The notes below the pieces were generated by a model. The model was not told where the DNA came from. It ran no database searches and worked only from the letters and a program-made list of their open reading frames with translations. Of a stretch of 64,000 nucleotides of DNA, positions 1-64,000 are shown in pieces (the stretch's first letter is position 1; every line of letters starts with the position of its first letter). Origin of the DNA: Alphaproteobacteria bacterium (lineage in GTDB: Bacteria; Pseudomonadota; Alphaproteobacteria; SP197); NCBI GenBank assembly GCA_964291265.2, contig OZ219747.1, forward strand, positions 2,304,001 through 2,368,000. The letters are read 5' to 3'. The translations under genes and the position numbers were made by a program.

Positions 1-2
1 AC

Positions 3-1052
3 CTGCGCGGCTTCTACGGCATCGTCAAGGACAGCGCCGAACATGTCCGCTTCGTCTTCGTCACCGGTGTCAGCATGTTCTCGAAAGTCAGCCTGTTCTC
101 GGGTCTCAACAACCTGAAGGACATCAGTCTTGATTCGCGCTTCGCCACGATCTGCGGCTACCGCGAGGAGGATCTCGACCGTGTGTTCGGGCCTGAGCTT
201 GCCGGACTGGACCGCGAGGAGATCCGCACCTGGTACAACGGCTACCACTGGCGGGGCGGGGAGCGGGTCTACAATCCCTATGACGTGCTCCTGCTGCTCG
301 ACAGCCGTGAGTTTCGTCCCTACTGGTTCGAGACCGGGTCGCCGAACTTCCTGTTCCGCATGCTGATGGAGAAGTCGGTGAGTCCGATGGAACTGGAGGG
401 GCGGCTGGCGGGCACGTCCCTGGTCTCGAAGTTCGATGTCGACGACATCGCCATCGAGGCCCTGCTCTTCCAGACCGGCTACCTGACCATTGCGGGGGAG
501 GAGAAGCAGGGCCACAGGACCCTCTACCGGCTGGACTATCCCAACCTCGAGGTCCGGCTCAGCCTCAACGACGAACTGCTTGCCTGGCTGGGCAGGCAGG
601 GGGTCGAGCCGCTGGAGCGGGGCCGCGAGTTCTGCGCCCTGCTGGAGGCGAACGACTTCGCCGGCTTCGGCGAGAAGCTCCGCGCCTGGCTTGCGGGCAT
701 TCCCTACCAGTGGCACGCGAAGGGCGATCTGGCGCGCTACGAGGCCTGGTATGCGAGCCTTCTCTACATGTGCCTGCGTTCGGTCGGGGTGAATTTGAGC
801 GTGGAGGAGGCCTCGCATCGCGGCCGTGCGGACATGGTGGTGCGCCTCGGCGGTCAGGTCTTCGTGCTGGAGTTCAAGATGGCCGAGGGCGAGGGGGACG
901 GTGGCGCGGCGCTGGATGCGGCGCTGGCGCAGATGCGCGAGCGGGGCTATGCCGAGACCTACCGCGACCACGCCGGCCCGGTCCACCTCGTCGGCGTGGC
1001 CTGCGGGCGCGAGGCGCGCAACCTCCTCGACATCCGCGCCGAACCTGCATGA
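3..1052 (+). CDS. AAA-ATPase-like protein with C-terminal PD-(D/E)XK nuclease domain (DUF1703 type), 5' partial
   Basis: Frame is open from the window edge (LRGFYGIVKD..FVFVTGVSMFSKVSLFSGLNNL); also WYNGY, YNPYDVL, YWFETG and C-terminal GRADM..VLEFK. Confidence 0.85.
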   Translation: MRGFYGIVKDSAEHVRFVFVTGVSMFSKVSLFSGLNNLKDISLDSRFATICGYREEDLDRVFGPELAGLDREEIRTWYNGYHWRGGERVYNPYDVLLLLDSREFRPYWFETGSPNFLFRMLMEKSVSPMELEGRLAGTSLVSKFDVDDIAIEALLFQTGYLTIAGEEKQGHRTLYRLDYPNLEVRLSLNDELLAWLGRQGVEPLERGREFCALLEANDFAGFGEKLRAWLAGIPYQWHAKGDLARYEAWYASLLYMCLRSVGVNLSVEEASHRGRADMVVRLGGQVFVLEFKMAEGEGDGGAALDAALAQMRERGYAETYRDHAGPVHLVGVACGREARNLLDIRAEPA

Positions 1053-1265
1053 TCGGCACCGGCATCGCCATCGAGGCGAGCATCGGTCAGCACCTCCGGC
1101 GTCCCTCTTGGCGATTTTCCCCGGGGGACGGCCGGGCTGGTCCGGGGACAGTGCCTGAGGGTTCTTCCGGCAACGCATCCTCGGTGATGCCGGTCTCCGA
1201 CTTGCATGATCCGTCTGTATCGGACACGGTTCGCGGGTTGCTGAATTCGCACCGAAGTGAGCATC

Positions 1266-1547
1266 ATGGCCAAGTTCGCCATGTCCGGAAAACGTACGCA
1301 AGGGGCGATGGATGGGGTCAGTGTGTCGCGCACCGATCAGGCGGGAGAGGTGGTTCGGGAGAACGACGGCGAGGTGATCGGCATGCACGCGCTGCTCGGG
1401 GCCTTCGATCTCATCCGCTTCGTTGAATGGCCGGATGTCGAAACCGCAAAGCAGGTCTTGCCCAGGTTGACGCGTCTCACCGGGATCGGGTTCCTGACCT
1501 CGCCCGCCGTCGACGTGGAGACGTTCGACGCCCTTGCTTCGGGATAA
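1266..1547 (+). CDS. GYD-domain small protein
   Basis: About 93 aa with LLGAFDLIRFVEWPD, matching the G-x-(Y/F)-D pattern. Confidence 0.6.
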   Translation: MAKFAMSGKRTQGAMDGVSVSRTDQAGEVVRENDGEVIGMHALLGAFDLIRFVEWPDVETAKQVLPRLTRLTGIGFLTSPAVDVETFDALASG

Positions 1548-1575
1548 CGCACGATCCGCTTTCTCGAACGCGGCC

Positions 1576-3396
1576 TCAGCCTCTTGCGCGGGCGTGACGG
1601 CGGCGTTCGTGGACACCGAGATGGCGCTTGCGCAGGCGAACTGAGGCGGGCGTGACTTCGACAAGTTCGTCATCGTCGATCCAGGCGATCGCCTGTTCGA
1701 GGGTCAGGCGCATCGGCGGAGAGAGGTCGAGGGTGTCGTCCTTGCCGGCAGCCCGAAAGTTGGTGAGCTGCTTCGACTTGAGAGGGTTGACGTCGAGATC
1801 GTTGCCGCGGCTGTGCTCGCCGATGATCATGCCGGGATAGACCTCTTCGCCCGGGCCGATCATCAGGCGACCCCGGTCCTCGAGACCGAAGAGGGCGTAG
1901 CCCGATGCCCTGCCTCGTTCCAGCGACACGAGGACTCCCTGGCGCCGTGTCGGAAGCGGCCCGCGATGCGGCCCGTAGGCGCAGAAGACGCGGTGCATGA
2001 CACCGGTCCCCCGTGTGCGGCCGAGGAACTCGCCATGGTAGCCGATCAGCCCCCGCGACGGGCACTGGAAGACGAGACGCTGCTTGCCGCCGGAAAGCGT
2101 CCTCATATCCCTGAGTTCACCCCTGCGACGAGCGAGGGTCTCCACCACGGCGCCGGCATGCTCGGAGTCGACATCCACCAGGACTTCCTCGATCGGTTCC
2201 TCGAGCGTCCCGCTTTCCGGATTGTCGCGCAGAAGCACGCGCGGCCGGCTGATCGACATCTCGTAGCCTTCCCGGCGCATCTGTTCGATCAGGACGGCCA
2301 ACTGGAGCTCGCCGCGTCCCGATACCTCGAGTGCGTCGTCGTCCGGCACCGGGGAGACCTCGATCGCGACATTGCCCTCCGCTTCCCTGAACAGGCGGTC
2401 GCGAAGCACGCGCGATGTCACCTTGTCGCCCTCGAGACCTGCCAGGGGCGCATCGTTGATCGAGAAGGTGATGGCGATCGTCGAGGGATCGATCGGCGTG
2501 GACGGCAGCGATTCGCTCACACCGGGACTGGCCACCGTGTCGGCAACCGTCGCCACACCCAGGCCCGCAAGCGACACAATGTCTCCGGCATGAGCCTCCT
2601 CCAGCGCCACGCTCTCCAGGCCGCGACGGGCAAGAACCTTGGTGATTCTGGTGGTTTCGATGAGGTTGCCGTCACGTGAAAGGGCGTGGACCGTCATGTT
2701 GGGGCGCACAGACCCCGAGGCGATGCGGCCCGTCACGATCCTGCCCAGCCAGGGGTCGGCCTCGAGGATCGTGGCCAGCATGCGAAAATCAGCAGAATCG
2801 TCGATGGTCGGAGGCGGAACATGGTCGAGAACCGCCCGAAACAGCGCCTTCATGTCGTTCGCGTCACGCTGTGGTGTCAGCGATGCCCAGCCTTCCCTGG
2901 CCGAAGCGAAGAGGGTCGGGAAGTCGAGCTGTTCATCACTGGCATCGAGGGAGGCGAAGAGGTCGAACATTTCCTCTTCGACCTCACGAGCGCGTTGATC
3001 CGGACGGTCGACCTTGTTGACGACACACATCGGTCTCAGTCCCAGCGCCAGCGCCTTGGAGAGCACGAATCGGGTCTGGGGCATGGGGCCTTCCGTGGCG
3101 TCCACCAGGACGAGAACGCCATCGACCATGCCGAGGACGCGTTCGACCTCGCCTCCGAAGTCGGCGTGCCCGGGCGTGTCGACTATGTTGATCGTCGTCC
3201 CGTCCCAGACCACCGAGGTGCACTTGGCGAGAATGGTGATGCCGCGCTCGCGCTCGAGATCGTTCGAATCAAGCGCCCTGTCGGCGACCCGCTGGTTGTC
3301 GCGGAACGTGCCCGACTGGCGGAACAGCACGTCCACCAGCGTCGTCTTTCCGTGGTCGACATGGGCGATGATCGCAACGTTGCGCAGGTTCATCAT
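1576..3396 (-). CDS. typA: Translational GTPase TypA/BipA
   Basis: [56 protein letters not shown]. Start placed at MMNLRN. Confidence 0.97.
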
Positions 3397-3611
3397 GGGG
3401 ACGTGAGGCTGGAGGGGACACCCGCAGGGTGCACGGCACCATAACGACGGAGCACATCGATGCAAGGAGCCCGAGCCGGCATCGGAACAGCACCGTGATT
3501 CACGTCCCCCATTCCTGAACCCCGAGGAAGGCGACGATACGACCGCGAGAACCGTGACCTGCACGCCGCGGCGTGCAGCCATGTGGCACAGAGCGTCGTT
3601 CCGGGGCGAAT

Positions 3612-4676
3612 TCAGTCGGCGAGGGCAACCACGTCAGCCGGGTCGACATGGAGGCTCAGGCGATCGCCGGGGCGCACAGCCGTGCGCGGCGGCAGGTGCA
3701 CCTGAAACTCCCGATCGCCGTCACGCCCCGCCATGAGGCGGCAACGGACATGCGTACCGCTGAAGTGGCACTCCCTGACCACGCCTTCGCCGAGTGCCGC
3801 GAATCCCTCGCCGGGCGCCGGCACGATCCGTTCGGGCCTGAGGGAGAGGATCACCCTGCCTTCGGGAAGGTCGCGGACCGGAAGCACCAGGGTGCCGAAC
3901 GCGGTGGCGACGGTGACGCCATGGTCGTCCCTTCGTGTGACCATGCCCTCGACCAGATTGCTGTCGCCCATGAACGTGGCGACAAACCGTGTCGCGGGTT
4001 TCAGGTAGATCCGGGCGGGAGGTCCCTGGTCCTCGATCTTGCCTTCGTTGAGAACCACGATCGTGTCGGCCATGTTCATGGCTTCGTCCTGATCGTGCGT
4101 CACGTGGACGAAGGTGGTTCCCAGGTGCCGCTGCAGATGGAGCAGCTCCTCCTGCATCTGCCGCCTCAGGTTGAGATCGAGCGCACCCAGGGGTTCGTCC
4201 AGAAGCAGGACCCGGGGATCGACGACGATGGCCCGCGCCAGGGCGACCCTCTGCCGCTGGCCACCCGACAGTTCGTGGACACGCCGCCCGCCAGCGCCGG
4301 ACAGGCCCACGAGATCCAGGGCCGCCTCGCTTCGCTGCCGCCTCTGCGGCGCCGGAACGCCGCGCATGGCCAGACCGAAAGCGACGTTCCGGGCGACATT
4401 CATGTGGGGAAACAGGGCGTAGTCCTGGAACACCGTCGTGGTCGGCCTTCTCGCGGGAGGCACACGGCTCATGTCCCTGCCGGAGATCAGCACCCGGCCG
4501 TGCGTCGGTTCGGCAAATCCGGCGAGAATGCTGAGCAGTGTTGTCTTCCCGCTGCCCGAGGGGCCGAGAAGCACGACGAATTCGCCCTCGCGGATCTCCA
4601 GGGACACGTCCCTGACCGCGGCGGTCTCGCCGAAGAGCTTCGTGATGCCTTCCAGGCGGACGAGGGAGCCGGTCAT
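3612..4676 (-). CDS. Polyamine/amine ABC transporter ATP-binding subunit (PotA-like)
   Basis: GPSGSGKTT, LSGGQRQRVALARA, LLLDEP, TOBE-like tail; start overlaps the upstream stop (ATGA). Confidence 0.92.
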   Translation of the reverse strand: MTGSLVRLEGITKLFGETAAVRDVSLEIREGEFVVLLGPSGSGKTTLLSILAGFAEPTHGRVLISGRDMSRVPPARRPTTTVFQDYALFPHMNVARNVAFGLAMRGVPAPQRRQRSEAALDLVGLSGAGGRRVHELSGGQRQRVALARAIVVDPRVLLLDEPLGALDLNLRRQMQEELLHLQRHLGTTFVHVTHDQDEAMNMADTIVVLNEGKIEDQGPPARIYLKPATRFVATFMGDSNLVEGMVTRRDDHGVTVATAFGTLVLPVRDLPEGRVILSLRPERIVPAPGEGFAALGEGVVRECHFSGTHVRCRLMAGRDGDREFQVHLPPRTAVRPGDRLSLHVDPADVVALAD

Positions 4677-5452
4677 GCGCGGACTCTCCTGCGGAACACG
4701 AAGAGCTCCATGACGATCACGAGCGCCATGGAGATCGCGAACACCACGGTCCCGACCGCGTTGGTCGTGGGGTCGAGACCGCTTCTCAGCAGACTCCATA
4801 TCTCGACCGGAAGCGTGGCGTCGAAACGCGTCACTAGCCAGGCGACGATGAACTCGTCCCACGACAGGGTGAACGACAGGAAGAACGACGCTGCGATCGC
4901 GGGCCACATCATCGGTACGCTGATCAGCATGAGGACCTGCCATTCCCGCGCTCCCAGGTCCCGCGCCGCGCGCTCTGCGCTCACCTGGTGGCCTCCCATC
5001 TGCGAGTAGCAGATGCCGAAGGCCAGGGGCAGGTTGATCACGACATGGCCGATGACGACGGCGAGTAGCGACTTCGGCATGCCGGTTGCCGTGAAGGTGA
5101 TGAGGAGCCCGATGCCGATGATGAGGTAGGAGACCGAAAGCGGGGCCATGAGGAGCCACTGGAAGAAGACGGCGCCGCGCATGCGGTGGCGCGCCAGGGC
5201 ATGGGCCGCAAGAAAGCCCAGGACGGTCGCCAGGCCTGCCGAAACGATACCCACCATGACGGAATTGGCGAGCGCCTCCATGAGGTCCGAGTTCGAGAAG
5301 ACCTCGTGGTACCAGCGCAGCGACACGCCCTTGAAGGGAGGAACCGGGAGCCTTCCGTCCTGAACCGAGAAGATCACCAGGACGACCACCGGAAGGTAGA
5401 TGAAGGCGTAGGCGGCCAGAACGTAGACCGCGGCGGGAATGACGGCGAGCAC
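4673..5452 (-). CDS. ABC permease (PotC-like)
   Basis: Multiple TM helices, ERAARDLGA loop, SWDEF..TLPVEIW. Confidence 0.9.
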   Translation of the reverse strand: MLAVIPAAVYVLAAYAFIYLPVVVLVIFSVQDGRLPVPPFKGVSLRWYHEVFSNSDLMEALANSVMVGIVSAGLATVLGFLAAHALARHRMRGAVFFQWLLMAPLSVSYLIIGIGLLITFTATGMPKSLLAVVIGHVVINLPLAFGICYSQMGGHQVSAERAARDLGAREWQVLMLISVPMMWPAIAASFFLSFTLSWDEFIVAWLVTRFDATLPVEIWSLLRSGLDPTTNAVGTVVFAISMALVIVMELFVFRRRVRA

Positions 5453-5464
5453 TGGATTCTCCCC

Positions 5465-6310
5465 TCAGACCCGGTCCATCTTCAGCCAGCGTGCGCTCGC
5501 CAGGAAGACGGCGGAGACGACGAGCATGAGGACGAGCGACATGGCGGACGCCATGGGAAAGTCCGCCCGGCGCTGGACCTGCAGGAGGATCGCCTGCGGC
5601 ATGACCAGTTCGCGGTTGCCGCCCAGGATCTGCGGCGTGACATAGTCGCCGATCGCCAGCACGAAGGTGATGAAGGCGCCGATCATGACGCCGGGAAGGC
5701 TCAGCGGAAGGACGACATGGATGAAGCCCTGGAGCCTGGATGCCCCGAGGTCCTCGGCCGCCCTGCGGTAGTTCGGCGATATCTGGACCAGGTTGGCGTA
5801 GATTGTCAGCGTCAGGAGCATGGTGAAGAAGTGGACGAAGCCCAGAACGGTGGCTCCGTTGCTGTTGGCGAACGACATCGTCTCGGAGAGGATGCCCAGG
5901 GTGACAAGCGCCTGGGAGATGACGCCGCTTTCCGACAGCACCAGGAGCCAACTGTAGGAGCGCACCAGATAGGAGGTCCAGAACGGCAGGATGGCAAGCA
6001 CGAGACCGAGGCGCTGCCACCGCCGTGGCACGAGAAATGCCAGGATATAGGCCAGCGGATAGGCGAAGAGCACCGAGAAGATCACCGTGACGGCGGTGAT
6101 CTCGAGAGAGTTGAAGAGGGCATCGAGAAAGTAGCTCTTGTCGAGGAAGGCCTCGTAGTTCGCGAGTGAAGGCTCGCGCACCAGTTGCGTGCCGTCCCTT
6201 CTCCAGAAGCTGTAGAGAGCCATGATGGCGAGGGGCACGACGAAGAACGCGGCAACCCACAGGAGCGCCGGCGCCAGCAATACCCAGCCCGCCAGTCCTC
6301 GCCGTTTCAT
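5465..6310 (-). CDS. ABC permease (PotB-like)
   Basis: LPFWTSYLVRSYSW, AAEDLGA, LPLSLPG, GDYVTPQILGG. Alternative start at 6340. Confidence 0.9.
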   Translation of the reverse strand: MKRRGLAGWVLLAPALLWVAAFFVVPLAIMALYSFWRRDGTQLVREPSLANYEAFLDKSYFLDALFNSLEITAVTVIFSVLFAYPLAYILAFLVPRRWQRLGLVLAILPFWTSYLVRSYSWLLVLSESGVISQALVTLGILSETMSFANSNGATVLGFVHFFTMLLTLTIYANLVQISPNYRRAAEDLGASRLQGFIHVVLPLSLPGVMIGAFITFVLAIGDYVTPQILGGNRELVMPQAILLQVQRRADFPMASAMSLVLMLVVSAVFLASARWLKMDRV

Positions 6311-6376
6311 CCCGTCATTCCCGTCCCGGCCCGCAGCCATGCGGGCCGGGAGGCAGTCGATGGGCGATGCGCGGGA

Positions 6377-7429
6377 TCAGTGCTGCAGCATTTCCGTCCA
6401 GAGATCGAGGAACATGGCATCGAGCTCGGGATCCGGGATGAAATAGGGCCAGGAATTGGCAATGAAGGTTTCCTGCTCGTCCCAGCGCAGCACCGCCTTC
6501 TCCTCGTCGGTGAGCGCGGCCTTGCTGTTCGACGGCATGGCCCAGTAGCACGAAGAGGTCGCTAGACGCGCCTGGCCTTCGGGGCTGAGGACGTACTCGA
6601 CGAACTTGCGGGCCAGTTCCGGATTGCCGGCCTCGCTGAAGACGCCGATCGACTGGGACCAGCGCACGCCGCCCTGGTCCGGGTTCACCCACTGCATGTC
6701 GGGGTTCTCGGCTATCAGCACCGCAGTCGCCCATTCGCCGCCGCCCGCGATGATGTCGACATCGCCGGTCGCAAGGGCGGTCTGCACCGAGACGACCTCG
6801 CCTACCATGGCGGAACGTTCCTTCATCTTGAGCAGGTGCTCGCGTATCGCCGGCAATTCCTCGGCGGTGATGCCGTCCTCGCGAAGGCCGAGGCCGATCG
6901 CGACCAGGTTGATGAGCGGGATGTAGTAGTCGTAGATCGCGATGCGGCCGCTGTAGTCTTCGTTCCAGAGAACGGTGATGTCGCGCATGTCGTCGGCATT
7001 CACCTTCGAAACATTGTAGGAGATCGTGTTGTAGCCGAACTTCTCGGGTACGGCGTAGAGTTCGCCGCCGATCTCGTGAATCTCGGAATCGCGTATGCCG
7101 GGGAAGATGTCGTCGAGCGGCAGGCCCTCCCGGTCGAGCGGCGCGAGATAGCCGGCCTCCACGATCCGCGGAACGTCGACCCCGTCGACGACGAAGACAT
7201 CCCAGTCGCCGGGTTGCGATTGCTCGAGAAGCGCCAGCGCGGCGCCCGTTCCTTCGTACTCCTTGATGTTGACCGTGACTCCGTGCTCTTCCTCGAAGGG
7301 CTCGAGAAGTGCCGGATCGGCATGATCGCACCAGACCAGCGCGTTGAGTTCGTCGTCCGCCGCGTGAAGCGGAGCGATCCCGGCAAGGAACGCGGCCGCC
7401 ATTCCGAATGTTCTCGTCCAGACTGTCAT
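6377..7429 (-). CDS. Polyamine-type ABC substrate-binding protein (PotD/PotF-like)
   Basis: Signal peptide (LHA-AD), PFEEEHGVTV, FVEYVLSPEGQA; GGGGAG RBS before the ATG at 7429. Confidence 0.88.
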   Translation of the reverse strand: MTVWTRTFGMAAAFLAGIAPLHAADDELNALVWCDHADPALLEPFEEEHGVTVNIKEYEGTGAALALLEQSQPGDWDVFVVDGVDVPRIVEAGYLAPLDREGLPLDDIFPGIRDSEIHEIGGELYAVPEKFGYNTISYNVSKVNADDMRDITVLWNEDYSGRIAIYDYYIPLINLVAIGLGLREDGITAEELPAIREHLLKMKERSAMVGEVVSVQTALATGDVDIIAGGGEWATAVLIAENPDMQWVNPDQGGVRWSQSIGVFSEAGNPELARKFVEYVLSPEGQARLATSSCYWAMPSNSKAALTDEEKAVLRWDEQETFIANSWPYFIPDPELDAMFLDLWTEMLQH

Positions 7430-8574
7430 GAAACTCTCTCCCCATTGCGGTGTTGATGGATGTCGTCCGAATCGTAGAGCCTCTGGAGGCGGCGGTGGAA
7501 CCGCCACACGGCCCGTTCGCTGTGCTGTGTTTCCCGGTCGTTGACGACGTAGCGGCCGACCTGCGGCGCCGCTCGGGAGTTCAACCCTTGCCAGACCCCT
7601 TCGACAAGCACCGTGTCCTCGGCCTGCAGCGCACCGTCCATCGAGATGTGCGCCTGCTGTTCGGGAAACAGGTCGTCCTCGGGCCGGTCGAAGAAGAACG
7701 TGTGACGGAACACGGTCCGTTCCCATGAAAGGGGGATCACCTCCCAGATGAAGAGATTGGCGGGACCCGGAGAGAACAGCACCATCGTTGCCGGCCAAGC
7801 CCAGTTATATCGGTTCGCCGTCACCACGGGAGCGGCGTTCCGGCGGCAGGAGTTCATCACGTGCCGGGCTGGCGGGCCTCCCATCAGGGTATGCCATGGC
7901 CCGTCCTCGACGAAGGCGCGGTCGAAATCCGCGTACTCGCAATAGCCGGGATGGGCGACTTCGGTGTGGTAGGACTCGACGAAATTGTCGATCACCACCT
8001 TCCAGTTGGCGCGGATCTCGTAGTCGACATGGCGTGCCTTGAGCAGACCTGCAGGCTCCACGCCGCAGGCGCGGGCATCGGCGAAGACCGGTCCGAGAAT
8101 CTCTTCTGCAGAAGGCGCCGCGCCATCGATGTTGACGAAGACGAACGAGTCAATCTCCGCGAACCGCACCGGAAGAAGGCCGAGCGAGGTTTTGTCGAAG
8201 GTCTCGAGATGCGCCGTGCGTCTGGCGCCGACGAGACGCCCGTCGAGATCGTAGATCCAACCGTGATAGGGGCATTGCAGCACGTTGCGGCAGCTCCGCT
8301 CCGTCACGACCGGCATGGCGCGGTGCTGACAGACGTTGTGGAAGACGCGCAACTCGCCCTCGCGATTGCGCACGACGACGAGTGGCTCGCCATGGATCGT
8401 CCGGGGCAGCGTGGAGCCCGGTTCCGCCACTTCGCCGGCGTGGCACATGTAGATCCACGAGGCGTGGAAGACGCTCGCCCTTTCCGCCTCGAACACCGCA
8501 GGATCCGTGTAGTAGCGGGGAGCGAGGACCGGTGAGGCCTGAGGATCATCGCTGACGCGGTGCCCGGCGGTCAT
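7426..8574 (-). CDS. Rieske non-heme iron oxygenase alpha subunit (choline monooxygenase/GbcA-like)
   Basis: Rieske CQHR...CPYHGW, iron site NWKVVIDNFVESYHTEVAHP, distal ED. Confidence 0.92.
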   Translation of the reverse strand: MTAGHRVSDDPQASPVLAPRYYTDPAVFEAERASVFHASWIYMCHAGEVAEPGSTLPRTIHGEPLVVVRNREGELRVFHNVCQHRAMPVVTERSCRNVLQCPYHGWIYDLDGRLVGARRTAHLETFDKTSLGLLPVRFAEIDSFVFVNIDGAAPSAEEILGPVFADARACGVEPAGLLKARHVDYEIRANWKVVIDNFVESYHTEVAHPGYCEYADFDRAFVEDGPWHTLMGGPPARHVMNSCRRNAAPVVTANRYNWAWPATMVLFSPGPANLFIWEVIPLSWERTVFRHTFFFDRPEDDLFPEQQAHISMDGALQAEDTVLVEGVWQGLNSRAAPQVGRYVVNDRETQHSERAVWRFHRRLQRLYDSDDIHQHRNGERVS

Positions 8575-8581
8575 GGTGGTA

Positions 8582-8971
8582 TCAGGAAGCGCCGACAGTG
8601 ACCGTCTCGTAGTCTGCTGGAGCCGTGACCTGGAGAAGTTCGCAGTCGGGCGAGACAGTGACAACGCGATGCGCGATTCCCGGCGGCTGGTGCACGAAGT
8701 CGCCCTTTGCGAACGTCACCTCGCCCTCGCCCTCGTACCAGAACGTCGCGGTTCCCTCGATCACGTAGACGATCTGGAAGTCGAGCATGTGGGCATGGAG
8801 ATCCTCGAGCTTCCCGTGTCCGGTCGCCCGGCTGACATCGGCGGCGAACCGGCCCCCTGTCGCAACCTCGAGACCGAGGTCCCGGCTGACGAACGGCGAG
8901 TCCCCGTCATCGGCTGTCCACGAAGCATCCGACGCCCTGCTCACATGGAATCCTGACACCCGGTCCGTCAT
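8582..8971 (-). CDS. Cupin domain protein
   Basis: HAHMLDFQIVYVIEG...GDFVHQPPGIAH. Confidence 0.88.
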   Translation of the reverse strand: MTDRVSGFHVSRASDASWTADDGDSPFVSRDLGLEVATGGRFAADVSRATGHGKLEDLHAHMLDFQIVYVIEGTATFWYEGEGEVTFAKGDFVHQPPGIAHRVVTVSPDCELLQVTAPADYETVTVGAS

Positions 8972-9192
8972 CCTCCCCCTCCCGTCTTCCTGTCACGATA
9001 CTATCGACCGCGCGGCCGCTCCGCCAGTGTCCGGAAGGCAGGCACAGCACCGGTTGATGGCGGGTTTTCCGCATGTCCAGGGGCTGCACGTTCATCATGA
9101 TGGGCGAACGATGCAGAAGGCGTCGTGTGCATTCGATGGGGCATGCGAACAACCCGGACAAGGCCGTTCGAACGATGTGCCGCACGGCGCAT

Positions 9193-9918
9193 TCATGTCC
9201 CTTGCCTGAGCCAGGCGGCGATGAGCTCGCGGTAGCGCCTGCCGTCGAAACTCGGAAAGTGGCCGCCGTGGACGACACGGACCGGAAGATCGTGAATGCG
9301 TTTCATGGTGACGGCATAAGCGTCCCTGTCGGAATGATAGGCATCGTCGATGAGCGGTCCGTCGTAGACCGTGTCACCGGAAAACAGGATGCGCGTGGCC
9401 GCTTCCCAGAGCATGATGCTGCCGGGGGAGTGTCCGGGCGTGTGCATCACCTCGAAACTCCGGTCGCCCAGATCGACGCGGTCGCCATCCTCGATGAGCC
9501 GCGTCGCCGGAGCGGACCTCACTTCGTAGCTTCGTGAACTGTAGGGTCCGGGAGGGCGCCGCGTGAAGATGTCGTCGGTGACATAGGGGTCCGCAAGGGT
9601 GTTGGCGCGGGTGGGCCGCGACAGCAGTCCGGCCTCGTGCCGATGACACAGGCGCTCCTCGAATTCATGGTGGCTGCCGATGTGATCGAAATGGGTGTGG
9701 CTTGCCACCGCCAGGCAGGAGCGTTCGGTGACCAGTGCCACCTGCTCGACGAGACTCACGACACCCATGCCGCTGTCCACCAGCAAGTCGCGATCACGGC
9801 CGCGCACGTGCCAGATGTTGCAGCGGAAGAAGGCCTTGATGAAGGGCTCGTGAATATGAGTCACGCCGTCCTCGAGGGAGGTTGTCTCATACCAGGTCCC
9901 GGGTGTGGCGATACGCAT
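9193..9918 (-). CDS. MBL-fold metallo-hydrolase
   Basis: SHTHFDHIG, HTPGHSPG, LFSGD, HGGH. Confidence 0.92.
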   Translation of the reverse strand: MRIATPGTWYETTSLEDGVTHIHEPFIKAFFRCNIWHVRGRDRDLLVDSGMGVVSLVEQVALVTERSCLAVASHTHFDHIGSHHEFEERLCHRHEAGLLSRPTRANTLADPYVTDDIFTRRPPGPYSSRSYEVRSAPATRLIEDGDRVDLGDRSFEVMHTPGHSPGSIMLWEAATRILFSGDTVYDGPLIDDAYHSDRDAYAVTMKRIHDLPVRVVHGGHFPSFDGRRYRELIAAWLRQGT

Positions 9919-9997
9919 GGCAGGGTCTCCCCGCTATGATCGCCGCCATCGACGCGGTGAGGTCCCGGGTGTGGCGATACGCATGGCAGGGTCTCCC
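9894..9997. repeat. Perfect 38-bp direct repeat, two copies (9894-9931 and 9960-9997)
   Basis: AGGTCCCGGGTGTGGCGATACGCATGGCAGGGTCTCCC occurs twice, 66 bp apart, and spans the RBS and start of the MBL gene. Confidence 0.95.
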
Positions 9998-10049
9998 GGT
10001 GTCACAGGACAGGCAGCGAGAGACACGACATGGCGGACGCCGATGGTTC

Positions 10050-10640
10050 GGCGGCCAGGTCCCGTCCGACCCGCCGGGCCCATGCAGGGCTGGCCGGACG
10101 CGCGCCGCTATCGTCGTCCACTCCCGGAAAGACGTGCATCGCAAGATCGTCCATGCCCCGGGAGCACGGGACGCCGGCGTCGCTCGAACGTCGCATCGCT
10201 TCCAGACTACCGCAACGCCGACAGGTTGCGGCAGTCGATCCGGCGGGGCAGGGAAGGGCGGCCCGTTCCAGTGCCGGGAGGGCGCGGGATTGCCGGACCG
10301 TGAAGTCGCAGGTCCATCCCTGGCCCCACACCCGGTCGATCCAGCCCTTCAGCATGGCCGGAAACGACCACCGCCACACGTGCAACCACTCCGGCGACGG
10401 CCTCGGCGCGCGTCCCCCGCTCCTGCACGCACAAAACGTCGGGCGGCATTGCCGCCAGCCCCTTCGCCAACCGGGCAAGGTCGTCCGGACGGACCCGGGG
10501 AGCGAATCATCCCTGTGCGGGTCGGCCAGGTCCCATGCATGACGGGCACCCTCTGGTTCAGCGTGGAATGCACCGGGAAGCGCTCCAGCGAAGGACTTTT
10601 GGGGTGACAATGGATCGTCAGGACTCGCAACGGGTTCCCG
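10050..10640 (-). pseudogene. Degraded flavodoxin-like NAD(P)H:quinone oxidoreductase
   Basis: WSFPAMLKGWIDRVWGQGW is intact; flanking sequence is frameshifted or degenerate. Limits approximate. Confidence 0.7.
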
Positions 10641-11134
10641 CCAGTGAACGTCCATGGGCATTGTAGGCATCTGCCGAGCGTTTCGCACGCGTCGATGCTC
10701 ATCCCGACGGGGAGTCACGAGGACCCGCGTTGTCGTCGGTTGGGTCATGCTCCCGGCGTGGCGACTGCGTTGATCGAGTCATGATCGGCGGGCCTCCCCA
10801 CCCCGCGACATGAAATGCGCGCCTGATGTGACCCCCGGGCGGGTGCGTGATCCGGCGTGTTGGTGCACGATGATGCGAGAAGGTGGGCGACGAGGGCGCT
10901 TGCATGGCGGCGCCATCGAGCCCGTTTCCGGACTGTGCCCGACCAGCGGTACCGCATCCCGCGATGTGCCCGGCCTCGTGGAGTGCTTGCCGGCCGGACA
11001 CCTCGCATGACAAGGCCGCAGGCGGCAGGCACAGTTCATGGCCCCTCCCGTCGCATGCTCCATGGCCTCGGCCATGGACGGCAGTGATCGGGTCCTTGTC
11101 GGCAGATGGTCAGAAGGCGCAGAACCGGCCGGAA

Positions 11135-12328
11135 TCAGCCGTCACTGCGTGAGCGAACGCTTGCGGACGCCGCGCTGCGCCGCCGGAACGCTGCATCAAG
11201 GTCGGCGACGAGGTCGTCGGCGTCCTCCAGGCCGGCGTGGATCCGCAGCAGCTGACCCTCCTCCTTCCAGGGAACGGCGGTGCGGAACGCCGAGGGATCG
11301 ACCGGGACCAGGAGGCTCTCATAACCGCCCCAGGACCACCCCATGCCAAAGAGTGTCAGGCCATTCACCATGGTGGTGAGGGCGTCGTGGCTGGTGGGCT
11401 TGATGAGAACGCCGAAGAGGCCGCTCGCTCCGCCAAAGTCACGTTGCCACAGCGCGTGACCGGGATGGCAGGTCAGGCCCGGGTGCAGCACGCGGATCAC
11501 GTCGTCGTGACGATCGAGCCAGCGCGCCAGGCGCAGACCGGTGTCGTGATGGCGCCGCAGCCTGACGGCCATGGTACGGATGCCGCGCTGAGCGAGGTAG
11601 GCGTCATCGGGACCGATGCAGTTGCCGAGGGCCAGGAAGGTGTTCCAGACGCGTTCGCACCAGGCGCCCCGGGCGGCGACGAGGCCGCACATGGCGTCGG
11701 AATGGCCGACGATGTACTTGGTGCCCGCCTGCACGACGATGTCCACGCCGAGTTCGAAGGGCTTGAGGAAATAGCCCCCCGACCAAGTGTTGTCGTTGAT
11801 GACCACCGCACCCCTGTCGTGGGCCACGCGGGCAATGGCCGGCAGGTCCTGGACCTCGAAGGTGAGTGACCCCGGACTTTCCGTGTAGATGGCCCTGGTG
11901 TTGGGACGCATCAGTTCCGCAATGTCCTCGACGGCCGCCGGATCGTAGAAACTCGTTTCGACTCCGAACGAACGCAGGATGCCGCAGGCGAAGTTCCGGG
12001 TGGGAAGATAGGCCGAATCGACGACGAGCAGGTGGTCTCCCGCCTCCAGGCAGGCCAGCAGGGCCGTCACGATCGCCGCCTTGCCGGAACCGGTGGCCAC
12101 CGCCATGTCGGCGCCCTCGAGAGCGGCGTAGGCGTCCTGGAGGGAATGGGTGGTCGGCGTGCCGTTGCGTCCGTAGACCACCTGGCGGGGATCCTTGCCG
12201 CGGGCCTGCTGCAGCGCTTCGAGGGTTTCGAAGAGAACGGTGGAGGCATGGTAGACCGGTGGATTGACGATGCCGAGATTGCCGTGCGGATCGCGCCCGG
12301 CGGTCACCACCCTGGTGTCGTCGTTCAT
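11135..12328 (-). CDS. metC: Cystathionine beta-lyase
   Basis: VNPPVYHASTVLF, YGRNGTPT, ESPGSLTFEVQD, AGTKYIVGHSD, GWSWGGYESL. Confidence 0.95.
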   Translation of the reverse strand: MNDDTRVVTAGRDPHGNLGIVNPPVYHASTVLFETLEALQQARGKDPRQVVYGRNGTPTTHSLQDAYAALEGADMAVATGSGKAAIVTALLACLEAGDHLLVVDSAYLPTRNFACGILRSFGVETSFYDPAAVEDIAELMRPNTRAIYTESPGSLTFEVQDLPAIARVAHDRGAVVINDNTWSGGYFLKPFELGVDIVVQAGTKYIVGHSDAMCGLVAARGAWCERVWNTFLALGNCIGPDDAYLAQRGIRTMAVRLRRHHDTGLRLARWLDRHDDVIRVLHPGLTCHPGHALWQRDFGGASGLFGVLIKPTSHDALTTMVNGLTLFGMGWSWGGYESLLVPVDPSAFRTAVPWKEEGQLLRIHAGLEDADDLVADLDAAFRRRSAASASVRSRSDG

Positions 12329-12918
12329 GGCGGATTCTCCTCGTCCGGTCCCGGCAGGTCGAAGAAGCCCTGGAACCGGCTGTCGGGAATGAGCCAGGCC
12401 TCCTCGCGCCGGACGACCCTGAACCCGGCCTTCTGGTACATGACCAGCGCCCGGGGATGGTCCCGCGCGTTGGTGTCCACCAGCGCCCGCCTGATGTTCG
12501 ATCGCCACATGGCATCGATGACGTGATCGAGGAAATGGCTGCCGTAGCCCTTTCCCTGGTACTCCGGCAGGATTCCGAAGAGCGCCAGTTCGCTCGTTCC
12601 GGGTCGGCGAAAGTCCACTTCCGCAAAGCCTGCCGGCACGCCACCCACCTGGAAGACGATGATCTCGACCGCCGGGTGATGGATGACCTCGATGAGCTGG
12701 TCCTGCGTCCACGCCAGGCGGTCGGTCCAGTTCCAGTCGCGTCCGACGCTGCGATAGAGCCACAGGTAGAAGGATCGCGGCGGACGTTCTGCCCGCAGCA
12801 TCGCCAGCTTCCCGGCCGGCGCCGGACGCCGTGGTCTCGTCGGTCTTGCCGTCATCTCGAGGTAGGTGATCGTCGTCGCGAGCGTGCGCAGCGCGTCCGC
12901 CTTGAACGCCCTGGTCAC
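12325..12918 (-). CDS. GNAT family N-acetyltransferase
   Basis: TYLEM, FGILPEYQGKGYG, DHPRALVMYQKAGF; GTG start overlaps the sseA stop. Confidence 0.88.
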   Translation of the reverse strand: MTRAFKADALRTLATTITYLEMTARPTRPRRPAPAGKLAMLRAERPPRSFYLWLYRSVGRDWNWTDRLAWTQDQLIEVIHHPAVEIIVFQVGGVPAGFAEVDFRRPGTSELALFGILPEYQGKGYGSHFLDHVIDAMWRSNIRRALVDTNARDHPRALVMYQKAGFRVVRREEAWLIPDSRFQGFFDLPGPDEENPP

Positions 12919-13763
12919 GGGGCCCCCGTCGCTACGGGAGTGTCGGCGGCACCGCCCCACTCGCTCCAGGAACCATCGTAGACCGCGGCATCCCGAAATC
13001 CGGCAAGATCAAGGGCGAGGGCGAGGAAACACGCGGAAATGCCCGAACCGCAGGTGGTGATCACGGGCCGCGCCGGGTCGACACCGGCATCCCGGAAGGC
13101 GGCGACTATGGCCGCGTTGTCGGCAATCGTGCCGTCCTCGCGGAGAAGCGAGGTGTAGGGAAGATTGCGGCTCCCCGGAATGTGTCCGTTCTTCAGCCCG
13201 GGACGAAACTCCGCTTCCTCGCCGGTGAAGCGGCCATGTCCCCGGGCGTCGACCACCTGGGCTCTGCGGCTTGCGAGGTTGGCCTTCATCTGGTCGATGT
13301 CGCGCACCAGAAACGAGTTGAGCCGTGGCGTGAAGTGGCGCTGGCGGGGCATCACCGGTTCGTCATCGACCGGTCGGCCTTCGGCCATCCACTTTGCAAG
13401 GCCACCGTCGAGTACCTGGATGTCATCGTGACCGAAGACCCGGAACATCCACCACACCCGGGCCGCCGCCATCATGTTGCCGCCATCGTAGACCACGATC
13501 CGCACTCCATCGCCGAGGCCCAGCGACCGCACGCGGCTGGAGAACTTCTCGGGCCGGGGCAGCATGTGGAGAAGGTCGGTCGACTCATCGCTGATGTCGT
13601 CGATGTCGAAGAACACGGCACCGGCGATATGCCTCTCCCGGTACTCTGACAAGGCATCACGATTCTCCGCGGGGAGATACCAGGAGGCGTCGACGGCACG
13701 CATGTCAGGCGCGTCCAGCAACGTCGAGAAGGTCTCGGTGTCAACCAGCCAGCGATCGCGCAT
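12915..13763 (-). CDS. sseA: 3-mercaptopyruvate sulfurtransferase
   Basis: Two rhodanese domains, CGSGISA active loop, YDGSWSEWG. Confidence 0.95.
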   Translation of the reverse strand: MRDRWLVDTETFSTLLDAPDMRAVDASWYLPAENRDALSEYRERHIAGAVFFDIDDISDESTDLLHMLPRPEKFSSRVRSLGLGDGVRIVVYDGGNMMAAARVWWMFRVFGHDDIQVLDGGLAKWMAEGRPVDDEPVMPRQRHFTPRLNSFLVRDIDQMKANLASRRAQVVDARGHGRFTGEEAEFRPGLKNGHIPGSRNLPYTSLLREDGTIADNAAIVAAFRDAGVDPARPVITTCGSGISACFLALALDLAGFRDAAVYDGSWSEWGGAADTPVATGAP

Positions 13764-13774
13764 TCCCTTTCCCT

Positions 13775-14482
13775 TCAGGAGTTGAAGACGACATTGATGC
13801 GGCGGTTGTGACGGCCCTTGTTCTCGATCTTCGAGACGGCCATGCCGACAAGTTCACCGGTCCGTGTGACATGGGTACCACCACAGGGTTGAAGATCGAC
13901 GCCCTCGATCTCCAGCAGCCTGATCATGCCGGCACCACGCGGTGGCCTGATGGACATGGTGCGGATGAGTTCGGGCCTGCGGTCGAGCTCTTCCTCGCTG
14001 ATCCAGCGCGGTGTGATCGGCAGGTCCGCGGCGGCCAGCTCCGCCAGACGGGCCGTGATCTGCTCCTTCGTCATGGATGGCTGCGGCCAGTTGAGATCGA
14101 TGCGGCTCTTCGCGGCGCCGACGGAGGCGCCGGTGATGTCGGCATCGACGATGGCGCACAGGAGGTGGAGCGTGGTGTGCATGCGCATGTGGCGGTAGCG
14201 CCTGTCCCAATCGATGTGCGCGGTCACCGGCGTGCCGGGCGCCGGAAGCGGGTGACCGGATTCGGTGATGTGGACGACATCGTCCATCGCCTGGCCCTTC
14301 ACCGTGTCGACGATGGGGACCATGGAGCCATCGTCGAGTTCAAGGTGGCCGGTGTCTCCGGGCTGTCCGCCGCCGTTGGGATAGAAGACCGTCCTGTCGA
14401 GGCGAAGACGGCCGCCTTCGACCGACGTCAGCGTTGCCGGGCAGGAGGCGCGATAGGCATCGTCGAGAAACAGGCGCTCCAT
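13775..14482 (-). CDS. alaX: Free-standing alanyl-tRNA editing protein AlaX
   Basis: TVFYPNGGGQPGD, MRMHTTLHLL, PCGGTHV. Confidence 0.93.
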   Translation of the reverse strand: MERLFLDDAYRASCPATLTSVEGGRLRLDRTVFYPNGGGQPGDTGHLELDDGSMVPIVDTVKGQAMDDVVHITESGHPLPAPGTPVTAHIDWDRRYRHMRMHTTLHLLCAIVDADITGASVGAAKSRIDLNWPQPSMTKEQITARLAELAAADLPITPRWISEEELDRRPELIRTMSIRPPRGAGMIRLLEIEGVDLQPCGGTHVTRTGELVGMAVSKIENKGRHNRRINVVFNS

Positions 14483-14483
14483 G

Positions 14484-15485
14484 TCATGTCATCCAGGGTG
14501 GGGGAGGCAGGTTGCGCTCCTGCAGGAACTCGGGATTGAAGATCTTGCTCTGGTAGCGGGCTCCGTAGTCGCAGAGGAGGGTGACGACGGTGTGGCCGGG
14601 ACCGAGTTCCCGGGCGATCTTCATGGCGCCGGCAACGTTGATACCCGTGGAGCCGCCCAGGTACAGGCCCTCATTGATCAACAGGTCGTAGATGATTTCG
14701 AGCATCTCGACATCGCTCACCTGGACGGACATGTCGATCGGCGCACCCTCGAGGTTCCGTGTCACCCGGCCCTGTCCGATGCCTTCCGAGATCGAACTTC
14801 CCTCGGACGTGAGTTCACCCTTCGTGACCCAGTTGTGCATGCATGAGCCAAAGGGATCGGCGAGGCCGATGACGATGTCGGGGTTGCGTTCCTTGAGGAA
14901 CATGCCGACTCCGGCGAGGGTGCCTCCCGTGCCGATGGCCGACACGAAGGCGTCCACCTCGCCCGCGGTCTGCTCCCATATCTCGGGTCCGGTGCCCTCG
15001 ATGTGGGCCTGCCGGTTGGCGACATTGTCGAACTGGTTGGCCCACACGGCGCCGCGGGGTTCGCTGGCCGCCTTCTCGCGGGCGATTCTCTCCGACGTGC
15101 GGATGTAGTTGGCGGGGTCGCGATAGGGTCTGGCCGGTGTCAGGTGAAGGTCGGCGCCCAGTGATCGGAGAGCGTCCTTCTTTTCCTTGCTCTGGGTCTC
15201 CGGCATGACGATGACAGAGCGGTAACCCAGGGCGTTGCCGACAGTACACAGGCCAATGCCCGTGTTGCCGGCGGTGCCTTCGACGATGGTGCCCCCTGGT
15301 TCCAGTTCGCCCCGTCTTTCCGCGTCCCTGATGATCCACAGTGCCGCCCGGTCCTTGACCGACTGCCCGGGATTGAGGAACTCGCACTTGGCGAGAATCT
15401 CGCAGCCAGTCCTGGCCGAGGGACCCTCGAGGCGCAGCAGGGGCGTGTCGCCGACCAGGGAAACAAGGCTCGTGTGGGTTGTCAT
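14484..15485 (-). CDS. cysK: Cysteine synthase family PLP enzyme
   Basis: KCEFLNPGQSVKDRAA, EGTAGNTG, GTGGTLAG, EGIGQGR. Confidence 0.88.
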   Translation of the reverse strand: MTTHTSLVSLVGDTPLLRLEGPSARTGCEILAKCEFLNPGQSVKDRAALWIIRDAERRGELEPGGTIVEGTAGNTGIGLCTVGNALGYRSVIVMPETQSKEKKDALRSLGADLHLTPARPYRDPANYIRTSERIAREKAASEPRGAVWANQFDNVANRQAHIEGTGPEIWEQTAGEVDAFVSAIGTGGTLAGVGMFLKERNPDIVIGLADPFGSCMHNWVTKGELTSEGSSISEGIGQGRVTRNLEGAPIDMSVQVSDVEMLEIIYDLLINEGLYLGGSTGINVAGAMKIARELGPGHTVVTLLCDYGARYQSKIFNPEFLQERNLPPPPWMT

Positions 15486-15737
15486 GTGGCAATCCGTGAC
15501 ATGGCAGGCAGGCTCCCGGACCCTCCGGCCCCTGGAACCGCCGCACTCTAGGAAAGCAGGGTGAGGCGATCAAGAACAGCGGGCTCCGTACCACTCCGGT
15601 TCACGAAGTCCCGGGTCGTCTGCGGCCACGCGCGTTGTCACGCCGTCCAGGACTTCACCACGGAAAACCCCCGGTGTTGCGATCGAGTGCTGTTCACGAC
15701 CGGTCAGGAGTTGAACCGCAGAAGCGTCGAGGATCGG

Positions 15738-15897
15738 ATGTTCGAGCATGATCCCTTCAATGACGATGCCGATCGCGAAGGGCACGGCATTGACCTCAGA
15801 TGGCGTTCAGGCTGCGGTCGGTTGCCTGTACATACCGGACGAGCGGGTGCGCATCATCTCCGTGCATCGCGCCCGCAGGCAGGAGACCGACCTGGAC
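15738..15897 (+). pseudogene. BrnT-type toxin remnant
   Basis: N-terminus MFEHDPFNDDADREGHGIDL and, across frameshifts, VACTYR / DERVRIISVHRARRQETDL resemble the two ends of BrnT; the middle is missing. Confidence 0.55.
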
Positions 15898-16210
15898 CTA
15901 CCCGTCTCGTTTGCGGCCGTGTGACGGGACCCATCGTCGAACATGCCGCCGTGCGGGTGCTGCACGGGTCTCTCAAGTGAGCGTTTCATGTCGTTGCGCG
16001 GCGTCCGGCTGCCATGTGCTGGAAAGTCAACTGCCTGACGGTCGTCCCGGGGAGTTGGCGCGGAAGTCCGGTGCAGGGGCGAGCGATCCTGCGGCGTGAG
16101 GGTGCCTCCTTGCCCGATGCGGCCGGGAATGTATAGTCTGCGGCTCCACGCTGCGGCTCGATCGGACGATGCCCGCGGCAGGCAGTCAGACGCGGGAGCG
16201 CCGAAAGACG

Positions 16211-17605
16211 ATGAGACGCAATTTCCAGTACGATGTCGAAGGCCTGATGGCCAAGGACAAGGCCCACGCCATGCACCCCTGGCACGAGTTCGGCCGCGAG
16301 GAACACATGATCCTGGCGGACTCGGAGGGGATCTACGTCTATGACGGCGAGGGCAACCGCTACATCGACGGCATCGGCGGCATGTGGGCGGTGCAGCTCG
16401 GTTACGGCAACGAGGAGATGGCAACGGCCATCTCGGACCAGGTGCGCAGCATGGTCTACTATTCGCCCTGGTCGATGGCGACTCCGCCCCACGCGGAACT
16501 TTCCGCCAAGCTGGCAACGCTGACGCCGGGAGACCTCAACCGATTCTTCTATTCGACCGGCGGCTCGACGGCCAATGACGCTGCGGTCCGTTTCGTCCAC
16601 TACTACTGGAATGTCGTCGGCGAGCCGTCCCGCAAGACCATTCTCACGCGCGACGATGCCTATCACGGCAGCACCTACCTTGCCGACTCCTTGTGCGGCA
16701 AGCCCGGCAACGACACGCGCATGGAACGGGTGACGGAGTGGATCGAGCATCTCTCGTCCCCCAATCCCTACCGCAAGCCGGACGGCATGGACGACGCTGC
16801 GTTCCTCGATCACCTGATCACCGAGATGGACGACCGGATCAAGGCCATCGGGCCGGAGAACGTGGCGGCCTTCATCGCCGAGCCGGTGCTGGCGTCCGGT
16901 GGCGTCATCGTGCCGCCGAAGGGCTACCAGAAGGCATGCCTCGAGACCTGCCGCAAGTACGGCATCCTCTATATCTCCGACGAAGTGGTCACGGGTTTCG
17001 GGCGCATGGGGCACTTCTTCTCCTCGGAGCCCGTCTTCGACATCGTGCCGGACATCATCACCGCGGCGAAGGGATTCACCTCCGGGTACATTCCCGCCGG
17101 TCTCACCGCCATTTCCGAGAGAATGCACCAGGACATCATCGACAAGGGCGGCAGTTCTCCGACGTTTTCCATGGGCTTCACCTATTCGGGACACCCGGTC
17201 GCCATGGCCGCGGCGCTCAAGAACATCGAGATCATGGAGCGCGACGACATCATGGGTCACGCCCGCAGCACCGGCGACTACTTCCAGGAACGGCTGCGTT
17301 CCCTGGCAGACCTTCCCATGGTGGGGGATGTCCGGGGTGTCGGACTCATGGGATGCATCGAGTGTGTCGAGAGCAAGGGTTCCAGGAAAGCCTTCGACGA
17401 GAGCCTGAATGTCGGCAAGAAGATCGATGAGAAATGCCAGCAGTACGGGCTGATCCTGCGTCCCATGTGGCACCTGTGCGTCTTCTCGCCGCCCATCATC
17501 ATCACGCGCTCCCAGGTCGACGACATGGTCGCGATCATGGAGCGGGCCATCAGGGAGGTCGCGGACGATCTGGTGCGCGACGGTTCCTGGTCGGGCCGCG
17601 ACTGA
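16211..17605 (+). CDS. Class III PLP aminotransferase (omega-amino acid/polyamine type)
   Basis: YIDGIGGMW, AYHGST, FIAEPV, DEVVTGFGRMG, PDIITAAKG, GFTYSGHP. Confidence 0.93.
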   Translation: MRRNFQYDVEGLMAKDKAHAMHPWHEFGREEHMILADSEGIYVYDGEGNRYIDGIGGMWAVQLGYGNEEMATAISDQVRSMVYYSPWSMATPPHAELSAKLATLTPGDLNRFFYSTGGSTANDAAVRFVHYYWNVVGEPSRKTILTRDDAYHGSTYLADSLCGKPGNDTRMERVTEWIEHLSSPNPYRKPDGMDDAAFLDHLITEMDDRIKAIGPENVAAFIAEPVLASGGVIVPPKGYQKACLETCRKYGILYISDEVVTGFGRMGHFFSSEPVFDIVPDIITAAKGFTSGYIPAGLTAISERMHQDIIDKGGSSPTFSMGFTYSGHPVAMAAALKNIEIMERDDIMGHARSTGDYFQERLRSLADLPMVGDVRGVGLMGCIECVESKGSRKAFDESLNVGKKIDEKCQQYGLILRPMWHLCVFSPPIIITRSQVDDMVAIMERAIREVADDLVRDGSWSGRD

Positions 17606-17618
17606 CGTCGAGACCTCG

Positions 17619-19148
17619 TCAGCGGGCCGCCGTGGCCGCCGCCGGGCTGCGGTCCGGAACCTGACGGGAGACGGTGAAGGACACATCGAGCGCCTGACCA
17701 ATGGCTGCGGCCAGGCGCTCGATGCGTTCAGGCGAGGCGACGGCGGCATCCCGCGTGATGACCAAGGTGAACCCGTCAGCCGTGGTGACAAGGGGGGAGG
17801 AATCGAGGATGGGTCCGCGTCCGGCACTCAGGACGAGGGCGAGACGCAGCAGCCTGCCGAGCAGCACCGCCCCCTCGATCGTGTCCGGCTTCAGCAGGCG
17901 GCGGCAGGGTGTTGCCTCCTCGGCCGTTTCAGGGCCGCCGTAGCGCACGAAGAGGGCGAGGGCGAGCCAGGCCCTTTCCCGGTGATCGAGCACCGACCAG
18001 GGCATGTGGAGAATCCTGGAGAGGGAATACCGGGCACGGTACTCGGGATGTTCCCTCCAGCCGGTGTCGGCGATGATGCAGGCGGCGCGCACAAGGCGGG
18101 TGTCGAATTGCTTGCGGAGGCGAATCACCGGACCGATCCAGCGCCCGAGAGCCTCGGAGCAATCGGCGAACCGGCGGTGCCGGAAAGCGATCTGATGGCA
18201 CGCGGCAAGCAGGGGATCCTCCTTGCGGGTGGTGGGATCGAGCATCCGGAAGTGATGCCCTTCTCTCAGACCCTGGGCCGAGAACACGACGTCTCGAGGT
18301 TCAAGGGCATCCATCAGGTGGTCGAGCACCATGGCGCCCCAGGGCAGGATGGCGGCACGCCGCCCGGAGATGCCGCGGATGCGCGATGTCGTCTGGTTGC
18401 TCAGTTTCGCCAGCATGCGGGTGAAGGTCCGGGCCTCTGACGGCGCCATGGCGTAGCCGTGGACGATGGTCAGCGGATGACGATTCTGCGCCATGTGGAG
18501 GCGGGCGATGGCCCGCCATGAACCACCCACCGCGTGAAAGCTCAAGTGTTTCCAGGCGTGAAGCCAGGTCACGCTGCACACGGCCTCGCGAATCGCTGCC
18601 GAGGCGGTTGCCGGATCCCCTCCCCAGTGTTCCTTCAGGCGCAAGGGGCCGATGTCGCGCGTCGCCTCTTCCCTGATGATGCCGTCTTCGACGGCGACAA
18701 GCTCCAGACTGCCGCCGCCGAGGTCGCCGATGACGCCGGACAGTCCGGGAAGCGCCGAGATGACGCCGGCCGCCGACAGCCGCGCCTCTCCGGCGCCGGT
18801 GAGCACCGTCACGGCACGCCCCGTGCAGGCCTCGACGGACCGGCAGAAGTCGCTGCCATTGGCGGCGTGGCGCACGGCGGCCGTGGCATAGAGGGCGAGG
18901 TCCGCGCAGGGAACGCTGTCGGCAAGGCGCACCAGGACATCGACAGCCTCGATGCCTCCCCGGAAGGCTTCCTGGCCGAACCGGCCGTGTCGTTCGACGT
19001 CGACCCCCAGTCCGATGACGATCTTGTGGTTGATGATCGGCAGGGGCGTTCGGCAGAGACTGTCGAAGATGACGAGGCGAATCGAATTCGAGCCGATATC
19101 GATCACCCCCACCCGGGCGGCAGGGGCCGCCTCAACGGCTGCGTTCAT
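17619..19148 (-). CDS. ppx: Ppx/GppA exopolyphosphatase
   Basis: IDIGSNSIRLV, ATAAVR, DLGGGSLE, GLREG. Confidence 0.94.
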   Translation of the reverse strand: MNAAVEAAPAARVGVIDIGSNSIRLVIFDSLCRTPLPIINHKIVIGLGVDVERHGRFGQEAFRGGIEAVDVLVRLADSVPCADLALYATAAVRHAANGSDFCRSVEACTGRAVTVLTGAGEARLSAAGVISALPGLSGVIGDLGGGSLELVAVEDGIIREEATRDIGPLRLKEHWGGDPATASAAIREAVCSVTWLHAWKHLSFHAVGGSWRAIARLHMAQNRHPLTIVHGYAMAPSEARTFTRMLAKLSNQTTSRIRGISGRRAAILPWGAMVLDHLMDALEPRDVVFSAQGLREGHHFRMLDPTTRKEDPLLAACHQIAFRHRRFADCSEALGRWIGPVIRLRKQFDTRLVRAACIIADTGWREHPEYRARYSLSRILHMPWSVLDHRERAWLALALFVRYGGPETAEEATPCRRLLKPDTIEGAVLLGRLLRLALVLSAGRGPILDSSPLVTTADGFTLVITRDAAVASPERIERLAAAIGQALDVSFTVSRQVPDRSPAAATAAR

Positions 19149-21307
19149 CCCACCGGCGTCGGTGTCCCATTGCCCCGCTGGATCTGCCGTTGCAGTGCAC
19201 TGCCCCGGCCCGAGAGGCTGGGATTGGTCATGAAGAAGCGGTGGGCCGAAAAGGCCTTGTCCGTGTCGGCGAACCTCGTGTAGGCGCCATCGCTGGTCAG
19301 GATCCAGGACTGTTCCGTGTCCCGCAGGTTGGCCACCATGATCCGGTCGAGAATCTGCCGATGGACCGTTGGATTGAGGATCGGGACCATCGTCTCCACC
19401 CGGTAGTCGAAGTTGCGGGTCATCCAGTCCGCAGATGACACGAAGACCAGGGTGTCGGACGATGGTATCTCGCCGCCGTTGGCGAAGCAGAAGATGCGGC
19501 TGTGTTCGAGAAAGCGGCCAACGAGACTCTTGACCCGGATCCTCTCCGACAGGCCCTCCACACCGGGGCGCAGGCAGCAGATGCCGCGCACCACGAGATC
19601 GATCTCCACACCATGGCCTGACGCCTGGTAGAGCAGGTCGATGATCTTCGAATCGACGAGGGAGTTCATCTTGGCCCAGATGGCGGCGGGCTTGCCGGCC
19701 CGGGCATTGTCGATTTCACGGCCGATCAGATCATGAAGGCGCTGGCGCAGGGTGTCAGGCGACATGGCGACCGCCTCGAGGGTGTGAGGCCTGATGTACC
19801 CGGTCAGGAAGTTGAAGATCCGGTTGGCGTCCCGGGTGAGCGCCGGCGCGGCGGTGAAGAGAGAAAGATCGGTGTAGATCTTCGCGTTGACGGGGTGATA
19901 GTTGCCGGTTCCGAAGTGAACGTAGGTCACCAGGGCGCCGTGTTCGCGGCGCACGATGAGCGAGATCTTCGTGTGGGTCTTGAAGTCCGGTATGCCGTAG
20001 ACGATCTGGGCGCCGGCATGTTCGAGACCGCGAGCCCAGCGGATGTTCGCCTCTTCGTCGAATCGCGCCTTGAGTTCGACGACCGCCGTCACCGACTTGC
20101 CAGCCTCCGCCGCCTCGATGAGAGCCTTGACGATCGGCGAACCCTCGCTCGTCCGGTAGAGTGTCTGCTTGATCGCCACCACCGCGGGGTCGCGTGCCGC
20201 CTGCTGCAGGAACTGGACCACGACATCGAAGCTCTCGTAGGGATGATGGACGATGATGTCCTTGGCGCGAATGGCATCGAAGCAATTGCCGCCGAAGTCG
20301 CGTATGCGTTCGGGAAAACGTGCCGAATAGGGATCGAACAGCAGGTCGGGGCGGTGGTCGACGATCAGCCGGGAAAGATCGCTCAGTCCGATTTCACCCT
20401 CGACCACGGTGACATCGCCGGGTATGACATCGAGGCGGTCGGTGAGAAGATTGAGAAGTTCGCCAGGCATGGCGGCATCGACCACGAGATCGATCACGCT
20501 GCCGCGTTGCCGCCGCTTGAGAGCACTCTCGAAGTGGCGCACCAGGTCCTGTGACTCCTCGTCGACCTCGATTTCACTGTCGCGCACGACGCGGAAGAAT
20601 CCGGTTTCGAGCAACCCGAACCCCGGAAACAGGTCCTTGAGATGCATGCGCACGGCCTGCTCGAGGGGCAGGAAGCGCGATCCCTCGTCACCGGGCAGGC
20701 GAATGAAGCGATCGGTCTGCTGCGGCAGCCTGATGATGGCATGGACCGGCTCGTCCCCGCCCTCGCCGATGAGCTTGAGGGCGATGCCGAACCCGAAGTT
20801 GGGGATGAAGGGGAAGGGATGGGCAGGGTCGATCGCCATCGGCGTCAGCAGGGGCAGGATCTCGCGTTCGAAGTGACCGGCGAGCCATGCGCGTTCGTCG
20901 CCGTCGAGCTGACCCTCGCCGACCACCGAAATCCCCTCCCGTGACAGCAGTCCCCGCAGGGTTCGCCAGACCACATACTGGCCGTCGATCAGAGTCTTCG
21001 AACGATCCTTGATGGCTTTCAGCTGACGCGCCGGAGACAGGCCATCGATGCCCGGCGTGGTGACACCGGCATCGACCTGAGCCTTGAGGCCGGCCACCCT
21101 CACCATCTGGAATTCGTCGAGGTTGCTCGCCGAGATCGACAGGAACCGCAACCTCTCGAGGAGCGGATGGCGGTTGTTGCGCGCCTCTTCGAGCACACGT
21201 TCGTTGAACGCCAGCCAACTCAGTTCGCGGTTGATGTACCGCTCGGCCGGCGCCTCGAGGGGAGCGGGCCCGAGGGGTGTGACCGTATCGAGTGCCTGAC
21301 TGACCAT
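19145..21307 (-). CDS. ppk1: Polyphosphate kinase 1
   Basis: NRELSWLAFNERVL, HHPYESF, IKQTLYR, ELKARFDEEANI, GRFLEHSR. Confidence 0.97.
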   Translation of the reverse strand: MVSQALDTVTPLGPAPLEAPAERYINRELSWLAFNERVLEEARNNRHPLLERLRFLSISASNLDEFQMVRVAGLKAQVDAGVTTPGIDGLSPARQLKAIKDRSKTLIDGQYVVWRTLRGLLSREGISVVGEGQLDGDERAWLAGHFEREILPLLTPMAIDPAHPFPFIPNFGFGIALKLIGEGGDEPVHAIIRLPQQTDRFIRLPGDEGSRFLPLEQAVRMHLKDLFPGFGLLETGFFRVVRDSEIEVDEESQDLVRHFESALKRRQRGSVIDLVVDAAMPGELLNLLTDRLDVIPGDVTVVEGEIGLSDLSRLIVDHRPDLLFDPYSARFPERIRDFGGNCFDAIRAKDIIVHHPYESFDVVVQFLQQAARDPAVVAIKQTLYRTSEGSPIVKALIEAAEAGKSVTAVVELKARFDEEANIRWARGLEHAGAQIVYGIPDFKTHTKISLIVRREHGALVTYVHFGTGNYHPVNAKIYTDLSLFTAAPALTRDANRIFNFLTGYIRPHTLEAVAMSPDTLRQRLHDLIGREIDNARAGKPAAIWAKMNSLVDSKIIDLLYQASGHGVEIDLVVRGICCLRPGVEGLSERIRVKSLVGRFLEHSRIFCFANGGEIPSSDTLVFVSSADWMTRNFDYRVETMVPILNPTVHRQILDRIMVANLRDTEQSWILTSDGAYTRFADTDKAFSAHRFFMTNPSLSGRGSALQRQIQRGNGTPTPVG

Positions 21308-21377
21308 TCTGTGCTAGCCTCGGATCGGGAAACGGTTGGGGCGAGACACCCTCGACCGTCGCAGGAGACGATGCGTG

Positions 21378-21887
21378 ATGACGACCGCACTCTATCTCGT
21401 TCGCCATGCCAAATCCAGTTGGGCGGACATCACGATTGACGATCATGATCGTCCCTTGCGCAACCGCGGGAGACGCCGAGCTGCCCATCTTGCGGCCTGG
21501 CTCGAGGAACGCTCTCTGGGGTGTGATCTCGTGTTGTGTTCGACCGCGCTTCGCACCCGCCAGACCCTGGACATCCTGCTTCCCGTCCTCGGTGATGCGG
21601 ATGTCCGCCACGAAGCGGGCCTCTACCATGGTGACGCACGCCATCTCGTCTCCCTGCTGCGGCGTACGCCAGCCACCATGGAACGGGTCATGGTGGTGGG
21701 GCACGATCCGGTCCTGCAGATGACGGCGCAGTACCTGGCGGCGACAGCGACCGGCGATGCCATGGACCGGCTCGACCGCAAGTTCCCGACCTCCGCACTG
21801 GCCATGCTGACCTTCGGTTCTGCGGAATGGGCGGCCCTGCGCCAGCACATGGGGCATCTCGAATTCTTCTGTATCCCGCCCGATTGA
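21378..21887 (+). CDS. sixA: SixA-like histidine phosphatase
   Basis: LYLVRHAKSSW, DHDRPL, STALRTRQT, VVGHDP. Confidence 0.85.
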   Translation: MTTALYLVRHAKSSWADITIDDHDRPLRNRGRRRAAHLAAWLEERSLGCDLVLCSTALRTRQTLDILLPVLGDADVRHEAGLYHGDARHLVSLLRRTPATMERVMVVGHDPVLQMTAQYLAATATGDAMDRLDRKFPTSALAMLTFGSAEWAALRQHMGHLEFFCIPPD

Positions 21888-21894
21888 GGTCGCG

Positions 21895-22419
21895 ATGAGA
21901 CTGTTCGCAGGCTGGCTCTATGCCCTGGGGCTCGTGGCCGCACTCGGTGGCGCCATTGTCTGGGCTGCCAACATCCCGGACATCCCCGACGAGGATGACC
22001 TCGTCTGGAAGCGCGGCTTCCTGGTCGGCATCATCCTGGACTACGACTACGACGGTCTGCACATCGTCAACATGCGGTTGCGGGGCGATGACACCCTCTA
22101 CACGTACCACTCCATCTATCCCAGCTATGTCGCTGTGCGCGACCGGCTGGGAATCTACCGCGATGTCGAAATCCTGGTCGACGAGACCGCTTCGACCTCT
22201 GGTGGCGAGACCGTCAGGATGTGGGGCGTGATCGAGCACGATCCCTACGACGAGGGCGTCTCCGTGTCGTTCGACGAGATCCGCAGGGAGGTGACGCAGA
22301 CCGAACGCTCGTGGCAGCGCGTCGCCATCATCGTCCTTGCCGCAGGACTGGCTGCCATCCTCGCGGGATTCGCGATCCGCCGCGCCGTTCCCTACGTTCC
22401 GAAGGATCCCGTGGCCTGA
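21895..22419 (+). CDS. Hypothetical membrane protein with N- and C-terminal TM helices
   Basis: GAGG RBS, hydrophobic termini, host-like codon usage. Confidence 0.7.
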   Translation: MRLFAGWLYALGLVAALGGAIVWAANIPDIPDEDDLVWKRGFLVGIILDYDYDGLHIVNMRLRGDDTLYTYHSIYPSYVAVRDRLGIYRDVEILVDETASTSGGETVRMWGVIEHDPYDEGVSVSFDEIRREVTQTERSWQRVAIIVLAAGLAAILAGFAIRRAVPYVPKDPVA

Positions 22420-23576
22420 CGGCCCGGGAGGCGCCGGTAGATCCGCAAGGCGTTGCCGGCGGCGATCATGGCGACGATGCGGTCGGCCTCCGCCAGGGTG
22501 AGCATGTCGTCGGCAATCCAGCGGTCGAGATGATGGCGCAGCGTACGGCGGAACTGGACCTGGCCCAGATAGTGGAGTTCAGCCAGTCCGAAGGCATCCG
22601 AACTGTAGAGTTGCTTGAAGAAAGGGCCCATCTCCAGAGCTTCCCCCATGATCGTGAGGGCCTGGGGTCCGGTAAAGTTGAGAACCACGCCGACATCGTA
22701 GTACACATTGCGGAAGATCTCGGCGAGCCAGGCCGCTTCGCGGTGGAAGGGATAGTTGTGGAGCAGCGTGCATGTGACTTCCCAGCCCTCCATGGCACGC
22801 AGGAACTCCGTGAAATATGTCGGATCACAGGCATGCATGGTGATGTCGGGGTCGCCGAATCCGACGTGAATCTGCAGTGGAAGTCCATGCTGACGGGCAA
22901 GTTCAGCGCCCGTCCACAGGCCGAAGCGGACGATATCGACGGACTCGAGGCGCACCTTTCCCGTGGCGTCGATGGCGCGGAACCAGGCATCCGTCGCCGC
23001 CCTCACCTCGGCAGCCGATGGCGGGCTCTGATCGATGGCGAAAGTCGTGCGGTAGGCGACGATGGTCTTCAGGCCCACCGCGTCGCGTGTCCGCGCCGCC
23101 AGGGTTTCGCCGAACGCTTCGGAGAAACGGGCAGCGTCCACGCCTGATCGCGCCACCTCCTCGGCGACAGCCTCGATGCGGACGACCTCGTGGGCAGGTC
23201 GGCCCGAAATCGCCGCCATTTCCGCCACATCGGCAATCGAGTCGCTCCGGTGGCCGGTGTCGATGATCAGTCGTTCCAGGCCGCAGGCGCCGAGCAGGCG
23301 CCGGTTGACCTCGGCTGCGCCGAGTTCGCGGCGGCGTTCCACGTAGTCGCTGCCCTGCGTGAAGGGGTCGAGGTCGAGCAGGGGAGCACAACGGCTGCGG
23401 ACCATGAGACCGAGGGGCTTGTCGAACTGCGAGGCGCCTTCGGGCGGCGGCCGGTAGCTCTCGCTCATCAGCGCCTCGAAGGCCTGCAGGTCGAGGTCAT
23501 CCGGCGACACGCCGTGGCAGTGATGATCGATCAGGGGCATGTCGCACGCCACGCCCCCCGTCGATGCAGCGGGCAT
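22392..23576 (-). CDS. Amidohydrolase family protein (FluG N-terminal-like)
   Basis: LIDHHCHG, GLKTIVAYR, LQIHVGFGDPD, LLHNYPF, LYSSDA. Alternative start at 23540. Confidence 0.88.
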   Translation of the reverse strand: MPAASTGGVACDMPLIDHHCHGVSPDDLDLQAFEALMSESYRPPPEGASQFDKPLGLMVRSRCAPLLDLDPFTQGSDYVERRRELGAAEVNRRLLGACGLERLIIDTGHRSDSIADVAEMAAISGRPAHEVVRIEAVAEEVARSGVDAARFSEAFGETLAARTRDAVGLKTIVAYRTTFAIDQSPPSAAEVRAATDAWFRAIDATGKVRLESVDIVRFGLWTGAELARQHGLPLQIHVGFGDPDITMHACDPTYFTEFLRAMEGWEVTCTLLHNYPFHREAAWLAEIFRNVYYDVGVVLNFTGPQALTIMGEALEMGPFFKQLYSSDAFGLAELHYLGQVQFRRTLRHHLDRWIADDMLTLAEADRIVAMIAAGNALRIYRRLPGRQATGSFGT

Positions 23577-23580
23577 GGTC

Positions 23581-24882
23581 TCAGTAGGCACTGCGGTATC
23601 TCATGCAGAGTTCGGAAACGTTCATCGCTGCCCCTTTCGCGGCCTCGAGACGCTTGAGGGCGCCATAGGCCTCGAACATCAGGGGGCCAAACCACTGACC
23701 GACGCTGTCATCGGCGATGAAGACATCGAGGGCCTCGTCCAGGGATTCCGGCAGGGTGTGGATACCCCGGTCCCGGCGTTCGGCGTCGCTCAGCGAGGCC
23801 GGATCCAGGTTCACCATGGCAGGGGGCGCCATGTCGGCGCGGATTCCCTCGAGCCCGGCGCGGATGATGGCGCCTGTGGCAAGGTAGGGACTCGCTGTCG
23901 CATCGGTTGAGCGGATCTCGATGTTGAAGGCCGCGGCATCGCCATCGGGGGCGGGACAGATCCGGATCGCCGCCTCGCGGTTCTGCACCCCGACGGCATC
24001 GAAGCCGCAGCTCCAGTGGTGCGGACCCAGACGCATGTAGGAGACGGGACTCGGCGCCGTGATGGCGGCCAGGGCCCGCAGGTGACGGTGGATTCCGGCG
24101 ACGAAGCGACCGGCTGCGGCGCTCAGTCCACCCGGCCCGCTGGCATCCGCCGTCACCGGATTGCCGCTGCTGTCCCACAGGCTGAGGTGAAGATGGCAGC
24201 CGTTGCCGACGGCATCCGGCGCCGGTTTGGGCGAAAAGCTCGCGGTGATCGAGCACTGGCGCGCCGCCTCGCGTACCGTCTCCCTGGTGATGACGACGCG
24301 ATCGGCGCCGGCCAGCCCCGTTGCCGGCCCGCAACTCACCTCGTACTGCCCGACCCCGTACTCGGGCTCGAAGGTCTCGAGGTCGACGCCGGCGTCGATC
24401 AGCGCACGGGTACAGAGATCGGCAAAGGGTGCGGCCCGGCGCATGGAATCGACGGAAAACGGCGCCGCCCACTCCAGGGCGGGATCGATGAGGAGGAACT
24501 CGTTTTCGTAGGCGATGGCGACCTCGAGTCCGGTCTGGTTCTTCAGGTCGTCGAGAGCGCTGGCGAGGAAACTCCGGGTGCAGCACTCCCAGGGAGTGCC
24601 GTCGGCATGGAGGCTGTTGCACAGGGCGACATGGAGCGCCGGATGATCCTGTCTGAGGACAATGCGCCGACGGGTCGCCTCGTCCGGCACCTGGCGCACC
24701 TCGTCCATGGGTCCCCAGGGATTGGGTGCGATGTCCTCGAAGGGTGTCAGGGACTGGCCCGCCAGCGCCCATCCCAGCCCGTGGCGCCGTCGACGCTCGT
24801 ACTGTTCCAGGGGAACGCCCCTGGTGCGCGACAGCCCCACGAGGTCGTTCCAGACCAGCAGGACCAGTTCACCCTTCGTCAT
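23581..24882 (-). CDS. Glutamine synthetase-like gamma-glutamyl ligase
   Basis: YENEF, EPEYGVGQYE, GNGCHLHLS, SYMRL, NREAAIR, NIEIR. Confidence 0.9.
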   Translation of the reverse strand: MTKGELVLLVWNDLVGLSRTRGVPLEQYERRRRHGLGWALAGQSLTPFEDIAPNPWGPMDEVRQVPDEATRRRIVLRQDHPALHVALCNSLHADGTPWECCTRSFLASALDDLKNQTGLEVAIAYENEFLLIDPALEWAAPFSVDSMRRAAPFADLCTRALIDAGVDLETFEPEYGVGQYEVSCGPATGLAGADRVVITRETVREAARQCSITASFSPKPAPDAVGNGCHLHLSLWDSSGNPVTADASGPGGLSAAAGRFVAGIHRHLRALAAITAPSPVSYMRLGPHHWSCGFDAVGVQNREAAIRICPAPDGDAAAFNIEIRSTDATASPYLATGAIIRAGLEGIRADMAPPAMVNLDPASLSDAERRDRGIHTLPESLDEALDVFIADDSVGQWFGPLMFEAYGALKRLEAAKGAAMNVSELCMRYRSAY

Positions 24883-25006
24883 GACGCCTCACGTCGGTCG
24901 CATGTCGGCGGACACTGTTGCAACGCCGGCGATGCCGGTCAACGCCGCTTGACGACATGGGCCGGGTCTTCCAGTGTTGTCGGCTCCCGCAGGTGATGCG
25001 ATATCG

Positions 25007-26854
25007 GTGAACACGTTGACACGTACCCGTCTTGCGTCATGGCCGCCCCTTGCCGGCAGCCTGCTCATGCTGGTTCCCATTGCCGCCGTGTCCCTGCTGG
25101 TGTGGCAGACGGCCGGTGCGGCGCTCCAGGGAACCGTGACGCACTACCTCGTGCTGACGGTCGCCGTGCTGGCTTTCAGTGCATTCACCGGCAATTCCGG
25201 GATCCTGAGTTTCGGTCATGCGGCCTTCATGGGCCTGGCGGCGCACGTCACCGGCGTTCTCACCATACCCGTCGCACAGAAGGCAGTCTTCCTGCCCGAC
25301 CTGCCGCTGTGGCTTTCCGGCATCGAGTTCCACTTTCTCCTGGCTGGCGCCATCGCCGTGGTTCTCGTGACGATCATCGGCTTTCTTGTCGGTATCCCGA
25401 TCTGCCGCCTCGGCGGCGCCTCGGCGGCGATTGCCACCCTGGGGCTGCTCATCATCGTCTACGGCGTTCTCGTGGGCGCGCGGGACCTGACCCGGGGCAG
25501 CCAGGCGCTGATCGGCGTGCCGCGAACCGTTGACATCCCGCTGGCCCTGCTGTTCGTCGCCGTGGCCCTCGTGGTGTGCCGCATCTTCCGCGATTCCCTG
25601 CCCGGTCTCGAGTTGCGGGCGGCACGCGAAGACGAACCGGCGGCACGGGCCGTGGGTGTCGATGTTCACCGTCGCCGTCTTCTGGCCTGGACGCTCAGCG
25701 CCGGCATCGCCGCGGTCGCCGGGGTGCTCCTTGCCCATGAGCTCGGGGTCTATTCGCCCAGGGAGTTCTACTTCCAGATCACCTTCGCAGTCCTCGTCAT
25801 GCTGATCGTGGGCGGCATGACAAGCGTATCGGGGGCCGTGGCGGGCGCGGTCGTCGTCACCATCCTCATCGAGGTCCTGCGATCGGTGGAGGAGTCCGTC
25901 AACACTGTCTGGTTCGACGAGCCGACGGTCTTCGGTCTGACGGACATCGGCCTGTCGCTCGCCATACTCGGTGTGCTGTTCTGGCGCCGCAACGGACTGT
26001 TCGACTACCGCGAGATCGAGGACATCGTCCTGCGTCCGCGGCAGCCTCCCGCCGGACCGGTCCCCGTCGCGCCAGGGCGGGTGGTACAGGAGGGGGCACT
26101 CGAGGTGCGTGATGTCACAAGGGTGTTCGGTGGCCTGCGCGCCGTGGACGGCGCCAGCCTGTCGCTGAAGCCGGGTGAGATTGTCGGCCTCATCGGACCC
26201 AACGGTTCGGGAAAGACAACCCTGCTCGCCTGCATCTCCGGCGCCCTTGAATGTGATGGCGGCACGGTCGTGCTCGACGGCGTCGACATCACCGGCATGC
26301 CCAGCCACCTGATTGCCCGGCGCGGCGTCGGCCGCACCTTCCAGAACGTCAGGCTGTTTTCCAATCTCTCCTGCGAGGAGAATGTCAGGACGGCCCTGGC
26401 GGCCGGATCCACCGGCTCGAGGTCGGCCGGCATGACGGAGAGATGCCTCGCCCTTCTCGGGGAACTCGGCATTGCCGACCATGCCGCGCGGCGCGCCGGA
26501 ACCCTCGCCTATGGTCTCCAGCGGCGCCTGGAAGTCGCCCGGGCGCTCGCCCTGGACCCCCGCTACCTGCTGCTCGACGAACCGGCCGCCGGCATGAACG
26601 AGAGCGAATCCGACGAACTTCTGGCCATTCTGGCCCGGCTGCGAGAAGTCCGGGGCCCGGGCCTGCTCGTTGTCGACCACGATCTCAGCCTCATCATGAG
26701 GTTGTGCGACCGGGTGATCGTGCTAAACAAGGGCCAGATCATTGCCGGAGGAACACCGGAGGAAGTCCAGTCCGATCCGGTCGTGATCGAGGCATACCTG
26801 GGTCGCCGGCGCACCGCCGAGCGGGCCGCCAAGTTGTCAACAGCAAGGGAGTAG
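25007..26854 (+). CDS. Fused Liv-type ABC permease (LivM-like) and ATPase (LivG-like)
   Basis: TM region with SFGHAAF and LRAAREDE, then GPNGSGKTT, RTFQN, LLLDEPAAG in one frame. Confidence 0.9.
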   Translation: MNTLTRTRLASWPPLAGSLLMLVPIAAVSLLVWQTAGAALQGTVTHYLVLTVAVLAFSAFTGNSGILSFGHAAFMGLAAHVTGVLTIPVAQKAVFLPDLPLWLSGIEFHFLLAGAIAVVLVTIIGFLVGIPICRLGGASAAIATLGLLIIVYGVLVGARDLTRGSQALIGVPRTVDIPLALLFVAVALVVCRIFRDSLPGLELRAAREDEPAARAVGVDVHRRRLLAWTLSAGIAAVAGVLLAHELGVYSPREFYFQITFAVLVMLIVGGMTSVSGAVAGAVVVTILIEVLRSVEESVNTVWFDEPTVFGLTDIGLSLAILGVLFWRRNGLFDYREIEDIVLRPRQPPAGPVPVAPGRVVQEGALEVRDVTRVFGGLRAVDGASLSLKPGEIVGLIGPNGSGKTTLLACISGALECDGGTVVLDGVDITGMPSHLIARRGVGRTFQNVRLFSNLSCEENVRTALAAGSTGSRSAGMTERCLALLGELGIADHAARRAGTLAYGLQRRLEVARALALDPRYLLLDEPAAGMNESESDELLAILARLREVRGPGLLVVDHDLSLIMRLCDRVIVLNKGQIIAGGTPEEVQSDPVVIEAYLGRRRTAERAAKLSTARE

Positions 26855-26860
26855 GACACC

Positions 26861-28024
26861 GTGTTTCATGCATCAGCAACGCGTATTGCCGCTGCGGCCG
26901 CCGGGCTCGTGGTTGCCGGCGGCGCGGCCCAGGGCGATTCCCACGGCATCACGATCGGTTATGCCGGCGGATTCACCGGCTATCTCGCGCCCTACGACCA
27001 GCCGTCCCTGAACGGGGTGCAGCTGGCGCTCGACCAGATCAATGAGGCCGGCGGCATCATGGGCATGGCGGTCGAACTCGTGGTCAAGGACACGCGCTCG
27101 GATACCGCACAGGCCGCCGTCGTCGCCCAGGAACTCATCGACGAGGGCGTGGTGGCGATGATCGTGTCGTGTGACGTCGATCCCGCCGTGGCGTCCGGTG
27201 TCATGGCCCAGGCGGCCGAGATCCCGGCAGCCAGTTCGTGTGCTTCGACCCCCACCCTGCCGGCGGCGGTCGGATCCTACATGTTCTCGAACTACACGGC
27301 GGACAACCTGCAGGGTGCCGTCCTCGCAGAGTACGCCCGCGGCCAGGGTTATGAGAACGCCTATGTCCTCCTGTCGCGTGACACGCCCTACACCGAGAAG
27401 TTGCCGGAGTACTTCGGCGAGGCATTCGAGGCCATGGGCGGCACGGTGGTCGCGGTCGGCGAATACACCATGGGTCAGCAGGACTTCTCGGCGGAAGTCA
27501 CCAAGATCGGCGGTCTCGATCCCAGCCCTGACGTCATCCAGACGTCGGCCTACGAGCCCGACTTCCCGGCCTTCGTCAAGCAGTTGCGTGCCGCAGGCAT
27601 CGACACGCCGGTGCTCGGCAGTGACGGCATCGATTCCCCGACGACCTTCGGTCTCGGTGACGTGGCCGAGGGCGTGGTCTTCTCGAATGCCGGATTTGCT
27701 TCTCCGGGCAGTGCGCTCGAAGCCTTCGAGATGGCTTACGAGGAGAAGTACGGCATGCCGAACGACACCGTCTTCACGGCGACCGGATATGACCTGATGA
27801 TGGTCATTGCCGCGGCCATCGAGGCGGCCGGTTCCACCGACGGTCCGGCGATACGGGACGCCTGGGACAATCTGGAGAATGTCCAGGTCGCCACGGGATC
27901 GATCACCTACAAGGATCAGAACCGGGTACCGGTGCGTGTCGTCGCGCTCAACAAGGTCTCGGGCGGCGAGCGGGTTCATGTCGGCGATTTCTCGCCCGAC
28001 CCCTCGATGATCCCGGCTCCGTGA
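26861..28024 (+). CDS. Liv-type ABC substrate-binding protein
   Basis: Signal peptide, INEAGGIMG, DTRSD, DFSAEVTKI; AGGA RBS. Confidence 0.9.
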   Translation: MFHASATRIAAAAAGLVVAGGAAQGDSHGITIGYAGGFTGYLAPYDQPSLNGVQLALDQINEAGGIMGMAVELVVKDTRSDTAQAAVVAQELIDEGVVAMIVSCDVDPAVASGVMAQAAEIPAASSCASTPTLPAAVGSYMFSNYTADNLQGAVLAEYARGQGYENAYVLLSRDTPYTEKLPEYFGEAFEAMGGTVVAVGEYTMGQQDFSAEVTKIGGLDPSPDVIQTSAYEPDFPAFVKQLRAAGIDTPVLGSDGIDSPTTFGLGDVAEGVVFSNAGFASPGSALEAFEMAYEEKYGMPNDTVFTATGYDLMMVIAAAIEAAGSTDGPAIRDAWDNLENVQVATGSITYKDQNRVPVRVVALNKVSGGERVHVGDFSPDPSMIPAP

Positions 28025-28749
28025 GCCATGGCCCCGAACGCCTCCTCGATGTCGCCGGGCTCGAGGTCCGCTACGGCGCCATAGAGGCCATCAGGGGCGC
28101 AGGCCTCGAGGTCTGCAAGGGTGAAATCGTGACTCTTCTCGGCGCCAACGGCGCCGGGAAGAGTTCCTTCCTCAACGCCGTCATGGGACTGGTGCCGCCG
28201 GTTGCCGGCCGGGTCGTGCTCGACGGCGAGGACATCACGGGCGAAGCGCCGGAAACCGTCGTGCGGCGTGGCATGACGCTGTGTCCGGAAGGACGGCGCG
28301 TCTTCGCCAATCTCACCGTGCGCGAGAACCTCGCCATCGGCGGTGCGACGCGTCGCCGTACCGGTGATGCCGCGACCATACTCGCCGGCATGCTCGACCG
28401 CTTTCCGGTTCTCGCTGAGCGCCATGACCAGATGGCCGGCACACTCTCGGGAGGGGAACAGCAGATGCTGGCGATAGCCCGGGCCATGATGTCCGCTCCG
28501 CGGATCGTGCTGCTCGACGAACCGTCGCTGGGCCTGGCGCCGCGCATTGTCGACACCATCTTCGAGTTGATTGTCGCCCTTCAGCATCACGGGGCCACCA
28601 TTCTTCTGGTGGAGCAGAATGTCGATTTGGCCCTGGACATTGCCGACAGGGGTTACGTTCTTGCGTCCGGCCGGGTGGCCCTCTCCGGTCCGGCCTGCGA
28701 ACTGCAGGCTTCCGTCGAGGTCGAACGCGCCTACATGGGGCGCGACTGA
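28021..28749 (+). CDS. ABC ATP-binding protein (LivF-like)
   Basis: GANGAGKS, PEGRRVF, LSGGEQQMLA, LLDEPSLGLAP. Confidence 0.92.
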   Translation: MSHGPERLLDVAGLEVRYGAIEAIRGAGLEVCKGEIVTLLGANGAGKSSFLNAVMGLVPPVAGRVVLDGEDITGEAPETVVRRGMTLCPEGRRVFANLTVRENLAIGGATRRRTGDAATILAGMLDRFPVLAERHDQMAGTLSGGEQQMLAIARAMMSAPRIVLLDEPSLGLAPRIVDTIFELIVALQHHGATILLVEQNVDLALDIADRGYVLASGRVALSGPACELQASVEVERAYMGRD

Positions 28750-28813
28750 TGGGTGAGCCGCAGCGCCGGACGATCGGGTATCGATTCCACGTGCAGACAG
28801 CGGGCGGCGGTTG

Positions 28814-29698
28814 ATGGACATTCTCGTCCAGCAGTTCGTCAACGCCCTCTCCCTGGGAGGCACCTACGCCCTGCTCGCCCTCGGCCTGGCGATGGTGTTC
28901 AGCGTCCTGGGACTGATCAACTTTGCCCACGGCGACCTCATGACGCTGACGGGCTACACCATGTTCTTTGCCATCGGCGCCGGCCTTGGCCTGCCGCTGG
29001 CGGTCGTTCTCGGCATTGCCTGCGCCACCCTGGCGGCGGTGGCGATGGAACGGGTGGCCTTCCGTCCGGTGCGGGACGCCAACACGGCGACCATGCTGCT
29101 GACCAGCCTGGCGGTCAGCACCATCCTCCACATGCTGTTTCAGAATCTGATCTCGGCCCGGCCCCGCGCCATCCCCGTACCGTCCTGGATGATCGGCGCG
29201 GTCGACGTCGGCGGCCTGGCGATCGGCGTGATCCAGTTGATGTCGATCACCGCCACGGCGCTGCTGCTGGCGGCCCTCACGATTTTTCTGCGCCGTTCCA
29301 TTCTCGGCATCGCGATGCGGGCGGCGGCTCTCGACTTTCCGGTCACAAGGCTCATGGGGATCAATGCCAATGCGGTCGTGGCCACGGCTTTCGGCCTCTC
29401 CGGGCTGCTGGCCGGTGTCGCTGGAGTCCTGTGGCTGGCACAGCGTGGATCGGTCGATCCCCTGATGGGTTTCCTGCCCGTTCTCAAGGCGTTCATCGCC
29501 GTGGTGCTGGGTGGTCTTGGCAGCCTGGCAGGCGCAGTGGTGGGAGGGTTCGCCCTGGCCTTCATCGAGGTCTCCCTGCGCGCCTTCCTTCCCGACGGCT
29601 GGCTGCCGTTCCGTGAATCGATCACACTGACCCTGGTCATCGTCCTGCTCCTGGTGAGGCCGGAGGGTCTGATCGGCAGGCGCGAGAACGTGAGATAG
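28814..29698 (+). CDS. ABC permease (LivH-like)
   Basis: YALLALGL, INFAHG, KAFIAVVLGGLGS, RPEGLIG. Confidence 0.92.
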   Translation: MDILVQQFVNALSLGGTYALLALGLAMVFSVLGLINFAHGDLMTLTGYTMFFAIGAGLGLPLAVVLGIACATLAAVAMERVAFRPVRDANTATMLLTSLAVSTILHMLFQNLISARPRAIPVPSWMIGAVDVGGLAIGVIQLMSITATALLLAALTIFLRRSILGIAMRAAALDFPVTRLMGINANAVVATAFGLSGLLAGVAGVLWLAQRGSVDPLMGFLPVLKAFIAVVLGGLGSLAGAVVGGFALAFIEVSLRAFLPDGWLPFRESITLTLVIVLLLVRPEGLIGRRENVR

Positions 29699-29709
29699 GA
29701 GGGAGTGAG

Positions 29710-31029
29710 GTGAGCCCTTCGCTTCTGGAACGGGACAGGCGGGCTCTTGCCGGAATCGGCAAGCTCAGGACATCGCCGCTCACCATCCGCCATGCCCGTG
29801 GCAACCGGCTGATCGAGGAAGACGGCCGCGAGGTGCTGGACATGTCCGCCACCGCCGGTGCGGCGCTCCTGGGATACGGGCATCCCGGCCTCGTCGAGGC
29901 AGCCCGCCGGGGCTTCGGGGAGTGCGCCGGCGCGTCGGCCATGTTCGGCGCAGCGGAATCGGCCGTGGCCCTGGCCGAGGACCTCCTCGCCCTGGTGCCG
30001 GAGGCCGATGACCACAAGGTCTGGTTCGGTCACAGCGGATCGGACGCCAACGACACGGTCATGAGGGCCGTGACCGCAGCGACGGGACGACGCCGGATCA
30101 TGAGTTTCCACGGGGCCTATCACGGCGGCATCTCGGGCTCCATGTCCGTGTCCGGCCACCCGTCGCAGCAGCATGCGCTGCCGCGTGCCGGCCTGGTGCA
30201 GATTCCCTTTCCCGATCCCTACCGGCCCCTGGGCGATGGCGATACGGCGCGCCAAGTGCTCGACCATGTCGATTTCCTGTTGTCCACGGCCATCCGTGCG
30301 GACGATGTCGCCGCGCTCTTCATCGAACCCCTGCAATCCGACGGCGGCATGCTGGTGCCGCCTCCCGGTTTTCTCGCCGCCCTCGCCGAGCGCTGCCGGG
30401 CCGAGGGCATTCTCGTCGTCAGCGACGAGGTCAAGGTGGGTCTCGGCCGTCCGGGGTGCTGGCACTGTTATCAGGCCGAGGGATTTCGGCCTGACATCGT
30501 GACCTTCGGAAAGGGCCTGGGGAGCGGCATTCCCGTCTCGGCCGTCGTCGCGCCGCGGAGCGTGATGGATGTGAGCCAGGCCTTCGCCCTCATCACCACC
30601 ACCGGAAACTCCGTCTCGACAAGCGTCGCCCGCGCCGTTCTCCGGCATATCCATGACGACGGCCTCATCGACAACGCGGCCGAACGCGGACGCCAGCTCA
30701 TGGACGGCCTCGCTGCCATGCAGCGGCGCCACGAACTGATCGGCGATGTCCGGGGGAGGGGTCTTGCCATCGGCATCGAACTGGTGACGGACCGGCAGAC
30801 GAAGGCGCCGGCGACCATCGATGCGGCGAAGGTCGTTCTGCGCTGCTACCAGCTCGGTGTCTTCATCACCTATGTCGGCATGGCGTCCAACGTTCCGGAA
30901 CTGACCCCGCCGCTGACCCTGACCGGCGACGAGGCCGACGAGGCTCTCGTCGTCCTCGACGAGGCCATCGCGGACGTCGCGGCCGGGCGTGTCGGCGACG
31001 ACGAGGTCGCGGCGTTCGCCGGCTGGTGA
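29710..31029 (+). CDS. Class III aminotransferase (GabT-like)
   Basis: GHSGSDAN, GAYHG, IEPLQSDGG, DEVKVGLGR, TFGKGLG. Confidence 0.9.
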   Translation: MSPSLLERDRRALAGIGKLRTSPLTIRHARGNRLIEEDGREVLDMSATAGAALLGYGHPGLVEAARRGFGECAGASAMFGAAESAVALAEDLLALVPEADDHKVWFGHSGSDANDTVMRAVTAATGRRRIMSFHGAYHGGISGSMSVSGHPSQQHALPRAGLVQIPFPDPYRPLGDGDTARQVLDHVDFLLSTAIRADDVAALFIEPLQSDGGMLVPPPGFLAALAERCRAEGILVVSDEVKVGLGRPGCWHCYQAEGFRPDIVTFGKGLGSGIPVSAVVAPRSVMDVSQAFALITTTGNSVSTSVARAVLRHIHDDGLIDNAAERGRQLMDGLAAMQRRHELIGDVRGRGLAIGIELVTDRQTKAPATIDAAKVVLRCYQLGVFITYVGMASNVPELTPPLTLTGDEADEALVVLDEAIADVAAGRVGDDEVAAFAGW

Positions 31030-31808
31030 GCATGCTCGAGGCGTCGGATCCGGCCCCCTGTATCCGGGTCAACCGGGAGGGGCGCGCGCCCTGTCTCGTC
31101 GTCTGCGACCACGCCTCCAACACCCTGCCCCGCGCCCTCGGGAACCTCGGCCTCGAGCCGCATCACCTCGGGCAGCACATCGCCTGGGACATCGGCGCCG
31201 CGTGGATGGCACGGAGACTGGCCCGGCGCTTCGATGCGCCCCTGCTGCTGGCCGGCTATTCGCGCCTGGTGGCCGACTGCAACCGCTACCCCGGTGATCC
31301 GGCCGCTGTCATCGAGACAAGCGACAGCGTCCCGATCGGCGGCAACCGCGGCCTTGGCCGGGAGGATCGCATGCGCCGCCTCGAGGCGGTCTGGCGTCCC
31401 TATCACGAGGCCATCGAGGCGGCCCTGGCGGACCGTGCCGCGCCTCCTGCCTTCATCTCGGTCCACACGATGACACCCTGCATGCGCGGCAGGAAGCCGC
31501 GCGGCGAGGCGTTCACCGTGTGCTGGAGCCGGGACGGGCGCCTGGCTGTCCCGCTCCTAGAACGCCTGCGCGCCCGAGGCGAATTCACGGTCGGCGACAA
31601 CGAGCCCTACGGCCTCGACATCGGAGAGGACTACACGGTGCCCGAGCACGCGATGCGCCGGGGCCTTGCCCACCTCCAGTTCGAGGTGCGCCAGGATCTT
31701 GTCTCGAGCCCTGACGATGCGGCGTGCTGGGCCGATCTCGTCCACGAGCTCACCGCCGATCTCGTGGCCGATGCCGGCCTGCGCCAGGAGCACCACGTCT
31801 GGCCCTGA
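31026..31808 (+). CDS. N-formylglutamate amidohydrolase family protein
   Basis: CDHAS, HIAWDIGA, SRLVADCNR, SVHTMTP, GDNEPY, EVRQDL. Confidence 0.92.
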   Translation: MSMLEASDPAPCIRVNREGRAPCLVVCDHASNTLPRALGNLGLEPHHLGQHIAWDIGAAWMARRLARRFDAPLLLAGYSRLVADCNRYPGDPAAVIETSDSVPIGGNRGLGREDRMRRLEAVWRPYHEAIEAALADRAAPPAFISVHTMTPCMRGRKPRGEAFTVCWSRDGRLAVPLLERLRARGEFTVGDNEPYGLDIGEDYTVPEHAMRRGLAHLQFEVRQDLVSSPDDAACWADLVHELTADLVADAGLRQEHHVWP

Positions 31809-32364
31809 CCCGGTCCATCCGGCAGATCCGGGATCACGCCTTGTCCAGCTCTCGCGGATGCCCGTCCGTATCCATCCGGCCCCGTGCTCACCCGCGGCGA
31901 GCGCCGGTTCCCGCAGGCCATTCCCCTGCCGACGCTGAGCGGATGCCGAAGATGGGAACGTTCCCGCTTGCGGCGAGTTGACCAGGCCGACCCTCTGAAG
32001 CCCCGGTCATGAAGACACGCGTGAACCTTGCGGTGATGGCGGCCTGTCGCCTCCCTCACCACCCGGCTCACCTCGATGTCCCCAAGTCACATGCCCAGCG
32101 CCCGCCAGCTCGTGGCGTCGTTCGCAAGGCAACGCATCCGGTCAGCCGCATCCAACACAGGCCTTGCTATCATCAATCCCCGCCACTACCTTGTGGCCGA
32201 CAAAGAGGGCAGGGCTCGACAATGTCCCCCTCCTGCTCGGTACTATGTCAATCCTTATCGGCGTGCCGTCCTTGCTGCCTGGCAGGGTCAACCGGTTGTA
32301 GTCGGCATGGCCGTTCATATGCTGGATGGCGTCAGCGTCAAGTCCGGGTCAGGAATCGATCAGG

Positions 32365-32806
32365 GTGCCCAAACGTCAGGGGAGCAATCCAAAACGCAGA
32401 TTCGTCCCGAGACACGAGATTGACCGCAGTGTCCTGAAACGCCTCGCGGACGAGGTCTGCTACACGAGGCAGCGCGCTTCACAAACACAAGGGCGCCGAC
32501 TACGGTTTCCATCCTCCTGCGAACCCACGCCTGAACAAGTCACTGTGCCATGGCAGCGGTCGAATCGTGTGCTTGAACGAAGCGAGAGCCCTCTTCCGCG
32601 AAGGCATCGAACGAGGGATGATCAGCAACATCGGCGAAGATGGATTTCCGAAGGACATCTGGGCCGTGGACTCGGAGGGTCGAGCGTACGAATCCAAGCT
32701 CGAGCAAGGAAGTCGGCACGACCACGGCTACGAGTTGGGCGAGGACGATGACGGCATGCGGCGTCTGGTCCTGGAAGAATGGGGGCTGAGATGCAAGGCG
32801 AACTGA
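32365..32806 (+). pseudogene. Frameshifted hypothetical protein
   Basis: VPKRQGSNPKRR...VCYT continues after a one-base shift near 32467 as GSALHKHKGADYGFHPP...FPKDIWAVDSEGRAYESK. Confidence 0.55.
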
Positions 32807-33012
32807 CAGTTTCACTCTCTTGCGGGGAACTCCCTTCTGGCTCGGCGCAGGAAAGGGCGACGTTCGGTCTGTTCTCGATGACAGCGAACGAACGACTGCT
32901 CACTGCCGGTCAGGACATCGAAAGCGACGAACTCCGCCACGGTCCGCACGTTGCGGGATACCCGCTCGCCGAGTGGCTCATCTGGAACTGGTGGAGGATC
33001 CGGTGGGAGGGC
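32791..33012 (+). pseudogene. Truncated N-terminus of a conserved hypothetical protein
   Basis: MQGELTV...GYPLAEWLIWNWWRIRWE runs head-on into the helicase fragment on the opposite strand. Confidence 0.55.
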
Positions 33013-33014
33013 AG

Positions 33015-34093
33015 ACGGCCCTCGCTGGAAAGCCCCGAGAGCTTGCTCATGTCGCTCCGGAGGCTGCCGTCGTAATGCGCGTCGCAATCCGGATGCAGGC
33101 AAAAACGAAAGGCGCCGCGGATATGCCACGCGGGCAAGCCGTCCTCCGATACGGTGCCTCGCGTATCCACCCGGACACCGCGGGGCCGGTATTGCCGGAA
33201 ATGGGGTTTGAGCCAGGCCTCGTCACCGCGGAACTCCAGCCAGTCCTCCGGGTATTGATTCTCGATATCCTCGGGATCGAACAGCCCTGAAGGATCCGGC
33301 ATGAGATAGCCGGGCTGGACATCCTCGTCTTTGTGTGATCGTTCGGACAGGTCGCGGGGAAAGAACGTGTGCGGCTGCTTGCCGGCAAGCCTCGCCCAGA
33401 CGGGCAGGTATTCCTGGCCGCAGGCGCGGCAGAAGACGAGCGGGAAGAGGGCGCGGGAGCGGTCTCCGGGTTTGAACTGCTGGCCGTGCAGGGTGAGATA
33501 GCGCTCGTTTGGCGCCTCAAGGGTCGTGAAGGTGTTCCATGCTCCACTGATGAACTGGTGCAGCCGGAACGCGAAAAAGCTCTGGCCTTGTTCATTCCGG
33601 CTTTGGTGGGCGGTCAGGAGAAAGTTCGCCAGGTAGTCTCGGCAACGCGCGGCGTCGAGGCCGCTGTCGCCGGCAAGACGCTCCGAAGCCTGAAGGATGG
33701 TCAAGGGGCGCGAAATCCGCACAAGCCTGTCGCCCTGCTCTTCGAGCCCGAGATTGCGCTCCACCCAGGCTGCGACCGGATGGGCCGCAAGCGTTTCGTA
33801 TGTCGGATTCGAGGGGACTCCCCGCTCCATGGCGGTGCGCAGATCAGGTCCGCTCAGGCTTGCGCTGTGATCAGTGACGGGTCGCAGGGTTTCGGAAACG
33901 ATGTTGTCGGGATCGACAGCGGCGCCAAACAAGCGGCTTGCGACGTCCGCAACGGCAGCGTCCCGGTCGTCGGGTGAGCCTTCGGAGGCCATCGTCGCCG
34001 AGGTGCCGATACAGAGAAGACGCTCGTTGAACCGCTCCCGGACGCGTCGGACAAGCATGGCGACATCGGCTCCCTGCCGCCCGCGGTAGGTGT
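33015..34093 (-). pseudogene. DEAD/DEAH helicase, downstream part of the interrupted gene, 3'-truncated
   Basis: TYRGRQGADVAML, motif III IGTSATM, FRLHQFISG, CRACGQEY. Continues the 62768-63497 fragment in frame. Confidence 0.9.
34082..34093 (+). repeat. Left junction direct repeat CGCGGTAGGTGT
   Basis: Identical to 62768-62779; the flanking bases differ on both sides. Confidence 0.95.
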
Positions 34094-34139
34094 AAGCACA
34101 AGACCCGGCGATAACGGCACCAACGGGCCAACGGCAACC

Positions 34140-34155
34140 AAGCGTCTTCTCTCAC
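34140..34155. repeat. Subterminal inverted repeat, left copy (pairs with 62711-62726)
   Basis: AAGCGTCTTCTCTCAC matches the reverse complement of GTGAGAGAGAACGCTT at 14/16. Confidence 0.7.
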
Positions 34156-34462
34156 TTCCCGACCCTTCTACAACAGGTTACATGACAATGCAAGAGAAAT
34201 TTCGATCGCGCCAGAACAACGCGGTGTCGTTCCGATGTCGTTAAATTGTTGCACCCAGGGAAGTAGAACGGCCACGACTGTCCGCTTGCCAGATCCCTCA
34301 CGGCCGTCCAGGATGACGCAACAGAAACATATCAGCGCGCCACAAGAACAACACAAGAAGGGGCTTCGATATCGCCATGCAGGATGAGCACAGGACAATG
34401 ACATCTCTGATCGGCCCTCATCCGGCGCATGTGTTTCCCCAGTCAACGCTGGTCACGGCGCC

Positions 34463-34801
34463 ATGACCGACCGCCGCCAGCACGCCGTCATGGCGACGGA
34501 CGCCGAGTGGGAACGCATCACCCGGGCGGCCCGTGCGGCCGGCATGGAGCTCTCCCGCTTCATCGTGCAGCGCACCCTGTTGCCGGATGCCTTGCCGGTG
34601 GAGGTGCTGCGGCGGGCCGTGCGGGAGGTGCTCGTCATGGCCCGCCTGGAAGAGCGGCGCCTGCGCGAGGCTGGCTCCGGGGAGGCCTGGGAGGAGGCCG
34701 GAGAGGCGGTCAACGCCTGGCTGGAGAGCGAGGGCGTCCTGGCGCGCCTGACCGATCCGGGAGCGGCCAACCGCTGGAAGGCGGCGGGAGACGGGGGATG
34801 A
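34463..34801 (+). CDS. Ribbon-helix-helix (MobC/NikA-like) protein 1
   Basis: HAVMATDAEWERITRAARAAGMELSRFIV. Confidence 0.72.
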   Translation: MTDRRQHAVMATDAEWERITRAARAAGMELSRFIVQRTLLPDALPVEVLRRAVREVLVMARLEERRLREAGSGEAWEEAGEAVNAWLESEGVLARLTDPGAANRWKAAGDGG

Positions 34802-35091
34802 CGCGCCAGCTGAAGCGCCAGCGTTCCGTGCACTGTCCGCCCGAGGAACAGGAGATGATCCGCGGGAAGGCGAAGGCCGCCGGCAAGACGGTGTCGGGCT
34901 ACCTGCTTGACCTTGCCCGCGACGACGATCCGCAGATCCATCCCCTGGTGCTGTCGCCGGAGGATCAGCGTGAGTTCCTCGAGGGCACGAGGACCCTGCA
35001 GGAGGTGGCAAGCGCCCTGCGCCGGGAGCTTCCCGGCACGGAGGGCCTGACCCTCCTTGCGGCGGTGGCGGTGATGAGCCGATGGCGATGA
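34798..35091 (+). CDS. Ribbon-helix-helix (MobC/NikA-like) protein 2
   Basis: RSVHCPPEEQEMIRGKAKAAGKTVSGYLLDLA; ATGA coupling with the previous gene. Confidence 0.72.
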   Translation: MTRQLKRQRSVHCPPEEQEMIRGKAKAAGKTVSGYLLDLARDDDPQIHPLVLSPEDQREFLEGTRTLQEVASALRRELPGTEGLTLLAAVAVMSRWR

Positions 35092-35564
35092 GGCCGCGGC
35101 GGCGTCGCCGGAAGAAGCCGCCGTCGAAGCACCTGACGGTCTCGGCGACGGACGCCGAGTGGGAGATGGTGAGGTCGCAAGCGGCAGGCCGCGGGCTCTC
35201 GATCGCCCGCTATCTCGTGGGCCTGGCGGCCCGGGACGGGGCCGAGGGCGACAGGGGACCGCCGCTGGTGCTGGCCGGGGTTCAGCAGCGGGAGCTCCTG
35301 GAGCTTCACCGGGAGATGCTCTCGCTGCTGCAGGGCGATGAGGACACATCGTCGCTGATGGCCGACATCCAGGCGCGGGTCGCGGTGATGTTCAACCTGT
35401 GGGCGAAGGACATGATCGCCCGCGGCCGGGAGGAGGATCTCCAGGCCGAGCTGGCCTCGATCCTCGGCGAGGAGCAGGCGGCCGCCGTCATGGCCTCCGT
35501 CAGGAGAACGACGACGGAGCGCCCGCGGGCCGCGGATACGGTCCAGCCGGATCTCTTTTCCTGA
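35088..35564 (+). CDS. Ribbon-helix-helix (MobC/NikA-like) protein 3
   Basis: HLTVSATDAEWEMVRSQAAGRGLSIARYLV; ATGA coupling. Confidence 0.72.
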   Translation: MRPRRRRRKKPPSKHLTVSATDAEWEMVRSQAAGRGLSIARYLVGLAARDGAEGDRGPPLVLAGVQQRELLELHREMLSLLQGDEDTSSLMADIQARVAVMFNLWAKDMIARGREEDLQAELASILGEEQAAAVMASVRRTTTERPRAADTVQPDLFS

Positions 35565-35600
35565 ACGCAGGGGATCATCGGGGGAGCATGAGCCTGGCGC

Positions 35601-38600
35601 CTACATCGACAGGCCGCGGGACCGTCCACGCCTGCGGGCCTCGATCTCCCGGAGCGTCTCGGCCATGCGCCTCTCCCGCGCCGTCTCGTCATCCCAGGGC
35701 GCGCGTACGCATCCGCGCGTGAAGAGGGAGCGCATGTCCTGGCGGATCGTCGAACCGGCTGCAGGCGCTCCCTGCATCCCCCAGGAGCGGACCACGCGGA
35801 GCGTCACCCCGTCTCCCACCACGTCGTTGACGCCGGCCTCGACGGCCTCGACGATCGCCTCGACCTGCGCGGTGTCGCCCTCGAGCGGGGGCTGGACCGG
35901 GCCGGCATGCCGCACCATGGTCCAGCGTATCCTGTCGCCCGGAAGGACCCTCTCCTCGCAGGCGAAGGGGAAGGCGTCGTTGCGGGCGGGATACTGCCGG
36001 TCGCGTTCCCGCTGGCGCAGCGTCTCGTCGGGCCACAGGAGGCGCCGGCAGGTGACGTTGCCGGCAAGGGGGCGGAGCGTCTCGGCGTGGAGACTGCGGG
36101 TCTCTGTGCCGCCGACGGGACGAATGCGCAGGCGATCGATGACGTCGGGGCCGGTGACGTGGCTGACCATCTCGACAACCGCGTCGTGGCGGCCCTCTGC
36201 GTCGATCCAGCTGAGCCGGTCGCCGCGGAGCAGGGGCTCGGTCCCGTCCCAGCGGACGCTGCGGGAGACGTCGAACGGCGCCTCCCGCAGCTGCCGCATG
36301 GCGGTGCGGACCTCGAGGAGGTGGCGGGTCCGGCCTGCCTCCTCGCGCACCGCATCGTCCTGGGCCAGGCGTTCCGGGAGTGCCGCCACGATGTAGGCGA
36401 GGCGCCGGGGCGAAGCGCCCGCGGCGCGGATGTGGGCCTCCTGGTTCAGCGACCCTGCCTCCACGGCCTCCAGCAGCATCCGGGCACGGCGGCGCCAGGC
36501 GTCGGACAGCGCTGCGCTTCCCTGGAGGCCGGGTTGGAGAGCCAGGGCCTCCGCGACGAGCTCATGAGCCCGCTGGCGTTCACCGTCCCAGCCATCGAGC
36601 GTCTTGCGCCACGCGCTGACGGTGGTCCGGTCCTCCGCGGTAAGGCGCGGATCGTCCCGGAGCTGCCGCAGCGCCTCGCGCAGGGGCGCCATGTGGGGCG
36701 AATCGAGGGGATGGCGATGATGGTCCCGCACCTCCCCATTGATGGCGTCTGCCCGGCGCACGAGAGCCCGCAGGCTGTCGCCGAGGAGCATGGCGTCGAT
36801 GCGCTCGGCCTCGGTCTTGACGACATCCCCGGCGCCCGCCATGTCGCGGGCCGGCAGGCCGCCGGCCTTCCACGCGCCGGGGAGTGCACGACCTTCGGCC
36901 AGGAGCGCCGCGGCGTCGCGGCGCCAGAGGGCATCGCCCGGTTCCGCCGCCTCGCCCAGGCGGCCGGCGCGGCGGCGCCAGTCCGCGAGAACATCGAGGG
37001 CGGCGTCCGTCGCCATCCAGGAGGGCACCGAGGCAAGGCGTTGCTGGAAGGCATCGGGGGATGTTCCGAGGGCGCGAAGCTGCGCGGTGCGCTCGCCTTC
37101 GGGGATGGCGTCCATCGCCGCACGGGCTTCCTCTGCCGCCGCCGGGGCCACGGCGCGCCAGACCACACGGTCGTCGCCTGAGCCGCCGAACGTGGGCCGG
37201 TTCGCCTCGGCCTCCGCGAGGCGGGCAAGGGCTTTGGCGAGACGGCCGCGGTCACGGCGCCAGCGCCTGTCGTCATCGAGCCGGCGGACAAGCGTGCGCA
37301 CGGTTCCATCCGCCGTCGCGCCGTCGGCCACCGCCGCGGAGACCTCCTCGAGAAGGCCGGGCCAGTCAGCGAGGTCGCATGGCAGGCGTCCGGCGGCCTC
37401 GGCACGGTCCTCGATCTCCTTCACCCGCTGCAGAAGTGCGGCGCGGTCCAGGGCTCTGAAGGTCGTCTCGATGGTTGCCGCTGCCGCCGCGAGGCCGTGA
37501 CGGGCGTCGGCGAGGGCATCGAGGTGGCGGGCCTTCAGCGACCTGTCGGCCAGCATCGCCCGGGCGGCCGTCAGCAATGCCGCCGCCTCGGTGCGCCATG
37601 CCTGGGCATCGGGATGGTCTGCCACGATCCCGGGCCCCGTCTTCGCCAGGACCCGGGCCCTGGCGACGGTGGCCTCGGTCTCGCGGCGTTCCGCCTTCCA
37701 CCTGCCGTCGGCGTCCCGCCAGTCGGCCATCAGGTCGCGCGTTGCCTGCGGCGTGCCCTCGCGTCCGGCGAGATCCTCCAGGGCCGCCAGGAGCCGGGGG
37801 TAGTCCGCCGCGTCGAGGGGATGCACGCCGTCTTCCTCATGGGCCCGGTTGACGGACCAGGTGAGGGCGGCGAACGCCTGGCATGCGGCCGTCAACCGGG
37901 CTGCCTCGAGCTGTCTGACGACGCTGTCGACGGCGTCTTGGGCGCCCGCCATGTCGTCCGTGCGAGAGAGATGGGCGGCCCATTCCTCCACAAGCTTCCT
38001 GCCCTCCTCGATCAGGGCGCCCGCCCGTTCGACATTCTCCCGCGCGATGGTCGGACCCTCGCTGCCCTCGCGCAGCACCTCGGCGGCCCGCCCCGACCAG
38101 TCGTCGAGGCCGGTGAGGGCCGCGTCGGTGGCGCGCCACAGGGGCACGGCGCCGACCAGGGAAGCGAAGGCCTGGGCCGTCATGCCGCAGGCCGCGAGGT
38201 GGGCTCTGCGCTCGTGGTCGGCAAGGGCGACCACGGTCTCGAGGGCGCCGTCCAGGGCTTCGGCCCCGTCGCGCCACGCCCGGCGGTCCGGCGCGTCGCT
38301 GCGGAGGTCCGCGTAACGGGGCCTTGAGCGTTCGAGGTCCGCCAGCAGGCCGACGACCTCAGTCACGCGGCGGCGGTCGCGGCGCCAGCGCCCGTCGTCT
38401 GCCAGCCAGCGTTCCAGATGGCGGCCCACCGGATCGCCGGGTGCGGCGGCATCGACGGCACGGCGGATCTCGCTCAGCGTGCCGAACCATTCCGCGAGAT
38501 CGAGGGGCAGCCGGTCCTCGATGCGGGCCCGGCCAGCGATCCCGCAGACCCGCCACAGCAGCGTGGCGCGGTCAAGCGCCTCCAGTCTCTCGACGACCTC

Positions 38601-41600
38601 CCGGCCCGCCGTCACGATCCCGTCGCGCTCCTCCGGCATGGCGGCGATGTACGGACCATGAGGACCGTCCGTGTCAAGGAGCGAGCGCATGTGCCGCAGG
38701 TGAGCCTCCGCGTCACGCCGCCACCGCGTGACATCGGCATCCTCGGGATCGACCCCGCCCGCGCCATCGAGTGGCACGTGGTCTGCGAACCATGCTGCCA
38801 GCATGCCGACTCTCTGACGCGCCGACCTGAAGTCGTCGACGAGAGCGGTCTCCGTGGCATGGCGCGCCTGCCAGGCCTCCACCGCACGGCGTTCCTCCGC
38901 CGTCAGCCCCGTGGACCGCGCCAGGGCCGCGCCGCGGCGGGAGAGGTCCGCATGGTCCGCCAGGAGGGAGACCGGCACGGCCTTCTCCCGCGACCGCGTG
39001 AGCAAGGCACTCCAGTCGCGGGCAAAGCGCGCGGCATCGTCCTTCAGCCGCACCTTCTCCACACCGGCAAGCGCAGCCTCGAGGTGTCGGCGATCACCCT
39101 CCGGGAGTGCCGGCGCCTCCGCTCCGGCGAGCCGCCGCCGGGCGCTGTCGACAAGGGCCGTCCCCGCATCGCGCCACGTCCGCCAGGCCGGGCCGTCTCC
39201 TGCAGGGTGGCCTGTGGACCGGGCCGCCCATGCCAGTTCCGGCCAGCGCCGCGGCTGGTCCTGCAGGCCGGCGATGAGCTCCCGCACCTGGCGCTCCGCA
39301 GCGCGGGACGCTTCGTGGGCTCCAAGGCGTTCGTCGACGAAGGCGCGCATCTCGTCCGGCAGGTCCTCGACCGCCGCGAAGGCGGCAAGGCGCGCCATCA
39401 CCCCGGCATAGGCCGGAACCGACGAGGGAGGCGAACCCGACGCCTCCCGTTCCACCTCTTCCCAGTCGGTCACGACAGCGGCCCACGCATCGGGATCGAC
39501 GATCGGGCCGTCGAGATCCTCGCCCAGGGCCTCGAGCGCGGCGTCGGGCACGTCGGGCGAGGTCTCGAGACACTCGATCAGCGCCTCGCGGTCGTCCGTC
39601 AACAGCGTGAACCCCTGCGAGGCACGGCTCACCTCGACGTAGAACATCTCCCGGTTCGCCATGTGTCCGGCATCGAGGACGGCGATGACCTTCTTCGCCG
39701 TCTTCCCCTGGGCGCCGTGGACCGTGGAACTCCAGGCATGGTCGAGGTGGCGCAGGTGGGGATCGCTGCGGGACAGGGAGTACTCCGTGCCGTCGTCCGC
39801 CAGCAGCCGCACCCGCTCGGGCCCGATCGACAGCACGCGGGCTTCCTCGCCGTTGACCAGGGCCGGCGTGCGCCGCCGGGCCTTGCGGTTGCGCGTCCAG
39901 CGCACCCGGTCGCCGGCCCGGATCTCGATCTCCACGGTCTCGTGCACCCCGAGGTTGCGGGCGGCGTTGCCCGAGGGCCGGAAACGCCGTTCCCGGCCGT
40001 CGGCATGGTCGAGGACGACCCAGCCGTCGCCGACCCCGGTGATGGTGCAGACATCGTCGGCACGGCAACCATAGGCGTCGCGGTGGAAGACCACCGTGTC
40101 CCCCGGTTCGTAGTTGGCGAGAACCGAGGCCTCGATGCGGGTGTAGCGCCGGTCGACGAGGCGCCGGATGGTGAGCGTCCCTCCCGTCAGCACGCCTTCC
40201 TGCGCCAGGCCCTCGCGGATGGCCGCGTTGATCTCCCGGCGCACGGCATGGGTCGGGGCGAGGACGGCGCAGGCCTCCCGGTCCTCCGCCCCGAGGGCGA
40301 GCCACGCCCGGGCCGCCTCTGCACCGAGATCCTCCACCCGGTGTTCCGTCACCCGGTTGGCGAGCCGCGTCATGGCCTCGCCGGCCTCGCCCTCGCGGGC
40401 CCGCACCACCGCCTCCTTCAGGTCCGCATCCTCCTGGCGCAGCACCTCGTCCATCACCGCCGTCGCCATGCCGCGCTTCTGCATGAGGGCAAAGGGCTGG
40501 CCGGCGTCCACCGCCTTCAGCTGCGCCGTGTCGCCGACAAGCACCACGCGAGCGATACCAAGGGTTCCGGCCAGGGCGAGCAGCCTCTCCATCGCCACCG
40601 TGCCGATCATCGAGGCCTCGTCCACCACCAGCACCCCGCCGCCCATGTCCTCGCGGGCCCGCTCCAGGCGGTCGGGGTCCGAGAGATCGCCGTAGCGCAC
40701 CAGGAACCACTGAAGGGTGCGGGTCGGGACCCCGGCTTCCCTCTCCAGCACCCGCGCCGCGGCGGCCGAGGGAGCAAGGGCGATGAGCGGGCGCCCCTCC
40801 ACGAGGCCCGCCACCTCCCTCAGCATCGTCGTCTTGCCGCTGCCGGCCCGGCCTTGCACGCCCACCACCACATCGCCGGACCCCAGGACGTGACGCACCG
40901 CGTTCGCCTGCCCGGCGGTCAGTCTCGCCGCCGCAAGGCGGGCCGTCACCGTCTCTTCCGGGACCAGGGCGACGGCCAACGCCCGGCCCTGCCTCACCGC
41001 CTCCAGGATGCGCCGTTCCGCCTTGACCGCCCGGTCGGTGACGAAGGAACGGTCCGAGCCCCGCAGGACCGTCTCCAGCAACTCCCCTTCCGCGACGAGG
41101 CGCTCGATCGCCGCGTCGATCTCTTCCAGCCGGTAGCGTCCCGGCGCATGGCCCAGGACCAGTGCCCGGATGTCGCGAGCCGGGATCACCGTGCGTCTCT
41201 CCTCGACGTGAGCCACCGCCCGCGCCACCGCCTCGAGGACGCCCGTCTCGGGCTCGGCGATGCGTTCCGCCGGAGCCGAGGGGCGGAACCGGCGCCGCCG
41301 CACTACGGTCTCCACCACCGGCTCGAGGTGCGGCGCCGCAGGCGACCGCCGCCGACGCCGGCGTTCGTTCTTCGTCAGCTCCGCTTCCGGGTCCACCGGC
41401 AGCGCCATCTCCCGACCCGTCTCCGGTTCGACCGGCCTCGGCGGCCTGAGCGCCGCCTCGTCGCGCACAAGGCCCAGGGCGCGCGCCCGGGCGCGCCACT
41501 GCGGCACCAGCTCGGCAAGGCCCGCCTCGACCTTGCGGCGGCGCGTGTGGAGCGTCGCCTTCTGCGTTGCCTCACGCGTCGCCGGAAGCCCGTGCTTCTC

Positions 41601-42350
41601 GAGATAGGCAAGGATCTCCCGGCGGCGCCCGGAGAAGGCGTCCAGGAACTCCCCGTCGTAGCCCGCCAGCTCGAAGCCCGGAACCGGGCCGATCATCCGC
41701 GGCGTCACCGCGAAACCCTGCGCCACCAGGCGCGACGCCAGTTCGTTGCGGTAGTGCGCCCCGATCAGCTTCTCGCTGCGCCGCAAGGACGTCGGCTCGA
41801 TGCTCTTCCAGGCGCCGTCCGACGAGCGCGTCATGTTCGCCAGAACGCAGTGCGTGTGAAGTTGCGGGTCGAGATCACGGCTTGTGAGATGGCGAAAGCC
41901 CGCCACCACCATGCCGTCCGCCTTCACCCGCGGCCGGCGCTTCGTCGCCGCATCCCAGCCCCGGGTCTGCAAGAGATCCCGCTCGATCCAGTCCAGGGTC
42001 GCCCGAACCGCCTCGTCGTGGGCCCGGATGACACGCACGTCCCCCATCACCAGCGCTTCCAGCGATACCGACTTCGGCGCCGAGAACGTGATGTCCCAGC
42101 CCGGACGGTGCTGGCGCTCTCCCTCGACGATCCTCCCCAGACGGATGTCCGTCTTCGGCACCTTGCCCTGCAGCACCGACTCGAAGCGCGACGGCACAAC
42201 GTGGCCCCTCAACCCAAGGTCGCCCGCCGCACGGCCATGCCAGAAGCTCGCCTTGCGGTGCTCGGGATCGTTGCGGGCGTAGTACCCATCCCTCTCGTAG
42301 TACGAAACCGCGGTCGCCGAGGACGCAAGCTCGTGAACCGTCGCCACCAT
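35601..42350 (-). CDS. MOBF (TrwC/TraI-like) relaxase-helicase with long C-terminal extension, 2249 aa
   Basis: SYYERDGYY, DITFSAPKSVS, DPQLHTH, GRAGSGKTT, VDEASM, GDTAQL, STVHGAQG, YVEVSR, basic C-terminus RRRGRSRGLSM. Confidence 0.95.
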   Translation of the reverse strand: MVATVHELASSATAVSYYERDGYYARNDPEHRKASFWHGRAAGDLGLRGHVVPSRFESVLQGKVPKTDIRLGRIVEGERQHRPGWDITFSAPKSVSLEALVMGDVRVIRAHDEAVRATLDWIERDLLQTRGWDAATKRRPRVKADGMVVAGFRHLTSRDLDPQLHTHCVLANMTRSSDGAWKSIEPTSLRRSEKLIGAHYRNELASRLVAQGFAVTPRMIGPVPGFELAGYDGEFLDAFSGRRREILAYLEKHGLPATREATQKATLHTRRRKVEAGLAELVPQWRARARALGLVRDEAALRPPRPVEPETGREMALPVDPEAELTKNERRRRRRSPAAPHLEPVVETVVRRRRFRPSAPAERIAEPETGVLEAVARAVAHVEERRTVIPARDIRALVLGHAPGRYRLEEIDAAIERLVAEGELLETVLRGSDRSFVTDRAVKAERRILEAVRQGRALAVALVPEETVTARLAAARLTAGQANAVRHVLGSGDVVVGVQGRAGSGKTTMLREVAGLVEGRPLIALAPSAAAARVLEREAGVPTRTLQWFLVRYGDLSDPDRLERAREDMGGGVLVVDEASMIGTVAMERLLALAGTLGIARVVLVGDTAQLKAVDAGQPFALMQKRGMATAVMDEVLRQEDADLKEAVVRAREGEAGEAMTRLANRVTEHRVEDLGAEAARAWLALGAEDREACAVLAPTHAVRREINAAIREGLAQEGVLTGGTLTIRRLVDRRYTRIEASVLANYEPGDTVVFHRDAYGCRADDVCTITGVGDGWVVLDHADGRERRFRPSGNAARNLGVHETVEIEIRAGDRVRWTRNRKARRRTPALVNGEEARVLSIGPERVRLLADDGTEYSLSRSDPHLRHLDHAWSSTVHGAQGKTAKKVIAVLDAGHMANREMFYVEVSRASQGFTLLTDDREALIECLETSPDVPDAALEALGEDLDGPIVDPDAWAAVVTDWEEVEREASGSPPSSVPAYAGVMARLAAFAAVEDLPDEMRAFVDERLGAHEASRAAERQVRELIAGLQDQPRRWPELAWAARSTGHPAGDGPAWRTWRDAGTALVDSARRRLAGAEAPALPEGDRRHLEAALAGVEKVRLKDDAARFARDWSALLTRSREKAVPVSLLADHADLSRRGAALARSTGLTAEERRAVEAWQARHATETALVDDFRSARQRVGMLAAWFADHVPLDGAGGVDPEDADVTRWRRDAEAHLRHMRSLLDTDGPHGPYIAAMPEERDGIVTAGREVVERLEALDRATLLWRVCGIAGRARIEDRLPLDLAEWFGTLSEIRRAVDAAAPGDPVGRHLERWLADDGRWRRDRRRVTEVVGLLADLERSRPRYADLRSDAPDRRAWRDGAEALDGALETVVALADHERRAHLAACGMTAQAFASLVGAVPLWRATDAALTGLDDWSGRAAEVLREGSEGPTIARENVERAGALIEEGRKLVEEWAAHLSRTDDMAGAQDAVDSVVRQLEAARLTAACQAFAALTWSVNRAHEEDGVHPLDAADYPRLLAALEDLAGREGTPQATRDLMADWRDADGRWKAERRETEATVARARVLAKTGPGIVADHPDAQAWRTEAAALLTAARAMLADRSLKARHLDALADARHGLAAAAATIETTFRALDRAALLQRVKEIEDRAEAAGRLPCDLADWPGLLEEVSAAVADGATADGTVRTLVRRLDDDRRWRRDRGRLAKALARLAEAEANRPTFGGSGDDRVVWRAVAPAAAEEARAAMDAIPEGERTAQLRALGTSPDAFQQRLASVPSWMATDAALDVLADWRRRAGRLGEAAEPGDALWRRDAAALLAEGRALPGAWKAGGLPARDMAGAGDVVKTEAERIDAMLLGDSLRALVRRADAINGEVRDHHRHPLDSPHMAPLREALRQLRDDPRLTAEDRTTVSAWRKTLDGWDGERQRAHELVAEALALQPGLQGSAALSDAWRRRARMLLEAVEAGSLNQEAHIRAAGASPRRLAYIVAALPERLAQDDAVREEAGRTRHLLEVRTAMRQLREAPFDVSRSVRWDGTEPLLRGDRLSWIDAEGRHDAVVEMVSHVTGPDVIDRLRIRPVGGTETRSLHAETLRPLAGNVTCRRLLWPDETLRQRERDRQYPARNDAFPFACEERVLPGDRIRWTMVRHAGPVQPPLEGDTAQVEAIVEAVEAGVNDVVGDGVTLRVVRSWGMQGAPAAGSTIRQDMRSLFTRGCVRAPWDDETARERRMAETLREIEARRRGRSRGLSM

Positions 42351-42356
42351 GGAGCG

Positions 42357-43133
42357 TCACTCCAGCGTCACGATCTCCAGCGACAGGTCCGGCGGCGGCA
42401 AGGGCGGCAACTCCGCCGCCGGCAGCATGGCCGTGACCGCAGGAGGAGTCTCGAGATACCGCACCACGAAGTCGGTCATGAGGCCGAAGAAGAACGCGCA
42501 GCCGACGAGAAGGGGAAGAGCCACGCCGGTAAGCCAGAAATCGCGGTGGGAGCGCTTGAGCGCCCGCTCGATATGCCCGAACCGAAGGCCGAGCGAGGCG
42601 GTGTTCCTGACGAGGTCGCCCAGCGTCCGCGCTTCGTCGGCCTGCGCCTCCTTCTTCTCCGCCATGGCGTCGTGCGTCTCCTTGCGCAGCGTCTCGACGG
42701 CAGTCGACAGCGCCGGGACGGCATCCGCGGCAGCGGCGAGCGTGTCGGCGATCCTGTTCAGCGTGTCGTTCAGGGCGGCAAGGTCGGCGTGAACGGCGGC
42801 TGCCGACTTCACGTTGGCCTCGTCGAGCCTCGCCGCAAGACCGGCGACGTTGGCAAGGACGCCCTGCACCGCCTCCATCAGCTCCGCGTGTCCCTCCGCA
42901 CCGTTGCTGTCTTGCTCCTTGAGCCGCTCCGCAAGGGAAACGACGGCATCGACCAGGGCCTTCAGGACTTTGAGTTGCTGCTCCATCGACTTCTGCAACG
43001 CCGCGCCCTGCTCGCCGACGAGGGACTGGCACGCGTCCACGGCAGCCTGGATCGCCTCCAGCGCCTCCCGGTCCGCCGACGCCAGGCGCTGTGCCGGTTC
43101 AAGCGGGCGAAGAAGAGTCTTTCCTCGTGTCAT
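42357..43133 (-). CDS. Coiled-coil protein with C-terminal TM helix, directly upstream of the relaxase
   Basis: GGGGGAG RBS, Ala/Leu heptads, hydrophobic FWLTGVALPLLVGCAFFFG; ends 6 bp before the relaxase start. Confidence 0.7.
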   Translation of the reverse strand: MTRGKTLLRPLEPAQRLASADREALEAIQAAVDACQSLVGEQGAALQKSMEQQLKVLKALVDAVVSLAERLKEQDSNGAEGHAELMEAVQGVLANVAGLAARLDEANVKSAAAVHADLAALNDTLNRIADTLAAAADAVPALSTAVETLRKETHDAMAEKKEAQADEARTLGDLVRNTASLGLRFGHIERALKRSHRDFWLTGVALPLLVGCAFFFGLMTDFVVRYLETPPAVTAMLPAAELPPLPPPDLSLEIVTLE

Positions 43134-43583
43134 GGCGCATCTCCCCCTGTCGTGACTTCGGCCCCTCCCCAGGCCATGACAGGGATGCACACAGGAAACC
43201 TGAGAATGCAACCGCTGAATCGACGGGGAGGGCAGCTACTCTGGAACTTTGGTAACTGCCCAGGTAACCGGCGAAGTCCTGAGTATGTGTTGACGTTGTT
43301 CGCGGTGAGCGTTGCTTAGTGTTGGCAAGTTGTTGATGCCGCATCCTCAACCAGTGACAATCGCCAACAACCACCTTGTGACCGAACGCTTGTAATGAAC
43401 AAATCTGACTGGCCGCGAGTGCGCATTCCGATCCCACCTTGCCGCCTAGACTACCCTCTGAAGAGACCGAACAAGCCATGATGGCTATATGCCAGCCGCT
43501 CTGGGATGCGGGAAAGATCCCAGTTGTAGGATGGGGAAGTGAGTTCGATGGAACTGAACTCCATCCCCCGTGTTTTCAGTGAA

Positions 43584-43910
43584 CTACGAGGCGTCAAGAT
43601 CAGCCAGGAATGCGCGTCCCTTGGCGGTTATTCTGAGGCCGCCCCCCGATACATGTTCTAGATACTCCAAGCGGATGAAGTTGTTGGGGCTGTTCTTGTG
43701 CGACTGAATGTTGCGCACGATCTGCTCCCAGCGTTGTTCTCCAGGGCGTGTAGGGGAGTCTTCCAAGTCACCCTCTGTGAGGCTGACGTAATGGGGCATG
43801 ACCGTTCTGAGTTCTTCATGAGTAGCTTCCCCGAAGGGCTGATGTTCCAAGTATCTCAGAACGGCAACGGACATGTCGCGTTCAGTGGTTCTTCCTGCTA
43901 TGTTGGGCAT
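43584..43910 (-). CDS. Small winged-helix protein (Mrr N-terminal-like)
   Basis: VLRYL..LTEGDLE..GEQRWEQIVRN..LRITAKGRAFL; GAGG RBS. Confidence 0.65.
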   Translation of the reverse strand: MPNIAGRTTERDMSVAVLRYLEHQPFGEATHEELRTVMPHYVSLTEGDLEDSPTRPGEQRWEQIVRNIQSHKNSPNNFIRLEYLEHVSGGGLRITAKGRAFLADLDAS

Positions 43911-44531
43911 TGTCTACCTCCTGTTGATTAGACTGCCGCTTTCCGTTTGATCCGCTGTGACGGATTCGACCGGGCTTGACGGCAGAGAAAGTCGCCCGAG
44001 CTACCTGCTCATTGCACTTCCTCCGTTTGTGATTGGACGGAGTATAATGCCACAATATCGGTAGTCTGTCAATATCCCGCATAAGTCCCATTGGGAAACA
44101 AGCGGCCGAATACGAATCATCAACGATTGGAGTGACTTCATATATGGCCGGGACCAGACCGATGATTTCGGCATGGTTTTCGAAGACCTGAATGTCTCCG
44201 CCTACGACGGAGACATTCGCGTCGACTACGGGCCGGAAACAATCAACCTGAAAGGCGACGGACCGAGAAGGTTGAAACGGAACACTTCATTTTCGGATAA
44301 GGTGGATCAGCCAGCGTGCCCTTCCGTTGGCCGGGACGACATACCGTGACGGCATGCTCGACAGTTGGCGACAGCCACCCGATCGAATGGATGGTCCTGG
44401 TCGGGTCCATCCATCCGGTGATCGCTGGACGCGGAATCTCCCCACGAACATGATGGAGGACATGTCAGGGGAACGGTTCCAGAATATTCCCGGGAACGTT
44501 GCACAGATCGGCGGCGCTGTCCGTCAGACGT

Positions 44532-47500
44532 TCACTCCTCGAAGCCGAACGATTCTTCATCCAGCTTGAGGTCTCGGGCGTTGGCCTTGACGGTCTCGAC
44601 CACGTCATCGGGATATCCTTCGTCAGAAACGTTGCCTTCGAGTTCGACGGTGAGGCTCAGGGACGACCCTCTTGGCCTGGTGAGTTCGGCCAACAACCCG
44701 TCCATGATGCGTGCAACCTCCAGACCAGCACGGTCGGGATCGATGTCGAAGGTCGCATGGAACCGCGTTGGCTTCCTTTCGATCGGAGGAGGCGGTGGTG
44801 GAGGAGGCGGTGGTGGCGGAGGCGGCTCGGGTGTTTGTATCGCGTCGCGCTGGACCAGCAATCCGTCACCGTAGCTATCGGGCAGCCACACCTCCCGTTC
44901 GCGGACACCCTGGTAGTTGCCGTCTGCATCGACATCGGCTGCATAGGCATAGGGGGACATCGCATCTCCGCACAGCTTCTCCAGTGCCTCCTTGAGGGTC
45001 GCGTCGTCGCGCAACCGCGGCAGATAGACAAACGTGGCGAACCAGTCACGGACGGTGGAAATACGCAAGTGTGTGTCACCTTCGGACCACAGTTTCCCGA
45101 GTTCGTTCACCAGATTGTCCGGTCCCAGAGTTTCCAGCACGGTTCCGTCCGAAGTTACTTTCGCCCACACCGCCTCGGCAATCGTTCGAGCACTGCCGCG
45201 GTTTGTCAGTCGCGTCGCCTGTATCGAGAAGCCAGTACCACCGTTCGCCGTGTGCTCTGGATAGAGGATGTGCACCCATGTGCTGCGTATACCCTGCTGA
45301 AGGCTATCGTGGCTGCGCTTGGCCTGTGTCCTGGCGTCCTGTGTTTGTGCGTTGGTGAGGTTTGCCACCATATCGCTGTCTTCAAGGATCGAGCGCCATG
45401 CCAGTTCCTTTCTGGCGTTGTTCCGTGTGGTGGTGACGTCAGATTCGTTTGCGGCAACGAACACCAACGCGTTGCGATAGCGCCGTTGGCTACCACCGCG
45501 GCGCTGAAGAACAGCCTCAGCCTCAATGGCAGCAGGCGACGTCGATCCGACGTTCCTGTCATGGGCTCTGGACGGCGGAAGGATGAACAGAGCCACCGCA
45601 CGCTGATCCTCGATATCGGTCGGGTTGTCCGGGGCCACATGGACCCGCTGGAATCCCTCACGTGAGCGATTGTCATCACGCAGCATGCTGATGATGCGTT
45701 GATCAGCCTCGTCGTCGGAAATGTCGCGGGCGCGGTCATCGACGAGCTTGTTCAGGGTTGGCAGGGGCGAAAACCAGTAGCTGTCACCGTCGCGGTAAAG
45801 ATGGGCCGATCGCGATGCGACCTGCTCCAGGGCCTCTCCAAAGACGCTGATCTGGTCACCTGGCTGTGCACATGCCAGCCGGATCTCGGTGCCGCTCATG
45901 CCGCCACGCGGAGCGCCGGCGTGCGGTGCTGTACCGAAGAACACAGCCCTTGCAGCGGATCGCACGGCACGTGTTCGAGCAAGGCGCGGACGATCTACCT
46001 CGATCCTCGCGCTCAGGGACTGATCGCCATCGACCTCGTTCTGCAGGATGGGCCCGAAGGCACGATCAAGCGGTTCCAGCAGAGCCGTCCTCACCTTGTC
46101 CTCGCTGAAGGGAAGATGAGCCGGCATGATCAGTGGCGTGGCGCTTTCACCAGTCCACAGCGCGTGGACCACATTGGCCATGATCTTGAGAATACCCCTG
46201 GTACGCTGGAACTTCTCGAGCACGGACCAGTCCCCGGAAAAACGCGCCAGCACTTCCGGATGGAGTGGATAGGCCCGCCGCATTGCGTCTTCGTAACCCT
46301 TCTCAAGCACCTCGGACGGGAAGTCGGCCTTGTGCTTGCGATAGAACTGGCGGAACGCCCGCACGGTATCGTCTCGTGCCTTCTCGCCTGCAGCATCAAG
46401 CGGCTGGAACAACCGCTGGCGAACAATCTCGTAAGTCTCGGTACCGCTTGCAGGCGTCCACGCCGACTGCACACGCCCGAAGATCTTCTCGAGGCGCTGG
46501 AGAGCATCCCGACCCTGTTCGTCGCCGACTTCAGCGCCCGACTCCGGGAGAGACCCGATGACCACCGCATGCTCGACAGCCGCGGCGGTCTCGGTGAGGG
46601 ACTGAATGAATGCGTGGAAGGCGTCGTACTCCAAACCGCGCAACTGGCGGGCAAAGGCAACGACCTCGTCCATCAGAATGAGACAGGGGGCCGCTTGACG
46701 CAGGATGGGTATCAGACGTTCCGACCCCGGATTGGTGCGGGCGGCCTCCGAACTGGCGATGGTCTCGAAAGCCGACCAGCCACCCAGACGCCAGGCAAGG
46801 TATCCCCACAGGGTGCGAATCTCACGCCCGTCACCTGTGTGCATGGCCTCGGCTGCGCCCTTGTGGGTGCCCACGAACACCGCACGATTGACTCGACCGA
46901 GGGTCTCGACGCCGGCGGCCTCGAAGATGGCCCCCAAGCCTGCCAATTCTTCCGGTTTGTAGCCCTCCTCCGCTGCACCCGCCAGGTGGTGGAGCGCCAG
47001 CATGGTATGGGTCTTGCCGCCGCCGAAGTTGGTCTGCAGTCCGATGACCGGCTCCCCCCCGGTACCGGCCAGCCGCGCCAGCGTCGAGGTGAGGACCCGG
47101 CTCAGACCCTCGGTCGTGTAGGTGATGCGAAAGAATGCCGCAGGATCGACATACTCCTCATCCCCCTCCCCTTGGTCCACCTGCGCCAGGTTGGCGGCGA
47201 ACTTGGAGTCGGAGACTCCAGCCTCGAGGACATCAGCATGGGGAGTGCAGACTTCGCGCCAGGGAAGCAGCCGATGCGACACCTCGGCCTCGTCAAGAGC
47301 GAGCTGCGGAAAGCGTGTGTCTGACCGGCCGGTTCCCACCGCACGCTGCTCCTCGTACAGACGATCAATGACGCGAACCTGCGATGATGCGTTGACGGCT
47401 TCTGCGACCTTGCCAAGGGCATCCAGGTGGCGCAGGGCTTCGCGTGGGTCGAGGTCACCGTTGAAATGGGCCACGGCGTTACGGGCCTCCATCGAAGCAA

Positions 47501-47774
47501 AGACGAAATTCCGAACACCGCGGTGCATCCGATCGTCGTCGATGGAGATATCACGCCAGTTGTCCTGGACGGTTTTCAACAACGCATGGACATCAAGCGC
47601 CTTCTCCGCAACCCCGCCACGGGCTCGGCTGGCGAAGCGATGCCAGTCCGGCCCGTGTCGCTGCTCCATGTACCTGGTCACATACGGTTCAAGACCAGTG
47701 CGTAGCGCTTCGAGTCCCGCTTCGACCCTTTGCTTGGCCTCAAGAGCAGCCTGTCTTTCGCCATCCCTTGTCAT
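44532..47774 (-). CDS. DUF499 AAA+ ATPase with N-terminal Swt1-like HEPN domain
   Basis: RNAVAH (Rx4H), LQTNFGGGKTHT, ILMDEV, AYPLHPEV, FQRTRGILK, poly-Pro linker near the C-terminus. Confidence 0.9.
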   Translation of the reverse strand: MTRDGERQAALEAKQRVEAGLEALRTGLEPYVTRYMEQRHGPDWHRFASRARGGVAEKALDVHALLKTVQDNWRDISIDDDRMHRGVRNFVFASMEARNAVAHFNGDLDPREALRHLDALGKVAEAVNASSQVRVIDRLYEEQRAVGTGRSDTRFPQLALDEAEVSHRLLPWREVCTPHADVLEAGVSDSKFAANLAQVDQGEGDEEYVDPAAFFRITYTTEGLSRVLTSTLARLAGTGGEPVIGLQTNFGGGKTHTMLALHHLAGAAEEGYKPEELAGLGAIFEAAGVETLGRVNRAVFVGTHKGAAEAMHTGDGREIRTLWGYLAWRLGGWSAFETIASSEAARTNPGSERLIPILRQAAPCLILMDEVVAFARQLRGLEYDAFHAFIQSLTETAAAVEHAVVIGSLPESGAEVGDEQGRDALQRLEKIFGRVQSAWTPASGTETYEIVRQRLFQPLDAAGEKARDDTVRAFRQFYRKHKADFPSEVLEKGYEDAMRRAYPLHPEVLARFSGDWSVLEKFQRTRGILKIMANVVHALWTGESATPLIMPAHLPFSEDKVRTALLEPLDRAFGPILQNEVDGDQSLSARIEVDRPRLARTRAVRSAARAVFFGTAPHAGAPRGGMSGTEIRLACAQPGDQISVFGEALEQVASRSAHLYRDGDSYWFSPLPTLNKLVDDRARDISDDEADQRIISMLRDDNRSREGFQRVHVAPDNPTDIEDQRAVALFILPPSRAHDRNVGSTSPAAIEAEAVLQRRGGSQRRYRNALVFVAANESDVTTTRNNARKELAWRSILEDSDMVANLTNAQTQDARTQAKRSHDSLQQGIRSTWVHILYPEHTANGGTGFSIQATRLTNRGSARTIAEAVWAKVTSDGTVLETLGPDNLVNELGKLWSEGDTHLRISTVRDWFATFVYLPRLRDDATLKEALEKLCGDAMSPYAYAADVDADGNYQGVREREVWLPDSYGDGLLVQRDAIQTPEPPPPPPPPPPPPPPIERKPTRFHATFDIDPDRAGLEVARIMDGLLAELTRPRGSSLSLTVELEGNVSDEGYPDDVVETVKANARDLKLDEESFGFEE

Positions 47775-47822
47775 GGGGCCTCTCCCGGTAGCAGCGTTGC
47801 GAACATCCGACAGTCACAGATG

Positions 47823-50717
47823 CTACAGGAACGAAGGCTCCTGGTCAGGAGCGCTGACAGCGCCTTCGAGCGCTGCCCACTCGCTCACAAGCATGTTCCA
47901 CGCCTGAGCCTCTGACGCGCGACCCGTGCGTTCACAGATATCATAGAGGCGGTAGGCGAGTTGCCGTGCCGCTTCTCCCTGCTCCGGCGGCATGCGTCCA
48001 TAGAGCCGTGCCGCTGCTTCGAGACCGCCTTCGCTCGCCTCCAGGACACGAACCAGATGTTGCGCACACTCCCACGCGGTGAGTCGCGTGTCGCTCTGCG
48101 GATCCCAATCGGGCGGCAACTCCTTGCGCAGCAGCAGGCGCGCCTCGCCGGCTCTGGCACTGAACACACCGGCGTTGTTGAGATCGTCGATGCTGATCCC
48201 GTAGGCCTGCGCCATGGTGATCGCTTCACCGGACGTGCCGCGTCTTGCGCCGAACGCTTCGAACCACTCGATGCAGAAGCGGGTATCAGGATCATACCCG
48301 GCGGCCTCTTCGCCCCCTATCTCGTCACGCACCTGGTTGATGAGAGCGATTGCGGTGCGAACGGTCATGGTCGAGTCGTCCGCCTCCAGCACCTTCGAGG
48401 CAGCTGTGAACACGCCCATACCGGGGCCAATGGATGCTTGAGCCATGTCGACCGGGCCAACGCCGCCTGAGCGGATCTTCGCAAGAGCGTCGGGCATCTG
48501 CGAGCGAAGTTTCGCGATGAACTCACGTCGTGTAATCACCGGTGCATCGACAGGGCGCTTGCGGCAAACCAGCACGATGGATGAGGCAAGTGCGTTGGCG
48601 CCGGAAGCGATCATGCGATTGGGAAGCTCCGTCTTTATCGGCCATGTGCCGTCGACTATGTAGCCAACATCGACGAGCCCCTGTAGAAAGGTCGCCCAGC
48701 CAGGAGACGTCAGCCCTTCCTTGGAAAGCTCGGTTTCCTTGAAGGCATAGTAAAGCGTCACGGGAAAGGCGCTGGCGCCACTCTGATGCATGTTGAGGAG
48801 CGCTTGGCGCATGCCGTCCATGAAGAACTGCTCCGCCTCTTCCTTGCCACCGTGACGGTACGGCGAGGCAACAAGCTCTTCATTCTTCGGCACCAGTACG
48901 CGTCTGAAAAGGTCGGGCCAGACATCGCGCAGCGTGCGCCGTTGCCACACGTAAAAGAAGTCCGACAGATCTGCATAGCTGATGTTGCCGTAGTAGGGCG
49001 GGTCCGTTGCGATGATCGCATCTTCGCCAAGCCCGGTGTCGTCGGCCGTGGCCTGTTGAATCACAGCGCTCCGGGCCGCCGCCGGGCTGTTGTCCACCAC
49101 ATTCGCGAGGTAGTCCACTTGCCCGACGAAACTGCCGCTAGAATTGCTGAACGGATTGGCTTCGCAGAAATCCCACACCATGGGGAGTGCTTGGCGCGCG
49201 AATACGTGTTCGACCTTGGCTCCACCGGTATGCCAGCGGCTGAGTTTCGAACTCCGGTTCACCTGCCGACTGACACACAGCCCCAGATAGGTCGCCACGG
49301 CGTCAGCGTAGGCACACGCTCCCGTGCCGCCGTCCGCCAGCCGTGTGGCATCGGGTGCCATTCCGGCCGCCAGCGCATCCGCCAGCACCTTCTCCCGCGC
49401 CTCGGCCACCAGATCCGAAAGCGTCGTCAGCGCCACCAGTTGCCGGTCAGTGAAGAGGGCGGCGAAGGTGGTAAGACCATAGCCGTAACATGTGCCGCCG
49501 GTGAGCCTACGAGGTACTTCACCACCGGGTGACCATTCCGGCTCAGCTGAACGAGCGACTTCCTCCATCTCGTCTGTTGGGTCGAGATAGACACGGCCAC
49601 GCTTGCCTTTTGTCACCACCGCCATCAGACGTGCGTCCATGCGCCCCGCCTTGCCCTCGGTCTTGATGTAGTCGGCTTGGATCAGCGTTCCCGAGATCAG
49701 GCAAGTGAAGTTGGCGCCACCACCGGCCCTGGCGCCCGACTGTGCCCTTGCCAGTTCCTCCGGCTCGATGCCGCCCGCTTTCACCGTGAACGAGTAGTCC
49801 ACGCTCTCACGACACACCTCGGGGACGACGACTGCTTCCATGCCTTTCTTCGATGACAGGACGAACGAGCTTGCCAGGGGCACGTGCGCGCCTCGCAGCA
49901 TTGGATCGGGCGAGGCGACAGTATGAACCCAGAACCAGGCAATGACGGTCAGTTCCTGCCCCACCCAAGGCTCGAGGTCGGAGCGTGCCGCCGCCATCGC
50001 TTTGGTGACCGGAACCTTCGGGTAGAGATGGCCGATGCTGGCCTCGGCCTTGTCTCGCATCCACTTGCCGAAATGGCGGATGTCCTCGGCGAGGCCCCGC
50101 GCGCCGTTCCACGCCACGTTCAGGTCGCGCGCCGGGTTCACTGGCTGCCGCCCGGCAAACTTCGGTGGGATCTCGCAGGTCGCCTTGGAAACCAGCACCG
50201 CCACAGGATTGAGGTCGGAACCGTGTGCCTTGAGGCCAAGGCGCTGTGCCTCCAAAGGGATCGAGCCACCACCACAGAACGGATCACAGACCGGAGGAGC
50301 ATTGCAGGCGAGCCAGTTAAGCACCGCATCCGGATCATCGCGTGGCGGTGTGCGCTCGCCCCGACCACGGGCGATGGAACGGGCGATCTCCCATCGCGCC
50401 TGCTCCAGGATGTAGCGCTTGTTGGAGTTCTTCCAGGGCACAAGCTGCTCGATGATCTTGTGCAGGCGATCGCGTTCAGCTGTCTGTGCTTCCTCCGTCG
50501 GAAACTCCTCCGGCCAGCTGGAAGGATCGTCCACCAGCTGGCTGAAGAGCACGGCTCGGCAGGATGCCAGGGGTCGCCGGGCCCACCAATGGTGAAACGT
50601 GGAAGGATGCCCGCGTGCGCCCGAGGGCTCCCGCTTCGAGGCCTTGTTGATGGTGTTCAGCGGCAGTGAAACCTCGATGAGCTTCCTGCGGTGCGGAGAG
50701 TGAGACAGAGTAGTCAT
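47823..50717 (-). CDS. DUF1156 adenine-specific DNA methyltransferase
   Basis: KLIEVSLPL, HHWWARRPLA, DPFCGGGSIPLEA, TDPPYY, NALASSIVLVCR. Confidence 0.92.
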   Translation of the reverse strand: MTTLSHSPHRRKLIEVSLPLNTINKASKREPSGARGHPSTFHHWWARRPLASCRAVLFSQLVDDPSSWPEEFPTEEAQTAERDRLHKIIEQLVPWKNSNKRYILEQARWEIARSIARGRGERTPPRDDPDAVLNWLACNAPPVCDPFCGGGSIPLEAQRLGLKAHGSDLNPVAVLVSKATCEIPPKFAGRQPVNPARDLNVAWNGARGLAEDIRHFGKWMRDKAEASIGHLYPKVPVTKAMAAARSDLEPWVGQELTVIAWFWVHTVASPDPMLRGAHVPLASSFVLSSKKGMEAVVVPEVCRESVDYSFTVKAGGIEPEELARAQSGARAGGGANFTCLISGTLIQADYIKTEGKAGRMDARLMAVVTKGKRGRVYLDPTDEMEEVARSAEPEWSPGGEVPRRLTGGTCYGYGLTTFAALFTDRQLVALTTLSDLVAEAREKVLADALAAGMAPDATRLADGGTGACAYADAVATYLGLCVSRQVNRSSKLSRWHTGGAKVEHVFARQALPMVWDFCEANPFSNSSGSFVGQVDYLANVVDNSPAAARSAVIQQATADDTGLGEDAIIATDPPYYGNISYADLSDFFYVWQRRTLRDVWPDLFRRVLVPKNEELVASPYRHGGKEEAEQFFMDGMRQALLNMHQSGASAFPVTLYYAFKETELSKEGLTSPGWATFLQGLVDVGYIVDGTWPIKTELPNRMIASGANALASSIVLVCRKRPVDAPVITRREFIAKLRSQMPDALAKIRSGGVGPVDMAQASIGPGMGVFTAASKVLEADDSTMTVRTAIALINQVRDEIGGEEAAGYDPDTRFCIEWFEAFGARRGTSGEAITMAQAYGISIDDLNNAGVFSARAGEARLLLRKELPPDWDPQSDTRLTAWECAQHLVRVLEASEGGLEAAARLYGRMPPEQGEAARQLAYRLYDICERTGRASEAQAWNMLVSEWAALEGAVSAPDQEPSFL

Positions 50718-53700
50718 ATGTCTTGCCGTGTCGTCTGTTGTGCGGCCGCCGCGATGGAGGCGATGGTGATGGCCCGATTGACCTCGTTGAAGCCCGGTTC
50801 GGAACCGAACAGGGGAGCGGGATCGGGAACATAGAGAGGTTCCTGCGCCACGCCGTCGCGGACGAGAACCGCAGCCAGAATGAAGGTCTCGCCCGCATTG
50901 AGTGCCGTCAGGATCTCGTTGCGCGTCAGCGTGATGGTACGCGCATCGGCACGGCGCCCCTTGACTTCTATGAAGCGCAAACGGCCGGTCTCCGGCTCCC
51001 GGCTTTCGATGTCGTAGCCTCGATCTTCCGACGAGACATCGCGCGGTTCGTTGCCAAGACCGCGTTCGTGGGCCATGACCGCTTCCATCGCCATGGTCTC
51101 GGTTTCTGCGCGGGAAAGGGAATCATGCGTCGTATCCGGTGGATCCCCGCCGTCATCGTCGGTCGAGCCGTTGCCAAGCAGCCGCGCAGGCACGATGAGA
51201 GCGGCTCCGCAGATCTCCGGTGGCAGCGGTGCGATGTCGCGTTGGCGCTCGATGTCAGCAAGACGCCGCTGCAGTCGTTCGTAAAGTGTATCGACTTGCC
51301 GCCGGATGTTCGCGGAATTGAGTCGGGAGCGTTTGCCGGCGCATTCCTCCGCCTCGACCTCAAGCGCGCGGTGCGTGAGGTGGGTGATTTCCCGGCGCAT
51401 GCGGTCTTTCACCGCATCCTCGACCTTGTCGAGATCACCAAGGTGCTTCACCCTGACCTCGTCCAGGTGGCGTGGAACCAGATCGGAAATCGCGAGGGCA
51501 CGGGCACGGTCTTCGAGCGGGCCCTTGAGCCACGGATCGTCCAGCAGCGCCGCCACGACCTCCCGTTCGGCGCCATCCAACGGACGGCAGTCGAGGTAGG
51601 GAGCGGGGCCGCCTTCGGCGGCCCGTCCGTTCTCGTCCAGCCAGACGAACTGAAGGCGCTCGGAGACTATCTGCGGCTGACCATTGCGGACGGTGCGGCC
51701 ATCGCGGATCGCATGGCGAAGGGCAACAAGGACCCGCGGAGCGTCGTGCCTGTCCGCCACATCGACGAGCGCGGCGCCCCTGGTCAGTAGATCCCGGTAG
51801 CGTTCCAGGGTCAGGTCAATCAGAGCGTCGAGAAGAGGGTGGCCCGGCGCCACCAGGGCCGCCTGAGGCTGACCGGAGACATGTGTCTTGTCGAAGCAGA
51901 TGCGACGGTAGCGCTCGAGCACGGGGTCGCTGCGTCCGATGAGGCGATCACGGTCACGCAGCAACGGCGGGACGCGCATGATCTCGACGCGCCCCTTCTC
52001 CCGACGGCGCATTCGGCCGCCGGCCTCCGCCAACGCCACCTCGAAGAAGGAGCCGATGTGGTGAGGCTGGAGACGCGAAGCTGCAGCCCTCTCCATCGCA
52101 TCACGGACTCCACGTACGGTTGAAGGATCAAGACCCTCCCGGGTGAGCTTGTTGCGGGCCACGAGGTCGTTGATGTTGTCGATATCGACCTTGCCGTCGA
52201 TTGTCCGGAACAGATTGGCGCGAACCTCGGGCCTTTCGCCGTAGCGGATCGCTTCCATGAAGAGATCCTTCAGGGGTCTGTCCTCGAAGAGCTCACCGAG
52301 CACGTCATAGACCTTGCCGCCAAGCGCCTCCCGCGCGGTCTCCAGCTTCTCCAGGAGCCGCTGATAAACTGCGCCCTCGCGTGTCTCACTGGCCACGAGA
52401 TTCCACAGGTGGCACACCTCGGTCTGACCGATCCGGTGGATCCGGCCAAAACGCTGCTCCAAGCGGTTGGGATTCCATGGCAGATCGTAGTTGACCATCA
52501 GGTGACCTCCTCGCTGGAGGTTGACACCTTCGCCCGCAGCGTCGTTGGCCAGCAGGAAACGCAAGACGGGATCGTCGTTGAAGGCCGCAATGATGGCGCG
52601 CCGACGATCACGCGGAACACTGCCGTGGATGAGCTCGACACTTTCGGGGATGCCGGTGCGGTCGCGGATCCTGTTGGCCAGATAGGTCAGCGTGTCGCGG
52701 GCCTCAGCAAAGATGACGATCTTCCTTCGGGCGCCACCCTCCTGACCGAGCACCATCGGATCGTCGAGGATGCGATCAAGTTCACGCCACTTGGTGTCCT
52801 CGCCGGAGCGGCGCAGCGTGTGGGCCATCCCTTCGAGGCGCCGCAATTCCGCGATCTCCGCTTCGAGTTCGGTGATGGTCTGTGCGGCGGTGGCGCGATC
52901 AACCAGGCGGTCCTCGTGAACCTCCAGTTCCTCGCCCGTAGCCTCCTCGAAGTCGTTTTCGTCGAAGCTGAGCTCCGTCGCTACCGATGACAACCGGTCA
53001 CGCACCGGTGGGTTCTTCCGGCCGTGTCTTTCTTCCACAAGCCTCGCCTCCAACCGCGCCAGACGGCGCTTCATCGATTCATGAATGGCCGCAGGCGAGG
53101 ACGCCAGGCGGCGCTGCAGGATCTGCAAGGCAAAGCCGATGTTGTTGCGGCGCTTCGCGCCATCAACAGCCAGACGGTCCGCACGGTTCATCTCCTCGCG
53201 CACATAGCGGGTGACGGCCTCATAGAGTTCGGCCTCCCTTTCCGACAACTCGTATGAGACGGTATAGGCGCGGCGCTCCGGAAACAGAGGCCTGCTGTCG
53301 AACCGGTAGAGTTCTTCCTTGGTGAGCCGCCGCATCATGTCCGACGGATCAACCTTGCGCACACCCTGCCGGAAACGCCCCTCGAAACGGTCGGCATCGA
53401 GGAGACCCATGAAGAGCTGGAAATCCTCCTCCTTGCCGTTGTGCGGCGTTGCCGTCATCAACAGGAGATGGCGAGTCAGACGGCCTGCCAGGGAACCCAA
53501 TTGAAAGCGCTTGGTGTATCGAACCTCCTGGCCAAAGAAGGAGGCCGACATGCGATGGGCTTCATCGCACACGATCAGGTCCCAGGGCGGCGCCTTCTCG
53601 AGCTTTGCCCGGAGATCGTCGTTGCGAGCAAGCATGTCGAGGCGCGCGATCAACCGCTGCCCTTCGGCAAAGGGATTGCCGGTCACAGAGGTCTCCACTC

Positions 53701-54253
53701 GCTCACGGCTCACGATGTCGAACGCAAGATCGAACTTGTCACTGAGTTCATCCTGCCATTGTTCGACCAGGCTGCCGGGCGCGATGATGAGACAGCGCTC
53801 AAGGCTGCCCCTGAGCAGAAGCTCCTTGATGAGCAGTCCAGCCATGACCGTCTTGCCGGCCCCGGGATCGTCGGCCAGAAGAAAGCGCAGTGGCTGACGC
53901 TCCAGCATCGTGCCGTAGACCGCCGTCAACTGGTGAGGCAGGGGTTCAATGTGTGACGCATTGACCGCCGCGTAGGGATCAAAGAGGTGGGCAAGGCGAA
54001 TACGAAGCGCCTCCGCGGCAAGCCTGAAGAGATGCCCATCACCATCGAAGGCAAACCGTCTGGCGGGAACAACTTCGCTCAATCGGGGTTCGTCATCGCG
54101 ATAGAGGACCCGCTGGCCCAGACCGGCCGGCCCTTTCCAGGTTATCTCAACCGCATCGGTGCCATAGGCGCGCGTGGCGACAATCTCCACCGCTCCTTCA
54201 CCGACGAGGCCCGTGAGGCGGCTGCCCTGCACAATGTTCTCAAGCCTTATCAT
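50714..54253 (-). CDS. SNF2-family helicase with C-terminal DUF3883 nuclease-like domain
   Basis: LADDPGAGKT, DEAH, TATPH, EGVNLQ, EQRFGRIHRIGQ, GYDIES..FIEVKGR..LTRNE. Confidence 0.93.
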   Translation of the reverse strand: MIRLENIVQGSRLTGLVGEGAVEIVATRAYGTDAVEITWKGPAGLGQRVLYRDDEPRLSEVVPARRFAFDGDGHLFRLAAEALRIRLAHLFDPYAAVNASHIEPLPHQLTAVYGTMLERQPLRFLLADDPGAGKTVMAGLLIKELLLRGSLERCLIIAPGSLVEQWQDELSDKFDLAFDIVSRERVETSVTGNPFAEGQRLIARLDMLARNDDLRAKLEKAPPWDLIVCDEAHRMSASFFGQEVRYTKRFQLGSLAGRLTRHLLLMTATPHNGKEEDFQLFMGLLDADRFEGRFRQGVRKVDPSDMMRRLTKEELYRFDSRPLFPERRAYTVSYELSEREAELYEAVTRYVREEMNRADRLAVDGAKRRNNIGFALQILQRRLASSPAAIHESMKRRLARLEARLVEERHGRKNPPVRDRLSSVATELSFDENDFEEATGEELEVHEDRLVDRATAAQTITELEAEIAELRRLEGMAHTLRRSGEDTKWRELDRILDDPMVLGQEGGARRKIVIFAEARDTLTYLANRIRDRTGIPESVELIHGSVPRDRRRAIIAAFNDDPVLRFLLANDAAGEGVNLQRGGHLMVNYDLPWNPNRLEQRFGRIHRIGQTEVCHLWNLVASETREGAVYQRLLEKLETAREALGGKVYDVLGELFEDRPLKDLFMEAIRYGERPEVRANLFRTIDGKVDIDNINDLVARNKLTREGLDPSTVRGVRDAMERAAASRLQPHHIGSFFEVALAEAGGRMRRREKGRVEIMRVPPLLRDRDRLIGRSDPVLERYRRICFDKTHVSGQPQAALVAPGHPLLDALIDLTLERYRDLLTRGAALVDVADRHDAPRVLVALRHAIRDGRTVRNGQPQIVSERLQFVWLDENGRAAEGGPAPYLDCRPLDGAEREVVAALLDDPWLKGPLEDRARALAISDLVPRHLDEVRVKHLGDLDKVEDAVKDRMRREITHLTHRALEVEAEECAGKRSRLNSANIRRQVDTLYERLQRRLADIERQRDIAPLPPEICGAALIVPARLLGNGSTDDDGGDPPDTTHDSLSRAETETMAMEAVMAHERGLGNEPRDVSSEDRGYDIESREPETGRLRFIEVKGRRADARTITLTRNEILTALNAGETFILAAVLVRDGVAQEPLYVPDPAPLFGSEPGFNEVNRAITIASIAAAAQQTTRQDI

Positions 54254-54413
54254 GTCGAAGGAATACACCGCTTTACGTGAATGGCGCTATTGAAAGATTG
54301 TAATAACTACTCACCCCTTGTTGGGGTCTGACGGGGCACCATGTAGTAAGCCTTCGGTCACGCAGTGACAGGGACACAACGGAACTGATCGAGCACGAGC
54401 GAGACCCCTAGCC

Positions 54414-56829
54414 CTGCCGAGTAATGACAATTACGACGTGACGTCAAGGGTCTGAATGTGTTGCAAGGGTTGCCGCTGTCCGGCCCGGAAGCCGACTTGA
54501 TGGCCAAGAACGGCGCTGGTCAGGCGGGTCGCGCCGTGCCACATGATCTGGTGTCCGGGCTCGGGATCATGCTTGCGATCCTGGTACCCGCCGAGATGGG
54601 CCACCAGGCGGACGGCATCCTCGAGGCGGTCGGGCGGCGTCATGCGCTTCTCGGCGGCGTAGTCGCGCAGGAAGCTCAGCTCTTGATCGGTGAACATCAG
54701 CTCGGGCTCACAGTCGGGAACCTGCCGTCCGAGCAGGGTCATGACCATGATGCGCCAGGCGATGACGGCGTTGATGGCGATGGCCCGCTGCAGTCGTTCT
54801 GCGGTCCGGAACAGCAGGAACTCGGTGCGACAGCCTGACTTGAGGACGCGGAAGAAGTCTTCGACCTTCCATCTCTGGAGGTAGAAGCCGACCATCCTGG
54901 CGGCATCCTCGGCGCTGCGCACCTTGAGCGTGGTGAGCAGGAACCACTGCACCGGGTTCTCGCCCTCGGGAGGATCGGTTTCGATGATGTGGACACCGGA
55001 AAGGGCGAGCGGCGCCCGGCCTTCGAGGGTGGAGGGCAAGGTCACGCGGCGGAACCGCAGTGCGCACTGAGCCACGCGTTTGCGTCGGGCCGCACGCGCC
55101 TTCGTTCGGCTCGCCTTCGGACGCTCGCTCAGGCCGTCGACCTCGACGGTGACGCCGCCGTCGGGCGGGCCTGCGCTCAAGGTTGCAAACAGCTTTGCGC
55201 GCCCCTTGCCGAGAACCCGGTCATGTCGGGCTCGGACCAGAAGCCCGACCCGTGGGTTGAGACGTTGATGATCGAACAGCTCGAAGAAGTCCGCTTCCCG
55301 ATCACAGACCGAGATCACGCGCGTCGTGCTTGCGACGTCGCGAACCGCTTCGTCGATGTCCTTGAAGCCTTCCATCCAGCGTCGGCTCTTCAACCGCTCC
55401 TCGGCCGCCGGGGAGCGCTGCTTCACCGCATCGAACCCCAGACGCAGAACCCCGAGCGGCAACCCCGTCTCGCTCACCGCCAGCGTCGCATGCAGGTGCA
55501 AACCCCGGGCCGACGAGGAGGTCTGGTTCTTGCCGATGACCTGAAGACCTTCGCATCCCGGCCGCCGGGAGAAATTGAGGTCGCTCCCGTCCTGGATCGC
55601 CAGCACGGTCGTTTGACCCTGGATGCGCCGGATCGTGCGCTCCCGATGCGGAGCAAGAATGTTCGCCACCGTCACCGCACTCTCCACCGGCTTCTCGATC
55701 AGGCGGTAGAAAGCACTGATCGCCGTGTTGTCGGCATCCGTGCTCGCGTGAATCTTGGAACCGGGACAGGAGGCCAGAAGAGCCGCACTCTTCACCAGGC
55801 GTGCCGACAGTCGCTTGTCACCCAAGGGAGCCCCTCCGAATTCGTTCGCCGCCCACACCGCACCATCCAGACCGTCTCCGGGTCCCAGCGACCAGGCAGG
55901 GTCGACCGGACCCACTCCCAGCTTGCGTCGCCAGCGCCGATCCAGACCGCGCATCCAGACCGTCTTGACGGTCTTGGCAGCGCGATGGTGACGATCCTGA
56001 CGACCCCGACCCTTCGTCCGCCCCGCACACACGAAGTTCGCAGCCCGCAGGCAGGTCCCGGCATAGCCCTCGTCCGCATAGGTTTCCACCACCAGGGGAC
56101 GGAACCCATACCGGGCCTCGAAATCCCTCGGTAGGCGCCGGAGAAGTCGCCCCAGAACATGGCTCGCCAGGTGCCGGCACCGCACCCGAAGCAGAAACCG
56201 GCTCAGACAGACCACCCGCTGGAGATGATCCCGCCGCTGGGACGGCGTCCATGCCATCCAGCGGTCGCGGGCCTCGCCCGTCAACGCCGCCGCCGAGATC
56301 CCGACCGCACCCAGGATCCCGTGCTCCGACGTCACAAGATAGCGCACCTGACAGCCGGCAAACGTCGTCATGCCATGAGGATGCTCGCGCGCCATCAACG
56401 TGTTCCATACCGTTCGCTCCGAAACCTCGGTCACCACCGACAGTTGCACCTGCGCAATCCCGGACAGACGGGACGGCACCCCGACCGGCAGCGGCACTTC
56501 TCCGTCAAGAAGACGCGGAGAGTTGTCCACGGCAGCAGCCTGCGGTGCCGGAAGCCGGATCTCCGGATACGACGATGCCAACGTGGTCAGGGCCTTCAGA
56601 CAACTCGACAGCTGCCAACGCCCGGCCGCGTCCCGGAACGAAAACTCTTCGCATACCCGGCGGCTCGCAGCCCGACGGCCAGAGTGCTGCTCCTGCGACA
56701 GGATGGCAGCAACGCGCGCCCGGGCCCCGTCCTCGCGCAGAGTGTGAAGAATGCTGGATTGTGCCATCATGGCGGCAAGCTAGCGCAGACCGAGCGGCAC
56801 GTCCAGACCTAATTTTCATGACATGGCAG
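54414..56829 (-). mobile_element. IS4-family insertion sequence
   Basis: 20-bp TIRs CTGCCGAGTAATGACAATTA / CTGCCATGTCATGAAAATTA (16/20); 8-bp TSD CCCTAGCC at 54406-54413 and 56830-56837. Confidence 0.88.
54431..56770 (-). CDS. IS4/IS50-like DDE transposase fused to an N-terminal DUF4338 domain
   Basis: DUF4338-like SRFLL..LASHVLG..LVVETY..GTCLRAANF..GRTKGRGR, then LGDKRL, IQDGSD, CDREAD, YLQRWKVEDFFRVLKSGC. Confidence 0.88.
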   Translation of the reverse strand: MMAQSSILHTLREDGARARVAAILSQEQHSGRRAASRRVCEEFSFRDAAGRWQLSSCLKALTTLASSYPEIRLPAPQAAAVDNSPRLLDGEVPLPVGVPSRLSGIAQVQLSVVTEVSERTVWNTLMAREHPHGMTTFAGCQVRYLVTSEHGILGAVGISAAALTGEARDRWMAWTPSQRRDHLQRVVCLSRFLLRVRCRHLASHVLGRLLRRLPRDFEARYGFRPLVVETYADEGYAGTCLRAANFVCAGRTKGRGRQDRHHRAAKTVKTVWMRGLDRRWRRKLGVGPVDPAWSLGPGDGLDGAVWAANEFGGAPLGDKRLSARLVKSAALLASCPGSKIHASTDADNTAISAFYRLIEKPVESAVTVANILAPHRERTIRRIQGQTTVLAIQDGSDLNFSRRPGCEGLQVIGKNQTSSSARGLHLHATLAVSETGLPLGVLRLGFDAVKQRSPAAEERLKSRRWMEGFKDIDEAVRDVASTTRVISVCDREADFFELFDHQRLNPRVGLLVRARHDRVLGKGRAKLFATLSAGPPDGGVTVEVDGLSERPKASRTKARAARRKRVAQCALRFRRVTLPSTLEGRAPLALSGVHIIETDPPEGENPVQWFLLTTLKVRSAEDAARMVGFYLQRWKVEDFFRVLKSGCRTEFLLFRTAERLQRAIAINAVIAWRIMVMTLLGRQVPDCEPELMFTDQELSFLRDYAAEKRMTPPDRLEDAVRLVAHLGGYQDRKHDPEPGHQIMWHGATRLTSAVLGHQVGFRAGQRQPLQHIQTLDVTS

Positions 56830-56835
56830 CCCTAG

Positions 56836-58619
56836 CCCGGATTTGTCACCAAGTTTCCTATTGATGGGGATGGGGTTTGTGATATATGCACAAGACCAAT
56901 GAGTTACATACACCAAGGAGCCCATCCACATGGCGACACAGTGTTCAGCACAACAACTGGAGTTTGAAGGTCTCGGACGGCGGCAGATTGTGGCTAATTT
57001 CGATGGTGGCCGCATGACCTCCGACGGTGGTGCGCTTCTGTTGCGGGAAGCAGACAGGCTTTTCAACGTGACGGAGCGTGTCGCTGGCGCTTTTGTTGAT
57101 TATCGTGATCCCAGTCGCATTGAACACGATGTGACGACACTGGTGGCGCAGCGCATCATCGCTTTGGCTCTGGGTTACGAGGGTCTCAACGATCATGACC
57201 GTCTGCGTGACGACCCTGCTCTGGCCCTGGCTTGCGGGATCGACGATGTGGAGGGAGAGAGACGGGTTCGCGAGCGGGACCGTGGACATGTGCTGGCGGC
57301 CTCGAGCACGCTGAACCGCCTGGAACTCGGCGATCCGCATGAGGCGAGCCTGGACCGCTACAAGAAGATCGTGGCCGATCACGAAGCACTGGACTGTCTT
57401 CTTGTGGACCTGTTTCTGGAGAGCCATGCGGAACCGCCCAAGGAGATTGTTCTGGATCTTGATGCCACCGACGATCCGGTGCATGGCGACCAGGAGGGCA
57501 AGTACTTCCACGGCTATGACGACCACCATGGCTTCCTGCCGCTGTTCGTCGTCTGCGGCGAGCACATCCTGCGCTGCCGGTTGCGGACGGCCGACCATGG
57601 CGCGGCGGATGGCTCGGTGGATGAGCTGTCACGGATCGTTGAGCAGATCCGCGGCACGTGGCCCCGGACACGGATCGTGGTGCGGGGGGATGCCGACTTC
57701 GGCACGGACGACATCATGGTCTGGTGCGAGGACCATGGTGTCGACTATGTCTTTGGATAGGGTCAGAATCCTCGCTTGAACAGCATGGTCACGAAGGCAC
57801 TCAACAAGTCGAGGCGGCGTTGTCTGGTGTCCGGCAAGCCATCCAGACGGTATCGGGATCTGCGGTATCGCACGCAGAAGTCATGGTCCCGCGAGCGGCG
57901 AGTGGTGGCCAAGGCGGAATGGCTACCGGGACCGCGCGGCAAGAACGCTCGTTACATTGTGACGAGCATCTCCAGGAAGGAGGTCGGCGCTCGGGAACTC
58001 TATGAGCAGTTGTACTGTGCTCGGGGAGACATGGAGAACCGGATCAAGGATCAGCAGTTGTGGCTGTTCTCCGATCGCACGTCGTGCCATGTCATGCGGG
58101 CCAACCAGCTGCGCATGTACTTCTCGGCCTTTGCCGGCGCCCTCGTCGACATCCTGCGCCGTGTCGGCCTGCACGGCACCGAGTGTGCCCGCTGGCGCGT
58201 CGACACCATACGCTCCCGGTTGTTCAAGCTTGCCGGCAGGGTGACGAAGACGGTGCGCCGGCTTCGCCTCTCCTTTGCCTCGATCTTCCCCTTGCAGGAG
58301 GTGTTCGCCCGCACTCTCGTCAACCTGCGTGCCGCGGCCCAGGCGCCGCCGCCGGGATAGCTTGTGCTGCATCCCATCACAGTCTGATCACAGCGTCTCC
58401 CGAAGGCGTCGCCAGGGGTGTGCCTGGCGCATGTCCCGGCATAGACACGAACGCCAAAAAACGGCTTTCGGCTCCCTTGGCCTGCCAAAATGAGCCGAAA
58501 AACTATCCCAAATGCGACACGATTCCGCCAACAGCGCAATCAAAGTGAACCTTGTCTGCGCCCGAGGCTGAAGATTACGCCATCATTCCACTATCATTCC
58601 CCTTGGTGACGGAACCGGG
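56836..58619 (+). mobile_element. IS1380-family insertion sequence
   Basis: 18-bp TIRs CCCGGATTTGTCACCAAG / CCCGGTTCCGTCACCAAG (15/18); CTAG on both flanks (56832-56835, 58620-58623). Confidence 0.88.
56930..58360 (+). pseudogene. IS1380 transposase with one in-frame TAG at 57758-57760
   Basis: FDGGRMTSDGGALLL, LDLDATDD, RGDADF, then YCARGDMENRIKD in the same frame after the stop. Confidence 0.9.
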
Positions 58620-58885
58620 CTAGACAGTGCGTAGTTGCCACTGTCATCCTCATCAACATCGCCCTTTGACCGAACGTTCACCTTCAGGCTAAGCTTTGAC
58701 TGCGTGTGCCCTCCCTACGCGCCGTGTTCGCTGTGCCGTCTCGTACCACTCCGAGCTTGATTGGTGAACGGTAAGGCGTAAATATAGCCTTTTAAGCAGG
58801 ACGGCGGCACCCCATCGGGCGGGCTAGGATAAGTCCTGCTTTTCTGGTTGTCGACTAGGGACGTAGGATATTTAGGAGTACATAT

Positions 58886-60088
58886 GTGATGCCAAGAATT
58901 AGTCGTGGAAAAGGACGAGAGCGACGACTGCGTGAGAGACTCTTTGACGCAGGGAACAATAGATGCCCAATATGTCTTTCCGTCTTTAATCGATCAGATG
59001 TATCGAATGGAACAAGCGTGACGCTTGAACACGCGCCACCCAAGTCATTAGGAGGAAATCCGATATGTTTGACCTGCAAGGCTTGCAACAACAAGACAAG
59101 CAAAGCAGACCATCACGCATTCTTGTCTGCAAAAGCTAGAGATGAGTGGGCGGGAGGCCAAGGATCTCCCATTGACGTGAATTTTCTGGGCCATAAGAGA
59201 AAATACAGGTTTATCCCCAAAAATTCAAACGCTCCGTTTCCGGCACAGAAACACCTGTTTCAAAGCGGCATCATTAAACTAGATGCGTTACCATCGAAAT
59301 TGGACTTGTGTGCATATGAAGGAATCAGTTTCAAGATTCCACACCGCGACGACTTTGAATTTGTGAGCATGATTAAATCCGCCTATCTAATGGTTTTCGC
59401 TCTAATGGGTACACATGGATATCAATTCGCTGAAAATGTTGGAGTTCGTTTAATCAGAGAACAAATAATGAACCCTGAAGAGAAAATACTTAAAGGCGGT
59501 TTTGTCGGTGAAATGAAAGTTGATTCCGAGGACTTCCGCAAAATTGATAGGACAATAGTTTTCTTGCTCAATACAAGCCCCTATCCAATTTGGATAGTGC
59601 CGATGTCGCATGGTAGGATAGTTGTTTTGCCATCTGGCAACGCAGAACCAATCAATGAGTTAGTGATGAGTCCGAAACGAGTTGATGTTTCACTTGGCAA
59701 TTTGACTGGGTGGATATCGAGAAAGTTCAGTGATTCATCTGCAATTGGAGGCCCTATCAGAGAGTGGGGGAGCGACTTGCAAAAAACATCACTGGTGGGT
59801 ACTTTTGCCGGACCTATTCCCACAAGTAGGGAGCATTGGCGGTTTATTGTTGTTTTTTGTCAGGCGCAAAGGTATGTGGCATTGCCATTTTCTCCAATGG
59901 ACTGTCTTGACGAGGACTGTTCTGATGATTTAGATTTCATCAATGTAGTTGATATGTTTGGCGAGCCGGAGGTTAGGGGGAGAAAATTGGATAGGAGTCA
60001 ACTCACAACTACCGGCTTTTCTCATGCGAGAGAAATTACTATGGTCCGCAAGACAGGGAATGATGAACAAGGCTTTAAGGAGGATTAA
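58886..60088 (+). CDS. HNH endonuclease domain protein, AT-rich
   Basis: CPIC...TLEHAPPKSLGG...CKACNN; AGGAG RBS; visibly lower GC than the flanks. Confidence 0.82.
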   Translation: MMPRISRGKGRERRLRERLFDAGNNRCPICLSVFNRSDVSNGTSVTLEHAPPKSLGGNPICLTCKACNNKTSKADHHAFLSAKARDEWAGGQGSPIDVNFLGHKRKYRFIPKNSNAPFPAQKHLFQSGIIKLDALPSKLDLCAYEGISFKIPHRDDFEFVSMIKSAYLMVFALMGTHGYQFAENVGVRLIREQIMNPEEKILKGGFVGEMKVDSEDFRKIDRTIVFLLNTSPYPIWIVPMSHGRIVVLPSGNAEPINELVMSPKRVDVSLGNLTGWISRKFSDSSAIGGPIREWGSDLQKTSLVGTFAGPIPTSREHWRFIVVFCQAQRYVALPFSPMDCLDEDCSDDLDFINVVDMFGEPEVRGRKLDRSQLTTTGFSHAREITMVRKTGNDEQGFKED

Positions 60089-60347
60089 GAGACATAAAGT
60101 GTGTTAAGCTGAATTTCGCCGGGCGGTAATCGAACCATTCCTTGAGGTGACCACGGTTGCCCTCCAGCACCGCCAGCTCCAATACGAACCCACCCGTGCG
60201 GTCGGGGCGATACCAAGTTCCACGACGACCTCGACCTGATGTGTGTCACCTTCGATGTATTGTTGCCGCCCGAGGATCAGACCGCGAACCAGTGTCAAAC
60301 GCGTGGTGGTCGAACGAAACCGGGCTGTCCTGAGACGGAGCCTGGCC

Positions 60348-61505
60348 TCAGGATTCCGTGCCCGATGCCATGATCTGTGTCATGACGTTCCCGACCCGCT
60401 CCGCCGCCGCCTCGACATCCCTGTCCGCAACGTGGGCATAGCGCAGGGTCATTGACACTTGGCGGTGACCGAGGAGTTTCGCCACTGTCGGAAGTGGCAC
60501 ACCATTCAGGACAGCCTGGCTGGCAAAGTTGTGTCGCAGGTCATGCAGACGCACATCCTCGATGCCGGCCCGTTTGCGGAGGGTAATCCACATCTGATCG
60601 ACGCTCGATATGGGTGCGGTTGGATCGCAGGGCGACGGAAAGACATGATCGCTGCCCGCCCTGGGCTGACGAGCAATGATCCGGCGGGCCTTGCTGTTGA
60701 GGTAGACTTTCCGTGGTCCGGTCTTGCTGTCGGCAAGATCGAGCGTGTCGGTTCCGACTTCGGACCACCTGAGGGTTCGGATTTCGCTGCAACGGCATCC
60801 CGTATAGAAGAGCAGGCGAATGATGTCTGCCTGAGCCGATCGCCCCGGGCGTTCGGCGACCAACCGGTCCAGTTCGGCATGCAGGCGACGGGCCTCGTCC
60901 CGGGACAGGAACCGGTTGAACCTGCGTTGCGGGTTCCGGCGAATTCCGTTTGCTGGATTGGTCTCGAGATGACCATGAACCGCCGCGTGGTTGAGAATTT
61001 GGCGCAAGGTGTCAAGAGTCCTGTTAGCACCACCGGGCGCCGTCGCGCTGTAGCGGTCGAACCAGGCCATCACCTCCTTGCGTGTGATCCGGTCCAGCGG
61101 CATGTCGCCGAAGGTCGGCAACAGTTGATGTGTTAGTACGCTGTCGGTGCTGCGCCGGGTGTTGGGCTTGAGACGACCGAAACACTCGGAACGCCAGACA
61201 CCTGCGACAAAGTCGCCGAAGAGAGGTACGGGAACCAGGGGAGTGTCCACCAGCGGTTCCATGTCGCCGGACTGGATGGCGAGACACCGGGAGCGCGCTT
61301 CCTCGACAGACATGCTTGTCACGGGACCCAGCGTCCGGCGTTTCGAGGAACCGTGCCGGGAGTTCAGGACAACGAACGACTTGTGGCCGGAAGACCGCAC
61401 CCTGACGCCAAGGCCCATAATCCGCGTGTCCCATACGGTATACTCGACGGGCATCGTCGCAAGGCGCGCAATGGTGCGATCACTCAACCGCATCTTTCGT
61501 TTCAT
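60348..61505 (-). CDS. Tyrosine recombinase/integrase 2 with arm-binding N-terminus
   Basis: WDTRIMGLGVRV, TGCRCSEI, DSKTG, HDLRHNFAS, LLGH, TLRYAH. Confidence 0.95.
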   Translation of the reverse strand: MKRKMRLSDRTIARLATMPVEYTVWDTRIMGLGVRVRSSGHKSFVVLNSRHGSSKRRTLGPVTSMSVEEARSRCLAIQSGDMEPLVDTPLVPVPLFGDFVAGVWRSECFGRLKPNTRRSTDSVLTHQLLPTFGDMPLDRITRKEVMAWFDRYSATAPGGANRTLDTLRQILNHAAVHGHLETNPANGIRRNPQRRFNRFLSRDEARRLHAELDRLVAERPGRSAQADIIRLLFYTGCRCSEIRTLRWSEVGTDTLDLADSKTGPRKVYLNSKARRIIARQPRAGSDHVFPSPCDPTAPISSVDQMWITLRKRAGIEDVRLHDLRHNFASQAVLNGVPLPTVAKLLGHRQVSMTLRYAHVADRDVEAAAERVGNVMTQIMASGTES

Positions 61506-62638
61506 ACCTCGACCCTCCCACCCAGGGCCGAAACAAGGGACTCGGCTACCTCGTGAACCGTGTCATCGGCAAGATGCGTGTACTTGAGCGTGGTCGCTGG
61601 ATCAGTGTGGCCCAGAAGCTTGCCTATGGTGGGGATCGTCTCGCCATGAGCGAGTGCTATCGAGGCGTAGGTGTGACGCAAGTCATGGCAGCGAACATCC
61701 GCGATCCCCGCCTCCGAGCGCACATTGAGCCAGAAGCGGTGGAGCCCACCCGCCGAAAGGTGGCGACCTCCACGGGGAGACGGGAACATCCAGCGGCCCC
61801 TTCGGGGCAGCCCGTCAAGGATCCGGCGTGCCGCTGATGACAGCCAGACCGTGCGCGGGCCCGTCTTGCTGTCACGCAAGTAGAGCTTGCCCTCACGGTA
61901 GTCCGACCACCGGAGACCGAGAACCTCGCTCTTGCGACATCCGGTCAGAAGCAGCAATCGCACGATCGCGGCCAACAGGGAGCTCTTTTCGCGCTTGTCG
62001 TTGAGAACTCGGCCCAAGCGCCTGATCTCGTCGTGGCTGAGGAACCTCTCGCGATGGCGTCGGCGGTAGCGCTTGATGCCTTTGCAAGGATTGGAGCCTT
62101 CCGGACGATAGCCGTAGACCTCGGCCTGCCGCATGATGACGGAAAGAACCGGCGCTGAACGGTCCGCGGCAACGGGCGTGGCATGAAGTGAAGCGAACCA
62201 GCGCTGAACGTCGTGTCGCGTGATGTCCCTTATGGCACGCCCCTTGAAACACGGCAGGATCTGGTTCCTGAGGTAGCCGAGATTGACCTCCAGGGTGCGT
62301 GGCTTCCAGTGCCTCCGGTATCGCTTGAAGACCTCGTCTGCGACATCCTCGAACAGGATGGCTTCGGTCTCGACAGGCAAGGCTCCGTCAGTCGTGGAGC
62401 GTGACGCGAGAAGGGATGTTGCCTTGTTCCGGGCGCACTCCAGAGCCATGGCCCCGGCGTCGCCTATGGGGTGCCAGACCCTCTTGCCGTCGACCTGGCT
62501 GTGAAGGAAGTACCGCTTGCGGCCTGAGGGGAGGATACGCACACCGAAACCCCGGATGACGGTATCCCGAACGTCGAGGGTCTTCTTGTCCGGTTTGAGG
62601 GTATCGACCCGTCGTTGCGTGAGGTGTCTCTTCGGCAT
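61502..62638 (-). CDS. Tyrosine recombinase/integrase 1 with arm-binding N-terminus
   Basis: DTVIRGFGVRI, TGCRKSEV, DSKTG, HDLRHTYAS, LLGH, TLKYTH; ATGA-coupled to integrase 2. Confidence 0.95.
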   Translation of the reverse strand: MPKRHLTQRRVDTLKPDKKTLDVRDTVIRGFGVRILPSGRKRYFLHSQVDGKRVWHPIGDAGAMALECARNKATSLLASRSTTDGALPVETEAILFEDVADEVFKRYRRHWKPRTLEVNLGYLRNQILPCFKGRAIRDITRHDVQRWFASLHATPVAADRSAPVLSVIMRQAEVYGYRPEGSNPCKGIKRYRRRHRERFLSHDEIRRLGRVLNDKREKSSLLAAIVRLLLLTGCRKSEVLGLRWSDYREGKLYLRDSKTGPRTVWLSSAARRILDGLPRRGRWMFPSPRGGRHLSAGGLHRFWLNVRSEAGIADVRCHDLRHTYASIALAHGETIPTIGKLLGHTDPATTLKYTHLADDTVHEVAESLVSALGGRVEV

Positions 62639-62755
62639 GGCATTCTCCCCGATTCCTGTTGCACCGGGGGGTACGGAAACGACATGAACCCGCTTCCCCG
62701 GCGAAACTTCGTGAGAGAGAACGCTTATTGTTTCAGTTGGTTACAGTTCCGTTTA

Positions 62756-62779
62756 GCACCACAGGTGCGCGGTAGGTGT
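62756..62779 (+). other. Right junction: hairpin GCACC-ACA-GGTGC plus direct repeat CGCGGTAGGTGT; candidate MOBF oriT/nic half-site
   Basis: Hairpin at 62756-62768 and repeat at 62768-62779 are seen directly; the likeness to R388 and IncN nic regions is from memory. Confidence 0.7.
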
Positions 62780-63497
62780 GCAGCTCGTCGAGGACCAGAA
62801 ACCGGAGTCCCACAGCATGTTCGCGAATCGCCTTGTCGGTCTCGAGGAACCGCGTCATGACCAGCTCGAGCATGACGTAGTTGGTCAGCAGAATATCGGG
62901 AGGGTTCTTCGCGATCAGCTCGCGCTCCTCCTGGGTTTCCTGTCCTGTATAACGGGCGAAGGTGACCGGCTCGCCGCCTTCGCCGTAACCAAGCCGCAGA
63001 TACTTCTCCAGTTCCTCGCGCTGGCTGTTGCAGAGCGCATTCATCGGATAGACGACGATGGCCGTGATGCCGCGATAGATGTCGTCGGCGCGTTTCCGCC
63101 GCAACACGTCGTCGACGATGGGGATGAAGTAGGCGAGCGACTTGCCCGAGCCCGTGCCGGTGGTCAGGACATAGCTCTCGCCGCGTCCGGCAATTCCGAT
63201 GGCGTCTGTCTGGTGCCGGTGCAGCAGGAGGCGCTCGCCGAACGTGTCATCTGGACGCTTGAGCCGGAAGACTCTCGCGCATTCCGGGTCGAGTGTGCCG
63301 TCAGCGACCAGGTCGTCGATGTATCCGCCCCGCTCGAAGTTAGGATTGAGCTGGATGAGCGGGGTCGGCCAGAAGTGGCCTGCGGCATAGGCTGCATCGA
63401 CTACGCGGGAGATGTCCTCGGCGCGGATCCTGGAGAAGCTTCGGGAAAACCGCTCGTATTCGGCGACGAGCTCTTCCCGGAAGGCGAAGACATCCAT
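62768..63497 (-). pseudogene. DEAD/DEAH helicase, upstream part of the interrupted gene
   Basis: HRHQ, TTGTGSGKSLAY, YPMNALCNSQ, RYTGQE, PPDILLTNYVMLE, LVLDELHTYR, then breaks at the repeat. Confidence 0.92.
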
Positions 63498-64000
63498 CAG
63501 CGGCTCCCCGCCGCGGCGGCATTGGCATGCGCCTCGATCACGGCGCACCGCTCCATCAGGGCATCGAACGATTCGGTGTCGTCCAGCAGCATGCCATCGG
63601 CGAGCATCCGGGCGTAGTCATCGGCGAGTACCGCACGCGCGGCGCCGGAGGGGACGAGTTGGAGGTCACCGGAAACCGCGACTTCGTAATCAATCCTCGA
63701 GCCGGTCGCGTCGTTCTCTGTGAAGAACATCGCCTTGTGGCGGGCAACCGACAGGGCGAGGGCGCGATCGGCGAGCGCGTTTGCCGCAATCCCCGCCTCG
63801 TCAAGACGCGCGAGATCGTGCCAATGCCTCGACAGACGCTCGCCGCGCTGCCGCTCCTGGCGGCAGAAGACATGGATGGCGGTCGCTTTCTCCCAGAACG
63901 TGCGCTCCGCCAGCATGACGGCGGGGCTCGCCTCGGGAAACGCAAGGTCCGGCAAATGCGCAGCTGCGTCGCAAACGACCGGATGAATTGTGTGCGGCTC
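63497..64000 (-). CDS. AbiEii/AbiGii-family nucleotidyltransferase toxin, 5' part outside the window
   Basis: AERTFWEKAT..H, SRHWHDL, HKAMFF, DYARM; its TGA overlaps the helicase ATG. Confidence 0.85.
   Translation of the reverse strand, partial: EPHTIHPVVCDAAAHLPDLAFPEASPAVMLAERTFWEKATAIHVFCRQERQRGERLSRHWHDLARLDEAGIAANALADRALALSVARHKAMFFTENDATGSRIDYEVAVSGDLQLVPSGAARAVLADDYARMLADGMLLDDTESFDALMERCAVIEAHANAAAAGSR

Follow-up and report, generated by a model that had tools for sequence, protein, structure and literature searches.

A tandem-recombinase mobile element with a MOBF nick-like attachment site in an alphaproteobacterial helicase gene

The window, by which we mean the whole 64,000-nucleotide stretch of DNA that was analysed, contains a mobile element of 28,686 bp (28.7 kb; 34094-62779) that is bounded by a nic-like site and splits the DEAH motif of a helicase gene. 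The 5' part of the target gene (62780..63548, minus strand) encodes a DruE3-like DEAH helicase that is cut in motif II, and the 3' part (32910..34093, minus strand) is further truncated downstream. When 34094-62779 is excised in silico, an open 673-codon stop-to-stop helicase frame results that runs through DELHTYRGRQG. Uninterrupted orthologues of the target gene are present in 3 of 22 other genomes of the genus, and two of them carry a 10-mer identical to the one at the element's junctions, indicating that this core is the native sequence of the target.

The right end of the element carries a perfect 5-bp hairpin, GCACC-ACA-GGTGC (62756..62768, plus strand), followed by a single G and then by the right copy of a 10-bp exchanged core (62770..62779, plus strand), which consists of five bases that we call N5 (here CGGTA) and GGTGT, with the predicted nick after 62779. 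The left copy of the core (34084..34093, plus strand) lies inside a 12-bp repeat; exactly these 12 bp are common to both junctions (34082-34093 = 62768-62779), and the identity ends at TGT| with 0 bp of extension rightwards. The earlier note had reported this hairpin and repeat, and our junction comparison bears it out. It had also pointed to the exact stop at TGT|, which is not diagnostic: 9 of 31 repeats in the family run past TGT|, as chance predicts (p = 0.28), and the repeat of the plasmid relatives described below runs 2 bp further. The stop was dropped as proof of relaxase action. A likeness of GGTGCG to what we take to be the XerC arm of dif was dropped as well, since the bases beside the overlap would be the variable ones. 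As a fold, the right-end hairpin alone is weak (z -0.71), and Rfam has no match within 33000-64000.

The right junction of the integrated element thus described retains both the hairpin and the nic-like core, and it has two features of MOBF nic sites of the R388/F type, namely an inverted repeat just 5' of the predicted nick and G-T-(G/C)-T^R at the nick itself. The hairpin arms are the inner arms of R388 IR2. According to the accessible parts of PMC4176350, the R388 nic oligonucleotide has a hairpin with the same arms, a 4-nt loop and 9 nt from hairpin to nick, so that the likeness to R388 that the earlier note had named holds for the arms and fails for the spacer, which is 11 nt at the element's right junction. 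The same source states that TrwC requires nearly invariant bases between hairpin and U-turn in addition to the 9-nt spacer, whereas the lineage studied here has 11-12 nt with a free N5 in place of a near-invariant 9-nt stretch. The F and R100 nic sites end GTGT^G (PMC3074121, available portion).

Two tyrosine recombinase genes read away from the hairpin. Int1 (61502..62638, minus strand) and Int2 (60348..61505, minus strand) are 37% identical to one another, and each has an arm-binding domain and an intact R-K-H-R-H-Y set. At the other end of the element, a non-coding stretch (34094..34462, plus strand) that is common to sister elements E210 and E368 from its first base is followed by a NikA-like ribbon-helix-helix ORF (34463..34801, plus strand; below the Pfam cut-off), a second NikA-like ORF (34759..35091, plus strand; just below the Pfam cut-off, with an inferred start) and a conserved 160-aa ORF of the left-end module (35082..35564, plus strand) that has no family match. 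The next gene encodes a MOBF (TrwC-like) relaxase-helicase of 2249 aa (35601..42350, minus strand). It scores 265 bits against NF041492 (cut-off 100), its best PDB match is TrwC, and it has Y17, Y18, Y23 and Y24, in agreement with the earlier description of a MOBF relaxase with two YY pairs. Y17 aligns with TrwC Y18, and R82, D86, R130 and H154/H165/H167 are likewise intact. Among 33 family relaxases, Y17 is invariant, Y18 is mostly F or L and Y24 is kept in 32; the HUH residues and the arginines aligned to TrwC R81/R128, which we take to be IR2 contacts, are invariant in all 33. The C-terminal extension of the relaxase, about 1300 aa (window 36000-39500), has no Pfam matches and contains diverged internal repeats. 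Upstream of the relaxase gene lies a 284-aa ORF with weak SMC-like matches (42357..43211, minus strand) that is kept in the closest sisters. The region 43134-43583, which had been named as an alternative place for the nick, resembles repeats dispersed over the genome, among the matches listed.

The cargo comprises an Hma defence system (hmaC, hmaB, hmaA; 44532..54268, minus strand), a Tn5/IS4-type transposase with a DruA-like N-terminus (minus strand) together with a split DDE_Tnp_1_4 transposase (plus strand) at 54431..58360, and a low-GC ORF with a weak HNH match (58886..60088, plus strand). With its Hma cargo, the element disrupts the DruE3-like helicase gene beside an AbiEii-like gene (62780-63955), which places defence cargo within a defence island. 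A scan of 32 ORFs revealed no type IV secretion system (T4SS), coupling-protein or mating-pair family in the element. With its own integrases at one end, att direct repeats and a relaxase that is not accompanied by a mating-pair system, the element has, by sequence, the make-up of an integrative mobilizable element (IME).

We then compared the site across the family. This genome has eight occurrences of the pattern hairpin-N5-8-GTGT, all of them upstream of int1 homologues, and a reversed-pattern control gives none; therefore, the association is not due to chance. Across 41 genomes the pattern occurs 85 times in 14 of them; 13 of 22 congeners have it, and none of 18 genomes outside the genus does. 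When the search starts from the protein, 81 of 92 int1 homologues have the hairpin-core pattern upstream, all 81 ends having been gathered as sequences upstream of int1; in an earlier, pattern-first set, an int1 match lies within 200 bp of 57 of 59 ends. The site is a family trait: all five hairpin pairs are present in 85 of 92 ends, two of which owe this to compensatory changes, and the loop varies freely. The hairpin-core site is also found in metagenome-assembled genomes (MAGs) of other Alphaproteobacteria and in one Chloroflexota MAG. The strict pattern is scarce outside the genus (6 of 400 genomes of the phylum, about as many as for the reversed control, with no integrase adjoining), and a subfamily-specific pattern gave no matches in metagenome contigs.

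All six catalytic residues are present in 73 of 73 Int1 homologues and in 65-66 of 66 Int2 homologues, and Int2 was located behind Int1 at 69 of 74 ends. Site type tracks the int1 tree, a quick tree in which type A forms one clade, slightly better than it tracks the relaxase tree, in a comparison among kin that are not independent; E953, for example, has a type-B site although its relaxase is A-associated. Seven of the 31 delimited elements lack a relaxase match, one of them probably through a false left end, which leaves six complete relaxase-free elements, and the relaxase-free elements retain the hairpin.

The hairpin, the GTGT^R, the invariant relaxase residues, the lack of another shared canonical nic and the ancestry described below all point to a role of the att site as an origin of transfer (oriT), as far as sequence can speak to it. 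It is unlikely, though by no means negligible as a possibility, that the site is instead a recombinase site inherited from oriT-targeting ancestors, is no longer nicked, and leaves the relaxase to use another, unrecognised origin. A site of that kind would fit the 11-12-nt spacer with its free N5, set against the 9 nt and near-invariant bases of TrwC, as well as the hairpins of relaxase-free elements and the rarity of helper secretion systems in the genus, where VirB4 families occur in 0 and 2 of 23 genomes and VirD4-like single genes in 13 of 23. It would not fit the retention of the five hairpin pairs around a free loop, with its two compensatory cases, or the fixation of GTGT^R while the adjoining N5 drifts. 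Furthermore, site type and relaxase clade mostly travel together with 5-40 kb of variable cargo in between, and a scan of 24 relaxase-bearing elements for one motif, the canonical TGCG-N4-GT[GC]T site, revealed none that they have in common (42 matches, 55 expected). As a separate observation, the 23 genomes of the genus hold many relaxase-bearing elements and almost no VirB4-type ATPase.

The core itself was analysed through its two copies. Among 62 ends with at least 15 kb of upstream DNA, 31 have an exact left copy of their own 10-mer (2.8 expected), one of these 31 left ends being probably an IS copy and not an end. Left-end homology added five repeats with a single mismatch (four times at -6 and once at -7) and one with three mismatches, which gives 37 delimited elements, 31 of them with exact repeats; for 26 right ends no left end was found. 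The single mismatches cluster at -6 (4 of 5, p about 0.03). The minimal repeat measures exactly 10 bp in 17 of the 31 elements and has a sharp left edge at -10; a length of 10 bp exceeds the overlap of 6-8 bp that is usual. N5 takes 72 values among 81 ends, and empty copies of the target, where present, usually carry the same 10-mer as the element. Targets show a weak likeness on both sides of N5: 64 of 80 have a purine at +1, where 24 would be expected, and 12 of 15 type A targets have C at -12. This genome contains 2810 GGTGT-purine sites, only three of which have the element's full core plus a purine, and two of these are the element's own junctions. The earlier note had supposed, as one of two options, a chromosomal nic mimic as the target; the data describe instead any matching N5-GGTGT^R.

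Several elements lie in repeated DNA. Five of the seven delimited elements in this genome are in multi-copy repeats or IS (G000:C2 at 936304, 1751349, 2129349, 2160230 and 3662067), and two different elements occupy the same position of a ~30-copy repeat. Locus L073 (G005:C1:1299467-1311500) contains three repeats of 2.4-3.1 kb that have diverged; each ends in a degenerate hairpin and includes a copy of a gene into which full elements in G005, G013 and G019 have also inserted. The locus is possibly an array of small satellite elements. Three diverged type-B elements (L041, L086 and L179) each lie within a gene at a DTN(V) motif, which resembles the start of a PIN-domain toxin. Elsewhere in the window, at 9894-9997, there is a 38-nt direct repeat whose copies match perfectly and are spaced by 66 nt.

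How N5 changes between related elements bears on the mechanism of integration. The closest sisters (96-99% identical; E917 versus E953 and E214) share 4-5 of the 5 N5 bases, pairs of elements that are less than 95% identical share about 1.4, and pairs that are 90-95% identical are at background (11 pairs, mean about 1.45). Diverged elements have repeatedly used the same target genes, as in a case where the flanks are 86% identical and the integrase modules 72%. One sister trio and these repeated target genes give a thin indication that N5 may be inherited from hop to hop in a guide-like manner. The imperfect repeats point both ways, a polarity for which later point mutation may also account: in G005b it is the left copy that agrees with the empty site, E173 has a right copy identical to 8 of 8 orthologues, and in G005g three orthologues match the left copy while the closest one matches the right. 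E368 (G000:C2:3662067-3680041) has G at -4 at both junctions where the six closest empty IS copies carry C, the nearest of them differing at one other base in 800. This suggests that the target was converted by the element, through repair or through repeated excision and re-entry, and the case is not fully explained.

One quite unlikely account of these data is that the core is copied from the target at each insertion, by staggered, non-reciprocal joining followed by gap filling, so that any GGTGT^R could serve as target. Copying would explain the 72 N5 values, the background similarity of N5 below 95% identity and the perfection of 31 of 37 repeats. It would leave unexplained why the near-identical trio shares 4-5 of 5 bases, why diverged elements strike the same genes and why mismatches concentrate at -6; in addition, an unsystematic look at the cargo revealed no gene for a DDE enzyme common to the elements.

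The earlier note had offered two ways in which the element might have entered its site: either the relaxase integrated it into a nic mimic, or the recombinases crossed over inside the nic-like site. Integration by a TrwC-style strand transfer at TGT^, by the relaxase alone or with the recombinases and with a 3' tail of N5-GGTGT pairing to the target, is in our estimation very unlikely. The note's statement that TrwC can integrate transferred DNA into nic-containing targets is confirmed by engineered assays (PMC3264647, in the part available). The homology spans exactly the 10 nt before the predicted nick, the purine preferred at +1 recalls R388 and F, and a relaxase acting in trans could serve the relaxase-free elements. 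If a single top-strand exchange took place at TGT|, however, the left copy would always carry the target's N5 and the right copy the old one, with no renewal of N5; sisters that are 90-95% identical nevertheless agree in N5 no more than background pairs do. The right copy of E173 matches the orthologues, both mismatch polarities occur, six complete elements have no relaxase, and two intact recombinases are present at nearly every end; the repeat of the plasmid relatives also runs past TGT. A more specific version, in which the relaxase and the recombinase pair act together, the circle is opened by the relaxase at TGT^, the 10-nt tail thereby exposed base-pairs with the target and each hop rewrites five of the tail's bases, strikes us as improbable. 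If that version were true, it would amount to DNA-guided integration with a self-editing guide, derived from transfer-origin parasites.

Given that N5 is at background in 90-95% identical sisters and that polarity goes both ways, reciprocal exchange by Int1 and Int2 is favoured. Thus, integration was most likely carried out by Int1 and Int2, the second of the two proposals, which fits best with the relaxase-free elements, the intact integrase at every end and the two polarities. Our preferred explanation, which we consider probable, is that the element belongs to a tandem-recombinase family with a MOBF nick-like att site, that Int1 and Int2 exchange strands inside the 10-bp core, and that the same site is the origin of transfer on the circle. 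Its ancestors would have targeted the oriTs of helper plasmids and used the helper's relaxase. In this lineage the hairpin may then have shifted 2-3 nt out of the core, the target specificity may have relaxed to N5-GGTGT^R, and many copies may have acquired a TrwC-like relaxase of their own. Reciprocal exchange within the 10-bp core would require nearly complete homology and tolerate about one mismatch, mostly at -6; segregation of the heteroduplex would let the element adopt the N5 of its target, so that the core drifts from hop to hop. On the excised circle, the same site would act as the element's transfer origin. Against this explanation stand the 31 perfect repeats of 37 and E368, which reciprocal exchange alone leaves unexplained, the repeat length beyond the usual overlap, the 26 right ends for which no left end was found, the long spacer with its free N5 in view of what TrwC requires, and the scarcity of helper systems in the genus.

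We searched by tblastn for tandem homologues of the recombinases on named plasmids (35-47% identity) and examined 17 records. GCG-N4-7-GTGT-R lies upstream of the first gene in 8 of 14 tandem pairs versus 1 of 27 single integrases; the sole positive single integrase is a pair cut by the end of the locus, and many singles, judged by eye, abut tRNA ends. A strict hairpin test was passed by 8 of 15 relatives, against an expectation of 1.3; the spacer between hairpin and nick is 9 nt in these plasmid and sphingomonad relatives, whose arms differ considerably in sequence. Four Shewanella plasmids carry GCGTGGGGTGT, the F nic sequence, at both element junctions, and the outer copy has the plasmid's long hairpin; in three S. 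baltica plasmids this outer copy adjoins a small gene facing traI. Three empty Shewanella sister plasmids have the nic site once. Photobacterium pPHDD1 has a nic-like core at both junctions, and its empty sister plasmid likewise carries the site once. In total, the core is present at both junctions in six plasmids, four from Shewanella and two from Photobacterium, and in the five with an annotated traI it lies on that gene's leading-region side. Three Photobacterium elements have one common hairpin and three different cores; in the two whose opposite end was covered by the record, the core recurs there. The Shewanella and Photobacterium repeats run 2 bp past TGT, and the inserts contain no annotated relaxase. 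In two sphingomonad elements the repeats are 12-14 bp long and the targets have no hairpin. The site of L228 ends GTGG, the distant pairs L270 and L271 have no clear site, and no left partner was found within the examined DNA for L228, L229, L230, L266, L269, L272 and L273. The plasmid relatives L262-L264 and L268 carry restriction-modification, retron Ec67 or DRT3 cargo, and relatives of this type in Shewanella plasmids lie at the edge of the leading region.

From their sequence and position, the Shewanella and Photobacterium plasmid sites are probably functional oriTs. Since distant relatives of the recombinase pair sit in F-type nic sites and duplicate them, the att = nic design is, judging from these comparisons, ancestral. 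The oriT-like design proposed in the earlier note is thereby supported and lies deeper than was claimed, reaching relatives in F-type plasmid nic sites; the target is no single special nic mimic.

As a rule, integration takes place at one site and transfer starts at another; in this element a single short site appears to serve both purposes. Throughout the Proteobacteria, this integrase family seems to recognise MOBF nic sites. On plasmids of Shewanella and Photobacterium, a nic-like core stands at both ends of 7-13-kb cargo, often defence genes, at the leading-region edge. F TraI acting on paired oriTs starts at one copy and stops at the other (PMC3074121, available portion), and by analogy a helper relaxase could start at one copy of the core and stop at the other, a simple route for hitching. 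The version with relaxed specificity has spread in the present genus, reaching up to 16 copies per genome. If the core is homology-matched and can change, the short target of the integrase pair would be programmable.

A full-text search of the literature, with subscription papers mostly outside its scope, returned no description of tandem-recombinase elements with a MOBF nic as att, and the text of PMC5102898 does not mention integrases. According to the accessible part of a 2017 review, no known IME encoded a MobF relaxase (PMC5704250), and the accessible part of a 2026 preprint (10.64898/2026.01.13.699239) counts MOBF relaxases among chromosomal and plasmid elements. In comparison with the oriTs of R388 and F, as the available portions of the papers cited above describe them, the element shares the arms of R388 IR2, the GTGT^R of F and R100 and a MOBF relaxase with intact HUH motif and tyrosines; unlike R388 and F, it has five free bases where TrwC is sequence-specific, and it has no coupling-protein or mating-pair genes. 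With Tn916 and CTnDOT it shares tyrosine recombination, a short variable target-derived spacer and low target specificity, and with Tn6283 it shares two tyrosine recombinase genes (PMC5812530, PMC5991714, both in part). Those elements leave unlike spacers (coupling sequences) at their two ends, whereas 31 of the 37 delimited elements described above have identical ends, and the ends lie in a nic-like site. MTnPi1-3 resemble it in having two tyrosine integrases and several copies per genome and in being mobilizable, but the available text of PMC5704250 describes them as low-specificity duo-integrase IMEs of Bacteroidetes with AT-rich targets.

The streptococcal IME_oriT insert into a helper element's oriT; these integrative mobilizable elements carry a relaxase gene of their own and have direct repeats on either side (PMC7563843, accessible part). 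By analogy with that description, they are the closest known system. The Shewanella and Photobacterium relatives also integrate, by sequence and position, in a helper's oriT, and the plasmid-borne relatives probably work alike. The present copy sits in a helicase gene and is no member of that group. IME_oriT, as that source describes them, have a single integrase, a Rep_trans relaxase and oriT targets of the Tn916/ICESt3 family in Firmicutes, whereas the family described here has two recombinases, a MOBF relaxase and nic, hosts among the Proteobacteria and a lineage whose core varies and matches its target at dozens of unrelated sites.
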